Virus genome (UHGV): UHGV-1353888
Direction: 5' to 3' (one strand)
Source of the DNA: a virus
DNA: 64,000 bases
Part shown: positions 1 to 64,000 of the stretch, piece after piece
How positions within the stretch are numbered: the first letter of the stretch is position 1
How the letters are laid out: each line of letters starts with the position of its first letter
The notes under the pieces: model-generated
Database searches by the model: none
What the model was told of the DNA's origin: nothing
Seen by the model: the letters and a program-made list of their open reading frames with translations, nothing else
Translations under genes and position numbers: made by a program

Positions 1-525
1 GACCCCGGTAAAAGCGGAGGTCTCGTTCTCCTTTCCCCCAGCAATACGACGGTTTACTATGCCGCGATGCCAGAAGACTTGAACCATGTACTCAAGTTTT
101 TTAACATCGTGGATAAACCAAAGAATGCGGTATATTGGTATGAATACCTTACTTTCGCCCAACAGGCCAGGGGCAAGGATGGAGAAGTACTCAGGTTCTC
201 TAATCCCCGTGCCATGGGTATACTCGGTAAGAATTCTGGTCACATTGAAGGTATCGCAAAGGCAAAGGGTTTTGATGTTAAGTCCGTTGTACCTCAACGA
301 TGGATGGCCGAGATTGGAGCGCACGAAGCGGGCATTACGTACTTAGAGAAAACTAAGTGGAAGAATAATCTCAAATCAATTGCACAGCGCGAATTCCCCA
401 AGGCTAAGGTAACGCTCAAGATTGCTGACGCTTTGCTGATTGCTCTCTACGCTTGCCGAACGGAACTTAATGACCCAACATATAGTCTTACCGATTGGGA
501 ATGTGTTAAAGTAATTTTCGATTAA
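1..525 (+). CDS. RuvC-like Holliday junction resolvase, 5'-partial (the ORF is open to the window edge)
   Basis: Frame 1 is open from nt 1. The N-terminus DPGKSGGLVLLS resembles the RuvC catalytic motif. The C-terminal ADALLIALYA matches the RuvC D-A-x-A-I-A motif. Confidence 0.55.
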   Translation, partial: DPGKSGGLVLLSPSNTTVYYAAMPEDLNHVLKFFNIVDKPKNAVYWYEYLTFAQQARGKDGEVLRFSNPRAMGILGKNSGHIEGIAKAKGFDVKSVVPQRWMAEIGAHEAGITYLEKTKWKNNLKSIAQREFPKAKVTLKIADALLIALYACRTELNDPTYSLTDWECVKVIFD

Positions 526-527
526 TC

Positions 528-2351
528 ATGGCTCGCACATTCACCAAGTATGGTCTCTCCTGGCCTATTGGAACGAGTGCAGTAGATATTGAACTGTACT
601 GTTTCAAGTACGACCACCCCACGGAAAAGGGAGGACTCAACCGATATGGCCACGCAAAGAATGCGATTGACCTGCTCTGGAATTACCAGGACTCCCCTAC
701 TCCAATCATATGGAACCCTTGGCTTGAGATGGGCCTAGAGGCATGTTGTAAAAACGATGTGTGCATCATGGGGGGTGGTTCCTCCTGTGGGAAGAGCATG
801 ATGATGGCTATTATGGCCCTATTGTTCTACCTTGCGGACCCAGTAAATACCTTATGCCTCGTTACCTCCACAACCATTGATGGCGCGAAACAGCGTATCT
901 TCAAGGATATTAAACGATTTTGGAGAACATCCTTTCCAGGCAAGCTGGTAGATGGCAGGGGACAGATTAAAGGCATCAACGAAGAAGGTCTTCTGGACGA
1001 TTCCCGCGGTATCAAGATTGTCCCCTGCGCGAACATTGGCGACCCGAGCTCCAGGTTCATTGGTATCAAGGCAAAGAACATGCACGTATTTTATGACGAG
1101 CTTTCCGAACTTCCGATTGAACTTGTAGATGTCTGGCGAAGCAACCTTCGAACCAACGCCGTTGATACTCCCCCGACTCTTATGGCCGCCTCCAACCCGA
1201 AGAGCAAGATGGACGCTTTTGGCCTTCTGGCAAAACCACGACTTGGGTGGAACAGCTTAGACATCACGGAGGTAGATACGTGGGAAACTACTGATGGCAT
1301 TTATGTCAGGTTTGATAACACTAAGAACCCCCGTATTTCTCTTGGACGTGAAGACTGGTCTTGGTTTACAGATTACCAAACTATTCAGGATGCAATTGAT
1401 ACCTACGGGGAGAACTCTCCCCAGGTTCTCCGATTCTACAAAGCGACCTTTTCGGACGATGTGGAAGAAGGGTGCCTAATCTCCGAGAATGAGATTATCG
1501 CCGCGGCATGCGACACTCGCCCCATTTGGGGTTCGGAAGAGCCTGTGAAGATTGCGGCTATGGACCCTGCCTACACCAACGGCGGGGACTTGACTGTTCT
1601 TAAAACAGCCTTCGTTGGTCTCACGATTGAGGGGAATCTCGCCCTCTGCCAGGACAGAACGGTCGTACTCAAGGCTCCGAGCGCAAAGTCCTCTACGATG
1701 AACAAGAAGGACCGGAGCTTTGTAATCGCAAGACAGGTAAAGGAAATCCTGGAAGAAGAAGGTATCCCTGCTGAGAACTTCATTGTGGACATTACTGGTG
1801 GGGTTAGCTTCGGGGACGTGCTCAGTTCTTTCATTGATTCGGATTTCATCTCTCTATCCTATGCTGGCAAGGCTTCGACCGCGGCCATATCAGCGAAGGA
1901 TTCCGCAAGGGCCTGTGACGTTTACCACAACAAGGTATCCGAACTTTGGGGTTCCATGCAACAGGCTATCAAGGCGCGTCAGCTTTTTGGTCTTGACCCA
2001 ACTACCATCAACGAGATTAAATCTCGAAAGTACACCCTCGTTGGTAACAGGATTAAGATGGAAGAGAAGGCTGATATGAGAAAGAGGCTTCGAAAGAGTC
2101 CGGATAACGCTGATACGGTAGCCATGCTTTGCATGCTTGCCCGCCGTAAGTTCCCAGCACTATTCGGGAAGATTGCAAGGAGGAGCTACACCCCTACGCC
2201 TACGGTGGAAAGCCAAGTTGAAGTGAATAGCAATGGGGTTAAAGTAATCCGAGGACCCTATCTCAAAGCCTACCTAAAAGATGTAGAGGTAGTTCCGGAT
2301 AAAAGAGACTGGCGGGATGAAGCCCTACGTTTAAGAAATTTAAAACTCTAA
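528..2351 (+). CDS. Putative terminase large subunit
   Basis: The 607-aa protein has a Walker-A-like motif, MGGGSSCGKS. It sits right after the resolvase and two genes before a portal-sized gene. The C-terminal half is Asp-rich and nuclease-like. Confidence 0.5.
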   Translation: MARTFTKYGLSWPIGTSAVDIELYCFKYDHPTEKGGLNRYGHAKNAIDLLWNYQDSPTPIIWNPWLEMGLEACCKNDVCIMGGGSSCGKSMMMAIMALLFYLADPVNTLCLVTSTTIDGAKQRIFKDIKRFWRTSFPGKLVDGRGQIKGINEEGLLDDSRGIKIVPCANIGDPSSRFIGIKAKNMHVFYDELSELPIELVDVWRSNLRTNAVDTPPTLMAASNPKSKMDAFGLLAKPRLGWNSLDITEVDTWETTDGIYVRFDNTKNPRISLGREDWSWFTDYQTIQDAIDTYGENSPQVLRFYKATFSDDVEEGCLISENEIIAAACDTRPIWGSEEPVKIAAMDPAYTNGGDLTVLKTAFVGLTIEGNLALCQDRTVVLKAPSAKSSTMNKKDRSFVIARQVKEILEEEGIPAENFIVDITGGVSFGDVLSSFIDSDFISLSYAGKASTAAISAKDSARACDVYHNKVSELWGSMQQAIKARQLFGLDPTTINEIKSRKYTLVGNRIKMEEKADMRKRLRKSPDNADTVAMLCMLARRKFPALFGKIARRSYTPTPTVESQVEVNSNGVKVIRGPYLKAYLKDVEVVPDKRDWRDEALRLRNLKL

Positions 2352-2353
2352 TC

Positions 2354-3013
2354 ATGAACATACAAGACGCAAAGAACACGACTACTCTTCAATCAGAAAG
2401 GACCAGCAAAATGGAAAGGCTGGCTCAGAAGGCGGTAGCTTTCTACAGGAATGGTGCCCCCATGGATGTCATCGAAAAGGTGACTGGCCTTAAAGGGAAA
2501 GACCTTGACAATATCCTTTCGGAAGTTGAGCTTACTCCTGATGAACTGAGGGTGAGAGACGAGCTGGCCATGGCCTATCTCTCTAACACCACCAGCAGGA
2601 TTCAGAAAAGGAGGGACGAAATCTCAAAGGAGAAGTCCCGAATTCTGGAAGCAATCTCCGGGAAGGCATCCAACCTTTTGACGAGCGGTGTGTCCAAGCT
2701 ACTGAACTTTGTAGAGGATGTTGAACTCTTCGATATGAAGGATGCCGAGAAGCTTATACATGTCCTCGAAAAGGTGAATGGACTGACAGATAAGCTCCAT
2801 GAAGGACTTATCAGAGCGGACCAGAATATCCTCAGTGACATTGTTGAGAGTATCCGAATTGAACAGACGGATACCACACGCCAGATGATTCTGGACGATA
2901 CTGATGAAGATGGAAGGGTTCTGCTTGATGGAGATGGCAGGAGGAAAAAGACCCGCGTCGTAGAAGAAGAAAGTGTTCAACGAGTGGTCGGCGTAAACGT
3001 TAAACCACTTTAA
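2354..3013 (+). CDS. Hypothetical protein
   Basis: The ORF is closely spaced after the terminase, with a possible HTH-like N-terminus. It is followed by a hairpin terminator. Confidence 0.45.
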   Translation: MNIQDAKNTTTLQSERTSKMERLAQKAVAFYRNGAPMDVIEKVTGLKGKDLDNILSEVELTPDELRVRDELAMAYLSNTTSRIQKRRDEISKEKSRILEAISGKASNLLTSGVSKLLNFVEDVELFDMKDAEKLIHVLEKVNGLTDKLHEGLIRADQNILSDIVESIRIEQTDTTRQMILDDTDEDGRVLLDGDGRRKKTRVVEEESVQRVVGVNVKPL

Positions 3014-3022
3014 CAGGAGAAG

Positions 3023-3052
3023 CCCCGTCTAGTAGGCGGGGTTTCTTTTTTG
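3023..3052 (+). terminator. Rho-independent terminator, immediately followed by the TTTTGTATGACACA motif
   Basis: Stem CCCCGTC with loop tagta and stem GGCGGGG, then TTTCTTTTTTG. The motif TGTATGACACAAC lies at 3051-3063. Confidence 0.6.
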
Positions 3053-3053
3053 T

Positions 3054-3953
3054 ATGACACAACACAATATTGATAGAATCTATTTCTATGGTATAACTCA
3101 ACAAGACATGGCCATTTCAAAAGCTGAACAACGAAAGAAAGAACGGATAGCCAAGAGCAAGGCCCGAAGGAACCGTGGCATAAAAAAACATGATGTAGAC
3201 AAGAGTGACCTTCGACCCCGGAATTTTCAGGAGCTTATGTACAAGTGGCTCCCCGCTACCCTTGAATTTAATTACAGGGGAGAAGACTTTGATGTATATG
3301 ATTACTACGCCGCAGGAACAAGCGGAGGTGGACAGAACCACCTTGCTATCGGTTCTACAAATGGGGCATTAGAAATCATTGGGTACACCAAGTTCCCAAG
3401 TACCCCCTATGCAGTAAGATGTGTATGTGGTCGAGTAATGAAGCTGAATATTAAGGACTTCAACGAACACCCCCACTGTGGGTGTTTTTTCCGTGCTGTC
3501 CGAACAGCCTACCTGATTCGCACCCGCATTGAAGCAGTTCGCTCCTGGCTGAATAATGTGGGAGACTGGTTACTTGACCTTGAAGTTATCGAGGATTATA
3601 TGGTAGACTTCATTGATAAGTCCCGAGGTCTGGACCAAAGGAAAACCCCCTATGTGAGAAAGTCCCCCGCTGAACCATTCATCAATTTACTTCACGGGAA
3701 AACTGACCCAATGCCGCAGGAATTTCTTGATTTCTTCCTGCTCATTTCTACGACGAAAAGCTATAAAAAGCTCCTTACAGAACTCGTTGATAAGAACAGC
3801 GAATACCCTTTGTGGGAAGCTATTCCTCTTAGCGACATGTCCGAGTATGAGAGGGTGAGCAATTCCCTCCCGGAGTTTGATGCGGCAACCTTTATTAATC
3901 TTATCCACCATCTCAATGAAACAGAAGCTTCCAAGTTTACGGAGGGTAGTTAA
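3054..3953 (+). CDS. Hypothetical Cys-containing protein (start may be the ATG at 3108)
   Basis: 299-aa ORF. The first ATG lies inside the conserved motif, so the ATG at 3108 (MAISKAEQ...) is an alternative start. Contains CVCGRV...HCGC. Confidence 0.5.
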   Translation: MTQHNIDRIYFYGITQQDMAISKAEQRKKERIAKSKARRNRGIKKHDVDKSDLRPRNFQELMYKWLPATLEFNYRGEDFDVYDYYAAGTSGGGQNHLAIGSTNGALEIIGYTKFPSTPYAVRCVCGRVMKLNIKDFNEHPHCGCFFRAVRTAYLIRTRIEAVRSWLNNVGDWLLDLEVIEDYMVDFIDKSRGLDQRKTPYVRKSPAEPFINLLHGKTDPMPQEFLDFFLLISTTKSYKKLLTELVDKNSEYPLWEAIPLSDMSEYERVSNSLPEFDAATFINLIHHLNETEASKFTEGS

Positions 3954-4019
3954 CTCCGATAAGACTTCCAAGAACAAAGACCTTACAGCCAATGGGTGGA
4001 GAACCAAGACTGGAAAGTG

Positions 4020-4452
4020 TATGGATGCCGGAACATGGGGAGATGCCTATAGATTCCAGAAGGTCTTCTTTACCTTCGTAAAATCCAATCAGAAGATGCA
4101 ACCTCTTCTAGGTGAGAGTGCTCCACATTACAGTCCGTATTCCCCTACGTGTCCCGTCACCATAGCTCGTGGAACGAAGGTCGAGGTAGTTGATGCTTTT
4201 CGAATAAATATTTTCAGTAGTGAACGGAACCATCCTCCGTTTGAATTAAAACCCAATAACCTAACCACCAACCAATTCTTTCCCCTGCTTTACCACCCCT
4301 TCATTGAGGCCCAGCTTTATTATAGTTGGTATCCTATGATGCGCTTAATGTGTCAAGATAGAGCATTTTTATTGACACCACTGGGGTGTGTAACGTATGG
4401 TAAGAACCAACCAACTACGGTTAACACAGAACAACGTAATCAAATTATCTAA
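4020..4452 (+). CDS. Hypothetical protein (uncertain)
   Basis: The ORF fills the gap and ends with a TAATG overlap onto the next gene. Start chosen at the internal ATG 4020 because the track start overlaps the upstream gene. Confidence 0.3.
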
Positions 4453-5402
4453 TGTCTACGACACTAATCATCCCCTGCGAACCGAGAGTAGTAGCTAATG
4501 CTGATGCCATTATCCAGTCTATTCTGGATTCCCACGAAGAAGAACAGTTGAAGAGGCACAACCTCGTTATCATTTCTCCATATCTTGGTGAATACAAAGC
4601 AGAGAAGTTCCTGGAAGAACTTACTCCTGTGTTCGGCAATACCTACCATCATGTTCTTAAGACCCCCTGCGCTGAACCCTTCGGCTTTATCAATGCCGCC
4701 TTCTCCGATACCCTCGCCTATCTTGACCTCAATTATTCCAAGGATTCTATCTCCCCTGTTATTTGGTATGACGAGAAAGGCCAGGACCGTTTTCAGAAAG
4801 ATGCGCTCGACATCATCGAAGCGGTCTACTACAAGAAGAGTTCTTTCCAGCTTTACGGACCCGAAAATAAGACCATCGCAAAGAAGGGCACTCCCGGTAC
4901 AATGTCCGCGGGAACCCCTGAGAAAAAGTTCCCGGACCATTCATTTGTGTTCAGTTCCGACTTTATCAGCCGTTACCCTCACACCGCCCCATATGTCCGC
5001 TCCTTGTCAAGCAACTCCCACTTTAGGCCCTTCCTCGCCGAAGCCTTGATTAATGACAAGTCTGAAAAACTGAACTCCTGGGACTCTATTTTCCAGGTAG
5101 ATGCGAATCCTGCGGTTCCGGAAGAAGTTACCGTAAGTTCTGTTCAGGTTGCCTCAACCCCGTCTAATACTCCTGTAGCCAACTTCTCCCGAACCAACCC
5201 CCCTGTTGTTTCCGGAGCCTCCCCCATCCCCGTTAACGAGCCTATGACCAGCACCATACCCGAAGGAAAGGCAGACGAACTCCGTTCATTCCTGCTTGGT
5301 AAAGGACAGACCTCCGATACTGAGAAACAGGAATCTCCCGACCCCAAAACCAGCGGTAAAAAAAAGAAGGCTACTGGGGAAGATAAGGAATCCTCAATTT
5401 AA
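4452..5402 (+). CDS. Hypothetical protein with a Pro/Ser/Thr-rich C-terminus
   Basis: 316-aa ORF with a low-complexity P/S/T-rich tail. It lies between the terminase and the portal. Confidence 0.5.
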   Translation: MSTTLIIPCEPRVVANADAIIQSILDSHEEEQLKRHNLVIISPYLGEYKAEKFLEELTPVFGNTYHHVLKTPCAEPFGFINAAFSDTLAYLDLNYSKDSISPVIWYDEKGQDRFQKDALDIIEAVYYKKSSFQLYGPENKTIAKKGTPGTMSAGTPEKKFPDHSFVFSSDFISRYPHTAPYVRSLSSNSHFRPFLAEALINDKSEKLNSWDSIFQVDANPAVPEEVTVSSVQVASTPSNTPVANFSRTNPPVVSGASPIPVNEPMTSTIPEGKADELRSFLLGKGQTSDTEKQESPDPKTSGKKKKATGEDKESSI

Positions 5403-5411
5403 TAAACCCTG

Positions 5412-7697
5412 ATGCAATACTCCACGTCTCCCGATAATCCCAGTTATGGGACAGCCATGGTCTCTGTAATTGACCAGCAAGGAAACTTCCTAAAGCTTCG
5501 TGTTCCTAATGCTGTGATTGCACGAGGATTATACATGAATGCGTTGAGAGCCGATTTGGAGTCCCGGAGCAACCGCAACACCGCCCAGGAAGAACTGGAC
5601 GGTGTTGCCCCCTTCGACGATGCCACTCTACAGGCATTAGGACAGTCTAACCGTACCAACAATAACTTTAGGTACATGAGGCTATTCCACAGTAAGGTAA
5701 TGGCGGCTCTGAACGACACCATTGAATCGACTCCCTATCTTCTCTCCGTGAGAACGAAGGCTGGAAACAAGCAAGCCCAGGTAAGATATTCCGAGAGGCT
5801 TTCCTTCCACCTTACCAAACTCATTAGGAACATGGAAGGATACCATAGCATCATGAACTACCTGCTTCACAATTTCGCGTATCACGGGTTTGCCGCCGCT
5901 TACTTCGATGATAAGGATACGTGGTATTGGAATGCGGGGGGACTTGATGACTTCGCTTTTGAACGAAAGACTAAGCCAGACCCCAAGACGATTGAAATCG
6001 TTTTTGCCAGCCGGACCCTTCGGGTTCACGAACTCTTGGATTTTATCCGAGATAAAGAAACGGCCAAGATGGCAGGGTGGAATCCGGAAGTAGTCGAACA
6101 GGTTTGCAAGACAGCCTCTTATTCTCTTCCGAACTATCTCAAGAGTGAAACAACTATTGAGACAATGGAGAAGAATGGAGACCTTACTATGGCTGACATG
6201 ACTGGGACGAGCATTCCCATTGTTCACGCATGGATTAAGGAATTTGATGGAACTGTTACCCATGCTGTGTTTTATGAAATGAACCAGCAAACCCCCAACT
6301 CTTCTCAAGATTCTTCTTTTGAAGTGAAGGAGGATATTGTAAATGAGTTCCTCTACATGAAAGAGAAGGCATATGACAGCATGGAACAGGCATTCGTTAT
6401 GTTCCCCTATGGGACCAGCACGAACGGGTTTATTCACAGCCTCCGAGGATTTGGTAATGACATTCTCCCTCAGACTAAGGTAGCTAACAAGCTGACCTGC
6501 GTAGGTGTGGATGCCGCTATGCAGAACCTTTCCATCACTCTCCAAGCAACCAATGAAGCCGCAAGGCTGGATGCCGCGGTGAACCCTATTGGGAACTACA
6601 CCATCATTGATGGCAACTTTCAAATATCCAACTCCGCCAATGTAGATATTCCCAAAGGTATGGGCGGAATCATGGACATGATGCAGTCCTCCATCCGGGA
6701 TTATCTCGGTGAGATTGACACCCAGGCCGATGGAAGTATGGGTAAGACCCAGTTTGAAACAGAAGTCATGTTGGGTAACGCTACCCGCCTTGCTCACCGG
6801 GTTCAAGCTCGCTTGATGGAGTGCCTCACTAAATTGTTCCGCGAGATTGTGAGACGAGTAATTTCCCCCGAACTTGACGAGCACGTAAAAGGATATGAAG
6901 AAGTCAAGGCTATGATTGAAGACCTGGACTACGAAGGGGTCCCCATCGAAGCTCTACGTGCCATTGACCCGCGGTACACCATTGCTACTCCTGCCATTGG
7001 GGATGGTTCCCCTGTACGACGAAAGCTGATGTTGAATGACATGTTCAAATACATGCAGTTTCTTCCCAAGTCTGGTCAGGACAACCTCATGCGAATGATA
7101 ACGGTTGAGAACATGACTCCCTTCCTGGGCGACCTAGTTTATCCTGAACCCGGTTCTGAGTTTGGTCAACCGAACGTCGAGGCTATTGCCGCCATGCAGA
7201 ACAATCAAATGATTCAAGGGATGGAAGTTCCCGTATTACCCAACGAAGACCACAGGGTACACGCGGATGTTCACGCCAACGAAATCCTTGTACTCATTCC
7301 TGAACAGGAACTTACCAAGGAACAGATGGCGGAACTCGCCCCCACTCTTGAAATCCTCGCATCACACTTGCAGGAACATATGCAGTATCTTGCTGTGAAG
7401 AAGGAAATCATTCCTGAATACGCACAGTATGAAAGGCTTCTGCGTAGATGTAATGAAATCATTACTAACGGAATGCGAGCCTTAGAAGCTATGGAGCGGG
7501 ATGAAGGGGGTGCCCCAGGTGAACAACAGCCGGGTGAACCTACCGAAGACCAGATTGCCATGATGAAAGCACAAGCCGAAGAAGAAAGAAAGAATGCGGC
7601 TTTTCAGGCAGAACAGGGTAGACTCGACAGGGAATCTACAGCGGAGATAGCTCGAAAGAGCGCGGAAGCGGCAGAAAAAATTATCTCTGGACTATAA
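5412..7697 (+). CDS. Putative portal protein
   Basis: 761 aa, placed between the terminase and the scaffold/capsid genes, with an acidic C-terminal tail typical of portals. The call rests on position and size only. Confidence 0.45.
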   Translation: MQYSTSPDNPSYGTAMVSVIDQQGNFLKLRVPNAVIARGLYMNALRADLESRSNRNTAQEELDGVAPFDDATLQALGQSNRTNNNFRYMRLFHSKVMAALNDTIESTPYLLSVRTKAGNKQAQVRYSERLSFHLTKLIRNMEGYHSIMNYLLHNFAYHGFAAAYFDDKDTWYWNAGGLDDFAFERKTKPDPKTIEIVFASRTLRVHELLDFIRDKETAKMAGWNPEVVEQVCKTASYSLPNYLKSETTIETMEKNGDLTMADMTGTSIPIVHAWIKEFDGTVTHAVFYEMNQQTPNSSQDSSFEVKEDIVNEFLYMKEKAYDSMEQAFVMFPYGTSTNGFIHSLRGFGNDILPQTKVANKLTCVGVDAAMQNLSITLQATNEAARLDAAVNPIGNYTIIDGNFQISNSANVDIPKGMGGIMDMMQSSIRDYLGEIDTQADGSMGKTQFETEVMLGNATRLAHRVQARLMECLTKLFREIVRRVISPELDEHVKGYEEVKAMIEDLDYEGVPIEALRAIDPRYTIATPAIGDGSPVRRKLMLNDMFKYMQFLPKSGQDNLMRMITVENMTPFLGDLVYPEPGSEFGQPNVEAIAAMQNNQMIQGMEVPVLPNEDHRVHADVHANEILVLIPEQELTKEQMAELAPTLEILASHLQEHMQYLAVKKEIIPEYAQYERLLRRCNEIITNGMRALEAMERDEGGAPGEQQPGEPTEDQIAMMKAQAEEERKNAAFQAEQGRLDRESTAEIARKSAEAAEKIISGL

Positions 7698-7700
7698 TAA

Positions 7701-8024
7701 ATGAGAAGACCATTAGAAAGAAAAGAAGACTTCCGTAGAGACGAGGTGAAGGTCAATGAATTACATCGACTTTTACAGAGCCCCGTCATGAGAGAAGCCA
7801 TCGACCTAATCCATGATTTGGCCTGCCCCACTACGGTGGCAGGTTCCATGGAAGTAGCGGCACTCCAAGGAAGTTATTATGCAGGATGCAATTTTGCAAT
7901 AAATACCTTGCTTGAGTTAACAAGTTTGGATATGCTATCCAATACCTCAACCACCAAAACCCCTATACAAGACCCTCTCTTAGATAAGATTGAGAGGATT
8001 AGAGCATTCAATTCTAGACCTTAA
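7701..8024 (+). CDS. Hypothetical protein
   Basis: 107-aa ORF closely spaced between the portal and scaffold genes. Confidence 0.4.
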   Translation: MRRPLERKEDFRRDEVKVNELHRLLQSPVMREAIDLIHDLACPTTVAGSMEVAALQGSYYAGCNFAINTLLELTSLDMLSNTSTTKTPIQDPLLDKIERIRAFNSRP

Positions 8025-8029
8025 TTCAC

Positions 8030-9190
8030 ATGAGCGACGTAGTAATCATTCCCTCCAACGAAGTACCTATCCCCACCAATGGTGGAAGCGATAACCTCCT
8101 CTCCAACCTGATGGAACAGGCCGCAGGGACCGTGGTATCAGACCCCACGCCTTCACCTCAGTCAACTCCAGCCCCAGCTCCGGCCCCACAGGATTCTCCA
8201 GAACCAGCTCCTGTTGAAACTATTGAGGACAACACTCTTCCCGAAGACGAAGAGAATCCTTCCCCTGAAAACGAACCAACGGAACCTAAGGTAGAAGAGG
8301 ATAAGCCTCGTGGACAACATCAGAGTGCCGCGGCGGGGAAAAGGTTCGCTGAGATGCGTGTTCAACTTCGTGAGCAGACGAAGACCATATCTGAACTGAC
8401 ATCCAAGCTCGAAGCACTTAAAGAGAACCCCCCTGCTTCCGAAGACGTAACTAATCTGAAAAAGGAAGTAGAAACCTACAAGGGGGTCCTCAATGCGTTT
8501 GCCTATCAAACTTCGGACCAGTATAAAACCGAAGTGTCCCAACCGTTCGAAAAAGCCTCAACGGCTATATCGTCCCTTGCCCCCTCAGTCACCCAGGATG
8601 CCTTGAATGAGGTAGCCCTGAATGGGGACCTGGATGACTTTGACCGGGAGAATGCCTATGAAGAGATTGCTACCGAAGCGGGCTTACAGGCCAATGAGAT
8701 TAGCAAGTTCGTCAGGCTCGCCAAGGTACGTGATGCCGCTATCGCTAAGGCTACCGAGTTCAAAGAGAAAGCTGATACCTTCCGTGAGAAATTCCTTTCC
8801 GAGATTAAGGGAGACGGAAAGTACGAAGTGGACTTAACGAACTATACGAACGATGCGTTCAAAGCGGAAGCTGAAAGCTTTGGTCTCAAACTGGACGACG
8901 AGGGTTTGTCAGAAATCGTGAAACAAGGTAGGCACCTTGCTCATAAAATTGACAACGCTTCCTTTATGAAAGCGGCCATCCTTCCGAAGGTTGTGGACGC
9001 ATTGGAAGATGCCCGTTCAGAGATTGCAGAACTCAACAAAAAGATTGCAAAGCTCAGAGCATCAAATCCTTCTGCTACAAAGGGGGTCTCCTCTAATACG
9101 GCCCCTGCTCCAGCGAAGGCACCTGAGAGCAAGAGTCCTAGAAGTGTTGAAGACCTATTTGGTGAAGCAATGAAAATGTCGGGGTTTTAA
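8030..9190 (+). CDS. Putative scaffolding protein
   Basis: Pro/Glu-rich N-terminus followed by long heptad-like coiled-coil segments (LEALKEN..., EIAELNKKIAKLRAS). It lies immediately upstream of the capsid gene. Confidence 0.4.
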   Translation: MSDVVIIPSNEVPIPTNGGSDNLLSNLMEQAAGTVVSDPTPSPQSTPAPAPAPQDSPEPAPVETIEDNTLPEDEENPSPENEPTEPKVEEDKPRGQHQSAAAGKRFAEMRVQLREQTKTISELTSKLEALKENPPASEDVTNLKKEVETYKGVLNAFAYQTSDQYKTEVSQPFEKASTAISSLAPSVTQDALNEVALNGDLDDFDRENAYEEIATEAGLQANEISKFVRLAKVRDAAIAKATEFKEKADTFREKFLSEIKGDGKYEVDLTNYTNDAFKAEAESFGLKLDDEGLSEIVKQGRHLAHKIDNASFMKAAILPKVVDALEDARSEIAELNKKIAKLRASNPSATKGVSSNTAPAPAKAPESKSPRSVEDLFGEAMKMSGF

Positions 9191-9222
9191 AATAGCTTGA
9201 CATAATCAACCTAAAAAGTGTA

Positions 9223-9265
9223 AAGAAGGTACATCAATTAACGATGTACCTTCTTTTGCTTTTCA
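9223..9265 (+). terminator. Rho-independent terminator
   Basis: Perfect 13-bp inverted repeat AAGAAGGTACATC/GATGTACCTTCTT with loop aattaac, followed by TTTTGCTTTT. Confidence 0.6.
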
Positions 9266-9400
9266 TCGTTGGCAAAACTTTTATCTAGTAGGAGCACCCG
9301 GTTTCCCTACGGCCACCAGACAGACAACATTAAGTAGTTAAATCTACCCTGGCCTTGACAAAGCCAGACAAAACAAACCTTATTTTTTCTATCTATTTTT

Positions 9401-10675
9401 ATGGCTACTCCTACTAACCCCTCCGAAATCGCCGCAGGGGATACCATCATGGTAAATATGAGCAACCTCCTGAAAAAGGAGATGTTCAAAACTCAAGTCC
9501 GTATTTCTCCCTGGAACAGTCAGATGGTCCAGCAGATTGCGTGGGAAGACGGCGTGGGTGATACGGGCCGAGTCAACGTGTTCGGTGCGTCCTTCCTCCC
9601 GGCTCAGTGGAATCCGGTAACTCTCCAGTCCACCTCCTACGACCCTGGTCTCCAGGTGAACGAAGTTGGTTCTACGGAATACTCCTTCTCCCGCGACATC
9701 ACGATGCTGGCCTCTCAGAAGATTGACGTGACTCGTCTCCGTCAGTCCTGGCAAGCTCGTCAACAGGCTGTTGCCATCGCGGAAGGTCTTGCCTCCATGG
9801 TGGGTTACAACTGGTCTGTGCGTTACCGCGACAACTATTCCTCCTGCGCTACCTACAAGCTGGTGCTGACCGCTAACGGCATTGTTGGCCTGGACGCTAT
9901 TACGTCCGATATTACCTCCTTCCCGGAAGTCCAGCCCGAAGCGGCCCTGAACTCCGCGGTCATGGACATGGTTTACAACGATGTTCTCCAATTTGAAGGC
10001 GCGTTTGAATCTGCTGATGGTATGACCAATGGTGCTCCGGTGTTCACGGTTATGGCCTCTCGTAACACGATTGACTTCATTACCCGTGGCTCCGACGTTT
10101 CCCATAACGACTGGCGATGGGCTGAGGCAACCTACGGCGAAAAGTCCTTCCTCATGAACCAGCTTGGTGCAAAGAAGGCTTACAAGAACTTCATGTATGT
10201 TCTTGACTCTCTCGCCCCGCGTTACACCTTTGATGCCACGAAGCCCGCTGGCCAGAAGTGGATTCGCGTTGAACCCTATATCCTGGTCCCCACCACGAAC
10301 GGCACCCGTGCTATTCAGAACCCGGCTTACCGTGACGCTCCCTTCGAAGACACCATCGTGTTCGTGAAGGACGTGTTCAAGTCCATGGTGGTCAACCCGT
10401 ACACGGGCGATGACCGAGCCACGTTCAATCCGCAGACCTTCTCCGGTGAACTGGAATGGGTAAACAACCGAGACATGGATAAGAACTACCTTGGCACTCA
10501 GGGCCTGTTCATTGCTTCCCTGTCCAATGGTGTGATGCCCGTCAAGCCCCGTCATGGCGTTGTGATTCGTCACGTTCGCGCCCTGGCTAACGCTGAACTG
10601 GTGGACGCTAACGGCAATCCGATTGGCTCCCTGGCTTCCACGCCCGCTGTTGCTCTGACCGCTAACGGCCTGTAA
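9401..10675 (+). CDS. Putative major capsid protein
   Basis: 424 aa, following the scaffold-like gene. Codon usage is very different from its neighbours: GC3-rich (ctg/tcc/ggc/cgt), as in a highly expressed gene. It is flanked by strong terminators. Confidence 0.5.
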   Translation: MATPTNPSEIAAGDTIMVNMSNLLKKEMFKTQVRISPWNSQMVQQIAWEDGVGDTGRVNVFGASFLPAQWNPVTLQSTSYDPGLQVNEVGSTEYSFSRDITMLASQKIDVTRLRQSWQARQQAVAIAEGLASMVGYNWSVRYRDNYSSCATYKLVLTANGIVGLDAITSDITSFPEVQPEAALNSAVMDMVYNDVLQFEGAFESADGMTNGAPVFTVMASRNTIDFITRGSDVSHNDWRWAEATYGEKSFLMNQLGAKKAYKNFMYVLDSLAPRYTFDATKPAGQKWIRVEPYILVPTTNGTRAIQNPAYRDAPFEDTIVFVKDVFKSMVVNPYTGDDRATFNPQTFSGELEWVNNRDMDKNYLGTQGLFIASLSNGVMPVKPRHGVVIRHVRALANAELVDANGNPIGSLASTPAVALTANGL

Positions 10676-10682
10676 TCTAACC

Positions 10683-10726
10683 GGGGGTAGGGAATACACT
10701 TAGTATCCCTACCCCCATTCTCTTTT
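10683..10726 (+). terminator. Rho-independent terminator
   Basis: Inverted repeat GGGGGTAGGGA...TCCCTACCCCC followed by a T-rich tract. Confidence 0.6.
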
Positions 10727-10735
10727 AAGAACACA

Positions 10736-11002
10736 ATGAAGATTCCTTTTAATGTAGACAGCTTCCCGGATGCAAAGCCGGGTGACATCGTTGACCTCGT
10801 AGCCTCTGGTGTTGTGAGCGACGACGGGAAGGTCATCAAGATTACCTCCATTGAAGATACGGAGATTGACGAGGATGACGATGAAGAAGATGACGAGGAA
10901 GGCAAGGGCAAAGAAACCGAAGAAGTAACGGAAGAAACCGAAACGACTGGCTCCCCTGCTGACCTCTCTATGGCTATGGAACAATTCGCAAAACAGGCTT
11001 AA
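10736..11002 (+). CDS. Small highly acidic protein
   Basis: 88 aa with the run DEDDDEEDDEEGKGKETEEVTEETE. It lies between the capsid gene and the Ig-like proteins. Confidence 0.5.
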   Translation: MKIPFNVDSFPDAKPGDIVDLVASGVVSDDGKVIKITSIEDTEIDEDDDEEDDEEGKGKETEEVTEETETTGSPADLSMAMEQFAKQA

Positions 11003-11006
11003 CACC

Positions 11007-11615
11007 ATGTCAAATCAAGTTGTACCCCCTTATCCCAGTGAAGTAACAACCGTTACTCTCGCTCAAGCTCAGGCTGGAATTCAGATTGCGGTTAATCAAC
11101 CTGTTTCTATTACCGGGTTGACCGCCAATACCCGGTATCGAGTCACCTGTATTACCGACAAACACAGTACTATCAAAGTAGCTACCGATGGGTCCACTGT
11201 AGCCGATGGACAGATTAGCGGCATTCCCGCTTACATTTCTCCCGCCGCAACTACGGCCACCATTACTGTAACCACGTTCGCTACTACGGTCGCCACGTTA
11301 ACGGTGGAAGCCGCTCCTATTGCCGCCCCAACAGACGTAACCCTCCCCTCCCTTCTTACCCCCAATGTAAGGTATAAAGTCACTGGTGCCCCCGGTGCCA
11401 ACGTTCCTTTCATACTTTCTTTGAAGGCACCCACCATTGTCTCCCTTTTTGTGTCATACCTTTCCTCTGATGGGAGTGTGGTATTCAGGGATGTTGTCAT
11501 TGGTATGAATGAGTTACGAAATTTAACGAACCTCGGCAAGGGGGACATCCTCCTCTATGTTGATGGAGACAGTCAGGCCGAAGTGAATTTTTCCTTTACA
11601 CCTGCCGCTCCGTAA
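11007..11615 (+). CDS. FN3/Ig-like repeat protein (possible capsid decoration or fiber)
   Basis: Thr/Ala/Val-rich beta protein with FN3-like motifs (ITGLTANTRYRVT, TPNVRYKVTG). Paralogous to the next gene. Confidence 0.45.
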   Translation: MSNQVVPPYPSEVTTVTLAQAQAGIQIAVNQPVSITGLTANTRYRVTCITDKHSTIKVATDGSTVADGQISGIPAYISPAATTATITVTTFATTVATLTVEAAPIAAPTDVTLPSLLTPNVRYKVTGAPGANVPFILSLKAPTIVSLFVSYLSSDGSVVFRDVVIGMNELRNLTNLGKGDILLYVDGDSQAEVNFSFTPAAP

Positions 11616-11646
11616 TATACTATAACATCAATTCTTTTACTGAAAA

Positions 11647-12594
11647 ATGACTGCCATTCCTATTCCAGCTACTGACGTTACCCTCCAGGCGGGGGTAACG
11701 TATCAGCTTACAGGTCTTACGGCCTCCACAAAGTACACCCTAACAGTATCTTCGGACAAGTTCTGCGAAGTCCTGGTAACTACCGACGTTAACGAGAATC
11801 CTACCGTTCTTGCTCAGGGCCAGCTCTACAACGCTCCGTTTACTTTCACCGAACCTGCGGCTCAGACAACCGCTCGTATCACGGTATATGCCCCCACTGG
11901 TGCCAACCTGAAACTTACGGGCGCGGCCACCCCGGCAACTCCCGCCGCAGTTGAGCTGGTTTCCCCCGCTCTCCCTAATACGGCTTACAAGAAGACGGGA
12001 CTCACCGTAGGTAAAACCTACGTCGTACAGATTAGCGGGAACACCCCTAGCTGTGTTGGTCTTGGTTGGGAGGGAGGTACGGAACTCGAACCGCTCATTG
12101 CTACCAATGGCAAGGCTATTATTGTGGCCGAAGCTACCCAGCTAAATCTTTGGCTGGACAGTGCGGAATCTGCCACCATTACTGTAACGGAAGCCACGTC
12201 TCTTCCCCCGTGTTATATCCCAACCGTAACCGTTGATTTAGCTGAGGCCACCAAGGTAGTATCCCTGCCCGCTGGCTCCCCTGCTGGATTATACAGGGTG
12301 GATATTTCTGTGGATGATAAATCCGCAACGGCTCATGACTCCACCATTACCGCAACTCCTACAAATTCTATCTTATTGAATTCTGTATTGGGCTATGCTG
12401 ACGCAGGGGACTACATGGCTCCTTCCACTCTTGCCGCTGGAGTAATTTCTGGAGTGAGCGACATGAAGGGTAGCCTCGTTATTACCTCTCCGTATCAAGC
12501 CCAGGCAACTACGGTACTCACCTATAAGCCTGCAACGGGTGCAACAGGTTGGAGTGGCAAGGCGGTTCTCTCGTACCTCGGTCCGATTTCCTAA
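11647..12594 (+). CDS. FN3/Ig-like repeat protein, paralog of 11007-11615
   Basis: Shares the N-terminal pattern TDVTLQAG...LTGLTASTKYTLT with the previous gene and has a second GLTVGKTYVVQI motif. Confidence 0.45.
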   Translation: MTAIPIPATDVTLQAGVTYQLTGLTASTKYTLTVSSDKFCEVLVTTDVNENPTVLAQGQLYNAPFTFTEPAAQTTARITVYAPTGANLKLTGAATPATPAAVELVSPALPNTAYKKTGLTVGKTYVVQISGNTPSCVGLGWEGGTELEPLIATNGKAIIVAEATQLNLWLDSAESATITVTEATSLPPCYIPTVTVDLAEATKVVSLPAGSPAGLYRVDISVDDKSATAHDSTITATPTNSILLNSVLGYADAGDYMAPSTLAAGVISGVSDMKGSLVITSPYQAQATTVLTYKPATGATGWSGKAVLSYLGPIS

Positions 12595-12605
12595 AACAAA
12601 AAAAA

Positions 12606-12640
12606 GGGTAGGAGCTAACCCCTCCTACCCTAAACCTTTC
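12606..12640 (+). terminator. Rho-independent terminator
   Basis: AAAAAAAAGGGTAGGAG ctaacc CCTCCTACCC hairpin. Confidence 0.5.
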
Positions 12641-12650
12641 TCAAAAATCT

Positions 12651-14540
12651 ATGGCATTTACGATTCAACCTTACACCCTAGGGAGTTCTATTACGCCGAA
12701 TACGACATATAGCCTCCCCTCGCTGACACATTCTGCCGCGGCCCTAACTTCTACATATCCGAAGGTAGTCCTTGAAGTGGTTACAAAGGCCCCCGCTGAC
12801 GAAGCGTGGAGCAACATTCTACCTGCTGATTATCTCGTTCAGGGAGAAGTCATCCGTACTATGCTCGACTTCACCGCAGGTACTTCTCAAATGTTATATT
12901 TCCGAGTCCCCGTTACTGACCCTGCTGTTAAGTACGCCACCACAAAGCTCGATACGCTCGGCTTCAACTATCCGAACGTAGGGGAAATTAAGACCTATGT
13001 GGACGCTTCGGGCGCAACGAGCGGGTACTGGGATATTACCTCCCTCGTAGAAAAGGGAAGCGTTCATACTCTCAGCGTGGTACAGGCCAACCTCGGCGTA
13101 TCAGACCCAAACATTACCCAACCTGTCATCAATATCCTCGGTGTAGGTTCTGACTCGAATGTCCGTTCAGTAATGAGAGAGGGTCAGCAAGGCCCCGCTC
13201 AGTTTCCCTTCCTCCCTGATAGCCTGAGAACGGTGGTTCATCTATCTGCTCCGGAGGGATTTACTTATAAGTTTACTGTTCAGAAGGTAAATTTTGGTGG
13301 AGCATCTGGCGGTAGCTTCGACCCCACGCAAGATGCTGATATTACTGGGACTTGGAGTTTCAGTAACGTATCGGGGTTGACTATGAAGGATGAAGCGCAG
13401 ATTCTTCTTGGACAAGGAGAAAATGCTCTTAAAATCCACGGCACAGGTGCAGGCAAGGCAGTAATCGAAGGTGGTAATGCAACTAATCTGGATGTAGCTA
13501 TACCTACTAATTTTCAGTATGCTATAACCGCACACGAGACAGTTACCTTTGATAGTCATACGATTTCTACGCATAAAGATATTCTAAATTTTGTTGGGCC
13601 TAGCCTGACAATGAGAGTAGCTCAAAGCGCAGATGGGAATATTCACATCGGTCCAAACACTGGGGGAGGTTTAAGTATCGGCTCTGGTGGTGCTTGTGCT
13701 TTTTCCAACCACGTCTATTTTGCAGGCTCTTCGTTTAGTAGTGCTGTAACCATGGCACGCACGCTCACTGTTGCAGATTTGTCTACCTTTAATAAAGGTG
13801 TAGCTATTCCTTCTACAGGGCTTGCTTACTTCGGAACTAGAGTAAACCTCTCTGGCACAGAAGAGGGTGATTTCGTAATCAATGGTGAACCCGGAAGGGA
13901 GTTCGTTACAAATCTTGTTTTTACCAAGAGAGTCTCTCCAGACCAAGTTACGAAGATTTTCGATATTACCCACACGACAGTAGATAGATATGGGTGTTAT
14001 CTACAGTATACCAGCAACAATGGTTATCTTCAGTTCTACAATAAGTATAACTTAGGAAGTGTTCCCGATAACCTTGTATTTACTATGGAACCGTTAGGCC
14101 AGCTTACTTTCAAAAAGCAAATTACCTTTGCTGGCCCCACCTCTTTCACTAATGCTGTCACCTTTGGTAACACCATTACTGTTGCTGGGCTGGCTACGCT
14201 TAGTGGTCATGTAAAAATCAAAGGTCACATTGGTTTGGGAGCTACAGATGGTTCTCCAGAAATCAATATCACCCCTAAATCTCCGAACCAACTTACTCTA
14301 TTAGGGGACCAAGGGGCACATATTGACATCTATACTCCTCCTGAATCCAGTGGCGGTGCTCCCCTGATGGCTAAGGATAAACTTCTTACCCAGGGGGAGT
14401 GTGACGCTAGATATGTCTTGTTCGTTCAGACTACTCAAGCAGACTATGATGGACTTGCTGTGAAGAACCCCGGCACCATCTACCACACTCAGGACACTGG
14501 GATATTCTACATTGGAGACAAACAACTTACCACCGCTTAA
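12651..14540 (+). CDS. Structural beta-rich protein (tail fiber or appendage-like)
   Basis: 629-aa protein rich in Gly/Thr/Ser/Asn, with beta-helix or fiber-like composition, in the structural block. Confidence 0.4.
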   Translation: MAFTIQPYTLGSSITPNTTYSLPSLTHSAAALTSTYPKVVLEVVTKAPADEAWSNILPADYLVQGEVIRTMLDFTAGTSQMLYFRVPVTDPAVKYATTKLDTLGFNYPNVGEIKTYVDASGATSGYWDITSLVEKGSVHTLSVVQANLGVSDPNITQPVINILGVGSDSNVRSVMREGQQGPAQFPFLPDSLRTVVHLSAPEGFTYKFTVQKVNFGGASGGSFDPTQDADITGTWSFSNVSGLTMKDEAQILLGQGENALKIHGTGAGKAVIEGGNATNLDVAIPTNFQYAITAHETVTFDSHTISTHKDILNFVGPSLTMRVAQSADGNIHIGPNTGGGLSIGSGGACAFSNHVYFAGSSFSSAVTMARTLTVADLSTFNKGVAIPSTGLAYFGTRVNLSGTEEGDFVINGEPGREFVTNLVFTKRVSPDQVTKIFDITHTTVDRYGCYLQYTSNNGYLQFYNKYNLGSVPDNLVFTMEPLGQLTFKKQITFAGPTSFTNAVTFGNTITVAGLATLSGHVKIKGHIGLGATDGSPEINITPKSPNQLTLLGDQGAHIDIYTPPESSGGAPLMAKDKLLTQGECDARYVLFVQTTQADYDGLAVKNPGTIYHTQDTGIFYIGDKQLTTA

Positions 14541-14550
14541 TTAACACGCC

Positions 14551-14925
14551 ATGTTTATTCACATCGTTTACAACAACACCGTAAAGGAAGAATTCAAGCC
14601 CTTCGAAGGGACCATCTCTTTTATCGGCCCCAAGGCTGATGAATGGACTTATCCCTCCACAATGAAACTGGATGAACTCCCGGAACCGCAGAAGTCCGTA
14701 TATACCGGGATTGCTCAGGCCATTCAGGGCGACAAGCAACCTTGGGTGGCTTCCCAAATTCACGCTTTCCCCGCTAAGAAGGATGGCAAGAATGCGGTGA
14801 GGCTACATCTTGAAGCCATTCACGATGAAACGAAAGCTATCCGTACTTTCACGGATGAAGATAATCCCGACCTGCTTATTGTAGGTGATGAAGCTTTCGC
14901 GTTCTTTGACTACTTCAAAAAGTAA
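14551..14925 (+). CDS. Hypothetical protein
   Basis: 124-aa ORF closely spaced in the structural block. Confidence 0.4.
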   Translation: MFIHIVYNNTVKEEFKPFEGTISFIGPKADEWTYPSTMKLDELPEPQKSVYTGIAQAIQGDKQPWVASQIHAFPAKKDGKNAVRLHLEAIHDETKAIRTFTDEDNPDLLIVGDEAFAFFDYFKK

Positions 14926-15003
14926 AGGCTATGAAGAAAGGTAAAGGAAAAGGTAAAGGAAAAGGTAAGGGTTGCGGTAAGTAATCCGACCTTATAAAAA
15001 TTC

Positions 15004-15046
15004 AGCAACCCCGCTTTGTATGACACAGAGCGGGGTTGCTTTTTAT
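15004..15046 (+). terminator. Hairpin terminator with the TTGTATGACACA motif in its loop
   Basis: Perfect 12-bp stem AGCAACCCCGCT/AGCGGGGTTGCT with loop TTGTATGACACAG, then TTTTT. Confidence 0.55.
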
Positions 15047-15069
15047 CTATATTGCATTATCCTCAAACC

Positions 15070-15711
15070 ATGTCCGAACTAATTGATGTAATCGAACAAA
15101 GTGTAGAAATGTGGACTCCACCCCCTCTGCTTGAACAGCAACTTGAGTTAGCCGCAAGGGCTGGACGAGTATGTTACCAAAGTGAAGGTAAAACCCCCAA
15201 GGAAGAATTTTTACGCCGCATTATTAAGATGGGACATGAGAGCGTACTTGAACACGCTTCCGTCACTTTCTCTATCATCACGAACAGGGCAGTAACTCAC
15301 CAGCTTGTTCGCCATCGTATCGGAGTAGCGTATAGCCAGGAAAGCCAGCGTTACTGCAACTACCAAGGAAAGCTACAGATTATTCGTCCCGCTGAATACA
15401 TGGACAAGAATGCCTATATGGATTGGGAATATTCCATGAAGACGTGCGCTCAAACCTATAATTGGCTGGTATGCAAGGACAATGAGTTCCGAGTTAAGCC
15501 GGAGGTAGCCCGCGGTGTTCTCCCCAACGATACCAAAACACAGATTGTCGTGACCTTCAACATCCGTTCACTTCGTCACTTCCTAACTCTCCGTCTGGAT
15601 ACTCATGCCCAGCACGCCATCCGGGACATCGCCAGTAAAATCTACAAGCTAATAGACTTGCATGGCTTTGGTTATCTGCTCGAAGGAATTAACACCAAGG
15701 GATTAATCTAA
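15070..15711 (+). CDS. thyX: FAD-dependent thymidylate synthase ThyX
   Basis: ThyX signature RHRIGVAYSQESQRY plus conserved HESVLEHAS. The start is set at ATG 15070 because the track start is a TTG inside the hairpin. Confidence 0.75.
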   Translation: MSELIDVIEQSVEMWTPPPLLEQQLELAARAGRVCYQSEGKTPKEEFLRRIIKMGHESVLEHASVTFSIITNRAVTHQLVRHRIGVAYSQESQRYCNYQGKLQIIRPAEYMDKNAYMDWEYSMKTCAQTYNWLVCKDNEFRVKPEVARGVLPNDTKTQIVVTFNIRSLRHFLTLRLDTHAQHAIRDIASKIYKLIDLHGFGYLLEGINTKGLI

Positions 15712-16433
15712 TGAAGAAAGAACAACACACAGTAAAGCTCGTCGCCGAACTACAGAAGGCATACGATTACTTTAATGAACACCTTTTCAAGGACGAACTC
15801 CCTGATTGCATCATGGGGTTGTGCAATGCAAATAAAAGAACCTTGGGGTATTACCACCGTAGTCAATACCTGACTACGGAAGGAGCTATCAAAGTAGATA
15901 AGATTTCCCTAAACCCATCATACTTTGTATCCCAAGGTGTTAAAAAAGTCATGGGGACTCTCGTCCATGAGATGTGCCACCTTTGGCGTGAACGAATGTG
16001 TGACAAGCCATCTCGTGGTGGGTATCATGACCGTAAGTGGGGAAGCAAGATGAAAGAGGTGGGGTTGTACCCTTCCAATACCGGGGAAGAAGGTGGAAAA
16101 GAAACAGGGAATCAGATGACCCACTACATTATTGTGGATGGACCATTCGATAAATTCTTCAAGAAGCTTAAGGAAGAGCACAATATAACTCTTCCCTATA
16201 TTCATAAGACCCAACTGGGGTTTCTAGGAGGAGTCAACAATCCCATGCTCAAAGAGAATCCTGAACTTCTGGAAGCTATTGAAAGGGAAAATCCTTTTGG
16301 AAGCATCTCCAAGAACCGTTCCAACCGGGTCAAGTACATTTGCCCTGTATGCAACTCCAAAGTATGGGGAAAGAAAGAGCTCTATATTGTATGTGGGGCC
16401 TGCAAAGTAACTATGGACCCGGATGATAATTAG
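15711..16433 (+). CDS. SprT-like zinc metallopeptidase-domain protein
   Basis: Motif LVHEMCHLW (HExxH in SprT context) plus a C-terminal Zn-ribbon, CPVCNSKVWG...CGACK. Confidence 0.6.
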   Translation: MKKEQHTVKLVAELQKAYDYFNEHLFKDELPDCIMGLCNANKRTLGYYHRSQYLTTEGAIKVDKISLNPSYFVSQGVKKVMGTLVHEMCHLWRERMCDKPSRGGYHDRKWGSKMKEVGLYPSNTGEEGGKETGNQMTHYIIVDGPFDKFFKKLKEEHNITLPYIHKTQLGFLGGVNNPMLKENPELLEAIERENPFGSISKNRSNRVKYICPVCNSKVWGKKELYIVCGACKVTMDPDDN

Positions 16434-16470
16434 CATTGACACGCACATAACCATATACTAAACTACATAG

Positions 16471-16848
16471 ATGGAAAACGAAAATCAAAAGAGCCTTGCC
16501 GAAACTCTGTATTACGCCGCTGGCAACACCTCTCCCTATGATAAAGCAACCTATGAACAACAGCGTCCCTTCATTCATCAAGCTACCTATATTCATGCCC
16601 ATAAGGATGAAATTGCCGCAGAAGTTCTCGGTGAAACTATCTCCCGATTTGGAGCCAACAACAAAGTAGTTGAAGTGGTAAAGGGCATTATCATTGCTGG
16701 GCTTGGTGTAGCCGCGGCTCTCGGATTACAGGGTTGCACTACTACCTCTTTTTCCTATGATGCTGATACCGGACTTTTCTCTGTGTATGGCTCTAGCCAG
16801 GAAGTAGAACAGACGGATGTTCCTCCGGCTGTCCAGGAATCCCATTAA
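16471..16848 (+). CDS. Hypothetical protein
   Basis: 125-aa ORF with a hydrophobic Gly/Ala stretch (IIIAGLGVAAALGL). Confidence 0.4.
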   Translation: MENENQKSLAETLYYAAGNTSPYDKATYEQQRPFIHQATYIHAHKDEIAAEVLGETISRFGANNKVVEVVKGIIIAGLGVAAALGLQGCTTTSFSYDADTGLFSVYGSSQEVEQTDVPPAVQESH

Positions 16849-16849
16849 C

Positions 16850-17881
16850 ATGTTAGAGGACAAACAACCACTTAGCGAGAGGACGGGGGAAGTTATTCCC
16901 CCTCCTCTTCCTGCCCTCCCACCTCTTCCTGAATTAAATACAGAGGGGATAAATTGGCCTGGAATTCAATCCCCGTTCTACGGGAATGAAGGAATCCAGA
17001 CCGAACCCCCTTTTATTGATTCTTACATTCCATCCCTCCGTAATAATCCGGGGCATTACTTCCAGGTATTTTATGACCCCGAGGAAGATGGAACATGGCC
17101 CCAACTTCGTTTTACTCAGGGACTTATCATTGATGGGAACGAAAAATTCACCATAGGTTCTCAGCCATATAGTAGCCCCAGGGGGAACCCTGTAACAGGA
17201 AGATCTTCTGGTTCAAACCCTTCCAATAAAAAAGTTTGGCTAAACGTACTAAGTGACCGAAGTGCTTCTACTGTAAGTCTGGACGAAGACACAAGCTCCG
17301 ACTATAGCTTTGAGATTGCAAGGATTGATGACAACGGAAATATCCAACAGCTTCATGATGGTGCTCTCGTTATTGGCGGTGGCGGTGGTTCTTTCCCATT
17401 CCGAGTAACTACCCGCCGCCAGCAGAATCCCGTCACTCAGGCTTGGGAAACATTTGCTGTAGTAGATAAGGGGGGATTCCGGGATACTAAGAGGACTACT
17501 GTTCCGCTCACCCAGTTTGGGACTACGGGGAAGGTAGAAATACCTATCGTTACTACCGGAACTTTACCTGTCCAACTGGAATGGAATTACACATGGCCCT
17601 ATGCTCCCATTACGGGCGCAACGGTCGTTGTGGACGATTCGCCCTGGGATGGCAAAACGGTCGTTACGCCCATTACGAGCGGTACGATAACCGGGAAAAG
17701 CAAATGTGTTCTGGCCCTGCTCGAAGTAACCGCTAACCCGCAAGGTGGATTTGATGCCACTGTTAAATCCCAGCTCGTAACCACGGGCCTCAGAGCGATG
17801 TGGTATTCTGCTTACGTGGATGACATCTCTGGCCAGATGGGACAGTATGCAGAAGCTTCAATAACTAATCCAGATGCCTAG
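16850..17881 (+). CDS. Structural protein, function unknown
   Basis: The ATG at 16850 sits directly after the upstream TAA. Pro-rich N-terminus and a Gly/Thr-rich beta region. Confidence 0.4.
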   Translation: MLEDKQPLSERTGEVIPPPLPALPPLPELNTEGINWPGIQSPFYGNEGIQTEPPFIDSYIPSLRNNPGHYFQVFYDPEEDGTWPQLRFTQGLIIDGNEKFTIGSQPYSSPRGNPVTGRSSGSNPSNKKVWLNVLSDRSASTVSLDEDTSSDYSFEIARIDDNGNIQQLHDGALVIGGGGGSFPFRVTTRRQQNPVTQAWETFAVVDKGGFRDTKRTTVPLTQFGTTGKVEIPIVTTGTLPVQLEWNYTWPYAPITGATVVVDDSPWDGKTVVTPITSGTITGKSKCVLALLEVTANPQGGFDATVKSQLVTTGLRAMWYSAYVDDISGQMGQYAEASITNPDA

Positions 17882-18689
17882 TCTATTAACCTTTCCTGAA
17901 CCCATTGAGGGAAACTCTGGCAATGGGATTCTTTCCAAATGGTATAATCAGTATGCCTCTCCCCTAACCCCCGACAACTGGCTATGGTATAATACTGGTG
18001 GTCCTACGCTTGAAGGAATGCCTACCCCAGGGGGGATGGCTTGCTCAATTCAGCAAGGAGCCATGTATAGGCCGGGTGTGAGGTGTTCCAACATAGTAGA
18101 TGCTTGGAAGATATACAACGCTTTGGGGAATATTAACACACCTGCTCTCGCCGCATCTACTGGTTCTACAGGATGGAAGACCAATATTAACGCGGAGAAA
18201 AGACAAAGAATTTTTAATCCTCGTGTTTGGAGTGTGTGGAATCCCGGCTCTCCCCAGCACGTCATGGCAGGATACGAAATCCCCACTTGGCCTGTTGGGT
18301 TTCCCCCGGGTGTAACAGGGGACCTAGCCGCTACTCTTGAATCAGACCAGACAGTCGTGCGCTACAACCTGCTTGGCCCCTGGTACATTGAGAAAGATAC
18401 AGGTGCAGTATATCTTGATTTTACCATATCCCTTGGGGGAACCTATGTTCGAAGCATTGGAGGACAACGTCAAACCCTTCTCATTAAGGCCAAGATGGGA
18501 AAGACACAATATGTCAGGTCCGGAACAAACCCATCTGCCGTAAGGAATATTACATGGAGTACTACCATAGCTGGTATTCCAGTAGATTGCCTCGCTACAT
18601 ATTGGTGTTGGAGCCCTATTACTGTCCCAGTACCCTTACTCACTGTTGTTGAGAATTGGTTTAAAGGTATTCAATTCGATTCATTATGA
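17874..18689 (+). CDS. Hypothetical protein
   Basis: 271 aa, overlapping the upstream stop (ATGCCTAG). Confidence 0.4.
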   Translation: MPSLLTFPEPIEGNSGNGILSKWYNQYASPLTPDNWLWYNTGGPTLEGMPTPGGMACSIQQGAMYRPGVRCSNIVDAWKIYNALGNINTPALAASTGSTGWKTNINAEKRQRIFNPRVWSVWNPGSPQHVMAGYEIPTWPVGFPPGVTGDLAATLESDQTVVRYNLLGPWYIEKDTGAVYLDFTISLGGTYVRSIGGQRQTLLIKAKMGKTQYVRSGTNPSAVRNITWSTTIAGIPVDCLATYWCWSPITVPVPLLTVVENWFKGIQFDSL

Positions 18690-19417
18690 CACAACCTGCT
18701 CTTGTAAATCCAGACGAAACAGATACAGTAAAACGCATGGAAACGAAAAGCACCGAGGATTGGCTCGATGGAGACTTCAAAGTATTTGTCCTCGTGGAGT
18801 CTTACATAACACCGCTCTACCCCTCAAGGGACGTGGACCTGCTCCACCTCAGTATTAACTATCTTAGGAATATTGGTGTAAAGCAGGAGGATATTGTTAT
18901 TGTTGGGGACGAACCACAAGCCCTCGCATATGGTGAGCAGTATGGAATGAAGACCTATAATACTTTGGAATATGATAGGACCAAGCGTAATTTGGAACCT
19001 ATGGAACGAGCCTATGCGAAGCATGGGGAAGGGAAGAACCTTATTCTCCTCGCTAGGCCTTCCATATGTCCCTACCGGGAACATAACTTTCTTCGTCAGT
19101 TCCAGAATGAAGTATTAGCTAATCCGGATAGCCAGTGCGTCTCCTTCGTGATGGACCCCTATCGTAAGAAAGATACCTACACGGGAGTTATGGGGTTCAA
19201 TAAGAAGATGTTGAAGGAGTACTCTCTGGACAATCTTCTGATGGGAATCATCCCTGAAAGAAATGTATACCATAACCTGTTCTGCTCATACCGTATTATA
19301 ACCCCTGACCAGCTTGGGAATGAAGATGTCATCAGAGCCATGACCAATCACGCCTACAATCTTAACATCTATGAATCTCCAGTACCCCTTAACTATTCTT
19401 ACAGCATTCCTCTCTAA
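18686..19417 (+). CDS. Hypothetical protein
   Basis: 243 aa, with an ATGA overlap onto the upstream gene. Confidence 0.4.
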   Translation: MTQPALVNPDETDTVKRMETKSTEDWLDGDFKVFVLVESYITPLYPSRDVDLLHLSINYLRNIGVKQEDIVIVGDEPQALAYGEQYGMKTYNTLEYDRTKRNLEPMERAYAKHGEGKNLILLARPSICPYREHNFLRQFQNEVLANPDSQCVSFVMDPYRKKDTYTGVMGFNKKMLKEYSLDNLLMGIIPERNVYHNLFCSYRIITPDQLGNEDVIRAMTNHAYNLNIYESPVPLNYSYSIPL

Positions 19418-19530
19418 GGACATATTGGATGTAGCAGAAAATCTGAGAGAGTATATTCAAAACCAACCCACTAGAAGTTATTCCTATTACCGGGAACAGT
19501 GGGAGGAAAGTATCAAACAAAAGGAAAACT

Positions 19531-19761
19531 ATGAATACTAAAGACCCAACGCGGGAGAAACGGTTCGTACATATCTTGGATGAATTCGTTGAAGTAGACC
19601 CCTACATTACTATCCGTTTAAACGTAGGTCCTCATAAAGGAGAACTAAGATATGTCCCTAATCCAGATTATTTCCATGCTGAATATATCCAGGAGGGTAG
19701 GGAATACAAGAAGAGAAAGAAATACTTACCTAGACAAACCTCTAACCCAAAAACGCTATAA
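19531..19761 (+). CDS. Small basic protein, copy 1
   Basis: 76 aa: MNTKDPTREKRFVHILDEF...KKRKKYLPRQTSNPKTL. Lies in duplication unit 1. Confidence 0.45.
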   Translation: MNTKDPTREKRFVHILDEFVEVDPYITIRLNVGPHKGELRYVPNPDYFHAEYIQEGREYKKRKKYLPRQTSNPKTL

Positions 19762-19782
19762 CCTCTTAGAACTTATTAGAAC

Positions 19783-20041
19783 CATGGAAAAAGAAAACAA
19801 AAGGAAAACTATGAATACTAAAGACCCAACGCGGGAGAAACGGTTCGTACATATCTTGGATGAATTCGTTGAAGTAGACCCCTACATTACTATCCGTTTA
19901 AACGTAGGTCCTCATAAAGGAGAACTAAGATATGTCCCTAATCCAGATTATTTCCATGCTGAATATATCCAGGAGGGTAGGGAATACAAGAAGAGAAAGA
20001 AATACTTACCTAGACAAACCTCTAACCCAAAAACGCTATAA
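19783..20041 (+). CDS. Duplicate copy 2 of the small basic protein, fused to the first 6 codons (MEKENK) of the downstream gene
   Basis: The ATG at 19783 is in frame with copy 2: MEKENK-RKT-MNTKDP...PKTL. Confidence 0.35.
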
Positions 20042-20062
20042 CCTCTTAGAACTTATTAGAAC

Positions 20063-20519
20063 CATGGAAAAAGAAAACAAACAATATGTCGAAGCCATCA
20101 CGAAAGAAATCCGTTATCCCTACGGTCCCGGTATCCAGAAACTCGACGACGGGTCGTTCAAAATCACTGTATGTCGTTCTGAATGTAGGGCTGTTGCTAA
20201 GGCTGATAACCTTGAAGTGGCTAAGGCCATCCAAGACAAACTGAAAACTGATTCAGGATATTTCCTTTCTTGCGTATCTAGTATTCTCCACAAGGAGGTT
20301 ACGAAGATTCGGAACCAGGATATTGAATCCAAGTCAGCCTCCATTATACGATTGGTCAATGAGATTATGGGACTTGTGGAAGAAGGGAGGATGCTATTTC
20401 AACAAGCTGTGTCCCAAGGCATTGAGGGAGACGTTCTCACCCGAGCCTATTCGGGGCTTGCTGAGTTATATCCCGGGAATCCGGAAGTACCCCTTCTCCA
20501 TCTAATCTCTGAGGATTAA
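20063..20519 (+). CDS. Hypothetical protein
   Basis: MEKENKQYVEAITKE...; its first 18 nt are included in the duplicated unit. Confidence 0.45.
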
Positions 20520-20556
20520 TCTTGTCATACCGTACTAAACGTACTACACTTTCGAT

Positions 20557-21033
20557 ATGGACTGGAACAACCTATATTATGATGCAGGACGGAACTCGTG
20601 GATTACCCAGCAACAAGCTAGCTGGCCTTCCGTCTCCGTCCCTCCTCCGGCTGTAGTAGCCGATGCAAGCCTAATCCTTTCTTCCCCGGACGTTACTCAA
20701 GCTTTAACCATCACTGTTAAGAATGTTCCTACAGGTGGGAGTGTGTCAACCCATGCTGTCTTCGATATAGCCATGGTGAGTAAAAATGGAGAGGTAGTTT
20801 ATAATAGTCAGAAACCCTTTAAAGTAGATATGAGCGGAAATACTTATACTGTTTCAGGAGCTTTCTCACTTATTGATTCTTACCCCACTATCATCTCCAT
20901 TCTTGAAGATTACCCCTACATTGATGTAGACATGACCTTAAAGGATACCACCAACTTTAAATTCATAACCTCCCCTGTTCGTGTACGAATCTACAATGAA
21001 CTCTCTAATGTAAAGAAGCCCTATGGAAACTAA
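20557..21033 (+). CDS. Hypothetical protein
   Basis: 158-aa ORF. Confidence 0.4.
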   Translation: MDWNNLYYDAGRNSWITQQQASWPSVSVPPPAVVADASLILSSPDVTQALTITVKNVPTGGSVSTHAVFDIAMVSKNGEVVYNSQKPFKVDMSGNTYTVSGAFSLIDSYPTIISILEDYPYIDVDMTLKDTTNFKFITSPVRVRIYNELSNVKKPYGN

Positions 21034-21451
21034 TATGGAAACAGATTTATTTGATACCTATTTCTCTGGAAAGACCCTCAATCTTCGTGCCCTATATGAA
21101 GTGAGGAATGCTATTCGGCTTTCCCATTATGGAACCAAATCGGGATTCCATCACCTCAAGTACGACAAGGTAACGAAGATTGTTGATGATTACCTGGACA
21201 AGTATGTTGAGGCCACCATCGGTCTCGATGGGACCACTGCGAACTTGGTGTACGAAGACCTGGATACAAACCCATTTGGTACGATAAGTCCGAATAGTAC
21301 GGAAAGAGCTAAGGAACAATTCGAAAACGCAATCACCTTCTTCAAGAAAACTCTGGAAGAACACAGTTCCCACCGTGTCCAGCGAACTATCATTGAGAGC
21401 TTTGAAGAGGATATGGAACCATACATTGGTGTAACTGACCAGTATGTCTAA
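21023..21451 (+). CDS. Hypothetical protein
   Basis: 142-aa ORF overlapping its neighbours. Confidence 0.4.
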   Translation: METNMETDLFDTYFSGKTLNLRALYEVRNAIRLSHYGTKSGFHHLKYDKVTKIVDDYLDKYVEATIGLDGTTANLVYEDLDTNPFGTISPNSTERAKEQFENAITFFKKTLEEHSSHRVQRTIIESFEEDMEPYIGVTDQYV

Positions 21452-21947
21452 TATTGTCTATCCCCCTGCTAATGGAATTGGCATCTGCTCCAATACCCCT
21501 TCTCTAACTAAAAGCATCTTGAGGCATCCTGTTCCCCAGCTAACCAAGAAAGCCAACAAGGAAGAGGATGCTTGGTTCTACATGTGGTACTACCGGGAAG
21601 GTCTTTACCTTCCTTTCGGCATTGCTCTTGAATCCATGAGGATTGGGATGGCCGCAAGGTTTGGTGGCATGGAACCAGGGTGGCTTGTCGTAACCACTGA
21701 AAAAGACGAAGATGAAGACGAGCCGGAAGCATGGGAAGGAAAGGAAGCTACGGGAGGAAAGGGAGACGACTGGTGTTTCCGCTATATGATTCCCTGTGAG
21801 AATCCCCCTGCGGATACTCCAAGCTTCATAATCCAGGGCTTGAGGTATATCATCGAAGAGGAATCTGAATTTTTCCCCGACTACAAACACCTCATGGATT
21901 TAAAATGGGAGATTGCTGAATGCACTCCCTACAACCAAACACAATAA
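21444..21947 (+). CDS. Hypothetical protein with an acidic segment
   Basis: 167 aa; contains EKDEDEDEPEAWEGKEATGGKGDD. Confidence 0.4.
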   Translation: MSNIVYPPANGIGICSNTPSLTKSILRHPVPQLTKKANKEEDAWFYMWYYREGLYLPFGIALESMRIGMAARFGGMEPGWLVVTTEKDEDEDEPEAWEGKEATGGKGDDWCFRYMIPCENPPADTPSFIIQGLRYIIEEESEFFPDYKHLMDLKWEIAECTPYNQTQ

Positions 21948-22751
21948 ATGACCTTATCTGAACTAACAAAGCTTATTCAAAAGCACGTAGGCGTAACTGC
22001 TGATGGCATTTACGGGAAGAACACCGCCTCCGCTGTTATCCAGTCCCTTGGGATTGAGCAGGAGGAGCCCAAGGAAGAAGCTAAGGAATACCCTTCTGCG
22101 TATAGTCTTGAGCCAAAAGACATGAAGGATGATTGGGAACTACTGACCCAGTGCATGATTCTCAATATCGTCAATTTGGAAGACCCCAAGTGCGTCAACC
22201 CGGAGACCATCCGAGTGACCAAGCTCCCTGCGGCGGACCGCGGTGGAGATTGGGAAGTAGCTGGATTGAGCGATGGGTTTGAGCCGGGTATCGTAAACAA
22301 CATCAGAAATCTTATCAACAAGGGAAACAAGATACAGGCATGGCATGAAATGATTCGGGCCATTGATGGCAAGTCCCTATCCCCCAAAGTGGCTGATGTT
22401 ATGAGGGCCCTGGATATTCCTGCTATCGAATACCGTTGCCGTTCCTTTGGATTTAATGCTGGATTGAGTGCGGCTATTAAGTGCCTACAGCGAGCCCTTG
22501 TATTTGTTTCAGGAATATCCATGGTGATTGATGGGAAGTGGGGACCGGACACACGTCAGTTCCTTGTCTCGTACACCACCCTGGATTCCGAGAAGAAAAG
22601 ACTCCTTGCACAATACAATCTTGAAATCCAGAAATATTATAAGTCTCTCAAGCAATACAAGGATGGGACCTTCGCTAAGGGTTGGACCCGGAGGTGGACA
22701 GAAGACGAGAGAGTTGCTAATAAATTTCTTGACTTAGGGCCTATTAAATAA
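21948..22751 (+). CDS. Protein with peptidoglycan-binding-like repeats (putative lysin or tail-associated lysin)
   Basis: The N-terminal VGVTADGIYGKNTASAVIQSLGI matches the PG_binding_1 pattern (DGxxGxxTxxAV). A second related segment, DGKWGPDTRQFLVSY, lies near the C-terminus. Confidence 0.45.
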   Translation: MTLSELTKLIQKHVGVTADGIYGKNTASAVIQSLGIEQEEPKEEAKEYPSAYSLEPKDMKDDWELLTQCMILNIVNLEDPKCVNPETIRVTKLPAADRGGDWEVAGLSDGFEPGIVNNIRNLINKGNKIQAWHEMIRAIDGKSLSPKVADVMRALDIPAIEYRCRSFGFNAGLSAAIKCLQRALVFVSGISMVIDGKWGPDTRQFLVSYTTLDSEKKRLLAQYNLEIQKYYKSLKQYKDGTFAKGWTRRWTEDERVANKFLDLGPIK

Positions 22752-22794
22752 TATATTGAGGGTAGCCAATTTCCCCTCCTTTCTCTAAAACTAT

Positions 22795-22834
22795 GAGGGC
22801 GTACTCTAAACACTGGGTACGCCCTCATTTTGTT
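22795..22834 (+). terminator. Rho-independent terminator
   Basis: GAGGGCGTAC tctaaacactgg GTACGCCCTC followed by ATTTTGTTT. Confidence 0.55.
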
Positions 22835-22848
22835 TACTCTTCTATGTT

Positions 22849-23145
22849 ATGTGTCAGTTCAATCTATACACCCTAGCTCAGGCTAGTCCACAGGGTCTTT
22901 CCCTGTATGACAAAATACTTTCCGAGGCCACCCCGTTCGCGGCGGTTGTCCTCGTCGCTGTCGTATTAGGTATCCGATTAGCATACAAGTATTTGTCTCA
23001 GCGTATGCAACAGACACTAAAGAAGGATGAACAGTTTATTGAATTGACAAAAGAATCTCTCAATGCTATACACGAAGTAGGGGAGGGCCTCAACAACCTT
23101 AATCGGAAACTGGATTACCTGCTCCGTTCCAAGCGTGAAAATTAA
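22849..23145 (+). CDS. Small single-transmembrane protein with a coiled-coil tail (holin or spanin-like candidate)
   Basis: Hydrophobic segment ATPFAAVVLVAVVLGIRLAYKY followed by a charged helical tail. It directly follows the PG-binding protein. Confidence 0.4.
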   Translation: MCQFNLYTLAQASPQGLSLYDKILSEATPFAAVVLVAVVLGIRLAYKYLSQRMQQTLKKDEQFIELTKESLNAIHEVGEGLNNLNRKLDYLLRSKREN

Positions 23146-23156
23146 CTCGACTCATT

Positions 23157-23645
23157 ATGAAATCACTAATCTCCAAGGTTTTAAAACGCGAAAACGCTTT
23201 AACAGAAGCGGCTAGTAGCCTCGTTAGAAAATACAGAGAGGAGACCCATCAGATTCGGAATCGAGCAAGAACTTTTTGTGTCATCCCTTTTTGGAACATG
23301 CACAATCACATGGATATGCTAACCGAATTACCCCAAGGGGAATGGGTTACTGACAACTATGACATTTCCATGTTCTATGTTGGAAGAGATAATCAGTCCA
23401 CCAAGATTTTAATTAGGGCGGATGGAGACCTCCCACCTGTGTATACCGACAAACACACCCGAACTATATGGGTGGTCGAAGGGATTCTTATCGACACCGA
23501 GACAAAAAAGAAATACTGTCACAAAGATGTGTTGACCATTGGCAAGGGAGATGCTAAAAGATTAACCCTACACGGAACCATTGCTGTAATTTTTGTACCA
23601 CCTGTAGAAACCAAGACACGAGAAACAAATGGCCATACCATTTAA
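23157..23645 (+). CDS. Hypothetical protein
   Basis: 162-aa ORF. Confidence 0.4.
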   Translation: MKSLISKVLKRENALTEAASSLVRKYREETHQIRNRARTFCVIPFWNMHNHMDMLTELPQGEWVTDNYDISMFYVGRDNQSTKILIRADGDLPPVYTDKHTRTIWVVEGILIDTETKKKYCHKDVLTIGKGDAKRLTLHGTIAVIFVPPVETKTRETNGHTI

Positions 23646-26478
23646 CACCCCTGCTGTGAGACCCGGAGTTCCGTCTATTCCCATTAGCGCAACTGACCGG
23701 ACTGCCCAGCCTTTCCAACACGAGACATCCCTTGGACTAGAACCAATTCTGTCTTTCCCTTATCCTATTCTCAAGAACTTAATGTTCTATGTGGACGAGA
23801 TGGTCGAACCTAACTCTCTCCCCAAGAAGGAGATTGGAAGTCGATTTGTTCCCAAATCCGGTATTGGCGCAGGTCTTACCGATGGTATGAGGGCCGCTAT
23901 TCTGACACATATTGAACCCGTAAAGACTTCCGACACGAAGATGATTTACAGGTTCTTCTATGTTGTTCCCCCTTCTGAACAGCACCTCTATAACATCCTG
24001 AGCATTAAGAAGGACAAGGATGGATTTACATTGAACTCCACAGCGAGTACGGGCAAGTTCTTTGATGGGACCCAGGACGAGAACGAGCTCAAGACTTTCT
24101 ATGAAATCCAGCGCACCTTTGTGTATCTCCGGAACGAAGTTCCCCCTGCTCCGGTAATTGGTAGTTTCGACCCGAGCAATGAAAGCACGGACCCCTCTGT
24201 TGCTGACTTTAGCCAGGACCATGCGTATCAATACTATGATGCCCAATTAGTCCATGAAGAACAGGTTCAGTTTGAAGAAGAATATCTGAACAAAGTTTTT
24301 GTACGTGTTGTTCGGATTTACAAAACCCTCCCCGGTCCCGTCGTAAAGGAACTCATTCCTATCTCGAACTGGACTTTGGGACAGACGGTATTTGAACAAG
24401 GCGGACCTGGAACTACTGGGGAATGGAAGGCTCAGAATGCCCAGCGTTGGAGCCGTGAAGTGTGGGCTTACCCCGAAGATAGCACCGCCCCTCGGACTGC
24501 TTTCATTCCTCACATGCCTCCAGAAAGTCTGACTGCAAACCCCTCCAATGATGGGTGGGATAAGGGCTCTTTCCCTGCTACGCAGATGTACACCTTGACG
24601 GGAATGATAAAGCAGTACAGTAATCTGGTTCTGAGTTCCGCTTCGGAAAATGAATCCGGAGACTGTTGCAATCCTCCTTCCCAGTTCATTCGTTGCACTA
24701 ATACCTCCAAGTCCTCTTCCCAAACGATTGACTGGACGGCTAATGGAGACCTGCCCCCCGTGAATCCTCCCGGAAGTCAGTGTAGTAAATGGTCCACCTC
24801 TTCCGAGGTTATGGTTCGTGAATCCCATAGCAACAAGGAGACTGCTACTACGTGCGTGACCTATGATACGGTTGGGCAACTGTGGGAGAGCCAAGTAGAC
24901 CAGCTTACCGGAAACGTGTTCCCGGTCCCACGGACCCTTGTTCCCAATCCCACTACGGATTTCTATGCCAACTACGAACAGGAGGGATACACCAAGGAGG
25001 TGGATGCTATAGGGAATACGTACTACGTGCGTAGGCCCAAAATGAGTATTGTCCAGTCTCCCTATACTGTTCCGGATGATGTGTGGTCCAGCATCCCTTT
25101 CTCGGTAAATGATTTTACTGTTGAGCAGGATGGTGCATCCAGACCCGATTGGGCTATCCTTGGGAGCACTTCGATTCTTCAATCTCCGGACCCGCATGCG
25201 GGATATATGGGGGTGGACGTGTCCTATACTACTTCTCTTCCTTCTCAGGATACAAGATATTTTGTAGCCACCCTCAAGTACAATAACACGCGCCTGTGGG
25301 GAATGAGTTTTGCGAATGCCTATCCTGACTCTGCTCATGCTCCTGGAACTATTAATCTTACGTGGCAGTACACTGCACCGAACCCTACTGGTCCGTGGTT
25401 TTCTCAAGATGGAAACTATAAGCTGGTTGGGGAAATGTCCGCTATTACTACGCTGTGGGCGGAGGGTGCATCCTCAGGATGGAAGTTCCCAGTGGGTGTT
25501 GTGGAAAACATATACCAGAAGGTCCCCACTAGGTCTGAGGTGAATTTTACAACAAGCAATGCCCCCACAAATGTAAAGGTATTTCTTGATGTAAATACTC
25601 AAAATTTGAACTTCACCGTATGGCTCTCAGACCCAACTGGATGTTCTACGACTGGTGGAACTTTTGAGTTACGTGTTAATGGTCAAGTAATTAAGACCAT
25701 CTCTATCGTACTTAAAAAAACTTCTGGTGTTGTTCCTACCATGAGAATAACCCAGGGGAGTTATCAGGAGTACACTGTAGGTTCATACGTTGTCAAGGGA
25801 ACTCTTCCTGATTCTATTGAGTTGGAATATGATAACGAAGTGTATAGATACATTCAGCTTTCCAGTATTCTACTTCCTCTCAAAGATAACGTGTTCAAGG
25901 TAGAGCAGACGGCGGACGTACCCACTCTGGTAGTCCGTCAGTATGTAAATCCTTGCTTTGCTGTGGACTCCTACATGCAGATTCCCGGAGAGGGGTACTA
26001 CAGGAAGTACACTTCCGTCGAGAACTTTTCCTTCCCAGGAGTATTGGGGGGATTCCAGATTTACCCCTGGAATACTCGCCCTGCTCTTAACGGACAACAG
26101 GGAGGGAAGTATTTCGTAAATTCAGCCATGTCCAAGAATGGATATAGTGGGCCCTGCACAGCTATCATCGAAGAGTTGTTTAGCCCCAATGGGGTTCTTC
26201 CGGCATCCTGGAGTACAGGGGTTGATGTCCAGTATATCACCAACAGCGGGAGTTTTCAATCTCCCCTTGTAACTTGTAACTTCCCCTCGTGTCTGCACCC
26301 CTCCATTACGGTTCAGGTAAGCGTTGGCAATAATGATGCTACATGGCTTCCTGGTGTAACCTCTTACACATGGCCGAGAACTAATCACACTACCTGGAAA
26401 CCAGTGACCATGGTTTATGTTCAACCTAGAGGCGTTGGCATTATCGCCCGTCGAGTAACTATTCAACCCCCCGCTTAA
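23629..26478 (+). CDS. Large structural protein (tail fiber or receptor-binding candidate)
   Basis: 949 aa, rich in Ser/Thr/Asn/Gly/Trp/Tyr beta segments, located in the structural block. Confidence 0.4.
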   Translation: MAIPFNTPAVRPGVPSIPISATDRTAQPFQHETSLGLEPILSFPYPILKNLMFYVDEMVEPNSLPKKEIGSRFVPKSGIGAGLTDGMRAAILTHIEPVKTSDTKMIYRFFYVVPPSEQHLYNILSIKKDKDGFTLNSTASTGKFFDGTQDENELKTFYEIQRTFVYLRNEVPPAPVIGSFDPSNESTDPSVADFSQDHAYQYYDAQLVHEEQVQFEEEYLNKVFVRVVRIYKTLPGPVVKELIPISNWTLGQTVFEQGGPGTTGEWKAQNAQRWSREVWAYPEDSTAPRTAFIPHMPPESLTANPSNDGWDKGSFPATQMYTLTGMIKQYSNLVLSSASENESGDCCNPPSQFIRCTNTSKSSSQTIDWTANGDLPPVNPPGSQCSKWSTSSEVMVRESHSNKETATTCVTYDTVGQLWESQVDQLTGNVFPVPRTLVPNPTTDFYANYEQEGYTKEVDAIGNTYYVRRPKMSIVQSPYTVPDDVWSSIPFSVNDFTVEQDGASRPDWAILGSTSILQSPDPHAGYMGVDVSYTTSLPSQDTRYFVATLKYNNTRLWGMSFANAYPDSAHAPGTINLTWQYTAPNPTGPWFSQDGNYKLVGEMSAITTLWAEGASSGWKFPVGVVENIYQKVPTRSEVNFTTSNAPTNVKVFLDVNTQNLNFTVWLSDPTGCSTTGGTFELRVNGQVIKTISIVLKKTSGVVPTMRITQGSYQEYTVGSYVVKGTLPDSIELEYDNEVYRYIQLSSILLPLKDNVFKVEQTADVPTLVVRQYVNPCFAVDSYMQIPGEGYYRKYTSVENFSFPGVLGGFQIYPWNTRPALNGQQGGKYFVNSAMSKNGYSGPCTAIIEELFSPNGVLPASWSTGVDVQYITNSGSFQSPLVTCNFPSCLHPSITVQVSVGNNDATWLPGVTSYTWPRTNHTTWKPVTMVYVQPRGVGIIARRVTIQPPA

Positions 26479-27216
26479 ATGGCAATCGCATCCTACATTA
26501 ACCTCAAGTATGGGAACCTCCGTGACGAGCTAATGAAGCTCGTCATGGGGGACATCCCCACTGGTGCGGAATATGTTTTCCGCAGAATGTTGAAAGAGGC
26601 TCAGAACCTTCTTATCAACGAAGCAACCGTAGCCCCTGACTCAATCTCTCAAAGAACAGTAACTGTAGAGAAGTCAGGAGAGACATTCTCTCTATCAAAT
26701 GGTGAACAATCTGTAGTCCAAGCAAGGACAGGTTCCGGGAGAACCTACACCATCGTGGACGTGTTCTCTTATACTTCTGTAACAAGCCGAAGCTCAGTAG
26801 GTTATCCCATACCATTACTTGTGGACCTGGGGTCTAATGAAAATGGTCTTCGTTCCTACAGGGTATTGAACGGGGAACACGCTCGGCAAGTACCGGGAGG
26901 GCCCGGAGTGGCATCGGAAAACATAACCCTCTATTTACAAATTGCACAGGCTCCTCTCTCCGGAAATATTTTTGATGACAATTATTGGACGAACGACCTT
27001 GTTGTTATCCCGAATTGCTATCCTGCTTTTAAATCTATGCTTCTGTATGTTAGGTTCATGGAGCTTGGAAATACCGCTCAAGCATTGGATTATTACAACA
27101 TGGCAGTCAAAACGCTGAATGACCATCTCCGGAAGAACCGACAGGGAACTCTGATTACTCCCAAGATTGTAAATAACTTGGGGCCTGGGCAAGCAAACCC
27201 CTTTATTCCTATGTAA
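26479..27216 (+). CDS. Hypothetical structural protein
   Basis: 245 aa; the ATG directly abuts the upstream stop. Confidence 0.4.
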   Translation: MAIASYINLKYGNLRDELMKLVMGDIPTGAEYVFRRMLKEAQNLLINEATVAPDSISQRTVTVEKSGETFSLSNGEQSVVQARTGSGRTYTIVDVFSYTSVTSRSSVGYPIPLLVDLGSNENGLRSYRVLNGEHARQVPGGPGVASENITLYLQIAQAPLSGNIFDDNYWTNDLVVIPNCYPAFKSMLLYVRFMELGNTAQALDYYNMAVKTLNDHLRKNRQGTLITPKIVNNLGPGQANPFIPM

Positions 27217-27224
27217 TATAAGAC

Positions 27225-28553
27225 ATGGCTACTGAAAACATTACAAAGAAAGAAGACCCCGCCGCCGCGGCAAACGTGGCTACAGGAAAAAGAAATCGTG
27301 AGGCTGTGTTGAAGGACATCGCACCCGCTACCAATCCTAATGTCCCCATCCGACCCACGACAAACAATGACCCAGGAAAACCCCTGTCTCCGGAACAGCA
27401 AGCTCCTATCGCTCAATCTAATTCTAACATGGGGATTCGTCAAGGTCTATCCCCTGCTCCTACTGTTCCTACTCGGCCAGCGGGTTCCCCCAGCAGAGAA
27501 CCTCTCAACCAAGCAAGCCAAGGAATAACTCCTGCTCCTGGGACAGCACCAGAAGATGAAGGAGACAGGGACGTAATCATGACTATGGATAGAGCCACCC
27601 TGAATGAGTACCGAAGAAACACCAAACTCACCGAAGCTCAGAAAGCTATTGCCGATGAAGCCGCCTTCAAGTTCATGGAAGGGTCTCACCCCCTCCAAAG
27701 CCAGCAGGATAAAGAACTTCTTTCCAGTGCTGTCAATCCTAATACTCCTGAATACGCGAGGCAACAGCAACTTACATACCAGCAGGGTATTCAAAGGGCG
27801 GCCAGGGAGGGGTTGAGGCCAGGAGAAGTGGAAGCTCTTACCGGGTTTGACCAAGTAGTAACTCGCCAGAAGCCTTCCCCTCTCCCCACCATTCCTGGAA
27901 CTTCTCCTATTACAGATACGATTCCGCCCCCGAGTACGGGACTTCCCAGCGACGAAGTGTTGCTAAGTGACCTAAGCGAACTAGTCAAAAAACAGGGGAA
28001 GGATATTGCTACCCTCAGCGAAGGGGCAAGGAATGAGCTGTTTGCACAATACAAAGCTATGAGGAATCGTCAGGCTCAGGCCGTTGAGAGGGGGAGGGGC
28101 ACTACGCCCGCTACGCCCGCTACGCCCGCTACGCAACCTGTCGTACCTACCGTTCCCCAGGTTCCTACGAGAGGTAGGACGGGCCCGGTTCAGAGAGACT
28201 ATGACTACTTCCAAAAAGTATTCAACGATAGCGATGCTAGTGCAGAGGACCAGGAGATGGCAAAGGGCTACCTGCTGGTGGACCAGATTAAAAATAACCC
28301 CAATCTCTCTGCTCGGTATGGCCGAATGTTGGAAAGGGACATCAGAACTTTTGAAAGGTCGCTTCGTTCCCAAGCAAGAACCGAGAAGGCGCAAGCCCCC
28401 CATATCCGTAAGGCCCGAGGTCTTGCAGGAACTCAAGCTGAGAGCATGAGGAATTTGAAGAAAACAAATCCGAAAGCTTATCAACTTGCGGTATGGAGAG
28501 AAGTTCTGAAACAACCTCAGTATCAAGGGCTAACTCTACAGCTTGGTTTTTAG
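27225..28553 (+). CDS. Pro/Thr/Gln-rich protein with a TPATPATPAT repeat
   Basis: 442 aa. Low-complexity N-terminal half. The 9-bp tandem repeat gctacgccc x3 at about 28100-28130 encodes TPATPATPAT. Confidence 0.4.
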   Translation: MATENITKKEDPAAAANVATGKRNREAVLKDIAPATNPNVPIRPTTNNDPGKPLSPEQQAPIAQSNSNMGIRQGLSPAPTVPTRPAGSPSREPLNQASQGITPAPGTAPEDEGDRDVIMTMDRATLNEYRRNTKLTEAQKAIADEAAFKFMEGSHPLQSQQDKELLSSAVNPNTPEYARQQQLTYQQGIQRAAREGLRPGEVEALTGFDQVVTRQKPSPLPTIPGTSPITDTIPPPSTGLPSDEVLLSDLSELVKKQGKDIATLSEGARNELFAQYKAMRNRQAQAVERGRGTTPATPATPATQPVVPTVPQVPTRGRTGPVQRDYDYFQKVFNDSDASAEDQEMAKGYLLVDQIKNNPNLSARYGRMLERDIRTFERSLRSQARTEKAQAPHIRKARGLAGTQAESMRNLKKTNPKAYQLAVWREVLKQPQYQGLTLQLGF

Positions 28554-28585
28554 GACATATTTTCTTCTTGCAATAGTAAATATTC

Positions 28586-31500
28586 ATGGTACAAAAAGGG
28601 CACAGTCTTTACGGGCTGTGTCCTTTTCTCTTTACAAGAGAGGGATTAACCAACATACTATACGCATCTATGCCAAATGACACTAACCAAGAACCCTTGA
28701 CTTATAGGAGTTTCGGACCCAAGAATCCGCAAACTGAATACTATAAGCAGTTGAGGCGAGAACAAAGCCAGACTAGATGGCAGGAAGGAAGACAGGAGAG
28801 AGCGCAGGAAGCCCAGCAGACTCCTCTTTCGGAGGAAGCCAAGTTTCTTGATACACTCAACAAGATCTTCAAACAGGAAGAGGAGGCCAGCTATACTCAG
28901 GAACAGCGAGCCTATACTCAGGAACAAAGGGCTATCTCTGCTGAGGATAGAGGAATCCGTAAGAAAGAAAAGGAGGATTCCAAGAAAGAGAAACAGGCTT
29001 CGAAGCGAGACAAGCAAATCAGAGACTGGCTTTCTGGTATCAATACCCGTACACCTGGAAAGTCTTTGGGCTTTTCTACAGAGGCGGAGTATGAAGACTA
29101 CCTCACCAAAACTAAGCCTGAAACCCTCGTAGACATTACCAAGTTCAAGGCCAACGACCCCGAAGAAATCAGGCGCGCCCGCTCTGCTGTTGAAGAGATG
29201 GGAGCCTCCCTTGTTCTTAGTGGGGAACATCCTCAAGTGGCCGAAGGTTCTTTCCGTAGTCTGGAACCGCAGGATAAAGCCAACAGGCTTCTTTCCAAAT
29301 CCAAGTACGGACTCACCAAAACCGAAGATGGTTCTTATGTGGTAGACGAACGCTTCCTTGCTAGAGTTAATGACCCCTCCACCGCTGGCATGAGGAACGA
29401 GAATATCGCTCGTGCCATTGTAAACAATCTTAAATCCATTATTTCCAAGGAAGATGAAAGAGGCCGCAGTGATTACCTTATCCCCGACGTTGAAGAAGTT
29501 ACCAACCTCGTCAGAAACGCACGAGCAAAGAACAGGGAAACCTACCAAGAGTACGAAAAAATCAGGGAGAGATTCGCAGTACCAAAGGGTGAAGAAGAAC
29601 AAAAGGCTGTAGCCCCTGAAAAGGTGGGGGAGCAAAATGGTGGAGACTCTTCTAGGACTCAACCTACTCTGGTGCAACATGTGCTGAGTGAGGTTGACAG
29701 GTTCTTCACCGTCAACCCGGAAGCTATGGAGTACCTCAACACTCTTGGTGCCAAGACGGATGAGGAAATTCCCGGAGCTATCGAAGACCAAAAGTTTAGA
29801 GAGCAAGCCCGTAGGGGTATTGAACTCAAGGACCAACTGGCTCGTGCTATCTCCGAAGCCAACCCCGCCATCGACCTGAGAACCGTTCGAAATGAACTAG
29901 ACGACGATGCGCTCCTGTACAGGGAAGCGGTCAGCCAGTTCTATGGTGGAGAGATTCCCGAAGAAGTTTCCTCTGCTATCCTCAATCGAACCACACAACT
30001 CGCCCAGCAGAGGCAAGCCCTTGTGGCCAGCGACTATGCCAAGGCCGAGAAGGATGCTATCGCTGAACACCTCAAGTCTCTTGGCTTGGATGAAGGGGTA
30101 GCCCTTAGCATGGGTATATCTGGATTAACCAATCGCCATATCGCTGAGAGTGATACGGGGATGGGTACGATGCGTAGTGCCGTGAACGAAGCACTTCAAC
30201 AGTATCAGTCAGGTGCGGGACAGCTTGCCGCATCCATGAGCTTCGGTGAACAGAAAGGCTATCGAGACCCCCTCTCCCACATGCAGTGGGTGAACATCGG
30301 GGATGGCAAGATGGCTTATGCTTTCGTTGACCCCGGCACAAATGAACGTGTCGGGAATGGGTTCATTGTAGACTTTGGTAACGTAGACCAGCAAGCCAAG
30401 GCTCTTGGTGTTAGTAGGGAAGCCTACCTTGACAACCTCGCTCTTCCCTTCAAGATGGGCAACCTGAACGCAACGGACGAAGCGAACTCCTTGTTCGCTT
30501 GGGACAAGTTGAACGGTAAGCTCGTTGAGAACGCTACGGCGGAAAGCACAGGGGGTCTTGCCTACTACGACAATGACCTTATTGAACGAAGTGTCCTTCG
30601 TGCAGTTGAAGCTGGGGCCCCTGCTGAGGTGGTAGATAAGTACCGGGAGAACCTTCTCCAACTCCAGAAGCAGAATGCCAAGGATATGATTGACCAGATG
30701 CTCGGGCAGTATGAAGCTGTAGCTAATCTTGTGGCTTCTGATAGCAAGACTCTGGACACTCTGTTCCCCGGAATCCGTCTCGCAATGAAGGCAATGCACA
30801 ATGACTTCCGGGATTACTATGCAGAGAACAAGGGAAAGATGACCAACGAGGAAATCATTTCTTCCTTCCTTGCTGACGAGCAGAACCGACAGGGCTTCCT
30901 TGCCATCACTATGGCGGGAGCTAAGACCGTAGCCCGTTACAAGGCCGCGGCTATTGGTGCTTCCCAGTTCGTGAGTGAAGGCTCTCGTATCATAGGCCTT
31001 GGAACCGGAGACCCCGCTAAGTACAACAACATGTGGGAGAACCTTCACAAGGAGGAGCAGGCCATTAACACCATCACTACCCGTGCTGGTGGGGTTGCTG
31101 AATGGGGTGCTGAAATTGGGAACGTCCTGTTGCAGACTGCAGAGACCACAACCACTGGTGGTATCGGTGGGGTTAGCGGAAGAGTTGGTACTATGACTGG
31201 TAGGCTTGCCAAATTATTTGGTGAAGCTGTTGCCCTCAAGGCCGCTACTCCCGGAACCATGCGTCTCGGTCAGGTAATCACGAAGCTCGGTGGCGGGGTT
31301 GAACGTCTGGTCTCCGGACCCGGCAAGTCCGCCCTCACTCAGGCTTCCTCCCGTGGTTCCAGTCTGGCTATCTCTGCCAAGCTCTTCACGGATGCCGCGG
31401 CTCCTACCTTCGGGGAAGTGTCCAACGCAACCTACAATGAAGAGATGGCACGGCTCGCCAAGGACCCGGAAACATCGGGTCTTTCCGAAGCCATCCGTAT

Positions 31501-34500
31501 GGAGATGGCACAGAACGTCGCCACCACCAAGGGAAGTATTGCGGGTATCGGATATGGTATCTTCTCTACTATCCTCAACAACCGCGCTGGTTTCAACCGC
31601 ATGATTCGTAAGGCCACGGGTGCTACCACCAAGGCCCCCGGTGTTTTCGGAAAGCTGGAAAGCTCTCTTGAAGGACCCGGCATCTTCAACCTCAAGGGTC
31701 TTCCTGGGAAGGAAAAGGCTATCTCCATTGCTAAACAAGTTGGTCGTCTCTCCGCCTCCGCCGTTGAAGGTGGCACGGAAGAACTGGCTGATGAAGCTTT
31801 GCAGTGGGCATGGCAGACCCTTACTCAGCATGGAGAAATCCGTGAAGAAGATATTGCCAGCGAGCGGGATGTATGGAATGCCGCCAGCAAGATTTTCATC
31901 CTCGGTGCAATCGGGGGTGAAGTCGGCCACGGGATTCAGGCCATGACTGCCCTGCCTCCGGAAGCTTCCAACCGAAGAGACCAAGCCATCCAGGCTCAGA
32001 CTCTCTACGGAGAAGCCATGAGGAATGCCCTGGATAGCGACGTGGAAGGTGCCAACACTACTCTGATTGAAGCATTGAAGGAAGGTCTTGACAAGAGTTC
32101 TGCCCTTGCTGATGCCGCCATCACGAGTAAGGAAGCCGCCATGTCGGTCGCCCGTAACGGGAACATCCAAGCTGACGAGAATGTCATCAACGAATGGTCC
32201 TCCATGATTAGCCAGTTGCCGGACGGCACTAGTGTTCAACTCAATAACTTCTCTGCTGAATACAGCAGGTTGAATAGGATTGGGGATGAAGCAGGTGCGG
32301 CTTCCCTGCATCAGGCTTTTGTTGAGGACATCGCGGCGAGCGATACCCTTACGGACACCCAGCGTCAGATTGCGGGGGAACTTATCCTACAGCTTACGCA
32401 GGGTACTCCCACCGCTGAGTTCGTGGAAGATGTTTCTACTCAGGTAGTTCTTCCAGAAGGCATTGAAGAGTTGGCCGCAGTTGAAGTAGAAGAAGCCCCC
32501 GCCCCGGTAACGGAAGAACTGAAGCCAGAGGGAGACCTTGTTGAGCAGGAGGTTGAGGAAGAAGTTGTTCAGATTGGGGAACGCGACTACGGGTATAATG
32601 CCCCGAACCCGGTTCCCTTTGTTCAGATGCTTTCCGATTGGTATACCAGTGAGACTCCCATTACCCCTGAGATTCGTGGGGAAATGAACGCCCTGCTTAC
32701 TGACCTTGAGCTTGAAGACCCGGACATCTATGACTTCATCACTGATGGTAAGGAAGATGTGGACCGTGCCACGGTTCGCCGACTTCTCACCGTGGCTAAC
32801 ATGACGGGACCCGATGGCCCCCTCGCTGTTGATATGAAGGGGAACACTGAAATTCAGAAGGGGAATGCCCTGCTGACGGACAAGACGGTATGGAGCAAGT
32901 ATGACAAGGATGTCGAGATACAGGATTCCAACTGGGCCGCAGATGTGTTTAATATGGTGGGCGAAGGAATGCAACCTATTCAAAACGTGCTCGACGATGT
33001 TCTCAATACTGTTCAGGATGAAAGAACCCGGAACAATATTAAAGACATTGTAGAGTTCCTTGAGGAACGTGGAGTTCCGGTGAGCGTGGCTACCATTCAG
33101 GGGGACAGCAACATTGCTGGTCTCACGATGATGGACCCGTCCTCTCCAGAACAGCATATCGCTCTGAACTTTAGCGCGAAGAATGTAAAATCCTCCCCTG
33201 CTGATGTCCTGCTCCACGAACTAACTCACGTTCTGGACAACCATCTGAGGGAGACAGACCCCCTGTATGCAGAACGCGTAGCAAGCATCGAAGAAATTGT
33301 CCGCTCCAACTGGGCCAACATCCAGAAGGAAGCGGAACGGGTGGCTCGCACTGCTGTAACTGAGGAGGAGCAGGCTGAGATTGACCAGTTCATTGCTGAG
33401 ATGGAACAGGCTTTGTTCAATAAGCAGACTGAGTTCGAGGGTGGACGTGAGTTCCTTCCTAATGTAATTACCAACCCCATCATGGGAGAGGTGATTGCAC
33501 AAGGCAATCTCCCGTTTGACCAAGCTCTCGACCAGTGGGCCTCCCCCAACAACCTTGCTCGAATCTCTCAGATTGGCAGAGGCAAGGTGAGCAGGATTGT
33601 TCATAACCTCATTAATGCTGTGTCCTCCATCCTCAAGGGTGCCCAGGTTGTTGAAGGGAAAGTTAATCCCAACGCCGCGGTTATTCGTGTGGAAGAAGGA
33701 ACCCTGGCTGACCCGACAAGGATGAAGATTGTTTCTCCGAAGCTGGCTGAATACAAGCCGGGAGTTGAAGACGAGAACGTATTCATTACGGACCGCGGCG
33801 TTGATGCCGCCCTCTTCTCGTCCTCTGAGAACTTTGTCGGAGCAGGGAAGAGACTATTCCGGACGGCGAATGTCAAGGGTGGATTCACCGCTGACAAACG
33901 TACTGGGAAAAAGGTTAAGGAATTCGCTGGTAACTTCCAGACTTACGTTAATGAACTTGTCGCACGAAACGAACGAACCAAGCGATATGTAACTCAGCAA
34001 ACGAAGGGAATGGAAGACTCCGAACGGGCTACCGTCATCAACTCCATCGTGAACTACACGGGCGATTTGGGCAACACGCTCGACCCGAAGGTTACTCGCC
34101 GTATCTTTGCGGAGACTAACAACAAGGTCGAACAAGCCAGGGTGGCCAGGGAGGCTGAGGTGGACGCGGCGAACAATGAGTACGCCAAGTTCATTGCGGA
34201 CCGGAGGAAGGCTATCATCCAGGCGGAGGCCAGGGTGAACGCCCTTGCCGGGACTCAAGCATTGCAGAATGTTGGAGTAGCTATTACCCAAGCTGTTCAG
34301 GTAGCTAAGGAAGTCCCCCAGGTGGACGAGAAGAACCCGATGGCTGTAGCCGCGGCTCGTTTCAGGAAGGCTCAGGAAGAACTCAACCCCGTGATGAAAG
34401 AGATTTACAGCACGTTGGACGAGGATGCTAAGGCCGAAATGAACGAAGCGTATGATAAGACCATGAAGGCCATTGCGGAAGACTTGGCTCAGGACTTCGA

Positions 34501-37500
34501 CAACCCTGCTGAAATCGTACCGGGCCTTCTCAGTATCGGTGGGCTTCAAAACGTTCCCAGTGTGGACGACTTGTCCGCAATGTTCACTTCGGTCATCAAG
34601 GCCAACAGGCTTGGATGGTTGAAGAAGGATGCCGATGCTGTGCGTGCCGCCAAGGATATAACCATAGCCCAGCAAGCCCGTAGAGAGCGCATAGCCCAAG
34701 CCGAAAAGAACTACCAGACGAAGGTAGGACGAGGAGGCATGAAGAATGGGGTATGGACTTCTCCTGGAACGGTATGGCTTGAGCGTGATGCGGCATTGAC
34801 TGCGGAGAAGAACCGGATGGAAACGGTATACGCCATGAAGAGAAATGAAGCCCGTAAGGAACTTCTCAAATATCCTTTTGGTGCCCGCCTGCTCAATGTG
34901 CTGGATGACAACCGAAGAGCTATTGCTACCATGGAAGCTAACCTGATGCACCGCCGCGGAGCCATTGGCCTCGGAACAAAGGTGAGGGACTTTACCTACC
35001 TTTCCCGAACGTTTGCCGCGGTAGGCAAGGAGTCCATCAACTTCCGTAAGGCTATGATGGAACTACTGGACAGCAACGGCGAAGTGAAGCCGGAGTTTAC
35101 CCACCTTGTAGGTATCCTAAACAATGCAATCCAAAGCTACATGAGAGAAAACATCTCCCGTTACAACCAGGGTATTTCAGAAACCCTCGACAACATGCTT
35201 GCTATGAGCAAGGTGGCTGATGAACTTGGTCTGGACGGTAGTGAATACCTTGGCTTCAAGGGGAAGGACGTATGGAAGAATGTAAGTGAATACCTGACGA
35301 AGGACCCGGCCCTGGCTGAGAGTGCTCTGAACACAATCAACAATGGTCACTGGAACGAGATTGCCAAGATGAAGGATGGCTCGGTTGAACTCCGTCTCAT
35401 TATCAACAAGGCGAGCCAGCTAGATAACCTGCTCGCCTCTGCTGATGGTGGGGAGAAGAGCCGACTCCGTAGCAAGATGCGTAAGGCGAAGGCAGACCTG
35501 ATGAACAAGGCGGCGGAAGACTATGTGCTTTCCAGTATGGGAGTAACCGATACTGACCTCCGCTCCTTCCTCCTCGGTCTAAATTCTCCGGAACAAATCA
35601 CGGAAGCATTCAAATCAACTCCTTACCTGGACTCAAGCGTAATCTCCAACCTGATGGGAACGGACGAAAACCTCCGAACCCGCATCAGCAACACCTTGGA
35701 TTATGTGAGAAAGTCCACCGCTATTGAAATGCAGAAGCAGGGGGTAAACCTGACCGCTAACCAGCGGGACATGTCCCTTCTTGCTGATGGTGAAGTAGCG
35801 GATGCCCTGATAGCTACCGCTCGGAATGTGTTCAAGGAGACCCTATCCAAGGAGCGTAACGAAGAAAACATCTTCGCCAATCGTAAGAACCTGATGGATA
35901 GTGAACTTCAAATTCTTGGAGTTCGCGGATTCAGCAATCTCACGGATGCCTTCGGTGTTATTCAAAACACCCTGTCCTCCCAGGGCAGAGCCTATGTCAA
36001 CCAAGTAATTACGCATGACGTAGCAAGGAGCCTTGAGAGGCACGGGGTTGTTACCGGGGAGAGGACGAAGGAGAATACTCACCTTCTGGAATTCCAGAAC
36101 AAGGCCAACCCGCTGAACGGAATGTACGCAGAAAGGGACATCGCCCTTGTCCTCTACCAAGCCATGCGACCTGACGAAGCAATTATGCGGGGTAAGGAAT
36201 TTGGGAAGAAGTTACAGAGCCATTGGGGTAACAACTGGGGAATGCTGAGAAGCATCGGTGGATTTGTTTCCATGCTGACCCTGGTCCGTACTCCCTCCGC
36301 TACCCTCCGTAACATGGCGGGGACCGTGGGGCAAAGCCTGAACGCAGGTGCTCTCCCGTTTGACAAGGGGGTTATCAAGGGATATGGAGAAGTGTACCAG
36401 CTTGCCCAGGACTTCGTTGTTGCGAACATCCTAAGTTCCGCGGGTTCCGTTGGTGTGAGAGGTGCAGTGAACAGTGAGATTATGGCGAACGCTGAGAAGC
36501 GATTCAACCAGTCCATGCAGAGGTATCGTGACCTGGGCCTGCTCGACGCGGGCGCGGCGAACTTCATGAAGGAACAGTGGAAGCAGGGGCTTAATGAAAT
36601 GAGCCAGAAAGAGGGCAGTGAAATCAGCTTGCCCGACGAGGACGCAATGTTCTCTTCGCTCGTATCGGAACTAGGAGACCGGAGCACTGCAAAGAAAGCG
36701 ATGGACCTCGCCAAGCGCATTGCGTATGGTACGTTCGTTTCGCCTATGAGCGTTGCCGCTTCTGCTTACTCCGTCCCTGACGTTATCGCCAAGATAATCC
36801 TCTTCAATGGGGAGAGCCACAAGGTAAGCAAGGTAGTGAAAGCTGAGCTCGCACAAGCTGAGAAGCTGAGTAGAGCAGGGAAGGAAGACAAGCTGACAAG
36901 CTACATGAAGGACGCTTTGGCCGCTAAGAAGGAGGGGACTCTTACTTCCTACATTGAACGTAGGGCGGCGGACAGGACGAAGAACCTTCTTCCCACGGGT
37001 GCAAGAACTCCTGACTGGGTGAATAAGGTAAGCATCTTTGGGATGCCCTTCTTCTCCTTCATGTACCACACTTGGCAGAGTGTCCCTTACAGCATTGGCT
37101 ATGGGATGGAAGAACTTCGCGCCGCAAGGTTTGCAACCAATACGGCAGATAAAGTCTCCCTCTACATGGATGCCACCCAAAAGTTTGGGGGGGCTATCCT
37201 GGGCCAGTATGCTATGATGGAACTGATGCGGTTTGCCCTTCCGATTGTTACTCAAGCAATCATGGGTATGGTCACGGGTGATGACGAAGAAGACAAGATG
37301 CAGATGCTCGAAGCAAGTTCGTTTACCCGTTGGCTTGCACGGAATGCTGGACTCTCCGCGGACTACGACCAGAACGGAGAACTCTTTTTCTGGTTTGACA
37401 AGGATAATGAAACCTTCATAGTCCAGGATGGTCAGTACCTTCTGCCCTATAAGAGCCTTGGTGAAACCCTGGGTGCTATTATCAACCTTGCTGGATTGAA

Positions 37501-38440
37501 TCCTTTCTCTGACAAGAGTGAGGCTAACCAATTCGAGGATGACTACACCGCCCAGCTTCTGGATTATGTTCAGAGCACGGCTGGCTCTCCCTCCATGTGG
37601 ATTCAAATGCTCATTGATATGGGTTCAAAGGAACCCCGTCAAAGCGCAGACCTGAAACAACTGGGTGGGGTATCAGCAATCCCGGAAGCCTTTGGGAATG
37701 CCCTGCTCATGAGCTTAGGACTCCGCCCTTCTGCTGAACTTGCGGGCGGTAGGACGCTCGACTGGATGGAAAGGATAGCCACGACTGTAAAGGATAACCT
37801 CCCCCTATGGCCTACTCTGGTTCAGGGGGTGCAGACCTGGACAGGAATGAACCCGGATAGTGAAAAGGCAGGGTGGTTGTTGAAGAACCTTGGCTTCGGT
37901 GTTCGTCGCCCCAAGAATATTAATGATGTCCTCCGGGACAGTCTTGCTAAAGGTAACAAGGACCTCTCCAATTCGTTGAAGAACCAGCGCATCATGGATA
38001 CCAACCTTTACACGGCTGACCTTAGCGATGCAGAGTATGACAAGATTATCGAGGCTGATAAGGCTATGGTAATTGAGCAGAGTATTTCCCTCGCTAATAG
38101 GTTCCTGGCGTTGAAGGGGTTCCTCAAGGGGATGGGAGTCAAGGACGTTGACACGGTTCTTGAAGCATCTGCTCAGGAAGCGGGCATATCGTTGAAGGCT
38201 ATGGATGACCTTATCTCTGGCCGGGCCAAAGACTTCATCTCTAACCAGAGGTTTGACAAGATTGAAGAGACGAGAGACCGCTTGCTTAACAGGCCCGGTA
38301 TCACTCCGGAAGCTAAGAAAGCCATCCTCCGCCAGTTCCAACAAGCTGAGAAGGTGTATGACATCGACGCAGTAGATATTACTTCCAGCTTGATTGAGCC
38401 GGATAATGTGGAGCAGGAGGTGAAGAGCCAGAAGAGATAG
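28586..38440 (+). CDS. Giant virion-type protein (3284 aa) with one HExxH zincin-like motif
   Basis: Uninterrupted 9.85-kb ORF. Motif VLLHELTHVLDNH at about 33220. The N-terminus is Lys/Glu-rich. No DxDGD two-barrel RNA-polymerase motif was found by eye. Confidence 0.55.
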   Translation: MVQKGHSLYGLCPFLFTREGLTNILYASMPNDTNQEPLTYRSFGPKNPQTEYYKQLRREQSQTRWQEGRQERAQEAQQTPLSEEAKFLDTLNKIFKQEEEASYTQEQRAYTQEQRAISAEDRGIRKKEKEDSKKEKQASKRDKQIRDWLSGINTRTPGKSLGFSTEAEYEDYLTKTKPETLVDITKFKANDPEEIRRARSAVEEMGASLVLSGEHPQVAEGSFRSLEPQDKANRLLSKSKYGLTKTEDGSYVVDERFLARVNDPSTAGMRNENIARAIVNNLKSIISKEDERGRSDYLIPDVEEVTNLVRNARAKNRETYQEYEKIRERFAVPKGEEEQKAVAPEKVGEQNGGDSSRTQPTLVQHVLSEVDRFFTVNPEAMEYLNTLGAKTDEEIPGAIEDQKFREQARRGIELKDQLARAISEANPAIDLRTVRNELDDDALLYREAVSQFYGGEIPEEVSSAILNRTTQLAQQRQALVASDYAKAEKDAIAEHLKSLGLDEGVALSMGISGLTNRHIAESDTGMGTMRSAVNEALQQYQSGAGQLAASMSFGEQKGYRDPLSHMQWVNIGDGKMAYAFVDPGTNERVGNGFIVDFGNVDQQAKALGVSREAYLDNLALPFKMGNLNATDEANSLFAWDKLNGKLVENATAESTGGLAYYDNDLIERSVLRAVEAGAPAEVVDKYRENLLQLQKQNAKDMIDQMLGQYEAVANLVASDSKTLDTLFPGIRLAMKAMHNDFRDYYAENKGKMTNEEIISSFLADEQNRQGFLAITMAGAKTVARYKAAAIGASQFVSEGSRIIGLGTGDPAKYNNMWENLHKEEQAINTITTRAGGVAEWGAEIGNVLLQTAETTTTGGIGGVSGRVGTMTGRLAKLFGEAVALKAATPGTMRLGQVITKLGGGVERLVSGPGKSALTQASSRGSSLAISAKLFTDAAAPTFGEVSNATYNEEMARLAKDPETSGLSEAIRMEMAQNVATTKGSIAGIGYGIFSTILNNRAGFNRMIRKATGATTKAPGVFGKLESSLEGPGIFNLKGLPGKEKAISIAKQVGRLSASAVEGGTEELADEALQWAWQTLTQHGEIREEDIASERDVWNAASKIFILGAIGGEVGHGIQAMTALPPEASNRRDQAIQAQTLYGEAMRNALDSDVEGANTTLIEALKEGLDKSSALADAAITSKEAAMSVARNGNIQADENVINEWSSMISQLPDGTSVQLNNFSAEYSRLNRIGDEAGAASLHQAFVEDIAASDTLTDTQRQIAGELILQLTQGTPTAEFVEDVSTQVVLPEGIEELAAVEVEEAPAPVTEELKPEGDLVEQEVEEEVVQIGERDYGYNAPNPVPFVQMLSDWYTSETPITPEIRGEMNALLTDLELEDPDIYDFITDGKEDVDRATVRRLLTVANMTGPDGPLAVDMKGNTEIQKGNALLTDKTVWSKYDKDVEIQDSNWAADVFNMVGEGMQPIQNVLDDVLNTVQDERTRNNIKDIVEFLEERGVPVSVATIQGDSNIAGLTMMDPSSPEQHIALNFSAKNVKSSPADVLLHELTHVLDNHLRETDPLYAERVASIEEIVRSNWANIQKEAERVARTAVTEEEQAEIDQFIAEMEQALFNKQTEFEGGREFLPNVITNPIMGEVIAQGNLPFDQALDQWASPNNLARISQIGRGKVSRIVHNLINAVSSILKGAQVVEGKVNPNAAVIRVEEGTLADPTRMKIVSPKLAEYKPGVEDENVFITDRGVDAALFSSSENFVGAGKRLFRTANVKGGFTADKRTGKKVKEFAGNFQTYVNELVARNERTKRYVTQQTKGMEDSERATVINSIVNYTGDLGNTLDPKVTRRIFAETNNKVEQARVAREAEVDAANNEYAKFIADRRKAIIQAEARVNALAGTQALQNVGVAITQAVQVAKEVPQVDEKNPMAVAAARFRKAQEELNPVMKEIYSTLDEDAKAEMNEAYDKTMKAIAEDLAQDFDNPAEIVPGLLSIGGLQNVPSVDDLSAMFTSVIKANRLGWLKKDADAVRAAKDITIAQQARRERIAQAEKNYQTKVGRGGMKNGVWTSPGTVWLERDAALTAEKNRMETVYAMKRNEARKELLKYPFGARLLNVLDDNRRAIATMEANLMHRRGAIGLGTKVRDFTYLSRTFAAVGKESINFRKAMMELLDSNGEVKPEFTHLVGILNNAIQSYMRENISRYNQGISETLDNMLAMSKVADELGLDGSEYLGFKGKDVWKNVSEYLTKDPALAESALNTINNGHWNEIAKMKDGSVELRLIINKASQLDNLLASADGGEKSRLRSKMRKAKADLMNKAAEDYVLSSMGVTDTDLRSFLLGLNSPEQITEAFKSTPYLDSSVISNLMGTDENLRTRISNTLDYVRKSTAIEMQKQGVNLTANQRDMSLLADGEVADALIATARNVFKETLSKERNEENIFANRKNLMDSELQILGVRGFSNLTDAFGVIQNTLSSQGRAYVNQVITHDVARSLERHGVVTGERTKENTHLLEFQNKANPLNGMYAERDIALVLYQAMRPDEAIMRGKEFGKKLQSHWGNNWGMLRSIGGFVSMLTLVRTPSATLRNMAGTVGQSLNAGALPFDKGVIKGYGEVYQLAQDFVVANILSSAGSVGVRGAVNSEIMANAEKRFNQSMQRYRDLGLLDAGAANFMKEQWKQGLNEMSQKEGSEISLPDEDAMFSSLVSELGDRSTAKKAMDLAKRIAYGTFVSPMSVAASAYSVPDVIAKIILFNGESHKVSKVVKAELAQAEKLSRAGKEDKLTSYMKDALAAKKEGTLTSYIERRAADRTKNLLPTGARTPDWVNKVSIFGMPFFSFMYHTWQSVPYSIGYGMEELRAARFATNTADKVSLYMDATQKFGGAILGQYAMMELMRFALPIVTQAIMGMVTGDDEEDKMQMLEASSFTRWLARNAGLSADYDQNGELFFWFDKDNETFIVQDGQYLLPYKSLGETLGAIINLAGLNPFSDKSEANQFEDDYTAQLLDYVQSTAGSPSMWIQMLIDMGSKEPRQSADLKQLGGVSAIPEAFGNALLMSLGLRPSAELAGGRTLDWMERIATTVKDNLPLWPTLVQGVQTWTGMNPDSEKAGWLLKNLGFGVRRPKNINDVLRDSLAKGNKDLSNSLKNQRIMDTNLYTADLSDAEYDKIIEADKAMVIEQSISLANRFLALKGFLKGMGVKDVDTVLEASAQEAGISLKAMDDLISGRAKDFISNQRFDKIEETRDRLLNRPGITPEAKKAILRQFQQAEKVYDIDAVDITSSLIEPDNVEQEVKSQKR

Positions 38441-38468
38441 TAAATAAAACACAGGCATAGAACAGAAT

Positions 38469-38506
38469 ACCCCCTTGACCTTCGCGGGTTAAGGGGGTAT
38501 ATTTTA
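38469..38506 (+). terminator. Hairpin terminator after the giant gene
   Basis: ACCCCCTT ...14-nt loop... AAGGGGGT, then ATATTTTAT. Confidence 0.45.
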
Positions 38507-38509
38507 TCC

Positions 38510-39115
38510 ATGAAGAAACTCAAACAACACTACGGCACTATCCCCCCTGGGGGTTGGTCATTCACCATACCGCTCGAAATGAGCGAAGTGCTCGTAGGGA
38601 CCAAGATGATTGCTCCGACCTTGTGGCAGTTGAAGGACGAATTGAACAAGCTGTTCATCCGTAATCAGGAAAGCTTTAATGAAACCCTGTTTGAACAGTT
38701 CATGTGCAGGGATTTGCCGGAGGACTGGTGTGAAACGTGTGGAGATGAAGGGGACCCGTGGATGGAAGAGAGACCCTTCGATGCGAAGAAGATTGCCGCC
38801 TTCTTTATTACCCTGCTCAGATGGCTACGCAATGGGAAGAAGTTTGTGAGCAAGGAGGAAGCCCAGCGGAGGTATTCGAAGTGCCTGTCCTGTCCGTTTA
38901 GTACACGGGATGTCCCACCGAGTCTTCGCCTGGAAGGGTGCAAGAGTTGCGAGGTGGAGAAGGCCGCGAGGGGAACCATCCTGGAAGCGACGAAGAAGTA
39001 TGGTTCCGTGGACGAGGGAGAGGAGGAACAGGGATTGTCTCCCCTCTATTGCAAGGTATGTGGATGCGAGTTAAGAGCCAAAGTCTGGTTTGATATACAG
39101 ACCAAGTGTTGGTAA
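38510..39115 (+). CDS. Cys-rich putative zinc-binding protein
   Basis: 201 aa with CETCGDEGD, CLSCPF, CKSCE and CKVCGCE pairs. Confidence 0.45.
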   Translation: MKKLKQHYGTIPPGGWSFTIPLEMSEVLVGTKMIAPTLWQLKDELNKLFIRNQESFNETLFEQFMCRDLPEDWCETCGDEGDPWMEERPFDAKKIAAFFITLLRWLRNGKKFVSKEEAQRRYSKCLSCPFSTRDVPPSLRLEGCKSCEVEKAARGTILEATKKYGSVDEGEEEQGLSPLYCKVCGCELRAKVWFDIQTKCW

Positions 39116-39125
39116 GAACAAATAC

Positions 39126-39169
39126 AAAAAGCCCCGAAGAGAACTGGAAAAACTCTTCGGGGCTTTTTG
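39126..39169. terminator. Bidirectional rho-independent terminator between the convergent + and - blocks
   Basis: Perfect 13-bp stem AAGCCCCGAAGAG/CTCTTCGGGGCTT, flanked by A-tract ACAAAAA upstream and T-tract TTTTT downstream. Convergent genes end on both sides. Confidence 0.65.
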
Positions 39170-39233
39170 ATTGACAACAATAAGTGAGGGGGCGTAACCC
39201 TCTTGACATGTTGAATATACTATATAGGGAGGA

Positions 39234-39713
39234 TTATGTCAAGGACAAAATTCCGTAGATAGGTAGACGGTGAAAGAGTTGCAGGGTGAATGGCAATCCT
39301 CTTCCTCTATCATCTATCTCAAAGATGATACCATTCTTATAAGCGAAAAGGAAGAGGCAGGTGTCGAGAGCTTCTGATAGTTTCCTTGGTCGTGGAATGC
39401 CCTGGGGATTTTCCCTGAATAAGAGAACCATCCCCCCTTCATTCATTTCCTCCATAGCTCTGGCAAGGGAATTTTCCCACACGATAGTTGCTTCTACTTC
39501 TTCAAGCTGGGTGAGTGCAGGGATAGTATGTGTAAGGTGTTGTATATGGTTGTCCCTTAAATCCCAATCAAACATGAGGAACATAGCTGGGTGGAATTCT
39601 TTCCGGGGACATACCAGCACAGTCCCCTCCTTGCTCAGGAAAATAAAGTTTGATTCATCGTCTTTGAAACGATAGATGGTCTTAGGTGAGAGGGATAAGT
39701 GGATGTTGTTCAT
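39234..39713 (-). CDS. Hypothetical protein, paralog of 39924-40406
   Basis: Start set at the internal ATG (MNNIHLSL). Shares the motif CPRKEFHPAMF with its paralog. The arrangement TAAtATG couples it to the upstream gene. Confidence 0.45.
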   Translation of the reverse strand: MNNIHLSLSPKTIYRFKDDESNFIFLSKEGTVLVCPRKEFHPAMFLMFDWDLRDNHIQHLTHTIPALTQLEEVEATIVWENSLARAMEEMNEGGMVLLFRENPQGIPRPRKLSEALDTCLFLFAYKNGIIFEIDDRGRGLPFTLQLFHRLPIYGILSLT

Positions 39714-39714
39714 A

Positions 39715-39924
39715 TTATTTCCATTCAAATTTTCCAAAGTAAAGAGAGGTGTGTAGTCCCATCGGAACAACCTGTTCTTCTGTTCTGATGAAGAAGGAAT
39801 CAACGCCTCCGCCGTAGAAGATAGGGTTGCTCAAGGGTTCCTGTCTGTTGCTTGGGGTGAAGAGAATGAGTCTTCCCCAATTGTTCTGGTCCTTTAGTTC
39901 GATGATTAGTTCGTGATAGTTCAT
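39715..39924 (-). CDS. Small hypothetical protein
   Basis: 69-aa ORF sandwiched between the two paralogs. Confidence 0.35.
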   Translation of the reverse strand: MNYHELIIELKDQNNWGRLILFTPSNRQEPLSNPIFYGGGVDSFFIRTEEQVVPMGLHTSLYFGKFEWK

Positions 39925-40406
39925 TACTTTGAGGTGGGTAGAATTACTACTTTGAAAAGTTGAAGGTAGTGATGATAGGTGAAAAGGATTATGTCCATCC
40001 AGTCGTCATCCTCCTTGTTGTACAGGGTAATCCTACCATCAGGCTCAACCCGTATCACATCCAAGGTGTTCCCGCAAAGCTCCAGGGTTGGGGAAGGAAC
40101 ATTTTCGTATGTGCAAAACATAGACTTTGCGAACCCGATGTCGAGTAAGGCCAGTCCCTCGTCGAAAGAAAGGGGAAGAGAAAGGATGGGGTCAATCGTC
40201 GTGCTGTGAATGTACCCATTAATATTTTCACTGCATCCCTCCTGGAGAAGTTTTTTCCTGCTAGAAAAGAACATAGCTGGGTGGAAGGACTTCCGTTCAC
40301 AGGAGAATATCTTCTCGTGGTGGTTCTTGAAAACCAGCTTGCTTGAATCCGTGGTCTCATACAAGGTGTATGGCTTGAGGATTGTTTCGATAATTGTGTC
40401 GCTCAT
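39924..40406 (-). CDS. Hypothetical protein, paralog of 39234-39713
   Basis: Start at the internal ATG (MSDTIIETI), about 50 nt downstream of the promoter motif. Shares the CERKSFHPAMF motif. Confidence 0.45.
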   Translation of the reverse strand: MSDTIIETILKPYTLYETTDSSKLVFKNHHEKIFSCERKSFHPAMFFSSRKKLLQEGCSENINGYIHSTTIDPILSLPLSFDEGLALLDIGFAKSMFCTYENVPSPTLELCGNTLDVIRVEPDGRITLYNKEDDDWMDIILFTYHHYLQLFKVVILPTSK

Positions 40407-40452
40407 TGTTACTGGACTATAGCAGGGGAGATTAAAATGTAAGGGGTCTCTT

Positions 40453-40498
40453 GTGTCATACAAAATAAAACCCCAGGAACGCGCCAACGTTCCTGGGG
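40453..40498 (-). terminator. Terminator hairpin followed on the - strand by the TTTTATTTTGTATGACACAAG motif (terminator-promoter module)
   Basis: Perfect 11-bp stem CCCCAGGAACG/CGTTCCTGGGG. On the - strand it is followed by TTTTATTTTGTATGACACAAGAG, about 50 nt before the ATG. Confidence 0.55.
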
Positions 40499-40655
40499 TA
40501 GGTGTATTCATGTATTAGCCGCAAAAATTTTAGTGTAACAATTCGTCAACTAGTTCGTAGCAATAGGGGGTATAAAGATGGTTGAACTCAGGTGAGGTGT
40601 TGAGTAAGTGCAGAGGGAAAGGGTTGGGTGGAGCCGATGGATTCAAGAAACTGTT

Positions 40656-41150
40656 TCATGATACTAAATGGAATAAGGTTTTTGTATGTTTGGCCACGGG
40701 GAAAGCATTTGCTTCATCATGCACGGGTTCGAGTACACCTACTTCATTTACAGTCAGGTCCCTCACTTCCCAAAGGAAGCCATCTCTACCCACGTAAACA
40801 AAACGATAACGAATATCCTTATAGTCTGGTGGCTTAGGTACAGAGTTGGATTCCGGAGAATAGGTATCGTATGCAAAGATTCCTTTATTGGAATTAATGA
40901 CATCATTCAAGGTCTTGTTAAAATCCCAGGAAGGTTTCTGTGTGCGGTATTCAATATTCCCTTGAAGGATAGACCAATAGATATACCCTGTGAAAGTGTC
41001 ATGTGGTTTCCCAGCTATGACTTTAATTACATTCTTTTCCATATCATACTGATATACTACGCTGGGGTCGCCAGTGATATGGAAGGGACCCAGGCTTGCA
41101 TAAAGCAATTGAAGGGCACGAGCTATTTTCTTAGGGTCTTCTCTAGACAT
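40656..41150 (-). CDS. Hypothetical protein
   Basis: 164-aa ORF. Confidence 0.4.
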   Translation of the reverse strand: MSREDPKKIARALQLLYASLGPFHITGDPSVVYQYDMEKNVIKVIAGKPHDTFTGYIYWSILQGNIEYRTQKPSWDFNKTLNDVINSNKGIFAYDTYSPESNSVPKPPDYKDIRYRFVYVGRDGFLWEVRDLTVNEVGVLEPVHDEANAFPVAKHTKTLFHLVS

Positions 41151-41661
41151 TGTGGCTGGAATAAATTTGAGTTGAAGCGGGCGAAGCGTTCGTATCGTCC
41201 TCCATCAGTTTGATTTTATTTACTAGAGCGGTGAGGTCACGTCGTACATTTCGGAATTCCTGGCTGATATTAATCGTGTCACTCTCCATATCGAGATACA
41301 TGGCGTGAACCATGCGAATAATAATCAGGTCCTCCGCTCGCTTGTCAATAGAAGGGGAAGCCATTGAGCGGAGGAACCGAGCCATGTTCATCATGAACTT
41401 TGAATTGCTCTTGATTCCCTGCCAGTGGTTCATGAAATCGTTCAGGTAGAATAGGGCCTTGCTCACATCTTCCCTACGCTTACGTTGTCCACCCTTGAGT
41501 CCACTCCGCCAGAGATACTTGATGCAGTTGCCCATATCAAAGGGAAGGTAACGGGTAAGCTCAATACATTCCATGCCCGAGGGGTGGGAAGTGTAGTGGC
41601 TGGGATGGTTAACGATAGACTGGTTGTCAAGGATAGATTCGATTACGTCTTTTTGATTCAT
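41143..41661 (-). CDS. DUF3310-family protein
   Basis: N-terminal pattern VNHPSHY...GMECIEL...GNCIKYLWRSGLKG...EDVSKALFYL matches the conserved DUF3310 motif set (HPxHY, NxxKYxxR, DLxKAxxYL). Confidence 0.55.
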   Translation of the reverse strand: MNQKDVIESILDNQSIVNHPSHYTSHPSGMECIELTRYLPFDMGNCIKYLWRSGLKGGQRKRREDVSKALFYLNDFMNHWQGIKSNSKFMMNMARFLRSMASPSIDKRAEDLIIIRMVHAMYLDMESDTINISQEFRNVRRDLTALVNKIKLMEDDTNASPASTQIYSSHNV

Positions 41662-41692
41662 GTATTATTGTTTGGTTGAGTAGGGGAAAGTA

Positions 41693-41854
41693 TTAGTCGT
41701 GAATTCCGAGGGCTTCTCCGATTAGGCAGGAGCAGGTCCCCATGAATAAAAGGAGACAGAAGGCCGTCTGATTATAGGGGAGGTCTCCCGAACGGGCATC
41801 CATTAATGTTAGGGATACGCCCGTTAAGAGAAGGATATGCAGGGTTTTAGCCAT
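41693..41854 (-). CDS. Small membrane protein (uncertain)
   Basis: Internal ATG (MAKTLHILLLTGVSLT...), 2 nt after the upstream stop. Hydrophobic. Confidence 0.3.
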   Translation of the reverse strand: MAKTLHILLLTGVSLTLMDARSGDLPYNQTAFCLLLFMGTCSCLIGEALGIHD

Positions 41855-42155
41855 TAACGTAGTTGTCAATATCTTCCTGGATAGCCCAGGCTTCCTCATA
41901 ATAACGGATTTGAATATTGCAAAGCTTCTTGAACGCGAAGAACGTTAAGACCAAATAGAGCGCATAGGCCGAGACGAACGTTACGTAAGAGATGAAGTTC
42001 TTAGGGGTCATAACGAGTATAAGAAACACTACGATGAAGATGGTAACATCCAGGAGAGCCAGCATGGACATCCAGTCTCCAATTTTACGTGCTCTCATTT
42101 CGTGTTGTTCCTTGAGCTTTACTTTGTTGTCAATGATTGATTGGTTGGTTGTCAT
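41847..42155 (-). CDS. Small membrane protein with two predicted TM segments
   Basis: 102 aa; segments LALLDVTIFIVVFLILVMT and FVSAYALYLVLTFFAF. Confidence 0.45.
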   Translation of the reverse strand: MTTNQSIIDNKVKLKEQHEMRARKIGDWMSMLALLDVTIFIVVFLILVMTPKNFISYVTFVSAYALYLVLTFFAFKKLCNIQIRYYEEAWAIQEDIDNYVNG

Positions 42156-42210
42156 TTCGAGGTAACTTTATCAGATGGATTTAATATTGCAAGACTTTTC
42201 TTTGTCAATT

Positions 42211-42468
42211 TTATAACTTACTAAGATTTAATTGGAAGGATAATATTCCCAGGCGAGGGAGAAATAGTCTCACCCCATTGCACCTATCTAAAATAGGATT
42301 GAGCAGATGAATCTTTGTGAGGGCCTTATTAATTGAAAGGGTTGTTATTGACCACCCTATTCTATACATGGCTTCATCAATTTTTTCAATGTGGTCTGGC
42401 TGAGGGAATCCTATTCCCGTTAATGAGTTGGTAATCTTTTTTGTTGCTTTCTCTTTATCGGTATTCAT
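42211..42468 (-). CDS. Hypothetical protein
   Basis: 85-aa ORF. Confidence 0.35.
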   Translation of the reverse strand: MNTDKEKATKKITNSLTGIGFPQPDHIEKIDEAMYRIGWSITTLSINKALTKIHLLNPILDRCNGVRLFLPRLGILSFQLNLSKL

Positions 42469-42491
42469 AGAACCTCTATTCTACCACAGTT

Positions 42492-42851
42492 CTAATCATC
42501 ATTCAATTCTTTTGTTATGATGTCAATGCTTGTTTTGCAGTCAGACAATAATACTTTCTTTTCATCAGCCATTTCCTTGGGAACCTGCGTACCCCGGACC
42601 TTGGCTTCGAGACTAGTAACCCTGTCGAGTATGGAACGAAGGGATTTGATTGCCGCAGGAGTGTCCAGGTTGGCCTTCCACATTTGCTCAGTCTCTGCTA
42701 TCTTAATGACATAGATGAACAGGTCAGACCGGAGGGTGTAGAAATACCGGGCTTGGTTGGCTTGGGATATTACTTCTTCAAGATGGTCCGCATGAAGGGG
42801 GCCAGAAAGAAGAATGGCTATAGCTGATATTAGTGGGGTTGGTTTCTTCAT
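42492..42851 (-). CDS. Small secreted protein with an N-terminal signal peptide
   Basis: MKKPTPLISAIAILLSGPLHA followed by a polar helical domain. ATGA overlap with the upstream gene. Confidence 0.45.
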   Translation of the reverse strand: MKKPTPLISAIAILLSGPLHADHLEEVISQANQARYFYTLRSDLFIYVIKIAETEQMWKANLDTPAAIKSLRSILDRVTSLEAKVRGTQVPKEMADEKKVLLSDCKTSIDIITKELNDD

Positions 42852-43300
42852 TTTCGGTGTGCTTGTAAAATGGCTAGTTCGTGGGATTCAAAGTATGAGG
42901 TATTTACGTGGGAACATATTTCTCCATCAGTGATTTCAGTCCATGCCAACTCATAACCGCGGGCCTTGTCGAGAGCTTCTTCCATTGCTTCTTTGTCTTC
43001 CCCAAACTCACTGGGTTTATCTATGTATTCCTTTGAGTTTCGTATTATCTCAATGGCAGTCCATAAGGAATCAGTGATGGTAAAGTAACGAAGTTCCTGG
43101 TCGAAATCCATCTTTCCAAATCCGCTATAGAGAGCAACTACGTAGTTTCCTGGAAGTCCCGCGGCTCTGGTCAACAGGAAAGTAATCTTCGGTTCGCCTG
43201 GAATGGGGGCCTCTTCTACTTCCTGCTCCAGGCTGGGCTTAAACTGAATGTCTAGTTCAATCATCTTTGAGCAGTGGGGACACGGTATTTGATTTGTCAT
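42848..43300 (-). CDS. Hypothetical protein with an N-terminal CxxC
   Basis: 150 aa; CPHCSKMIELD at the N-terminus. Confidence 0.4.
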   Translation of the reverse strand: MTNQIPCPHCSKMIELDIQFKPSLEQEVEEAPIPGEPKITFLLTRAAGLPGNYVVALYSGFGKMDFDQELRYFTITDSLWTAIEIIRNSKEYIDKPSEFGEDKEAMEEALDKARGYELAWTEITDGEICSHVNTSYFESHELAILQAHRK

Positions 43301-43659
43301 TGTGCTTCCTCCTTTTGTTTGAGTTCTTCCAGGAGAACCTCCTCATTGCCCACCTGTATATTTTGAGTGTTCAGGTTGATAATCTTCCTATGCCCATCAC
43401 CTGTGTAATTTAGTTCAGCCAGATAGATGTCATGTTCGAATAATTGCCATGCTCTTTTCCTCTTTTCATAGGTTCCAAAGATGTCACTAGGCCAGTTGCC
43501 TACATTCTCTCGGTCTTCAACAAGAGAGATAGCTTCCTCCAATGTATTCACAACCGTCAGGTATTCTAGTTTAATAATGCGGCCTACCTCTTTGTAGATG
43601 ACTACACGGAAATAATTACCTGGGGTACGATAGATTGAAAATGTAAGTTGTGGGTTCAT
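43297..43659 (-). CDS. Paralog-family protein, copy 1 (TFxIYRT...FRVxIFKE...TLEEAI family)
   Basis: MNPQLTFSIYRTPGNYFRVVIYKE...NTLEEAISLVEDRENVGNWPSDIFG. 4-nt ATGA overlaps on both sides. Confidence 0.55.
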   Translation of the reverse strand: MNPQLTFSIYRTPGNYFRVVIYKEVGRIIKLEYLTVVNTLEEAISLVEDRENVGNWPSDIFGTYEKRKRAWQLFEHDIYLAELNYTGDGHRKIINLNTQNIQVGNEEVLLEELKQKEEAQ

Positions 43660-44015
43660 TTCTTGCTCAGTTCTCTCTTTTTGAATTCCATGAGAAGGTC
43701 AAACTCTTTTTCATCCATAAGGTTTACGGCGATGTTATAGACTACTCCCCGGCCAGCGTAGATGCAAGCTTCCATGAGAAGTGCCGCGTCATCATTAGGT
43801 ACATTCTTAAAGAAAATCCATCTGTCTTCATCATCATCAAACCCATCGTCTGGTCGTTTCTTGTAGTTATTCCTGTCTTCCGCTACCTGGATAGCTTCCT
43901 CCAGTGTATCAACTACTTCAATATGTTTAGTAAGGAAAACCAGGGTGTCTTCTTTGAAAATACTTACCCTGAACTTGTTCTTTTTGGTTCGGTGAATTGA
44001 AAAAGTTAATATCAT
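43656..44015 (-). CDS. Paralog-family protein, copy 2
   Basis: MILTFSIHRTKKNKFRVSIFKED...VDTLEEAIQVAEDRNNYKKRPDDGFDDDEDRW. Confidence 0.55.
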   Translation of the reverse strand: MILTFSIHRTKKNKFRVSIFKEDTLVFLTKHIEVVDTLEEAIQVAEDRNNYKKRPDDGFDDDEDRWIFFKNVPNDDAALLMEACIYAGRGVVYNIAVNLMDEKEFDLLMEFKKRELSKK

Positions 44016-44368
44016 TTATTCTCTCCTTCCATTTCGGCTTGACATTTCATAAGTAGGGAAAGCTCTTTCCGGTTTACATGGCTCTCGTATAGAGCGTATT
44101 GTATTTCTTTGTTGTGGTCTACATAGCATTCCAAGAGAGCACGGTCATACTCAGTGCGTCTCCAGAATTCACGTCTATCTTCATCCGTTTCAAAGCCGTC
44201 ACTCAGTCGGTTCTTATAATGCTTCCTGTCCTTGGCCAAGGCGATAGCTTCCTCTAGCGTATCAACCACCTCAATGTGTTTGATGGCGAACGAGAGAGCG
44301 TCTTCTTTGAAAACAATGACCTTGAATTTATTATCGTTGGTCCTATAGATTGTAAAAGTTAATTTCAT
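44012..44368 (-). CDS. Paralog-family protein, copy 3
   Basis: MKLTFTIYRTNDNKFKVIVFKED...VDTLEEAIALAKDRKHYKNRLSDGFETDEDRREFW. Confidence 0.55.
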   Translation of the reverse strand: MKLTFTIYRTNDNKFKVIVFKEDALSFAIKHIEVVDTLEEAIALAKDRKHYKNRLSDGFETDEDRREFWRRTEYDRALLECYVDHNKEIQYALYESHVNRKELSLLMKCQAEMEGENK

Positions 44369-44700
44369 TTGTCTAGTAGGGTTTTAAGGAGGGAGTATTC
44401 ATTAGAGTCAAGAAGGTAGTCACCGTAGATTTTATATTCTAAATCCCCTTCGTCATTAATCCAGGTTACTATTAGGGGTGGGTCTGTATTTGTCATCCAG
44501 AAACTATTTCGAGCAGGGTCCGTTTTGAATTTATCATCAGGTTTCTTCTCCAAGCTATCCCATTCTTTCACCAGTTGAACAGCCTGTTTCAAGGTATCAA
44601 ATTCATCAATGTATAGGGGGTAGGACTGATACCTGTCTTCTTCGAAAATAATTACTCGGAAGTTGCCTTCATCAGTTCGTAATATATCGTAGGTTTTCAT
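44365..44700 (-). CDS. Paralog-family protein, copy 4
   Basis: MKTYDILRTDEGNFRVIIFEED...FDTLKQAVQLVKEWDSLEKKPDDKFKTD. Confidence 0.55.
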   Translation of the reverse strand: MKTYDILRTDEGNFRVIIFEEDRYQSYPLYIDEFDTLKQAVQLVKEWDSLEKKPDDKFKTDPARNSFWMTNTDPPLIVTWINDEGDLEYKIYGDYLLDSNEYSLLKTLLDK

Positions 44701-45047
44701 TGGGGTAATTCTTTCTCTATAAATTCAATAAGCTTGGTAAGTTCGTCAGGGTCTACTCTAGACTGATACAGGTTACATGCAATTTGGTTGTCCGTATTCA
44801 CATAAAATTCCAGAAGCTCCACATCTCTGAGTAAACTTCTCCATATGTCTTCCCTTTCATCATCAGATTCATAGCCATCATCCAGCAGGTCCCGATAATC
44901 TTCCCTGTGTCTGGCTATCCATAATGCTTCATCCAAGGTATAGGTTGTTGCCATGTGCTTGACATAGAAGTTCCTACTATCTTCTTTGAAAATAAAAACC
45001 CGGAACCTATTGTTAGGGGTTCTATAAAGGGTGAATGTAATTTTCAT
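44697..45047 (-). CDS. Paralog-family protein, copy 5
   Basis: MKITFTLYRTPNNRFRVFIFKED...YTLDEALWIARHREDYRDLLDDGYESDDEREDIW. Confidence 0.55.
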   Translation of the reverse strand: MKITFTLYRTPNNRFRVFIFKEDSRNFYVKHMATTYTLDEALWIARHREDYRDLLDDGYESDDEREDIWRSLLRDVELLEFYVNTDNQIACNLYQSRVDPDELTKLIEFIEKELPQ

Positions 45048-45382
45048 TTTAAAAAGGCATCTGCAATTTGTTTTCTTTGAGTGAGCTTAACCTCCCGAAT
45101 AGTGAAGCCAAGTCTTTCCTTAAACGTATATACCGTGGAATAGGCCATCTTGTTTTTGCAGGGATAATAAGTAAGAAGCGTTCCCATTCTTGAGACATTA
45201 TCAAAGCCGTCACTCGGCCACTCCTTGTAAGTATCCCTACCCTTAATGAGCGAGATGGCCTCCTCGAACGAATCCATATACTGGACGAGATGGACACAGT
45301 TTCGATGGGTAGCCGTCTCTTCGAACAAGAAAATACTATAGTACGAATCGTCCATTTCGTACAGTTCAAACGTTATGTGCAT
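45044..45382 (-). CDS. Paralog-family protein, copy 6
   Basis: MHITFELYEMDDSYYSIFLFEE...MDSFEEAISLIKGRDTYKEWPSDGFDN. Confidence 0.5.
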   Translation of the reverse strand: MHITFELYEMDDSYYSIFLFEETATHRNCVHLVQYMDSFEEAISLIKGRDTYKEWPSDGFDNVSRMGTLLTYYPCKNKMAYSTVYTFKERLGFTIREVKLTQRKQIADAFLK

Positions 45383-45738
45383 TAGATTAAAGAAGGGGTT
45401 TAAGGGATTTATAAATACTGGAATTAACCGCGGCGGGATAAATATGTTTGACTATTTTGGTAAATCCCATTGCTGGTTTAACGCTAGTCTGAACAAGAAA
45501 CTTTGTACTTCTCCTGGAGTATAACCTCTGCACATTAGCAGGATAGATTACATCGGGGAGGGTAGTGTTTACGTCAAAGGTAGAGTATAGATTCTTAATG
45601 TACGTAATGGCCTCTTCGAGCGAATAGGTCTATAGCCATCCTTAGCCGTCAAGAGCAAATCGTAGGTTAAGTATTTTTCTTCTTCGTTCATATGTCTTAC
45701 TATAGTATGTGATTTTTAAATGTCGAGATTATTTTTTG

Positions 45739-46536
45739 TCATTCTCTTTCAAGAAACTTAATCTCGTCGTATTTTGATTTGACTTTTTCAAGGAAGGATT
45801 TGAGCATAGTTCTTTCTAATTTGGTAGCCGTCCTTGGGAGCCTAAAGTGATTCAGGGTTTGTCCTGTATGTCCTTTCTTTCCAGAGTTCTCATTAACAAG
45901 AGATACCATAACAGGAATACGGGAGGTGTTGCTTACCCTGAAATAGGTGTGTTGGTCAGGTGTCCCGTTAATATCTACAAAATTTATATCCTCAATCCTT
46001 TTCATAACTTCCTCCAATGTTTTGAAGATACTACTCTCGATAGCTTGGGAAGATGTGGTCGTTTCCCTGTAGAAAGTGAGAGCATACTTGTCTTCTAGCT
46101 GTAGATAATGCACGGAGAAGGTTACATGGATTCCATTATCCTTACGGTTTTCCCTCTCAATAAAAGCCTTGGTTTCATCATATAGTTCGGTTACTTTCAG
46201 CCATTCGTCAAGAGAAGGAGGGCCCTCCTGGTATTCACCTATGAATACTTCGAGTTGTCCTATGTCGCTAAGACAAAGCTCAACCAGAACATGAAGATTC
46301 TTAAAACGAAGGAATTCTTTGGTGGCTTCTATCTCGCTTCCATATGTACAAAAAGTAATGAGGTTCCTGCTCTTGCAAAACTTAATGACATAATCCAGTT
46401 TCTTATGGCTTATAATCCCCAAAACTTTGAAGGAATACATGGCGGAAGAAGTCGTCTCTTCGGTTGCTACCCCCACATACTTTTTTGATTGGGGGTGATA
46501 GTACAGGCCAAAGGTAATGTGTTTCAAGTTCTTCAT
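45739..46536 (-). CDS. Two-domain fusion homolog of the paralog family
   Basis: Start at the internal ATG (MKNLKHITFGLYYHP...KYVGVATEE). A second domain, IHVTFSVHYLQLEDKYALTFYRE...KTLEEVMKRIED, also matches the family pattern. Confidence 0.45.
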   Translation of the reverse strand: MKNLKHITFGLYYHPQSKKYVGVATEETTSSAMYSFKVLGIISHKKLDYVIKFCKSRNLITFCTYGSEIEATKEFLRFKNLHVLVELCLSDIGQLEVFIGEYQEGPPSLDEWLKVTELYDETKAFIERENRKDNGIHVTFSVHYLQLEDKYALTFYRETTTSSQAIESSIFKTLEEVMKRIEDINFVDINGTPDQHTYFRVSNTSRIPVMVSLVNENSGKKGHTGQTLNHFRLPRTATKLERTMLKSFLEKVKSKYDEIKFLERE

Positions 46537-46541
46537 TTTAA

Positions 46542-47123
46542 TTATAGGGGCATTCTTGAAACGATGGTGAGTTCCTTGGAAAGAATAACGGAGGCCCATG
46601 AGAGGCGCATATACTTTGCAAGTTCCGTCAGGAGGTTGAGGCTCAAACAAGCGGTATTTCCAAGCCGTCTTTCGGGCTCTACTCCGTTCTTGTCCAGACT
46701 GATACTAAGGTGAAGAGCAAGGAAAGCCAGGGCCAGCTTTGGAAGATTCTCACATTCCTTTAGAAGGCTTGCCACCTGCTTTTTGTCCAACGTTGAATAA
46801 GAACTCCTGTTCTCCATGTCAATACCATGGCCGTGAATCTTGGCAAGGTTTTTATTGTAGCAATGCAAGGCGCGGGTGAATGAAGAGTTGAATACATGGT
46901 TCAAGTCCTTCCGGTGTTCACTACAGAACTCAATGGGGTTCTCAACCCGGCACAAAGTAATAGCATCCTGAATCAGAAATGCCTTAGAAGTTGCGGGAAC
47001 CATAAGGCCAAACAATACATTTTCAGGCGTTGTTTTTTCAGTATAGGCCCGTTCAATAAGAGCCTTGCTGGTTCCTTCTTCGGTAAAGGTGAATTCGTTT
47101 TCGGAAATATTATCGTTCATCAT
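46542..47123 (-). CDS. Hypothetical protein
   Basis: 193-aa ORF. Confidence 0.4.
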   Translation of the reverse strand: MMNDNISENEFTFTEEGTSKALIERAYTEKTTPENVLFGLMVPATSKAFLIQDAITLCRVENPIEFCSEHRKDLNHVFNSSFTRALHCYNKNLAKIHGHGIDMENRSSYSTLDKKQVASLLKECENLPKLALAFLALHLSISLDKNGVEPERRLGNTACLSLNLLTELAKYMRLSWASVILSKELTIVSRMPL

Positions 47124-47286
47124 TTTTGTATAGGTTATTAAGTAGGTTAATGTTGCTTTTAGGATTCTGTAGTTGCAGGATGGATTTTCTAAAAAATAGA
47201 ATGAGGGCTAGGCTAGCTGGAATCAATACCGCCAGAATGGACATGAATGCTATTAACAGTAGAACCAAGAAAAGAATCTTCATCAT
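47110..47286 (-). CDS. Small hydrophobic membrane peptide (58 aa), translationally coupled at both ends
   Basis: MMKILFLVLLLIAFMSILAVLIPASLALILFF.... Its start overlaps the upstream stop (ATGA) and its stop overlaps the downstream start. It is below the 60-aa cutoff of the ORF track. Confidence 0.4.
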   Translation of the reverse strand: MMKILFLVLLLIAFMSILAVLIPASLALILFFRKSILQLQNPKSNINLLNNLYKNDER

Positions 47287-47861
47287 AGAGTTATCTTGCT
47301 TGTGTCAAGTTTGTTCTTCAAATAATCCAGTTCACGGGGGGTTAACTTGTTAAATTGGAACACCTTAATTCTTTGTTCGTCAAGCATAAGAGGCTCTTTA
47401 TCATTAACAATAAGCCTTCTCTCCTTGTTGAGGGGTTTCCGGGTTATGGTGTTGATTTGTGAAAGAGTCCGCATAGCCACCCCGAAAGATTGCGCTTGAA
47501 AATGCCTGATTATTTTGTAAGTTGTACTATTATAAATCTGGACATACAATTTAGAGTCAGGCAAGCGGTGAATGCTGAAACTCTTTTCCGGAGACATAGG
47601 CGTAATTTGGTAGTCAATAATTAGGGAATCCCCTTCACGGACTACAAAGCCGTCAGTCAAATTCTCCAGCATTAAGTGCGCCATGGAGATAATGCAAGGT
47701 ACTGGATTGGCAAACCACACTTTCATTTTGTAATGGCAATTATATTCAGTCTTCATCTGCGTGCAACTAGGACCATATACCCTCACATCCTTACTACTGA
47801 AATAACAGAGGGTTAGAAGTTGAGACTGCCATGCACGAAGGCAGTTCATTTTATTTGTCAT
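47283..47861 (-). CDS. Hypothetical protein
   Basis: 192-aa ORF. Confidence 0.4.
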   Translation of the reverse strand: MTNKMNCLRAWQSQLLTLCYFSSKDVRVYGPSCTQMKTEYNCHYKMKVWFANPVPCIISMAHLMLENLTDGFVVREGDSLIIDYQITPMSPEKSFSIHRLPDSKLYVQIYNSTTYKIIRHFQAQSFGVAMRTLSQINTITRKPLNKERRLIVNDKEPLMLDEQRIKVFQFNKLTPRELDYLKNKLDTSKITL

Positions 47862-48144
47862 AATTTTTATTGAGTAGGCTATAAAGTTCTGTCCAGGTTT
47901 TTACTTCGTTGATAAGTTCCTTTTTGAAGAAGGCAACCCTTGCATAGGTTGGAGTGGCGATTAAGACCGCCATGCGGTGAGGTGAATGAAAAAGCCGTCT
48001 CTGAAATGTGGGGAAGAGTTCTTCCCTGTTAATGTGATAAAGCTCCACATAGACCACGGGAAAGGCATTGGAGATTTGTTTTTCTCTGCTCTCCTTCTTC
48101 CGGAACCCTATGCTTTCAAGCTCTAAAATGTAGCCGTCAATCAT
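47851..48144 (-). CDS. Hypothetical protein
   Basis: 97-aa ORF overlapping its neighbours by a few nt. Confidence 0.4.
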   Translation of the reverse strand: MIDGYILELESIGFRKKESREKQISNAFPVVYVELYHINREELFPTFQRRLFHSPHRMAVLIATPTYARVAFFKKELINEVKTWTELYSLLNKNYDK

Positions 48145-48818
48145 TTTGCAAAGAAGTTAGACGTTGACCGGATATAGGGGCGGGTATAGTGCAGTCTCAT
48201 GCTAGGGTAAACTTCCTTTTCCAATACGTCTTCCAACTCATAAGAGCTTTTCAAAACTTTCTGAATAAGGACTTTGGCTTTTTCTACCGCTTTAGAATGG
48301 TTCTTGAAAGCTTCTTCAATCTTGACAAGCTCACTATTCACGAAGTTTATGCACTTGTCCAGTTCCGTTTTAAAGTTAGGGTTAAGCCGTCCATTTTGAG
48401 AAGTGGTAATACCCTCCAGAACATACCGTTCATAACGGGAACTCCATGTGTCTTCCCCGTAAATATCCTTAACTCCGGTAGGGAGCATGACGCGCAGGGA
48501 AATAGCGGGGAAGAAGGTGCGTGAAGAATAGTTGTCTACGCTTCCCGGAGCAAGGACGCTTGCCCCTCTAACATAATCATCTCCTCGGAAGTGCCTATTG
48601 AGAATATGACTAACATTACTCCAATCCTTTTCCCTCATAACCTTAAATTCGCCTGACTTTGTTTTAAAATCTGGACTGTCAAAAACGACTTTGAGATATT
48701 CAAGTGCATCCTTAAGCCGTTCATAGAAATATTGAAGTCCTTTCAAGTCACGCATGGCATTATCATCTTCTTCAACGAATTTCCGAATAAAGTAGTTCAT
48801 CATATCATTATTATTCAT
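48141..48818 (-). CDS. Hypothetical protein
   Basis: 225 aa, preceded by the conserved leader AAATAGAAAGACAAAAAGAAATG. Confidence 0.45.
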   Translation of the reverse strand: MNNNDMMNYFIRKFVEEDDNAMRDLKGLQYFYERLKDALEYLKVVFDSPDFKTKSGEFKVMREKDWSNVSHILNRHFRGDDYVRGASVLAPGSVDNYSSRTFFPAISLRVMLPTGVKDIYGEDTWSSRYERYVLEGITTSQNGRLNPNFKTELDKCINFVNSELVKIEEAFKNHSKAVEKAKVLIQKVLKSSYELEDVLEKEVYPSMRLHYTRPYIRSTSNFFAK

Positions 48819-48850
48819 TTCTTTTTGTCTTTCTATTTTTGTTTGTAGTT

Positions 48851-49543
48851 TTAGAGATTGTAGAATTTAATATATTCTTCCCTGCTTTTAAATGTCCTCA
48901 CCTTCCCCCCGTGACCGTTGTATACGATTGTTTCAATTCCTTCGCCATTCGAACGGTTGTCATAAACATGAATAGTAGAGCCGTCTTTTAAAGTAAAAGC
49001 CGTAGCAATTCCCTTATACTTAGGGTTTTTACGGGAGACTACACTGCGTGCGAGGTTGTAATTAGTATACACACGCCCCATTTTTTGAGGCCACGGGTAT
49101 GGGGTGCTATCCAGGCTCATAAACACAAGGTCCATGCCGTTAGGATAGGAAAAGAAGTCCCATTTTTCCGGAGCTAGTTCGGCATCCCATTTGACTAGGT
49201 GAGTTAGCGAAAATTGGAACTGTGCATAGAACGGAACCAAATCCTCAAAGGCGAAAAGGAAACGTGCTCCCTGCTCAATAGCGTACTTAACCATTTTTTT
49301 ACCAAATCCTTTCCCCCGGAATAGGTGAGAGACTATGAGGGAAACAAGTTCCCCCTCCGCGGTTATCGAAAATACTCCGACGATGGAGCCGTCATTTACT
49401 AGCCTGAAACACTTGCATCCATTATCCCTGTACCAGTCACCGGGGTAAACGTCAACATGTGCTTTCTCCATGTCTGACAGATAATGGCGCAGTTCCCCTG
49501 CAAGGCTCTCCATTGCATAAGGATTTATCTTTTCAATATACAT
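48851..49543 (-). CDS. GNAT-family N-acetyltransferase domain protein with a C-terminal extension
   Basis: GNAT motif A: IVGVFSITAEGELVSLIVSHLFRGKGFGKKMVKYAIEQG (R-G-x-G-x-G). A C-terminal domain of about 100 aa is uncharacterised. Conserved leader upstream. Confidence 0.55.
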   Translation of the reverse strand: MYIEKINPYAMESLAGELRHYLSDMEKAHVDVYPGDWYRDNGCKCFRLVNDGSIVGVFSITAEGELVSLIVSHLFRGKGFGKKMVKYAIEQGARFLFAFEDLVPFYAQFQFSLTHLVKWDAELAPEKWDFFSYPNGMDLVFMSLDSTPYPWPQKMGRVYTNYNLARSVVSRKNPKYKGIATAFTLKDGSTIHVYDNRSNGEGIETIVYNGHGGKVRTFKSREEYIKFYNL

Positions 49544-49665
49544 TTTCTTTTGTCTTTCTATTTGTTGTGCCGGACGTTTTGGCCTCCGGCTCGCCTTACA
49601 TGAACAGTTATACCATAGGAGCGGGGAAAAACAAGACTAATCTTTTTTGTCTTGTGTCATACACC
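49544..49665 (-). promoter_or_regulatory. Repeated promoter-leader module, copy F (divergent)
   Basis: Contains CTTGTGTCATAC (the - strand reads GTATGACACAAG) about 115 nt upstream of the ATG, plus the leader AAATAGAAAGACAAAAGAAAATG. Confidence 0.45.
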
Positions 49666-50476
49666 AATTAAACGCCGCTTTACCTTGTTCAGAAATGGCC
49701 CATGGACTAAAAGAACGGTGGACAATACGGGGGCGGGTAACCACTTCTGCTAGAATACATCCATCTTCTTCCGTGCTTTTATCACAATTGCATGGCATAG
49801 GGGTTCCCTTGCATTCTCCTCCCCTGTTTTTACGAATATGGCTCTCATAATCCATTGTTAGTAGCAATTCCTTTAACTCTTTCATGGCCTTATAATTATG
49901 GAAAGGGTAAGCCATTCGCAAAGAGGTAGAGCTAAAATTCTCTGACTCTAAATAGATTGTGAGATAAAACTCCTTATTCTCCGTGTTTTCCGTAACGTGT
50001 GCAGTATACACGGCTTCCTCACCCTCCAAAATGTTCACAACGTCAGCCTCATACTCAATATATTGAGTTTCATGGAGTTCTTCCGTTTTTGCAGGTTGTT
50101 TCGGAGCGTCCTTAACGGGCGTAGCGTACACATCAACCGTTGCACAGGGGAGGCCAAAACAGGGATATTGATTAAAAGAATCCTCCGTTCCCTCAATTTC
50201 GACAATTACCTTCCATTCAGCGCGGAAATCGTCAAGTTCAGCGCGGTCTTCCTCGCTAAGTTCGCCTTCATCATCTCCATACCCCATTAAATAAGGGAAT
50301 GCCCATTGAGGAACGCCCTCAACCCTTTCGTAACTGTCTGACGTTTCGTCCATTTCGGTCAATACAAGATAGGTACTTCCGCAATGGGGGCATAGTCCGT
50401 TTAGAGGCGTAACGCTTCGGTTATCGCATTCCATGCAGTCATATTTTTCGTTTTCGTCGATAATAACAGTGCTCAT
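49637..50476 (-). CDS. Hypothetical protein with an N-terminal Zn-ribbon (CxxC...CxxC)
   Basis: CMECDNRSV...CPHCGSTY, then an acidic domain. Conserved leader and promoter module upstream. Confidence 0.45.
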   Translation of the reverse strand: MSTVIIDENEKYDCMECDNRSVTPLNGLCPHCGSTYLVLTEMDETSDSYERVEGVPQWAFPYLMGYGDDEGELSEEDRAELDDFRAEWKVIVEIEGTEDSFNQYPCFGLPCATVDVYATPVKDAPKQPAKTEELHETQYIEYEADVVNILEGEEAVYTAHVTENTENKEFYLTIYLESENFSSTSLRMAYPFHNYKAMKELKELLLTMDYESHIRKNRGGECKGTPMPCNCDKSTEEDGCILAEVVTRPRIVHRSFSPWAISEQGKAAFNWCMTQDKKD

Positions 50477-50637
50477 TTTTCTATGTTTTCTATTTTAGTT
50501 TGTTGGTTGGTTGCGGGGTTGTGTTCCCCTTACGCAATCCTTTATATTATATTAGAGGGGAAACGCAAGGGAAATGTTCATGCCTTGTGTCATACTTAAC
50601 TGTTAAGGAGTTATGAAAATGTTCCACGTGGAACATT
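50477..50637 (-). promoter_or_regulatory. Repeated promoter-leader module, copy A
   Basis: Perfect 22-bp palindrome AAATGTTCCACGTGGAACATTT, then GTATGACACAAGG, then a TGCGTAAGGGGAACACAACCCC-type leader. Confidence 0.5.
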
Positions 50638-51207
50638 TCAGGCGATTACAGTCTTTTTGACGGATAAGGTCAAATGATAGCAGGGGGAAAAGGTTTCAGA
50701 ACTTATGTCATAGGAGCAGGTGGCCCGCAACTCTTCATGTTCTGCTTCAACCATTTCCGCTAGTTCGTTAGGCGAACAATCCAGAACAGGGGTGTACGCC
50801 TCAATCTTGGTGAGGAAAAAATTGGCTTTAATTTCTTTTATCTTCCCTCCATTCTTTTTAACAAGGTCTTCAACGGTGGCCAGAGCGGCGGTTAAAATTT
50901 CCTTTCGTTTGTCCTGCAAAATAGTAATGATTGCAAGGTCTTTTCCGTCAATGTTTTGGATGCGGGAACAGACAAGAAAACCTTGTTTATGCAGAGCATT
51001 AAGAGCTTTATCTCTCTTGTCCACCGGAACGGCAATGCGTCGAATGTTGTGCTCTACCTGCTTCTCCGTTGCTGATTGCAGGTCATAAACCTTACAACCT
51101 AAACCGTTTAGAGATTGCAAGATAATTTTTGATAATAAATCTTTAGGCATCTTTTTTAATAAGCCATGTTGTTTCAGTAGTTTCCCGGTCAAATCCAATG
51201 CTTGCAT
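50638..51207 (-). CDS. Hypothetical protein (start may be the ATG at 51150)
   Basis: 189-aa ORF. The alternative internal start MPKDLL would give an 8-nt overlap with the upstream small gene. Confidence 0.4.
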   Translation of the reverse strand: MQALDLTGKLLKQHGLLKKMPKDLLSKIILQSLNGLGCKVYDLQSATEKQVEHNIRRIAVPVDKRDKALNALHKQGFLVCSRIQNIDGKDLAIITILQDKRKEILTAALATVEDLVKKNGGKIKEIKANFFLTKIEAYTPVLDCSPNELAEMVEAEHEELRATCSYDISSETFSPCYHLTLSVKKTVIA

Positions 51208-51376
51208 AGGACGGCCCTACAAAGTCACTGACTTCACGGACGATTTTAACGTCTGGACCTGCTTTAGCTAAAACCCTTAATAGCAAGTTCTTTCCGGGTT
51301 TAAAAGAGAGTTCTACTTTTTCAACCTCTTCCCGGTTGTTCAAATGACTTAATGCTTCAAATAATTTCTTGTTCAT
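51143..51376 (-). CDS. Small hypothetical protein (uncertain)
   Basis: 77-aa ORF with an ATG start. Overlaps the downstream gene if that gene starts at 51207. Confidence 0.3.
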   Translation of the reverse strand: MNKKLFEALSHLNNREEVEKVELSFKPGKNLLLRVLAKAGPDVKIVREVSDFVGPSYASIGFDRETTETTWLIKKDA

Positions 51377-51381
51377 GTTTT

Positions 51382-51798
51382 TTATACGTTAAAGTTAAAG
51401 GATTTTTGAACATTTCTACCCTGTACAGTTACAGAGGTGAGGGCATACATTTTATACTGCAACATGTACGTGTTTTGTTCGGATTTTAAGGCCTGAATTT
51501 TGGAATCATACTTGTTTGTATTGTCAATCGCAATCTCTACCATGATACAATATGCAAACCACAATAGAGTTAAAGCACTTGCATAAACTCCAACAATACA
51601 AAAAAGTTCTGTTATGCTAGTCCCATTGTAAATTTTTATTGCTAAAATAACCACAAGAATAAAGGCAAGCCATGCGGAAATTCTTTCAAAGTTCAATCCA
51701 TCCAAGGCCCTATATATTCCCCTCCACCTTTTAAATGAGCGGGTGAGTTCCGAAATCTCACGGGCGTGAACAAAGCTAGCGTAAAAAGCGTATTTCAT
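51382..51798 (-). CDS. Membrane protein with two predicted TM segments
   Basis: AWLAFILVVILAIKIY and LFCIVGVYASALTLLWFAYCIMV. Confidence 0.45.
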   Translation of the reverse strand: MKYAFYASFVHAREISELTRSFKRWRGIYRALDGLNFERISAWLAFILVVILAIKIYNGTSITELFCIVGVYASALTLLWFAYCIMVEIAIDNTNKYDSKIQALKSEQNTYMLQYKMYALTSVTVQGRNVQKSFNFNV

Positions 51799-51803
51799 AA
51801 ATG

Positions 51804-52004
51804 TTAGAAGTTAAGGGATGATACAAAACGCTTCATTTCGGCGATTGAGGCACATTCAAAAGTTAATGCCGGGTTCCAGTTTGAGCGGAAAACATAGCCA
51901 TCTTCCTTTTTCTGGACATAGGCGAACGTAGAAATTAGCTCTTCCCGGTCATTCACAAAACTATTCTTCAACCTATCTAATGCTTCCATATCTGTTTTAT
52001 TCAT
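51804..52004 (-). CDS. Small hypothetical protein
   Basis: 66 aa. Preceded by the conserved leader and by a promoter module. Confidence 0.4.
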   Translation of the reverse strand: MNKTDMEALDRLKNSFVNDREELISTFAYVQKKEDGYVFRSNWNPALTFECASIAEMKRFVSSLNF

Positions 52005-52125
52005 TTTCTTATGTCTTTCTAATTTTTGTTGTTATTACGGGGTTGTGTCTCCCTTACGCATTTCTTTATACCATTTTTGAGAGAGGATGCAAGGAGAAAT
52101 GTTGAAACCTTGTGTCATACAGAAG
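52005..52125 (-). promoter_or_regulatory. Repeated promoter-leader module, copy B
   Basis: CCTTGTGTCATAC at 52108-52120 (overlaps the upstream stop codon). Leader GCGTAAGGGAGACACAACCCC...AGAAAGACATAAGAAAATG. Confidence 0.5.
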
Positions 52126-52324
52126 ATTGTGGTTCTTTCGGAACCGTTATCATGCCATACTTTTCAGGGTTGTAAAAGTCCTGCCAAGTGAGATACTCCT
52201 TGCTTTTACAATTGGGGCAAGTCTCCTCATTAAGGGGTACAAGTCCTTTCCATCCGCAACCATTGCACACAACGCAATCACCTAAGCCGAAATAAGTTGT
52301 AAATTCCATGGTGATTAAAGACAT
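52115..52324 (-). CDS. Small Zn-ribbon protein
   Basis: CVVCNGCGWKG...CPNCKSKEY. Its stop codon lies inside the GTATGACACAAG motif. Confidence 0.4.
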   Translation of the reverse strand: MSLITMEFTTYFGLGDCVVCNGCGWKGLVPLNEETCPNCKSKEYLTWQDFYNPEKYGMITVPKEPQSSV

Positions 52325-52581
52325 TCGATTACATGGTCACTTTCCGGAATGCGGAGAATGGGAACAGGGGAATCATCCAAATTTTCAATGTCATACTCTT
52401 CCAAAAAATCTTTAATGGGGTATTCTAAAAACATGAGTTTTATGTCCATTAGGGATAACGCTTCTCCCTGCATTTCTTCAATATATTCAAAAATAACTTT
52501 GGCCCCCATAGGGGAAAAATCACAACCCGCTTGAACTAAATAATTATGAAATGGTTGATAGCTATTTATTTTTAAATTCAT
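52315..52581 (-). CDS. Small acidic hypothetical protein
   Basis: 88 aa, with a conserved leader upstream. Confidence 0.4.
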   Translation of the reverse strand: MNLKINSYQPFHNYLVQAGCDFSPMGAKVIFEYIEEMQGEALSLMDIKLMFLEYPIKDFLEEYDIENLDDSPVPILRIPESDHVIECL

Positions 52582-52599
52582 TATTTTAGGTCTTTCTAA

Positions 52600-52929
52600 T
52601 TATTTTTTATTTTTCAGTCTCATTTTATATCCTTTCAAAACAAGCTTTTCAAGTGGTCCAGATATGATATAATAATTTCTATTTTCATCATTAATTCCGG
52701 AGTGAAAAATATAGTTCCCGGATTGGCCATTCTTCACTAGTTCTTCCTCAAAAGCTCTAAGAATTAGAAGAGTATACCTGTTTTTATCTTCGGCAATCTT
52801 CCTAGCGTTAAAACCTGTAACGGCGTTCCAATCTTCCCACTCTACAATATGCCCTTTAAGGTATACAGGCTTTAAATTTAACTTGCTTGCACGGATAATG
52901 CCAGATGGCGTTTTTATAGTTGTTTTCAT
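52600..52929 (-). CDS. Hypothetical protein
   Basis: 109 aa, with a conserved leader and a promoter module upstream. Confidence 0.4.
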   Translation of the reverse strand: MKTTIKTPSGIIRASKLNLKPVYLKGHIVEWEDWNAVTGFNARKIAEDKNRYTLLILRAFEEELVKNGQSGNYIFHSGINDENRNYYIISGPLEKLVLKGYKMRLKNKK

Positions 52930-53039
52930 TTTTCTATTTTATGTTGGAGAAATGCCCCTTACGCAATCCTTTATATAATATTAGAGGGATTATGCAAGGA
53001 AAATGTTCATGGCTTGTGTCATACTTAACTGTTAAGGAG
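52930..53039 (-). promoter_or_regulatory. Repeated promoter-leader module, copy C
   Basis: A roughly 100-bp stretch nearly identical to copy A: ATGTTCATGNCTTGTGTCATACTTAACTGTTAAGGAGTTATGAA. Confidence 0.5.
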
Positions 53040-53378
53040 TTATGAAGAAATATATGATTCCAGCATGCGGGGGTGCGTGGTAAATTTCAGCTCTCTCCCT
53101 TCATAAATGATAAAGCCTTTTATGGTGCTGTCCTGATTCATCCTTCTTTTTAACTCCACAACTAGCTCAAAAAGAACGGTATGCCCACATAAACACCACG
53201 CTAGCAGGGGGTGAGTTACAAAATCGCCCGCCTCATTTTGAGTAACCGGGCAGATACGTATAATATCTCTGTCATCATTTTCATCATATAAGTCCCAGAA
53301 CATAAATGTGTTATCATACACAACACATTCCTGAAAAATGTCTCTCAATTCCTGCAAATATTCACTCACTTCTTTCAT
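53040..53378 (-). CDS. Hypothetical protein
   Basis: 112-aa ORF. Confidence 0.4.
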   Translation of the reverse strand: MKEVSEYLQELRDIFQECVVYDNTFMFWDLYDENDDRDIIRICPVTQNEAGDFVTHPLLAWCLCGHTVLFELVVELKRRMNQDSTIKGFIIYEGRELKFTTHPRMLESYISS

Positions 53379-53392
53379 TTTCGTATTCCTTT

Positions 53393-53704
53393 CTAAGCCA
53401 TAAACTTACATAATTCCCGCTCATTTACTCTCACAACACTATAACCATAACGGGAGGCCATTAGTTCCACGCCATTTTGATGATTCCGTGTCGTCAAAGA
53501 GTATTTTTCATCGCTAAGGTATACTATTTTAGTACAGTCATCCTTGTAAGCGATTGGCGTTAGATAGCTATACAGGACGGATTCTGAAAAACTAAGGCGA
53601 ATAACGGTGCCGTAAGTGTAACTGGATTCACATTTAGGAGATTTTCCTTCCTGCTTTTCTCCGTCAAAATACTTTTTCAAAAGGTCTTCAATGTATTTTC
53701 TCAT
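53393..53704 (-). CDS. Hypothetical protein
   Basis: 103-aa ORF. Confidence 0.4.
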   Translation of the reverse strand: MRKYIEDLLKKYFDGEKQEGKSPKCESSYTYGTVIRLSFSESVLYSYLTPIAYKDDCTKIVYLSDEKYSLTTRNHQNGVELMASRYGYSVVRVNERELCKFMA

Positions 53705-53756
53705 TTTTCTTTAAGATTGCGGACGGGAGAACCATTATCTCCCGCCCTAATTGTTA

Positions 53757-54150
53757 TTAACCAAGATAAGCTTCTTTTCCAGCGGCCCCCATTTCGGAAT
53801 AATTAATGTCACGCCAAAGACCATGATTAGGTTGCACGTAGGTTTCATCTATGACATTGCAAGTTCTGAACAATTTGGAGTCTTCGTAACCAATGTCCAT
53901 GTTTTCTTTGTTAAACCTAAGCACGATTCCTTCCCAATTTGTAAAATCTTCCAAATCCTCAATGCAATCCTTAATATCGAAGGGTTGAACATCAAAACAA
54001 ATACCCCGGATAAGCGCGGAATTTTCATCCTCCGTGTAAATCGCAATATGCAACCTCCCCCCCGCTATTATCTTCGTAAACCCTGTAGGTATATGCTCCT
54101 TTGCACAATTCATCAAGGATAATCACTTCATCATTCATTTCTTTGTTCAT
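53757..54150 (-). pseudogene. Gene split by a frameshift at a C7/G7 homopolymer (54057-54063). It is either a sequencing indel or a genuine frameshift or slippage site.
   Basis: The ATG at 54150 sits 100 nt after the promoter motif and opens MNKEMNDEVIILDELCKGAYTYRVYEDNSGG. That frame stops just after the G7 run. The 119-aa track ORF 53757-54116 continues in another frame from the same run. Confidence 0.4.
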
Positions 54151-54263
54151 GATATTGTATATTTTTATTAGTTGTTGTGCCCCCTTCTTGGGAGAACAAG
54201 GTCAATTTAGCATAGGGCACATGTTATGCAAGAAAAAACTTCATCATTTTTGTCATACTAGCT
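54151..54263 (-). promoter_or_regulatory. Repeated promoter-leader module, copy E (degenerate)
   Basis: TTTTTGTCATACTAGC variant about 100 nt upstream of the ATG at 54150. Confidence 0.4.
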
Positions 54264-54536
54264 TTAGTGTTGCACGTCCCTTACTTCGTAATAACGGGGT
54301 AAAACAATGACTTGTGAGGTTTCTTTCTTAAAGTCCATGTAACAGGGGTTCAATCTGTCTAAATTATCTCCTAAATCAATATTCTCAATGAGTTGACAGA
54401 GATTATCCCAATTTATAATACCGTGAGTAAATCCTAAAAACGTTCTCTTTCCCTCCTTAGAGTCATAAACGGCAAGCAAAAAACTTCCTTCCGTTCTGTT
54501 TTCAAAAATTTGATACTCCTTTTCTGCTTTTTTCAT
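54264..54536 (-). CDS. Hypothetical protein
   Basis: 90 aa, with a conserved leader upstream. Confidence 0.4.
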   Translation of the reverse strand: MKKAEKEYQIFENRTEGSFLLAVYDSKEGKRTFLGFTHGIINWDNLCQLIENIDLGDNLDRLNPCYMDFKKETSQVIVLPRYYEVRDVQH

Positions 54537-54573
54537 TTTCTTATGTATTTCTAATTTAATCTGTTATAAATAT

Positions 54574-54819
54574 TCAGGGCCTAATCTCTTCGTGAGTTTT
54601 ATACACGGCCCGCCATGAAGATGAAGAAGCGTCATAAATCACAAACCCAGAATAGCCGGACTTGTTAAGGGTATTTCTTCTTTTCAATTCTTCCCATGCG
54701 TCCATTTTAAGGCGAGATAAAGTGTGTCGTCCATCATCATAATAAGAGTCTGTACTTCCGCAAATAGGCATGATTCTTCCAGATAAATCTGGCTTGCAAA
54801 ATGTAATTACTGGCTTCAT
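54574..54819 (-). CDS. Hypothetical protein
   Basis: 81-aa ORF. Confidence 0.4.
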   Translation of the reverse strand: MKPVITFCKPDLSGRIMPICGSTDSYYDDGRHTLSRLKMDAWEELKRRNTLNKSGYSGFVIYDASSSSWRAVYKTHEEIRP

Positions 54820-54841
54820 TTTATTATTATTATTTAAGGGT

Positions 54842-55147
54842 TTATACTAAGTCGATAGCGCGTAAAAACAAACGCTTGTCATGGTCAAAATAGGTCCACC
54901 CGTACTTTCCGGGGTTATATCCGATTACTTTCCGGTTCCCGTGTATCTGGTGAGGCATCCATTCGACACTGATATTTTCCTCCCCTACCCCGTGGATGAC
55001 GGCATGAGTTCCTTCCTCCATCAATTCCCGGAGGGTTCCGAAACGGACAAAACTGCGGGCAACTTGGTAGTGTGTATGACCTTCCTTTTTGCAATACTCT
55101 TCTGCAAACTTATGCAGGCCCTTGCTTGGTTTTTGTATGATTATCAT
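54842..55147 (-). CDS. Hypothetical protein
   Basis: Start set at the ATG (MIIIQKPSKG...), preceded by the leader GGAAAGACATAAAACAATG. The track start was a TTG lying in the leader. Confidence 0.4.
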   Translation of the reverse strand: MIIIQKPSKGLHKFAEEYCKKEGHTHYQVARSFVRFGTLRELMEEGTHAVIHGVGEENISVEWMPHQIHGNRKVIGYNPGKYGWTYFDHDKRLFLRAIDLV

Positions 55148-55166
55148 TGTTTTATGTCTTTCCAGT

Positions 55167-55388
55167 TTATTTTCCAAGGGATATTTTAGTAAGGGCCTCC
55201 CTCATTTTCTCCATGCTAGCGGCGTATATAAAATGACGCACAAGGGGAGTTGCATCCGTGCGGGTTGCAAGATAACCTAACCCTGTTTTATCAATCCAAT
55301 AAGGCACTGATTCCAGAGTTATCCTTGCCCCTTCTGCCCCTAATTTTTCCAGCTCCAATAGTGCTTTTAAATCGTTGGATGTTAACAT
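55167..55388 (-). CDS. Small hypothetical protein
   Basis: Start at the ATG (MLTSNDLKALLELEKLG...). The upstream part of the track ORF is an in-frame translation of the conserved leader (KIERYKKM). Confidence 0.4.
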   Translation of the reverse strand: MLTSNDLKALLELEKLGAEGARITLESVPYWIDKTGLGYLATRTDATPLVRHFIYAASMEKMREALTKISLGK

Positions 55389-55534
55389 TTTCTTGTATCT
55401 TTCTATTTTAGTTCGTTGCTTGGTTGGTTGTAGGGTTGTGTTCCCCTTACGCATTCTTTATAGCATCTTTGAGCAGGGGAGCAAGCTTTTTCTTTTAGGC
55501 TTGTGTCATACAAAATTGTCCCACGTGGAACTTT
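55389..55534 (-). promoter_or_regulatory. Repeated promoter-leader module, copy D
   Basis: Near-palindrome GTTCCACGTGGGAC, then AATTTTGTATGACACAAGCC, then the leader GCGTAAGGGGAACACAACCCTAC...AAATAGAAAGATACAAGAAAATG. Confidence 0.5.
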
Positions 55535-56227
55535 TTATCTCTCCGCATGTTCTTTTACCTTGTCACGTTTAACCAACGGCAAGACGGGAGGAAACACCCC
55601 GCTTGCGTAGTCCTCCCGGCTAACTCCCTGCCAAGCATAACCTTTGTATGTAGGCTGACGGCGTTTTACTACGTTGTTAATTCCAGCCGCTAACCCCTTT
55701 ACCGCCCGCGCCGCTTCCCAGTAACTAGGATATATGGTGATAGGCTCCAGGGTTTCCCGGTTTATCTGCATGACGGGCCGCGCGGATTTGTGCAATCCCT
55801 TTTCAATGTTCCCCTTCAATGTCTTTTTCCGTTTTTTCACGCAGTTACCGTAACGTATGTTTTCCCGGTGAGTACACCATTGCAGATTCTCCGCACGGTT
55901 GTTCATGGGGTTTTCATCTAAATGGTTTACATCTAACTCGCTTATTTTGTACCCTTTAAGATGCGCGCCTAACGGCACAAACGCACCTGCAACAAGGCGA
56001 TGAACATAATATTTATAGTGCCATCCTCCCTTTTCATCCAGCAAGGGAACATATTTATAACCGTTCCGGCTAGTCTGGATGCGTAAAAGCCTGTTGACAA
56101 GCTTGCTCCACACCGCGCCCATGTTACTCACAAGGTACAATTCCCTGCAACCTTTCAGTGGTACAGGTTCCCACAGTTCCCCCGGTCTGGTACATTCAGC
56201 CAGTGTCTTCTTCTTCATCTTCTTCAC
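55535..56227 (-). CDS. HNH homing endonuclease (NUMOD4 plus HNH_3 plus C-terminal DNA-binding region)
   Basis: N-terminus ELWEPVPLKGCRELYLVSNMGAVWS (NUMOD4-like). HNH core HRLVAGAF...VNHLDENPMNNRAENLQWCTHRENIRYG. C-terminal IYPSYWEAARAVKG...YKGYAW, which resembles a NUMOD1 or IENR-like module. Confidence 0.75.
   Translation of the reverse strand: MKKMKKKTLAECTRPGELWEPVPLKGCRELYLVSNMGAVWSKLVNRLLRIQTSRNGYKYVPLLDEKGGWHYKYYVHRLVAGAFVPLGAHLKGYKISELDVNHLDENPMNNRAENLQWCTHRENIRYGNCVKKRKKTLKGNIEKGLHKSARPVMQINRETLEPITIYPSYWEAARAVKGLAAGINNVVKRRQPTYKGYAWQGVSREDYASGVFPPVLPLVKRDKVKEHAER
55535..56227 (-). mobile_element. Free-standing homing endonuclease gene (a selfish mobile gene)
   Basis: The HNH/NUMOD4 architecture is typical of phage homing endonucleases. 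It sits at the head of the early block next to the non-coding origin-like region. Confidence 0.5.
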
Positions 56228-56412
56228 TTGTCAATCCCTTTCCTGCTTTTAATCCCTTTCAATTTCTCTCCTAATTCTTTAAGCCGCGCTTCCTCTTCCG
56301 TAAGCTTTCGATTTCCCTGCTTAATCCCTCGGTTTATGCGCCTAAAATCCTCGGAGAGTTTATCCAGTTTCCGCCTCAACTCTATAAACTGTTCGGTACT
56401 GTTAATTGCCAT
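56224..56412 (-). CDS. Small coiled-coil protein (first gene of the - strand block)
   Basis: 62-aa charged helical peptide. Overlaps the HNH start by 4 nt. Confidence 0.35.
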   Translation of the reverse strand: MAINSTEQFIELRRKLDKLSEDFRRINRGIKQGNRKLTEEEARLKELGEKLKGIKSRKGIDK

Positions 56413-56869
56413 GTCTCCTTTATATAGTAGGCACGCCGTTTTTCAAGCTTTTTGTGCGCCATTTCCCCGCTTTTCAAGCTTTTTACAGTGTACCGCAATT
56501 GTTGCGTTAGCCCTAAAAACTGCACCATTACTGTTACTTCTGGCTTTCTTTGGACTTTCTCCCGAAAATCGTCGCACAGAAAGGGGCCTAAAAGGGCCTT
56601 TTGAGCAGGGAGCCTTACTATTATACCCGGCGATTTTGCCCGCCCGTATACGCAAACCTCATGCGTTTTATTTTCGCCAATTCCGCACTTTTCGCCCTAA
56701 ACGTACTAAGTGCACCTAAAATGGTACATAAATCCTCCATTCGTAACGGAAAGAGTACTATTCACTTTTTATACAACTGTATACATTCTAGAAAGAATAC
56801 AACGTTGTATTCTTTTCGTACCGTTATAGGTACTGGTTCGTACCATTTCCGTGCTATACGCCCTAAACG

Positions 56870-57095
56870 GTCTTCCCGTTCGTGTAGGGAGTAACGGGCA
56901 TTTCGTCCTTTTCGTTCGTGTAGGGAGTAACGGGCATTTCGTTCTTCCGTCCTTCTGGTCCATGTAGTTCGATTAGGGCGTGTAGTGCGTATAGCTCCAT
57001 CCTTTCAGTCCCTATAGTTCGATTAGGGCATTCCGTTCACTTCGTCCTTTAAGTCCGTATAGTGCGTTTAGGGCATTCCGTTCACTTCGAGCGTT
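56870..57095. repeat. Iteron array. Two 36-bp-period direct repeats (CGTTCGTGTAGGGAGTAACGGGCATTTCG) and two roughly 45-bp repeats (TAGTTCGATTAGGGCATTCCGTTCACTTCG), all with a TAGGG(C/A) core.
   Basis: Direct repeats at 56877-56905 and 56913-56941, at 56975-56989 and 57016-57030, and at 57027-57045 and 57071-57089. Inverted GCCCTAAA copies at 56510, 56693 and 56857, and GCCCTAA(A/T) at 58228 and 58649. Confidence 0.7.
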
Positions 57096-57100
57096 TCGAG

Positions 57101-57118
57101 TTTTACATTTTTGTAAAA
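57101..57118. promoter_or_regulatory. Palindrome TTTTACATTTTTGTAAAA, copy 1
   Basis: Perfect inverted repeat. A second copy lies at 57441-57460. Each is followed within about 40 nt by GTTTCCTATTGACCCCTT. Confidence 0.5.
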
Positions 57119-57440
57119 TATCAACATATCATGATGTGTAAATATGTTGTTTCCTATTGACCCCTTCACTACATATCAGGGCATATAATGGGAGAGACAC
57201 ACTATATGTAGTGTTCTCTGCTCTATCAGGCACCAATCATTTTGACGAATATCAAAATGTAAAACTAAAAATTTATACGTTTGAGAGGTTTTGTATAAAG
57301 ATTATATACACTTGTATACAAAGTGAGAGTAAAAGGTATTTGTTTCCCATTGGCACCATACATCATGTAGTGCCTATTGGTTACGGGAACACTACATACA
57401 GGAGTCATGATAACATATCTACATATCATGATATGATGAT

Positions 57441-57460
57441 GTTTTACATTTTTGTAAAAC
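57441..57460. promoter_or_regulatory. Palindrome GTTTTACATTTTTGTAAAAC, copy 2
   Basis: Perfect 20-bp palindrome, followed by CTGTTTCCTATTGACCCCTT as in copy 1. Confidence 0.5.
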
Positions 57461-58239
57461 TAAAAGGAGAGAAGCCCCTTCTGTTTCCTATTGACCCCTT
57501 TATATTTCAGAGCAGGAAAATTCCAACACTCCGGACTTCACGCACTAAACGCCCCTTTACGTTCTAAGTCAACACGTTACGCATATCCGCAACCGATTAG
57601 GCATTACAAACGTTTCTCGAAATTATCTCTTAAAAAACAAATGTTATTTCATAGTACGTATTGATTATTAGGGACTTACGTTTTCAATGTCGTACATAAA
57701 CGTAATGATAATATTAGTTCAGAAAGGTACGCTATCGGCGTAGAATACAATAAGCCCCCTGAAAAAGGTACTTGAATCGGTGCATTTCGGACGGAAAAAT
57801 CGCTTAGAACGTGAAGGGCACCACGACGGTGACTCCCCCTTCGAGCGTAACGCGCTCATTAGTAAATCATTAGGTCACATTTTTCCGGAAATGGGGTTTC
57901 TGATTTTTCAAAATGGGTCCCATGCCGAGGGGACACCACGGGTCTCGATTGCCTTTTCCTGCTCCGGCGTGGGCCTAAAATAGGCGAGAGGGGGTACGTA
58001 TGGACAGACTGTACGTGAACGGGGGTGTGAGGGGCCTTCTATGGGCCTACGCATAGGTGAGTGCGGTTGAGGTCATTTAGCCCGGAAGGTCCATATTGGG
58101 ATGGAAATTCCTGAACTATTTTCATAACTGCCTCAGTGATAATCATTTTATGGAGCAGGGAAGTCCAAATAATCCGATTGTGTGATGATGTGTATATTTT
58201 GAATACGAGATAACTTCACTCTCCAGGTTACGCCCTAAA

Positions 58240-58400
58240 TCCTTAATTTTTAATAATATATAAATACTGTGTACTATGTAATATCTAATTACTATATAGA
58301 GGTATAAAAATATTTATTATTTAATATAAAAATAATACCAAAAAAGAAAAGAAGAAAAGACGAAATTGAAAAAGTAAAAAAAAATAATTCTAGGTCTATA
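58240..58400. other. AT-rich tract (over 85% A+T) inside the non-coding region; candidate DNA-unwinding element
   Basis: TTAATAATATATAAATACTGTGTACTATGTAATATCTAATTACTATATAGAGGTATAAAAATATTTATTATTTAATATAAAAATAATACCAAAAAAGAAAAGAAGAAAAG... Confidence 0.45.
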
Positions 58401-58893
58401 TGGGGGAGGGGGGAATAACAACACACACTATGCCCCCTTTTTCCACTGCTTGTATTTACATATTAAAGGGTTATGGTGTGAAAAGACACGTAAATATCGT
58501 GAATACGCATCTGCACACTTTTTGATACAGTAACACAAGTTTTCACCACGTTATCCCAAATTTATACCTGTTTTAACCCCATTTTGTACATTACCATTCT
58601 ATCTTGGGATATTCTGTTATTCTCTAAAAAACACCAAATCGAATCGCCCTACACGCCCTAATCGCACCTAATCGTACCTAAGCGGACCCTATCGCACTCC
58701 CCGTTCTCTACGTCCTCTTCCTCCCAAAACCCCCTCTACGCCCCTCTCCTCCCCAACTTTTTCTCTCCGCACACGCAAATTTAGGTTGACTCTTTCTCTG
58801 CTACCTGCTATACCTCTCCCACACGCGAAGGACCTGTTTTACCCCCTCGCACCACCAAATGCCACATCCTATGTGGCCAAACACTAATCGAAC

Positions 58894-61800
58894 ATGAACC
58901 CCGTAGAATACGATAAGCCCACTTCGGGCGGTACGGACCTGACCATTGTAGCCTTGTCTGCTCAGTCATGGTCCACCTGTTATAGACGGAATACAGCCCG
59001 CCGAGCCCATGTGGGGAGTTGTAAAAACCCCGCACTTCTCCCATTTTCCAAGCTGGCAAGCTTCCTGCAAAGCGGAGATAACCATAATCTTTCCCTGCTC
59101 GAAGAAGTAAGCAATCAAATTTCAGTACACTACTGTATCTCAAATGGTATTAAACCTGACGAAGTTGAGGGCATTTTGCCGGACGGGGTGTACAGTTATG
59201 GCTTGAAAAGCTTGAGCGGGATGGAAAAAGAGGAGGCGGCGAAGATTTCAAAAGCCCACCTCCCGGCTATTGTCCCCTCTGTTATTTTCGACCCTTCCTA
59301 CAGCTATGCCGACATGTCCCCGAAGAAAGCCGTCTCCTACTACGGCGAAAGCTGGAAGCATACCGGGGTCTTCGGATTTGACATTGACCTGGGCAAGGAT
59401 GGCAACACGGACGATGCGGACGAGTTGTACGATATGGGCGTTTCTTTCTTTTCCACCCTGCCGGGCTTCCTGCTCCTGTTCCGCAGTCCCAGCGGTGGAT
59501 TGAAGGTGCTTATACAGGTAGACGGAGCTACGCGGGTTCGGTTGAACGAAGGTAGCAACGAAGGAAGGATAGCGTTGCACAAGGCCATCTACAAGCGGAT
59601 TAGCGAGGGGATTAACGAGAGTGCCCCCTTCGTGCTTGACTCCCGTACCAACGATGTAGCCAGGATTCAGTACCTTTACCGGGAACCGGGCTACGTATAT
59701 GTACCATCCGAATTAGATTCGAATGGTACATACTCGGGGTTGGGCCATTGGGATGCACGGGATATTTATGCGGAGAAGGATGCGGATTCCCTCCATTTGC
59801 TGGACGAAGAAAACCGAAAGGCTTTGCCTTCCAGCTTGTTGGGCTTTATATCCTACCTGCACGATACGGGCTACGTGAGCTACGCGGAGCACCTGGAAGG
59901 TAATCTCGTAGGGTATGCGGACGGGTTCAAGTGTTCCTGCCCCTGCTGTATTGAAGAAGCGGGAGGGCAGATAGGCAATACGGACTTGTGGTTCATACCG
60001 GGCGACGGGGACATGAATACGTGGAGAGTGACCTGCTTCCATGAGAGCTGTAAGACCGGGAAGGGCACTAAGACCGGGAAGGACATTACCAGCATGGCCG
60101 AGCTATACCGCGGGTATGAGAGCTATTTAAGCGAGAAGGTAAGCAACCTAACTAGCGAAGCGGTAGCCTCGGCGAAGGAAAAAGAAAAGGAGCCGGAAGA
60201 AGGGGAAGAAAATATAGCGTTCGATTACATGCGGGACTACATTACCTCCCTGCTCCAATCCAACAGCAAGACCCGTTACCGGGTGAACCCTCCTTACAGC
60301 ACTGAGCAGATACTTGAGGGCGCGAAGCCCTGGGCTGGCAAGCTTATCATGGAAGAATATACCGTGAAGAGCAAGGGCCGCCCGAAGAAGGGAGAAGAAG
60401 GAGAAGAGGGCGGCGAGAAGAAGGAAAGGCCCGCGATTTGCCGGGAGAACCTTGAAATCATCCTTGCTGAATGCTTTGACATCTTCGTTACCTACAATAC
60501 TGTTTCCCAGGAATACTGGGCGATTGATACCAAGAACAGGTACGTATCCAACTGCTATAGTATCGACCAGTTCCGGAAACCGCTGGCCTATGCTGTTCAT
60601 GAGTTCGTGTACAAGCCGTTCGGGGTAGCCTACGGGATGGTGGATGTTGAGCTTGAACGCGCCCTTCCAGTCATCGGCAATAGCCATTACTTCAATCCAT
60701 TCCTGAAAATGATTGAGTATGATGATTGGGATGGGAAGGAGGACCGGGTGGGGAGGTTTATTGACATCCTCATTTCGGCGGTTGACCCCTCGTGGAGCCT
60801 TGATGGTGGAAGCGGAGAACTCCTGAACAAGATAAAGGCTGACATCGCACGGGACCCGAAGGGGGCTGAGAAGATTGGTTTGACCGAAGCCCTGGTGGAC
60901 CCGAAGGAATACACGAGGGAGGTGATGAAGACATTCCTCGTTTGTGCCTACCGGAAATACATACATGGTTGCGAACCCCACATGTACACCAAGGCCGAGG
61001 AGCACGACAACATGTGCCCTGTAATTTATGGTGAGCAGGGGGTGGGGAAGAACACGCTGATTGAAAGCCTTGTTACCGTGCTTGGTGAAGGCTATCTGTG
61101 GAACCCTTCCGGCCTCCGTGACATCAGTGGGGATAACAAGGACAACAACATGAAGGCTTCCTCCTGCCTTATTGCCCACCTGGACGAAGTGGACAAGTAT
61201 ACTGAGGGGGAAGAAGCGATTAGCACGTTGAAGCAGGTCATCACGAGCAAGACCAACAAGATTCGTCTTCCTTTTGCCCGGCACTTGCAGGACCTCCCTG
61301 TAAAAGTCAGCTATATCGGAAGTACGAACAAGAGTGCTTTCCTGCTCGATGCCAGCGGAAACCGACGCTTCGCTACCATCATCACCAAGGGGGGCTACAA
61401 CATGAATGAAATCCAGTGGCTACGTGCTACCAACATCTGGCCTCAGGTAAAACGGATGGCGGAAGAAGACGAAAACGTAGGCCGCTACGGGTGGTACAAG
61501 CTACAGAAGATAACCGAGCATAACAACTCAACGAACGTAATGAGCGAAGGGACCGATGTGGCCTTACTGGAACTTCTGGTTGATGCCAGCGACATCATGG
61601 ATACCAAGGGCCACATTCTTCTTCGTCACGTTAGTCAGGAGTTCTCCAACTACACGACAATCCTGGAGACCCTACGCTCTATGCAAGGGTCTACCAAGCG
61701 TGTTACCCGGAACGATGTAATGAGATTTACGAACGACATCATCAAAAAGTACGAGTTGAGCGATAGGTCCGATTTGTACAAGAGGGTCCGAAAGACACTT

Positions 61801-61914
61801 TCCGGCAAACGCCCAGGTTCCACTATCAGCAAGGTTGTCAACCAACCCTCCTTCATCCCTGCTTTCCTGTATGAAGAGATGGTCGCCGAAGGCTTGGCAC
61901 CGAGAATACGCTAA
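58894..61914 (+). CDS. Primase-helicase: AEP-type primase N-terminal domain, Zn-finger and SF3/D5-like helicase
   Basis: AEP motif I GVFGFDIDLG and motif II-like SPSGGLKVLI. A Cys cluster CSCPCC...CFHESC. Walker A YGEQGVGKNT, Walker B IAHLDEVD and SF3 motif C YIGSTNKS. Confidence 0.65.
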   Translation: MNPVEYDKPTSGGTDLTIVALSAQSWSTCYRRNTARRAHVGSCKNPALLPFSKLASFLQSGDNHNLSLLEEVSNQISVHYCISNGIKPDEVEGILPDGVYSYGLKSLSGMEKEEAAKISKAHLPAIVPSVIFDPSYSYADMSPKKAVSYYGESWKHTGVFGFDIDLGKDGNTDDADELYDMGVSFFSTLPGFLLLFRSPSGGLKVLIQVDGATRVRLNEGSNEGRIALHKAIYKRISEGINESAPFVLDSRTNDVARIQYLYREPGYVYVPSELDSNGTYSGLGHWDARDIYAEKDADSLHLLDEENRKALPSSLLGFISYLHDTGYVSYAEHLEGNLVGYADGFKCSCPCCIEEAGGQIGNTDLWFIPGDGDMNTWRVTCFHESCKTGKGTKTGKDITSMAELYRGYESYLSEKVSNLTSEAVASAKEKEKEPEEGEENIAFDYMRDYITSLLQSNSKTRYRVNPPYSTEQILEGAKPWAGKLIMEEYTVKSKGRPKKGEEGEEGGEKKERPAICRENLEIILAECFDIFVTYNTVSQEYWAIDTKNRYVSNCYSIDQFRKPLAYAVHEFVYKPFGVAYGMVDVELERALPVIGNSHYFNPFLKMIEYDDWDGKEDRVGRFIDILISAVDPSWSLDGGSGELLNKIKADIARDPKGAEKIGLTEALVDPKEYTREVMKTFLVCAYRKYIHGCEPHMYTKAEEHDNMCPVIYGEQGVGKNTLIESLVTVLGEGYLWNPSGLRDISGDNKDNNMKASSCLIAHLDEVDKYTEGEEAISTLKQVITSKTNKIRLPFARHLQDLPVKVSYIGSTNKSAFLLDASGNRRFATIITKGGYNMNEIQWLRATNIWPQVKRMAEEDENVGRYGWYKLQKITEHNNSTNVMSEGTDVALLELLVDASDIMDTKGHILLRHVSQEFSNYTTILETLRSMQGSTKRVTRNDVMRFTNDIIKKYELSDRSDLYKRVRKTLSGKRPGSTISKVVNQPSFIPAFLYEEMVAEGLAPRIR

Positions 61915-61948
61915 AAGCTACCTAACCCACCATAAACGATACTTAACA

Positions 61949-62257
61949 ATGAACACGAACACAAAACGAACAATTCCAGAACAATTCATTCGGGACGGCT
62001 ACGTATCCACCCTGCTCAAGAGGGACGGGAATGTGGCCATGTACGAATGCCGCGGCCAGGAAACCAACGTAAAATTCTTCGAGGTTGTGAAAGTCCGCCG
62101 TCACACCAGGGACAAACTGGACTTCAACATCCACGAGGGGGATGAATATCTCCCCTCCGCCCGTGAGTGGGGAACATACGGTTGGACCTTTACGGACAAA
62201 CCGCGCGCAAAGAACAAATACAAAAAGGAGGTGAAGAAGGAACAGGAACAAGCCTAA
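61949..62257 (+). CDS. Small basic hypothetical protein
   Basis: Start set at ATG 61949 (MNTNTKRTIPEQF...), right after the primase stop. C-terminal KNKYKKEVKKEQEQA. Confidence 0.4.
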   Translation: MNTNTKRTIPEQFIRDGYVSTLLKRDGNVAMYECRGQETNVKFFEVVKVRRHTRDKLDFNIHEGDEYLPSAREWGTYGWTFTDKPRAKNKYKKEVKKEQEQA

Positions 62258-62406
62258 TCTTTTCTATTCGATAGTGTTAGCCCCAGGTAGCCCGTGTTGG
62301 TTGCCTGGGGCCTTTTTGTATACGCATAGGTTTATGCGTATATAGTATGACAAAAAGGATGGAGATTGTTCTTGAAATAAGTTTGCCACAGTGGTAGGGT
62401 CTGTTC

Positions 62407-62577
62407 ATGGACACAGAACAAGATGAATGGAAATCCTGCACGACTTGCGCCTATGCCATCTGGCCAGGAGCTTCCTACCCCTGCTCGGTTTGTAACTATA
62501 AGGACATGTGGGTTCCACAGGAAGGGGATGGGGACGAAGAAGATTCCGAACATCGTGGTGAAGCCGAGTACGAATAA
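62407..62577 (+). CDS. Small Zn-ribbon protein (56 aa)
   Basis: MDTEQDEWKSCTTCAYAIWPGASYPCSVCNY...; preceded by a hairpin followed by TTTTTGTATACGCA...TAGTATGACAAAAAGG motif variants. Below the 60-aa cutoff of the ORF track. Confidence 0.4.
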   Translation: MDTEQDEWKSCTTCAYAIWPGASYPCSVCNYKDMWVPQEGDGDEEDSEHRGEAEYE

Positions 62578-62619
62578 AAGCTAAATATTATACAGTAAAA
62601 ACTTACACCTGTCAAGCCA

Positions 62620-62853
62620 ATGGGTATGAATAATAAAATCTTCGCATGCTTCAAATGTCATCTCTATTTTACGCACGAAGACTATGCTGTTGTTAACAAC
62701 GAAAAGTGCCCGGTATGCTCCGCAAAATTGGTAGCTTTAACTCCTGTTCAAATCAGTTGCGATACTTGCTCGCATATAGCTAGAAGAATAACGGAATCTC
62801 CGTGCAATCATTGCTTCGCAAAAGAAGACTATGAATTTTGGGTCCCGAATTAA
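62620..62853 (+). CDS. Small Zn-ribbon protein
   Basis: FACFKCHLYF...CPVCSAKL...CDTCSHI...CNHCF (four CxxC pairs). Confidence 0.45.
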   Translation: MGMNNKIFACFKCHLYFTHEDYAVVNNEKCPVCSAKLVALTPVQISCDTCSHIARRITESPCNHCFAKEDYEFWVPN

Positions 62854-62854
62854 A

Positions 62855-63082
62855 ATGAAGAAGATATGCGAGACCTGCCATTACTTTGGCCAGGACCCCA
62901 TAGATACTCCATGCCATATATGTGAAGAGTCTTTCTTTTGGGAACCCAGGGACCCCAACGACCCTCTTCCCAAATCTGTAACGGAACGAGATTGCAGAAA
63001 CTGCGGTTTTAGTACTCAACCCGTACACACCTATCCCTGTAGCATGTGCTATACCTTTTCCCAATGGAAATCCAAGTCATGA
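62855..63082 (+). CDS. Small Zn-ribbon protein
   Basis: MKKICETCHYF...CHICEESFFW...CRNCGF...CSMCYTF. The ATG lies 1 nt after the upstream TAA. Confidence 0.45.
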   Translation: MKKICETCHYFGQDPIDTPCHICEESFFWEPRDPNDPLPKSVTERDCRNCGFSTQPVHTYPCSMCYTFSQWKSKS

Positions 63083-63258
63083 AGAAGACCTGCATTAACT
63101 GTTGGAGAACCTTCTATCCTAATCCTGACAATGAAGATGAAATGAGAGGGTATTGCCCATCATGCAATCTTTCGTTTGACAAGATGCTAGAACATCTAGA
63201 AAAGCTAGAAGCTCTTATCATTAAAAACATTTCTAAGAAATACACACCATCAACATGA
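63079..63258 (+). CDS. Small Zn-ribbon protein
   Basis: MKKTCINCWRTF...CPSCNLSF. ATGA overlaps on both sides. Confidence 0.45.
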   Translation: MKKTCINCWRTFYPNPDNEDEMRGYCPSCNLSFDKMLEHLEKLEALIIKNISKKYTPST

Positions 63259-63773
63259 ATAAAAAAGTCGATAAACTTCTCAATACCCTCCTTACCGCGG
63301 ATGACCTCCGTGAAATCCTTTACTTGTGCAAAGCTAAAAAGACTCCCAGCTTGGCCAGGGCCATGTCCTACCTGCTCCCCTACATTGAGCACAACACCCT
63401 GGAATGGGACGAAGCCATGGACTACTTGTTTAAAGAGCAGACTTGCGCCCACGTTTTCACCTGCCCTAAATTCAAAGCGGAACCGCTTATCTTCATTAAC
63501 CCCTACATGCTCTTTCCGAACGATATGGCCGAAGTGCTCGTTGCTCGTTTTGGATGGACTACTGAGGTTTTTTGTTTGTCTGGACTCTATAACTTCAATG
63601 ACTTCTGCAAGGCCCTGGGTGGACTTCACCCGGAACTTCCCTTTGAAAGTGAGGAGAGCTTCGTGAACGCTTGGGAAGACTACCAGGAGGTAAGGTCTAC
63701 TGGTGAGATGAAGAGCTTCTATTTCAAGCGGGATAGCACAAACTCGTTCTTTAAAATTATCTTTCAACCCTAA
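63255..63773 (+). CDS. Hypothetical protein
   Basis: 172-aa ORF, followed by a terminator. Confidence 0.4.
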   Translation: MNKKVDKLLNTLLTADDLREILYLCKAKKTPSLARAMSYLLPYIEHNTLEWDEAMDYLFKEQTCAHVFTCPKFKAEPLIFINPYMLFPNDMAEVLVARFGWTTEVFCLSGLYNFNDFCKALGGLHPELPFESEESFVNAWEDYQEVRSTGEMKSFYFKRDSTNSFFKIIFQP

Positions 63774-63781
63774 ACAAGAAT

Positions 63782-63822
63782 AGCCGCGCAAGACTTCTAA
63801 CATCTTGCGCGGCTACCCTTTT
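63782..63822 (+). terminator. Hairpin terminator
   Basis: Perfect 11-bp stem AGCCGCGCAAG/CTTGCGCGGCT with an 11-nt loop, then ACCCTTTTCACC. Confidence 0.5.
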
Positions 63823-64000
63823 CACCAATCAAACATACATGAAACACATGGACTTCGATAGGTGTAAAGTACCATATATCTGTCATAATGTCAAGATGTG
63901 ATTGACTTACGAGACAGCTAATGTAGAATAGACCAATGAACAAAATCAAGTTTCAATGCTCCACTTGTTCTAACACTTTCAACTTGAATGAAACCGTTTG

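Follow-up and report, generated by a model that had tools for sequence, protein, structure and literature searches.

Repeated promoter-like modules between exchangeable ORFan gene cassettes of an uncultured phage suggest PeSL-type shuffling

The Module Array and Its Parts

The DNA analysed here, referred to as the window, comprises 64,000 nt from the ~70 kb genome of an uncultured phage for which a search of a phage collection returned no matches. In a leftward, AT-rich block of this genome, which adjoins the probable origin, a module of ~110 bp separates small ORFan genes annotated without function on the minus strand. An earlier note counted six copies within 49544-55534, and that number is indeed found there, one of the copies being degenerate and the other five strong (Table 1). 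They form direct-orientation repeats every 0.9-1.3 kb, share ~100 nt of common sequence and are more strongly conserved than the genes that flank them. Copies A and C are, as described in that note, nearly identical (50526-50617 and 52955-53046; 92 nt at 92% identity) and flanked by unrelated genes, which belong to different protein families.

Table 1. Modules of the array, related sites and neighboring features.
Feature	Position	Strand	Components and context
Module D	55386..55534	-	Terminator-like palindrome GTTCCACGTGGGAC 55518-55531 and T run; 12-mer 55500-55511; -35-like TTGCTC 55479-55484; -10-like TATAAA 55457-55462; core GAATGCGTAAGGGG; CA-rich leader; ATG 55386-55388
Module F (degenerate)	54148..54258	-	12-mer variant GTATGACAAAAA 54247-54258; TTGCAT 54226-54231; TAAATT 54204-54209; hairpin-capable TGTTCTC/GGGGGCA; ATG 54148-54150
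Module C	52927..53043	-	Upstream block ATAACTCCTTAACAGTTAA 53025-53043; 12-mer 53013-53024; TTGCAT 52992-52997; TATAAA 52970-52975; short leader; ATG 52927-52929
Module C core TATAAAGGATTGCGTAAGGGG	52956-52976	-	Two different insertions (L093, L098) have their junction here
Module B	52002..52120	-	12-mer 52109-52120, holding TGA stop of ORF 52115-52324; TTGCAT 52087-52092; TATAAA 52065-52070; core; leader TAGAAAGACATAAGAAAATG 52002-52021
Module A	50474..50638	-	Perfect palindrome AAATGTTCCACGTGGAACATTT 50617-50638; ATAACTCCTTAACAGTTAA block; 12-mer 50584-50595; TTGCGT 50563-50568; TATAAA 50541-50546; core; CA-rich leader; ATG 50474-50476
Module E	49541..49662	-	12-mer 49651-49662, within 3' end of DUF6926 gene; TTGTTT 49629-49634; TGgTATAAC, -10-like hexamer 49607-49612; hairpin-capable GCCGGA/TCCGGC 49569-49590; leader 49541-49560
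Related site outside array	40404..40499	-	Strong terminator hairpin 40470-40499 and T run; 12-mer 40450-40461, 7 nt, TTACAT; TATAGT ending 40416; ATG 40404-40406
Related site, structural block	3023..3110	+	Terminator hairpin 3023-3041 and T run; GTATGACACAAC 3052-3063, 6 nt, TTGATA 3070-3075, 16 nt, TGgTATAAC (hexamer 3092-3097); ATG 3108-3110
Related site	15005..15072	+	GTATGACACAGA 15018-15029 in 13-nt loop of 11-bp terminator hairpin (15005-15039); TTGCTT 15036-15041, 16 nt, TATCCT 15058-15063; ATG 15070
Related site	62318..62425	+	Hairpin (TATACGCATA/TATGCGTATA); GTATGACAAAAA 62345-62356, 15 nt, TTGAAA 62372-62377, 17 nt, TAGGGT 62395-62400; hairpin CTGTTC/GAACAG; ATG 62423
Promoter-like TTGAAA-N16-TATAAAG without 12-mer	56418..56446	-	Upstream of 62-aa ORF (56224-56412) and HNH gene
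Promoter-like TTGGAA-N16-TATAAAG without 12-mer	57498..57526	-	Start of leftward block; spacer holds CCTGCTC
Leader (start-associated) copy without module	54534..54553	-	Junction of deletion in L101
Other leader copies without module	48816-48835, 52579-52598, 53376-53395, 55145-55164
HNH/NUMOD4 homing-endonuclease-like gene	55535..56227	-	Directly upstream of module D; here in 7/7 genomes

The geometry of the modules is near-fixed, with a 12-mer, 15-16 nt, TTGnnn, 16 nt and TATAAA in succession. The 12-mer (GTATGACACAAG) occurs six times without mismatch in the window, on the minus strand each time, where 0.16 would be expected by chance; five lie within the array (49651, 50584, 52109, 53013, and 55500) and the sixth outside it at 40450, while module F holds a seventh, degenerate copy. 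Its conservation is far above that of the hexamers and is retained within coding DNA and in the diverged relative L101. The overlap with coding ends noted earlier for two copies was found in module B, where the stop codon lies inside the 12-mer, and in module E, where the 12-mer falls within the last codons of ORF 49637-50476. The hexamers in turn are captured by the pattern TTG-N18-20-TATAAAG, which is matched six times (0.5 expected), in each case on the minus strand.

The similarity spans the 12-mer, the hexamers and the core and is not limited to the leader. The earlier statement that every copy has the same parts in the same order is overstated: the palindrome is restricted to modules A and D (two of six), and the core TGCGTAAGGG to modules A, B, C, and D, with ATGTAAGGCG in its place in module E and no core in module F. 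Most modules end in the leader TAGAAAGACATAAGAAA-ATG, which is CA-rich and has no Shine-Dalgarno sequence. The leader sequence TAGAAAGACATAAGAAAATG has eight copies at ≤3 mismatches (none expected) and is a separate element: genes without an upstream module follow five of the eight. The module A palindrome folds as an RNA hairpin of -11 kcal/mol (z -4.6) and that of the 40.4 kb site reaches -26 kcal/mol (z -5.1), whereas the module D hairpin alone is weak (z -1.3). In L103, the D palindrome carries a compensatory T-A to C-G change for which the window copy is the G.U intermediate. Judged by sequence, the palindromic hairpin and T run before A, D and the 40.4 kb site probably end transcription arriving from upstream.

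It could also be that the core and a short GC hairpin form an RNA element in the 5' leader, either a stabilizing stem-loop or a nut-like antitermination signal that would let module transcripts read through the terminators between cassettes. Such an element would lie just 3' of the promoter, predicted terminators are present between cassettes, a hairpin of ≥4 bp can form in 11 of 17 unique leaders compared with 10-15% of random 40-nt windows, and leaders of types E, F, and delta, though different in sequence, have a hairpin at a common position. However, folding of the leaders, a check proposed in the earlier note, gave only two invariant pairs and no covariation with RNAalifold, the pair count is no better than in shuffles, single hairpins have z-scores of -0.9 to -3, beta-type leaders reach only 3 bp and there is no Rfam match. 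We therefore regard such an RNA element as decidedly unlikely.

Promoter-Like Sites and the Transcription Apparatus

Related sites occur beyond the range given in the earlier note, at 40404-40499 and, on the plus strand, at three further places (Table 1). The 12-mer recurs at terminator-promoter junctions elsewhere in the genome on both strands. Its spacing to the -35 is either 15-16 nt or 6-7 nt, values that differ by approximately one helical turn. From consensus and conservation we infer that the modules act as promoters. They were not listed in a generic sigma70 scan because TATAAA is without the conserved final T of TATAAT.

This non-canonical -10 raises the question of whether the modules serve a phage-specific transcription apparatus, such as a virion or phage RNA polymerase, a sigma factor or an activator, with the 12-mer (perhaps together with the core) as the main recognition element and the likeness to TTG/TATAAA secondary. 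The conservation of the 12-mer far beyond that of the hexamers and its genome-wide recurrence on both strands would suit this, and the genome encodes an unassigned 3284-aa protein. A precedent may be found in the crAss-like phages: a preprint on phi14:2 describes middle promoters with a tripartite motif, in which -35-like and -10-like elements are joined by a third conserved block, and phage genes without Shine-Dalgarno sequences (bioRxiv 10.1101/2020.03.07.982082). The parallel lies in the layout with a third block, and none of the tests applied showed the window genome to be crAss-like. Moreover, its giant protein contains neither DFDxD nor a T7-like motif, RNA polymerase, sigma and DNA-binding domains were not found in any ORF scanned, two promoter-like sites of the type TTG-N16-TATAAAG have no 12-mer, and the two spacing classes would be more expected of an auxiliary upstream element than of a core promoter. 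A phage-specific apparatus is thus unlikely, and the polymerase acting at the modules would most likely be the host enzyme.

Gene Content Across Relatives

The window was compared with six related genomes (L087, L093, L098, L099, L101, and L103), all seven being public assemblies of ~68-73 kb. The flanks of the array are 97-99% identical among them, whereas the ~5 kb bounded by the HNH and DUF6926 genes has seven gene contents in seven genomes, four of these arrangements each being drawn from one metagenomic contig. The block is always collinear; gene order is never permuted, and it is presence, absence and allele that vary. The L087 arrangement is recurrent, with 15 further similar places among 21 contigs that carry the same DUF6926 protein. 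Relative to the window there are 10 breakpoints (55386-9, 54825-32, 54517-36, 54135, 53712, 53396, 52956-76, 52925, 52032-81, and 50616-40), all of them intergenic, six within modules and the other four at or near the starts of downstream genes. The intergenic position of every junction could partly reflect selection against gene disruption.

The 21-nt core of module C is split by a 565-bp insertion in L093, on both sides of which the sequence is 99.7% identical, and by a 1.3-kb insertion in L098. Identity to L087 changes precisely at module A, from 98.3 to 84.6%. Module E of the diverged L101 keeps 82% identity, compared with ~55% for the upstream coding DNA. The modules themselves are mosaic: three 5' types (I, II, and III) occur in varying pairings with leaders of types alpha to delta, the D-type 5' half is found before four different genes, and a 66-aa gene carries four different leaders. 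At the junctions, 13-88 nt of common sequence lie in the overlap between the match to one parental side and the match to the other. At least one event is of another kind, as gene T of L093 is fused to the 12-mer at GACA, a 4-nt microhomology deletion and not a module-to-module exchange, and indels also occur in module-free parts of the block (40.6, 43.7-44.7, and 45.5-46.4 kb).

These last two observations, together with the HNH homing-type gene that always flanks the array, would fit modules that are just duplicated promoters and leaders with no special part in gene-content change, the latter arising by illegitimate recombination that selection confines to gene boundaries or by localized repair of cuts made by the HNH endonuclease encoded next to the array. 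Two independent insertions in the same core, the common sequence at junctions, the free combination of module halves and the sharp identity step at module A all argue against this, making it very improbable. An integron-like or otherwise site-specific array, in which a dedicated recombinase or nuclease would cut at the 12-mer or the palindrome, appears extremely improbable. At cassette boundaries the 12-mer is asymmetric, does not vary and keeps a single orientation, a CACGTG-centered palindrome stands at two boundaries, and L087 and L103 have a 100-aa gene between palindrome and 12-mer block, but crossovers fall at at least four places in the module (upstream block, core, leader, and palindrome) and the ORFs scanned gave no integrase or recombinase domain. 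The integron likeness suggested in the earlier note extends to one-directional small accessory genes, variable content and a recurring boundary element; it fails in that no attC-type folded site or single crossover point is seen and a promoter-like site accompanies every cassette group, which is not the case for integron cassettes.

Comparison With Known Systems

The closer parallel drawn in the same note, to the PeSLs of T4-type phages, is supported by similarity that goes beyond the leader, by gene content that differs among relatives, by junctions in modules or at or near downstream gene starts and by mosaic modules; neither of the outcomes that the note had named as refuting it was observed. 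PeSLs are described as composite motifs of ~100 bp that combine a terminator with a sigma70-like promoter, lie between ORFans and bound indels between close relatives (PMC2839356, PMC4122927). The likeness includes the location in a hyperplastic region, the A/T-rich stretch upstream of the promoter, the terminator-type stem-loop, the translation start region with the ATG at the 3' end, and indels or replacements that leave chimeric motifs (Arbiol et al., 2010; Comeau et al., 2014). In contrast, the window phage (~70 kb) is unrelated, its module differs in sequence, lacks a Shine-Dalgarno and has an invariant 12-mer and a conserved promoter-proximal core without PeSL counterpart, and its promoter and terminator roles are predicted. 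Weighing against a PeSL-like reading are the presence of the stem-loop that defines a PeSL in only two of the six modules, the non-canonical -10, the microhomology deletion in L093 and the indels in module-free DNA.

Two further systems share single features with the array. The SAS/ESAS of Cluster K mycobacteriophages are asymmetric conserved motifs a few bases upstream of the ATG, in one orientation before a subset of unrelated non-structural genes (Pope et al., 2011, PMC3203893), the window counterpart being the eight-copy leader. However, SAS holds an AGGAG Shine-Dalgarno core and is not reported as a recombination junction (PMC3203893), whereas the window leader in many cases belongs to a larger promoter module. 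Morons of lambdoid/HK97-like phages are likewise independent units of accessory genes between conserved genes, with their own promoter and sometimes a terminator, and vary between relatives, but their descriptions come from temperate phages, and no repeated homologous module bounds them (PMC3594210). Here the boundary sequence itself is the repeat, and no lysogeny gene was seen.

Proposed Role of the Modules

Overall, it is likely that the six modules are composite regulatory cassettes working like PeSLs. Each would join a sigma70-family-type promoter of the form TTGnnn-16 nt-TATAAA(G), in many cases with the -10 extended by TGn, to the invariant 12-mer 15-16 nt before the -35, the promoter-proximal core and the Shine-Dalgarno-less leader, and would transcribe the small ORFan genes of the leftward block, presumably early. 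The directly repeated common sequence could therefore serve as portable homology. Recombination between modules within one genome would delete the intervening genes, and between modules of co-infecting relatives it would insert or replace genes. The principle is a known one, PeSL-type shuffling, here in a phage unrelated to the T4-like phages, in which the modules would be promoter/leader units doubling as portable homology for recombination.

Genome Setting and Relatives

The window represents most of one phage genome, and the layout of this genome is tabulated together with the module coordinates. In relatives, DNA polymerase A, a helicase and a PD-(D/E)XK nuclease lie beyond the start of the replication genes. 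No tRNAs were found in the window, and a Shine-Dalgarno sequence is absent from almost all genes genome-wide. The lineage has a genome size of ~68-73 kb and is not that of a T4-type myovirus. Megablast of the region against 50,697 phage records (cultured phages) gave no match and IMG/VR contained one relative only, while TerL and DNA polymerase A matched only distant, non-T4 phages, therefore neither a family nor a host can be assigned. Samples containing the phage include ERZ28585990 and SRR7057628, and sample names suggest gut metagenomes as the source of the lineage.

Coordinates of genome features, modules and junctions (window positions)
Feature	Position	Strand	Remark
Terminase, structural genes, 3284-aa ORF	1-39115	+	one block
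Terminase	528-2351	+
3284-aa ORF	28586-38440	+	end of structural block
12-mer core sites outside the modules	3052, 15018, 62345	+
12-mer core site outside the modules	40461	-
Palindromic 8-mer GCCGCGGC	1500, 8327, 12735, 16711, 27264, 30944, 31394, 34349, 62049		GC-rich
~45 small genes	39234-56227	-	AT-rich DNA
Adjoining ~111-120-aa genes	43297-45382	-
1-kb indel	43673-44672		without any module
Module E	49541-49662	-	12-mer at 49651
Module A	50474-50638	-	12-mer at 50584; CTTAACAGTTAAG at 50596-50608
Module B	52002-52120	-	12-mer at 52109
Module C	52927-53043	-	12-mer at 53013; CTTAACAGTTAAG at 53025-53037
Gene F, split	53757-54150	-	ORFs 54025-54150 and 53757-54116
Module F	54148-54258	-	degenerate 12-mer at 54247
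Module D	55386-55534	-	12-mer at 55500
Ten junctions	55386-9, 54825-32, 54517-36, 54135, 53712, 53396, 52956-76, 52925, 52032-81, 50616-40
HNH gene (family A)	55535-56227	-
CCTGCTC, examples	55471-55477, 56603-56609, 57510-57516
Non-coding stretch	56.3-58.9 kb		repeat-rich
Probable origin with iterons	56700-57500		between divergent gene blocks
Direct repeats, 34-67 nt	56842-57083
Inverted repeat, 50 nt	57099-57148 and 57412-57461
VapE-type primase/helicase	58894-61914	+	start of replication genes

Several features of the wider genome also stand out. The probable origin is repeat-rich and non-coding and holds the 19-mer TGTTTCCTATTGACCCCTT twice in addition to its direct and inverted repeats. 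CCTGCTC is the most over-represented 7-mer of the whole window (46 copies, 29 on the plus and 17 on the minus strand, vs. ~7 expected), occurring in both coding and non-coding DNA and also inside the -35/-10 spacer in several modules; it may be a Chi-like or uptake-like signal. The nine sites of GCCGCGGC amount to 18 on a two-strand count vs. 0.5 expected. At least two of the adjoining ~111-120-aa genes share ~71% nucleotide identity, and their number varies between relatives.

Near-complete genomes of relatives (62-73 kb) were obtained via exact-protein cluster look-ups in ENA, JGI, and Logan, two such look-ups giving only contigs that end before the module array. The lineage comprises more than 20 near-complete contigs. 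Logan contigs L094-L096, L099, and L105 break off in module A, C or D or no more than ~150 nt away from it. The ~100-nt module repeats appear to break short-read assemblies at the modules, so public assemblies probably contain the region too rarely or in pieces.

Anatomy of the Modules

The repetition described in the earlier note is real. The 12-mer GTATGACACAAG has six exact copies, all on the minus strand, vs. 0.16 expected; five lie inside the array, where the degenerate GTATGACAAAAA of module F makes the sixth, giving six module copies within 6 kb. After the 12-mer of every module, read on the minus strand, come 15-16 nt, a TTGnnn hexamer, 16 nt and TATAAA, the last varying to TAAATT in F and TATAAC in E, and TTG-N18-20-TATAAAG occurs six times on the minus strand only (vs. 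0.5 expected). The core (T)GCGTAAGGG is found in four copies (A, B, C, and D), and the module mostly ends in a CA-rich stretch followed by the leader TAGAAAGACATAAGAAA and ATG. Every copy had been said to hold the same parts in the same order, which is true of the 12-mer and hexamer geometry but not of the palindrome, present in A and D only. Modules A and C, described as nearly identical between unrelated genes, indeed have 92 nt in common at 92% identity, while the genes around them belong to different protein families. An overlap of the motif with the last codons of the upstream gene is likewise seen at module E, the 12-mer of which falls within the final codons of the DUF6926 gene.

The leader also occurs independently of the modules: eight copies abut an ATG, all on the minus strand at 48.8-55.4 kb (vs. 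0 expected), and five of these precede genes that lack a module. It contains neither AGGAG nor GGAG, and this conserved A-rich sequence stands where a Shine-Dalgarno sequence would be. In A/C-type modules a near-perfect palindrome, CTTAACAGTTAAG, abuts the 12-mer; in the related genomes L087, L098, and L101 one of its arms carries a mutation (GTGAAG). The palindrome may be a second protein-binding site.

A T run follows both the module A palindrome (50617-50638; -11 kcal/mol, z -4.6) and the hairpin of a related site near 40.4 kb (40470-40499; energy -26 kcal/mol, z -5.1), which gives each the appearance of a terminator. The module D palindrome (55518-55531) is weaker (z -1.3). It shows a compensatory T-A to C-G change in the relative L103, with the G.U intermediate seen in the window. 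A terminator-type stem-loop is absent from B, C, E, and F. A short GC hairpin could form after the core in 11 of 17 unique leaders vs. 10-15% of random windows, but neither RNAalifold nor pair counts supported a conserved leader structure, and there was no covariation. A search of 39-59 kb with Rfam 15 returned two chance-level matches only (E about 0.9), none of them at a module.

Candidate Promoter, 12-mer and Polymerase

The hexamers, set 16 nt apart, and the TGn that often precedes the -10 are compatible with a promoter of the sigma70 family. A generic sigma70 scan does not list the modules because their -10, TATAAA, is missing the usual last T. Bacteroidota-type promoters (TTG-N18-20-TAnnTTTG) occur nowhere (0 vs. 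2.4 expected), which rules this type out for the modules. Early promoters read by a virion RNA polymerase, such as N4-like hairpin promoters or those of a crAss-like enzyme, would require a polymerase of this kind, recognizable by T7-like motifs or by the DFDxD two-barrel motif. None was detected by sequence, and the 3284-aa ORF has neither motif, nor any Pfam, PHROG or PDB match at the sequence level. More broadly, Pfam, PHROGs, PDB sequence and motif searches detected no phage or virion RNA polymerase, sigma factor, regulator or integrase, therefore host polymerase acting at the modules would be the most economical reading. For the promoters and terminators, as for the 12-mer, function is inferred from sequence.

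The 8-mer core of the 12-mer, GTATGACA, is present in 17 copies vs. 2 expected. At the four core sites outside the modules it lies just after, or in the loop of, terminator hairpins, with a TTG...TA hexamer pair downstream at each. The gap between 12-mer and -35 falls into two classes, 15-16 nt or 6-7 nt, approximately one helical turn apart, as would be expected if an upstream element or activator site were always presented on the same side of the DNA. A literature search turned up chance occurrences of the 12-mer only. Matches to a combined 12-mer, TTG and TATAA pattern in metagenome (54) and genome (29) collections were all single and are attributed to chance, none being similar to the window by blastn.

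A bolder reading joins these elements, and we hold it to be tentative and, taken whole, rather unlikely. GTATGACACAAG would be the candidate site of a phage or host factor controlling terminator-promoter junctions genome-wide, at the six modules and at 3.05, 15.0, 40.4, and 62.3 kb; it would act from two helically phased positions before a non-canonical TTG-N16-TATAAAG promoter, and the core TGCGTAAGGG would be a second, promoter-proximal signal, e.g., for initiation or antitermination.

Gene Content Varies Between the Modules

The comparison of related genomes called for by the earlier note yielded seven gene contents in seven genomes, with a gene order that is never permuted. The flanks of the variable stretch are 97-99% identical among relatives. 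Genes I, J, and K lie between modules C and B. None of the cassette genes matched in Pfam, and two gave weak PHROG matches, both to families without known function. The 130-aa gene F (5743-6135 in L093) is split into two ORFs in the window, the likeliest putative site being a run of seven G near 54060; the split is a sequencing error, a pseudogene or slippage.

Protein families from the HNH gene (A) to the DUF6926 gene (O), oriented like the genes
Genome	Families in order	Remark
Window	A B C D E F G H I J K L M N O
L087	A B C H L M N R O
L093	A D E F G H S T I J K L M N O
L098	A B C E G H S T V G' I J K L M N
L099	A B C D E F G H	contig stops at module C
L101	A B C L M N O	81-aa gene after C removed by ORF filter
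L103	A L M W N R O	W, 77-aa ORF, removed by overlap filter in the other genomes

All ten junctions are intergenic, six in modules and the rest at or near the starts of downstream genes. Into the same 21-nt core of module C, TATAAAGGATTGCGTAAGGGG, 565 bp (genes S and T) are inserted in L093, with 99.7% identity on either side, and 1.3 kb (S, T, V, and G') in L098. L103 has lost ~3.3 kb, the common CTAAAATAGAAAA linking gene L to the promoter half of module D, and in L101 two leader copies, at 54.5 and 52.0 kb, are joined together. In module A of L087 and L103 a 100-aa gene separates the palindrome from the 12-mer block, and identity between the window and L087 steps from 98.3 to 84.6% exactly at this module. 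L093 provides one exception, a GACA microhomology at which gene T runs at its end into the 12-mer, whose first bases are destroyed.

The modules are themselves mosaics. Their 5′ halves fall into D-like, A/C-like, B-like, E, and F types and their leaders into alpha, beta, gamma, and delta types. D-like halves are combined with three leader types (alpha, gamma, and delta) and stand in front of four different genes, A/C-like halves occur with all four leaders, B-like halves with beta and delta, and the 66-aa gene L has four different leaders. For two 5′ types and two leader types all four combinations were found, therefore crossovers within the shared core are required. Three shared blocks serve as crossover sites: ATAACTCCTTAACAGTTAAGTATGACACAAG, the core in which the -10 is embedded, and the last part (3′) of the leader. 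For the diverged L101, identity to the window is 82% in module E vs. ~55% in the coding DNA just upstream, and this module keeps GTATGACAC, TTG, TATAAC and the leader.

An assembly artefact was rejected as the source of this variation because the variants hold unique genes, because the exact stretches common to some junction sides are only 13-21 nt, and because the L087 arrangement recurs in 15 further similar places among 21 contigs with the same DUF6926 protein.

Comparison With Known Systems

The earlier note had also likened the modules to integron cassette boundaries. Integrons are marked by an adjacent tyrosine recombinase, IntI, and by attC imperfect inverted repeats with a single crossover point. 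No integrase domain was found in the ORFs of and around the array, the neighboring gene encoding an HNH endonuclease; the 12-mer is asymmetric, palindromes occur at two boundaries only, and junctions lie at four or more module positions. The likeness to integrons breaks down on integrase, attC, and crossover point alike.

To our knowledge, modular shuffling mediated by promoter-early stem-loop (PeSL) cassettes has been described in T4-type myoviruses only. A PeSL cassette measures ~100 bp and combines a strong, sigma70-like early promoter, AT-rich on its upstream side, with a stem-loop terminator and SD/ATG; it sits between ORFans in hyperplastic regions, where PeSL-PeSL recombination explains the RB49/phi1 indels and yields mini-circles (PMC2839356; PMC4122927). 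The window modules resemble it in being a composite ~100-bp motif repeated intergenically, six times in 6 kb, in having ORFan flanks, in bounding the variation between relatives, and in the chimeric modules left behind. A candidate for the promoter would be TTGnnn-16 nt-TATAAA(G), found at fixed spacing. The modules differ in that only two of six have a stem-loop, the start codon is present without an SD, and a 12-mer and a core come as additions, in a phage that is not a T4-type myovirus. The natural variation across the seven genomes supports the PeSL-like reading: the modules probably work as PeSLs do, and the comparative signature is the same. They are not PeSL family members by descent, the phage being unrelated and the stem-loop, SD, 12-mer and core setting them apart.

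Two further concepts touch on parts of the module. The start-associated sequence of Cluster K mycobacteriophages is likewise an asymmetric, start-proximal motif in one orientation; it lies 3-7 bp from the start codon of some of the non-structural genes and contains the Shine-Dalgarno core AGGAG (PMC3203893). The window leader, which abuts the ATG, is alike in position and behavior but lacks this core. The moron concept covers the promoter-plus-gene units seen here but not their repeated boundary (PMC3594210).

Significance

If the reading of the 12-mer as a factor-binding site were true, an uncultured phage lineage without Shine-Dalgarno sequences would have a new transcription-control system, the control modules of which double as recombination hot spots, and the 12-mer offers a ready handle for finding its candidate binding factor. 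As parts, the modules also offer candidate promoters, terminators and leaders for use in a group of hosts whose translation starts independently of a Shine-Dalgarno sequence. The seven natural variants provide an unusually clean view of crossover positions. Overall, PeSL logic appears here in an unrelated, uncultured ~70-kb lineage, in that a regulatory repeat would both express accessory ORFans and supply the homology for their gain, loss and swap, which suggests that this mechanism is a general, convergent route by which virulent phages maintain a fast-evolving pool of accessory genes.

Follow-up and report, generated by a model that had tools for sequence, protein, structure and literature searches.

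Phage P1 has a dedicated site-specific recombination site, lox, at which the phage-encoded recombinase Cre brings about both cyclisation and the resolution of plasmid-prophage dimers. This site lies near replication and packaging signals, among them pac, which itself contains an IHF site. The ori/crr of phage P4 with its alpha protein is an origin of the self-loading-helicase kind, comparable to that of the SaPIs. SaPI Rep proteins read opposed iterons around an A+T-rich region, and in SaPI5 the primase and Rep are fused (PMC9371898). Sites of the dif type consist of two 11-bp arms around a 6-bp centre, and cer and psi combine such a core with ~180 bp of accessory sequence (PMC5357621). Both cer of ColE1 and psi of pSC101 are found in non-coding DNA beside the origin of a foreign replicon which does not encode its own recombinase. 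The IMEX sites (those of the VGJ, CTX and TLC phages, the gonococcal GGI, dif-integrating microviruses and DJR phages) are likewise mimics of the host dif on elements without an integrase. In the literature searched, host-dif mimicry was found in filamentous phages, microviruses, tailless DJR phages, genomic islands and plasmids, and in no terminase-encoding genome of the size described here.

The window, which is the whole stretch of 64,000 nt of the virus genome UHGV-1353888 that was analysed, comes from an uncultured ~70-kb terminase-encoding phage of Akkermansia. Its positions 56413–58893 form a gap between genes that a sequence-only reading had taken for an iteron-type replication origin and control region. 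On balance, the gap is probably a composite non-coding region for replication and maintenance, plasmid-like in its organization, in which an origin of the SaPI/P4 type is combined with a cer/psi-like Xer site.

The phage family is assigned to Akkermansia on two independent lines of evidence, CRISPR spacers and the dif mimic described below. At least 13 of the 68 spacers in a type I-C CRISPR array of A. muciniphila are directed against the family, one of them against the dif-like site. Among ~50,000 deposited phage genomes no cultured relative was found by DNA or by TerL, and Pol A reached at most 25% identity; to our knowledge there is no well-characterised Akkermansia phage. A 3284-aa ORF showed no Pfam, PHROG or PDB-sequence similarity, and its reading as an N4-like virion RNA polymerase is without support.

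The gene-free gap, its edges and its repeats

The gap had been described as free of credible ORFs, and this is borne out under any stop-codon reading. The longest standard ORFs, of 136 and 97 aa, use TTG starts, are interrupted by indels in sister strains and have no Pfam matches. A recoded gene was rejected, as suppressing TAG, TGA or TAA yields no convincing gene. Scans of the gap for tRNA and tmRNA gave nothing, nor did an Rfam search at the gathering score and then at E ≤ 10. A gene-free gap of 2.5–3.0 kb upstream of the primase-helicase gene is kept across the whole family of ~70-kb uncultured phages, including clades with identities of 41–64% in Pol A and 24–40% in the primase. No frame through block 2, described below, is open across all clades. 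The placement of a cis-acting region between divergent transcription units, with the primase-helicase immediately downstream, is similarly supported.

The divergent promoters that had been proposed are represented by sigma70-type candidates at both edges of the gap, as read from the sequence. The leftward candidate (56419–56446, minus strand) consists of TTGAAA (56446–56441), a 16-nt spacer and TATAAA (56424–56419), and is directly upstream of the ATG at 56412. Its −35 hexamer is the first copy of a TTTTCAAGC repeat, the second copy of which lies at 56471–56484, and the block TTCAAGCTTTTTGTGCGC is also found at the left gap edge of clade L028. The rightward candidate (58786–58814, plus strand), for the primase-helicase operon, consists of TTGACT, a 17-nt spacer and TATACC, and the primase-helicase gene begins 80 nt past it. 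The equivalent position contains TTGACA-N16-TATAAT in clade L032 and TTGACT-N17-TATGGT in L028. A generic promoter and terminator scan did not rise above shuffled expectation; it skipped the leftward candidate on account of the A with which its −10 hexamer ends. The leftward promoter would drive a block of small genes, and the rightward one the primase-helicase together with replication and structural genes.

The repeats, palindromes and A+T tract listed in the sequence-only reading are all present, with small corrections to coordinates or values. The 14-bp direct repeat TTTTCAAGCTTTTT is located at 56440 (first given as 56441) and 56471. The left repeat field (56510–57095) starts with three plus-strand copies of GCCCTAA at 56510, 56694 and 56860; together with those at 58232 and 58655, these GCCCTAA(A) copies lie 0–6 nt from the positions given before. 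The field then continues with an array of 36-nt and 45–50-nt units in which this word appears inverted (TAGGGC, 56885–57069), the TAGGG(C/A) cores being at 56885, 56921, 56974, 57024 and 57069. Clustering of GCCCTAA in the gap is more than chance, with 8 of the 13 copies in the window falling within 3.9% of its sequence (~36-fold enrichment). The array varies in copy number between strains via indels of whole units, and at the same position other family members contain long tandem arrays of 9-nt or 17–19-nt units that break short-read assemblies. Public short-read assemblies of the family systematically break in the gap region.

The palindrome GTTTTACATTTTTGTAAAA was confirmed at 57100 and 57441, copy 1 having a final T (19/20 match), and GTTTCCTATTGACCCCTT at 57149 and 57483. 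Copy 1 (palindrome A, 57100–57119; GTTTTACA TTTT TGTAAAA) is conserved in every strain and recurs, in the form TTTTACA-N4/5-TGTAAAA, in most of the family's clades. Copy 2 (57441–57460) forms with 57099–57148 the arms of an imperfect inverted repeat of ~360 nt. This second copy is dispensable, as strain L018 lacks it and L019 and L022 have mutated versions. The variable copy number of the TAGGGC array and the dispensability of palindrome copy 2 do not support the origin role that had been given to them. At the other end of the gap, the phased CCTAATCG-like repeats were found again at 58646–58690, within a run of five phased direct repeats of 9–10 nt, CG(C/T)(A/C)CCTAA(T/G) (58646–58700, plus strand), that precedes the candidate rightward promoter. 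One 10-nt unit of this run is missing from several strains. Equivalent phased runs occupy this position in other clades, each with a word of its own (C(G/A)AAACG(T/C)C in L028 and ACCCACGG in L032).

The A+T tract, the primase-helicase and the origin

The A+T-rich tract (58207–58405) is a candidate DNA-unwinding element. Positions 58240–58400 are the most A+T-rich 160 nt of the 64-kb window, at 83.9% A+T rather than the more than 85% first reported. The right part of the tract (58338–58415) is a purine-rich run on the plus strand that ends in GGGGGAGGGGGG, and the GCCCTAA at 58232 adjoins the tract. Across seven strains the tract is invariant, while the neighbouring sequence has a pi of 0.05–0.1.

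In the relatives, a positionally equivalent A+T tract is flanked by short, clade-specific iterons in opposite orientation. In L129 four copies of GGAACA are found only to the left and five copies of TGTTCC only to the right of the tract, with three in the other 9.8 kb, an arrangement seen in none of 200 shuffles. All five copies of an 8-mer lie at the A+T tract in L131 and L128, and L181 shows the opposed geometry in part. In L028, 16 of the 19 copies of TYTCCACA are located in the gap, where they form two duplicated clusters; an A+T tract and perfect matches to the IHF consensus accompany each of the two. The gap of this clade also contains seven copies of TTTTCCACA. Around the A+T tract of the window, opposed iterons are not above chance (p ~0.15 at k=5, none at k=6), and GCCCTAA has the same orientation on both sides. 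The window gap contains no IHF consensus and no DnaA boxes (TTATNCACA; 0 TTWTNCACA and 0 TCCACA). The origin architecture is one seen in the relatives, and for the window we infer it from position.

The gene to the right of the gap (58894–61914, plus strand) encodes a fused primase/SF3 (VapE, DUF5906) helicase of 1006 aa, a candidate self-loading initiator. It matches the VapE-like domain (1.1e-22) and DUF5906 (1e-08) in Pfam, and DNA helicase and primase families in PHROG. The protein is homologous in all clades, at 24–40% identity, and is least conserved at the C-terminus. A profile built from five clades has its best structural match in PDB 7PDS (2.3e-18), the complex of SaPI1 Rep1 with DNA (PMC9371898). 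Prediction of the last 197 residues with single-sequence AlphaFold2 gave a pLDDT of 36.5, too low to be used for a winged-helix search.

As in the SaPIs, a VapE/SF3 helicase fused to a primase is encoded beside a non-coding origin and, in the relatives, element-specific iterons oppose one another around an A+T region, with a word that changes between lineages. Unlike in the SaPIs, the origin is upstream rather than downstream of the gene, the region has 10 times the length and additional distal arrays, no opposed geometry is detectable in the window and the C-terminal winged helix is putative. The two TT(T/C)TCCACA clusters of L028 (16 copies in the gap and three outside), with their A+T tracts and IHF sites, resemble the origins of iteron plasmids and oriC. 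The window clade differs from these in having neither a DnaA-box word nor an IHF consensus, and no Rep of the RepA/pi type.

The right half of the gap would be an origin of the SaPI/P4 kind, with an A+T-rich unwinding tract bordered by short clade-specific repeats. The primase/SF3-helicase encoded downstream would read these repeats and load itself at the origin, probably assisted in the sister clades by host DnaA and IHF. An iteron-type origin, as first proposed, agrees with the opposed iterons and the DnaA-box-like and IHF sites of the relatives, but its geometry is undetectable in the window and the GC skew, suggested as a check, points elsewhere. The global skew minimum of the reconstructed 71.4-kb genome is at ~28.0 kb, with only a local minimum near the gap (~59.5 kb); in phages, transcription confounds the skew, as does the composition of the giant gene.

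A dif-like Xer site and its accessory candidate

The most conserved element of the gap is a single-copy non-coding module that consists of the palindrome, block 1 and block 2. Its best conserved part (57596–57893) contains a dif mimic with adjoining conserved sequences and is not an iteron set. This part would also add site-specific recombination, which the view of the gap as origin and control region alone had left out.

Block 1 (57596–57623, plus strand) reads ATTAGGCATTA, centre CAAACG, TTTCTCGAAAT, and is by its sequence a mimic of the dif (XerC/XerD) site of the host, Akkermansia. The host consensus, drawn from 28 Akkermansia species, is ATTTTGCATTA, C(a/g)(t/c)ATA, TTATGCGAAGT. It is the same as the published dif of A. 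muciniphila, ACTTCGCATAATATATGTAATGCCAAAT (PMC3025954 supplement), and its outer ATT, which was outside the search pattern, is yet conserved in 26–28 of the 28 species. Host consensus and phage sites share a layout of 11+6+11 nt, with arms that are inverted repeats at 8 of 11 positions; which arm is called XerC-type and which XerD-type follows the orientation in Kono et al.

Compared with the host dif, block 1 of the window has one mismatch in the XerD-type arm, mismatches at 4 of 11 positions in the XerC-type arm and an unrelated centre. This match taken alone is only borderline significant (by our own estimate ~0.05 expected per window), and with its degenerate XerC-type arm the window copy may be weakened or inactive. 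By alignment, it is orthologous to sites in which the arms match the Akkermansia dif at 22 of 22 positions. Such identity of both 11-bp arms is found in clades L035/L126, L032–34 and L128/131/132. Clade L028 has one mismatch in each arm; for the sister strains L019 and L017 the counts are 1+2 and 2+1. The 6-bp centre differs from the CATATA of A. muciniphila in every clade, although in L032 and L035 by only one position of six. Preservation of 22/22 arms in clades where the primase is only 24–30% identical argues for selection for recognition by the host Xer recombinases. The core is present in single copy, with fixed orientation and fixed neighbours. A search for the block 1 pattern in 185,579 species gave 33 genome loci, 28 of which belong to Akkermansia, one per species, on contigs of at most 352 kb. 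The pattern is essentially restricted to this genus among the species searched. Block 1 was also considered as a promoter (sigma70, sigma54, Bacteroidota-type or phage-RNAP) and rejected, having no consistent −35/−10 geometry and a word that is not reiterated in the genome.

Block 2 (57820–57893, plus strand) is made up of ACCACGACGGT, ~30 nt, TAGTAAAT, ~10 nt and ATTTTTCCGGAAA; a palindrome of 10 bp, TTTCCGGAAA, lies within the last of these. Block 2 occurs once in the window, is always on the XerC-arm side of block 1 and was found in ~50 family members at 131–395 nt from the core. Four clades share a spacing of precisely 50 nt from ACGGT to TTTTCCGG; a fifth has 52 nt. Block 2 is absent from the host loci (256 kb searched). 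In 32 members, an IHF-consensus site is located exactly 21 nt from the XerC arm. By analogy with cer and psi, block 2 is a candidate accessory sequence for the Xer site.

No consensus RNA fold was found for block 2 on either strand, and a conserved micro-protein over it was rejected, since every frame has stops in several clades. A structured RNA in the conserved core was likewise rejected, with RNAalifold values of −1.4 and −1.8 kcal/mol and zero covariation in 15 sequences; folding z-scores are ~0 throughout 57500–58200. With no fold, no covariation and no common open frame, the conserved module is taken to be a DNA element rather than an RNA or a protein.

Possible uses of the Xer site

The identity of the core to the host dif is established at the level of sequence, and we infer its use for recombination of phage with phage rather than for integration. 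The Xer module at the centre of the gap would comprise the 28-bp dif mimic, the IHF-type site at 21 nt on the XerC side (in many members) and block 2. Recombination between two copies in direct repeat, of the kind seen at cer and psi or at P1 lox, would be carried out by host XerC/XerD. It would turn dimers or multimers of a circular replicating genome into monomers, or cyclise terminally redundant DNA. As counterpoints, no partition, repressor or other plasmid or lysogeny gene is recognisable, and it is not obvious why a lytic phage packaging from concatemers should need multimer resolution.

Like cer and psi, the site has a dif-type core that lies outside genes and next to the probable origin, is flanked on one side by conserved sequences peculiar to the element and has a centre unlike that of the chromosomal dif. 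It differs from them in its carrier, a ~70-kb terminase-encoding phage rather than a small plasmid, and resolution here is putative. The putative accessory region is also longer than that of cer (~180 bp) and at a more variable distance, as measured to block 2; we know of no ArgR, ArcA or PepA sites for Akkermansia. With P1 lox it has in common that a large phage genome contains a dedicated recombination site, but host Xer would be borrowed where P1 has its own recombinase, and a plasmid-prophage state is hypothetical.

Alternatively, the dif-like site may be an attP through which host XerC/XerD integrate the phage at the Akkermansia dif, as in the IMEXs. Block 2 and the IHF-type site would then be arm-like or bind an Xer-activating factor, and the rest of the gap would be origin and promoters. 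This form of lysogeny is possible but unlikely. In its favour, every dif mimic that has been well studied in a phage (CTX, VGJ and TLC phages, microviruses and DJR phages) serves for attachment, and in several clades both arms are identical to the host dif. The centres of L032 and L035 are one position in six off that of A. muciniphila, and a VGJ-type attP tolerates partial homology in the centre; IMEX sites such as those of TLC and GGI typically have degenerate arms, like the site of the window. A phage recombinase also went undetected. Pfam screens of essentially all window ORFs of at least 110 aa found no tyrosine or serine recombinase, nor did the gene tables of the relatives show one; most proteins are orphans, and a divergent enzyme could escape detection.

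Integration at dif is opposed by the distribution of the phage genes. Among 28 Akkermansia species (one genome per species), no such genes were found beside the host dif and no genome had a second site. In the metagenomes, where the search covered the attR-type pattern only, there are 12 informative loci whose left flank is long; in each of them this flank carries phage genes, and all represent the free form. A thirteenth, L173, belongs to a bacterial CRISPR locus. No NCBI genome contributes to the primase or Pol A clusters, and no repressor or lysogeny module is recognisable. Unlike the IMEXs, then, the family has yielded no integrated copy at these 28 species and 12 metagenome loci, and several of its clades have two perfect arms rather than one perfect and one degenerate. 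Its genome is ~10 times larger than those of IMEX phages and encodes a terminase, and its site is embedded in an origin region.

It is improbable that the gap contains an origin and promoters only, with the repeats as initiator or regulator sites and the dif-likeness of block 1 as a relic or coincidence. The origin-type architecture of the relatives fits such a gap, as do the degenerate block 1 of the window and the putative nature of the Xer role, but neither relic nor coincidence accords with 22/22 arms beside so divergent a primase, with a pattern essentially restricted to Akkermansia, or with a single-copy core of fixed orientation and neighbours.

A packaging or terminus region is very improbable; in this reading the conserved module would be pac or cos, or part of a direct terminal repeat, and the physical genome ends would fall in the gap. 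Contig ends do cluster strongly 100–680 nt to the left and ~1.5 kb to the right of the dif-like site, the ~2-kb segment between these two hotspots often assembles alone, and P1 has lox near pac and an IHF site in pac. However, these clustered ends coincide with tandem arrays, with (TA)n tracts or with an internal exact repeat of 34 nt; they were rejected as physical termini and are read as assembly breaks. Other full-length contigs begin at arbitrary places, and the terminase genes are ~12 kb distant.

Hardly credible is a gap encoding one or more long non-coding RNAs or small proteins, for which its length, the G+C-rich look of 57780–58160 and a 67-codon ORF (57780–57983) overlapping block 2 might speak, against the empty Rfam search, ORFs broken by strain indels, the lack of recoding, block 2 frames interrupted by stops in several clades, the absence of consensus structure or covariation on either strand and folding z-scores that are near 0 and become strong only at the strand-symmetric palindromes.

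A widespread, hitherto orphan family of ~70-kb gut phages is now assigned to the genus of Akkermansia muciniphila, a keystone commensal of the gut and a candidate for a next-generation probiotic. The exact copy of the host Xer arms within the replication region of several clades points to a conserved dependence on a housekeeping recombinase of the host, whichever use is made of it. As dif words are taxon-specific, dif mimics could serve in host prediction. Comparison across clades has mapped a phage origin of the SaPI-Rep type, the iterons of which differ from lineage to lineage, and makes the co-evolution of initiator and iterons testable. It is conceivable, though unlikely, that the family as a whole depends on host XerC/XerD, either by integrating at dif as tailed IMEXs or by persisting as Xer-resolved plasmid-like episomes. 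If so, a recombinase borrowed from the host would serve lysogeny or carriage together with a novel conserved accessory element, block 2, and the exploitation of Xer would extend from small ssDNA and tailless phages to genomes of Caudoviricetes scale. The phages of a therapeutically important gut commensal would then have a hidden temperate or carrier lifestyle.

Organization of the gene-free interval and its surroundings

The window represents most of a genome of ~71 kb with a circular map. The plus strand encodes the terminase, the structural proteins and an orphan ORF of 3284 codons; small orphan genes on the minus strand come next and lead up to the gene-free gap (56413–58893). To the right of the gap, on the plus strand, lie a fused primase/SF3 helicase (VapE-like domain, DUF5906), Pol A, a helicase and a PD-(D/E)XK nuclease, after which the map runs back into the terminase. 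The immediate neighbours of the gap are a leftward 62-codon gene with its ATG at 56412 and a rightward gene of 1006 codons starting at 58894. A comparison with ~50,000 deposited phage genomes gave no match for the DNA or for TerL, and Pol A reaches at most 25% identity. Public metagenome assemblies contain about a dozen strain variants (93–99% identity), and Pol A, together with an alignment of primase-helicases, led to graded relatives in the same source, with identities of 64%, 45% and 41% for Pol A and 24–40% for the primase. All of these relatives keep a gene-free 2.5–3.0 kb upstream of the primase-helicase, which is therefore a family character and no accident of the window genome. One clade has an additional 291-codon ORF inserted beside the primase.

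Several features of the surrounding genome may be recorded here. The 3284-codon ORF (28586–38440, plus strand) ends the structural block and resembles nothing in Pfam, PHROG or the PDB sequences; only its size is reminiscent of an N4-type virion RNA polymerase, an assignment for which no support was found. Within the presumed purely structural block the plus strand encodes a ThyX-type thymidylate synthase (15016–15711), a SprT-like protein (15711–16433) and a PG_binding_3 protein (21948–22751), the last of which is a probable lysin. Eight abutting minus-strand ORFs of 111–150 codons (42492–45382), with overlapping stops and starts and no Pfam match, may form a paralogue array. An HNH/NUMOD4 homing endonuclease gene (55535–56227, minus strand) adjoins the gap and is swapped or divergent among strains, and in relatives (L016–L034) more HNH genes come and go next to Pol A. 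In one relative, L035, an IS605-family TnpB (OrfB_IS605/Cas12f1-like_TNB; 13043–14281, plus strand) is inserted directly upstream of the terminase genes.

The sequence-only reading had described the gap as devoid of genes and packed with repeats, and this description holds. The longest ORFs (136 and 97 codons, with TTG starts) have no match in a Pfam search and are interrupted by indels in sister strains. Suppression of TAG, TGA or TAA across the gap produces no convincing gene, a tRNA scan found none, and Rfam gave no match even with E-values up to 10. Each listed repeat and palindrome was found, shifted by a few bases at most. The direct repeat TTTTCAAGCTTTTT lies at 56440 and 56471; TAGGG(C/A) cores between 56885 and 57069 fall inside repeats with periods of 36 nt and 45–50 nt; the palindrome GTTTTACATTTTTGTAAAA occurs at 57100 and 57441, GTTTCCTATTGACCCCTT at 57149 and 57483, and phased CCTAATCG-like units at 58646–58690. 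GCCCTAA is found on the plus strand at 56510, 56694, 56860, 58232 and 58655; eight of its 13 copies in the window are inside the gap, which makes up 3.9% of the sequence, a clustering beyond chance. The A+T tract at 58240–58400 is present and is the richest 160 nt in A+T within the whole window, although its content of 83.9% is slightly below the 85% first claimed. A 16-bp near-palindrome, ACACTATATGTAGTGT (57199–57214), inside a large inverted repeat (57099–57461), resembles the NrdR-box consensus; no ribonucleotide reductase gene was seen.

A conserved module with a dif-like site

Much of the gap is variable. Between strains the TAGGGC array gains or loses whole units, the second copy of the palindrome is mutated or deleted, and the phased repeats on the right differ by the presence or loss of a single 10-nt unit. 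Clades swap their repeat words, with GCCCTAA in the window, TGTGGAAA in L028 and ACCCACGG plus a 25-mer in L032. Common to the clades is a single-copy module of three parts, always in the same order and in the orientation of the primase: palindrome A (TTTTACA-N4/5-TGTAAAA), block 1 (57596–57623 in the window) and block 2 (57820–57893). The last consists of ACCAC(C/G)ACGGT, ~30 nt, TAGTAAAT, ~10 nt and ATTTTTCCGGAAA, and its internal spacing is constant within 2 nt. In L127, a divergent family member, the dif-like site (8795–8827, minus strand) is not upstream of the primase-helicase; it is found downstream of that gene and on the other strand.

The conserved core is best seen as a DNA element and not as an RNA or a protein. 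A structured RNA was rejected, as RNAalifold on 15 sequences from six clades gave only three invariant pairs and no covariation, with energies of -1.4 and -1.8 kcal/mol for the two strands. Folding z-scores are ~0 over 57500–58200 and strong only at 56700–57000 and 57100–57400, where they are symmetric on both strands, as DNA palindromes would give. A protein over block 2 was likewise rejected, with stop codons in every reading frame in several clades. The core words are single-copy in the 64-kb window and therefore do not represent a reiterated promoter.

Block 1 is a mimic of dif, the XerC/XerD recombination site of the host chromosome, as comparison with bacterial genomes shows at the sequence level. 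An inclusive pattern scanned over one genome from each of 185,579 species gave 33 matches. Each of 28 Akkermansia species accounts for one of these, often on a large chromosomal contig, and the intergenic surroundings vary. Their consensus, ATTTTGCATTA/C(a/g)(t/c)ATA/TTATGCGAAGT, consists of a variable 6-bp centre between two 11-bp arms that form an imperfect inverted repeat, a layout canonical for dif (PMC5357621), and its outer ATT is conserved in 26–28 of the 28 species though it lies outside the search pattern. Kono et al. predicted ACTTCGCATAATATATGTAATGCCAAAT as the dif of A. muciniphila ATCC BAA-835 (PMC3025954 supplement), and this sequence equals the consensus, of which it is the reverse complement.

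Compared with the host dif, both arms are free of mismatches in L035/L126, L032–34 and L128/131/132, while the L028 clade has one in each arm. The sister strains of the window carry two in the XerD arm and one in the XerC arm (L017) or the reverse (L019). The window site, ATTAGGCATTA-CAAACG-TTTCTCGAAAT, has one in the XerD arm and four in the XerC arm and is a partly degenerate copy. An IHF-consensus site (TATCAATGAGTTA) is located exactly 21 nt past the XerC arm in 32 of ~50 members. Block 2 is always on the XerC-arm side, 131–395 nt away; neither it nor palindrome A is present in 256 kb of host loci. A screen of the phage proteins detected no recombinase domain. In the L028 clade the dif-like site is followed after 9 nt by another 28-mer of this kind, in the same direction and with further decay (2+3 arm mismatches; L028 3789–3853, gap coordinates 1747–1811), and in L032 a lone additional XerC-type arm lies 211 nt beyond the core on the downstream side.

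Flanking arrays and the replication origin

Across the family, the conserved core has large iteron arrays and an A+T or (TA)n tract on its flanks. Of 17 contigs that reach 65 kb or more, nine stop 111–677 nt left of the core, with a second hotspot ~1.5 kb to the right. These ends consist of tandem arrays of 9-nt or 17–19-nt units and of (TA)n tracts, and in the L028 clade the shared end is a 34-nt exact repeat between duplicated clusters. An interpretation as genome termini was rejected; the ends are assembly breaks in repeats. Public short-read assemblies (L168–L209, L016, L021, L023, L029–L031) break systematically in the gap, so that array lengths are under-represented in deposited contigs, and the ends of L177 and L195 are Nextera adapter read-through.

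The sequence-only reading had taken the gap for an iteron-type origin with divergent promoters. This is partly supported: a cis-acting role in replication and control is retained, whereas the best-conserved part proved to be the dif mimic with its adjoining conserved sequences. The sole strong structural match of the helicase domain is the SaPI1 Rep1–DNA complex (7PDS, 2.3e-18). SaPI Reps are initiator helicases that load themselves; the short iterons they recognize lie to either side of a central A+T-rich region and point in opposite directions, and in SaPI5 primase and Rep are fused (PMC9371898). The same geometry is found in relatives at the positionally equivalent A+T tract. L129 has four GGAACA only to the left and five TGTTCC only to the right of the tract, with three more in the other 9.8 kb, an arrangement reached in 0/200 shuffles. 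The five copies of TAACAGAG/CTCTGTTA in L131 and L128 are all located beside the tract, with both inverted copies on the right, and in L181 AGGACC stands to the left and GTCCT to the right. A different arrangement is seen in the L028 clade, with two duplicated clusters of ~440 nt that contain TT(T/C)TCCACA words (16 in the gap vs three outside), and each cluster also has perfect IHF sites and a stretch very rich in A+T. In L028 itself these segments (2644–3065 and 4414–4857; gap coordinates 602–1023 and 2372–2815) form a direct duplication of 67% identity that flanks the conserved module and comprises an IHF site, DnaA-box-like words, an A+T tract and a G-rich run, an arrangement reminiscent of the two-part ori/crr layout of phage P4.

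An origin is probably located in the gap of family members; for this window, where the evidence is weaker, it is moderately supported. The A+T tract of the window is correctly placed, abutted by a GCCCTAA copy and followed by five phased repeats. With its flanks (58207–58405) it is unchanged in all seven strains that cover it, though neighbouring sequence differs by 2–10% and adjoining coding sequence has a nucleotide diversity of 0.05–0.1. This constraint exceeds the need of a generic unwinding element, and a recent sweep or recombination could also account for it. Opposed word pairs around the tract are not above chance in the window, and its gap has no DnaA-box or IHF words. Cumulative GC-skew, proposed as a check on the origin, spoke against it, the minimum of the reconstructed genome being at ~28 kb and not in the gap.

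Host assignment and the role of the Xer site

CRISPR spacers, together with the dif mimic, assign the family to Akkermansia. One metagenome match to the core, L173 (OGUM01002686.1), is a bacterial contig, not phage, with an Akkermansia muciniphila type I-C CRISPR-Cas locus (81–5078 and 5430–9918; Cas3, Cas5d, Cas8c, Cas7) of 69 repeats (GTTTCAATTCACGCACCTGTGAAGGTGCGAC). Its Cas8c falls in a 90% cluster with WP_102736643.1 of Akkermansia muciniphila. Of the 68 spacers, at least 13 correspond to sequences of the L126/L035 clade (91–100% identity), and the spacer at 9741 represents the dif-like core plus the phage-specific flank, its differences from the host dif being confined to the centre and one side. 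The L173 array holds no spacers against the clade of the window, whose host is inferred to be Akkermansia from family membership and the putative dif-derived site.

The site would most readily serve recombination of phage with phage, in the manner of the plasmid multimer-resolution sites cer and psi. This reading is favoured because the 6-bp centre differs from that of the host (CATATA in A. muciniphila) in every clade and because conserved phage-specific sequences adjoin the XerC arm; recombination here may resolve multimers or cyclise the phage DNA. The same two features count against an attachment site of the IMEX type, through which the phage would integrate at the host dif, and this plausible alternative is less favoured on other grounds as well, within a limited sampling. 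At the 28 Akkermansia loci (one genome per species) no phage genes and no integrated copy lie beside dif, and the double dif-type matches expected of a lysogen are absent from every genome scanned. A metagenome scan with the core and phage-side flank gave 42 human-gut loci, with phage genes on the long left flank of all 12 informative ones; the remaining locus of the 13 is that of the CRISPR array. Neither the primase nor the Pol A cluster includes a protein from an NCBI genome.

Known Xer exploiters in the literature searched are filamentous phages, microviruses, DJR phages, genomic islands and plasmids; in the part of the literature covered, no terminase-encoding phage of this size was found among them. 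Xer-exploiting elements and SaPI/P4-type origins are of known kinds, here in what would be a new setting. The best-conserved component of the gap suggests that the phage makes use of the XerC/XerD recombinase of its host.
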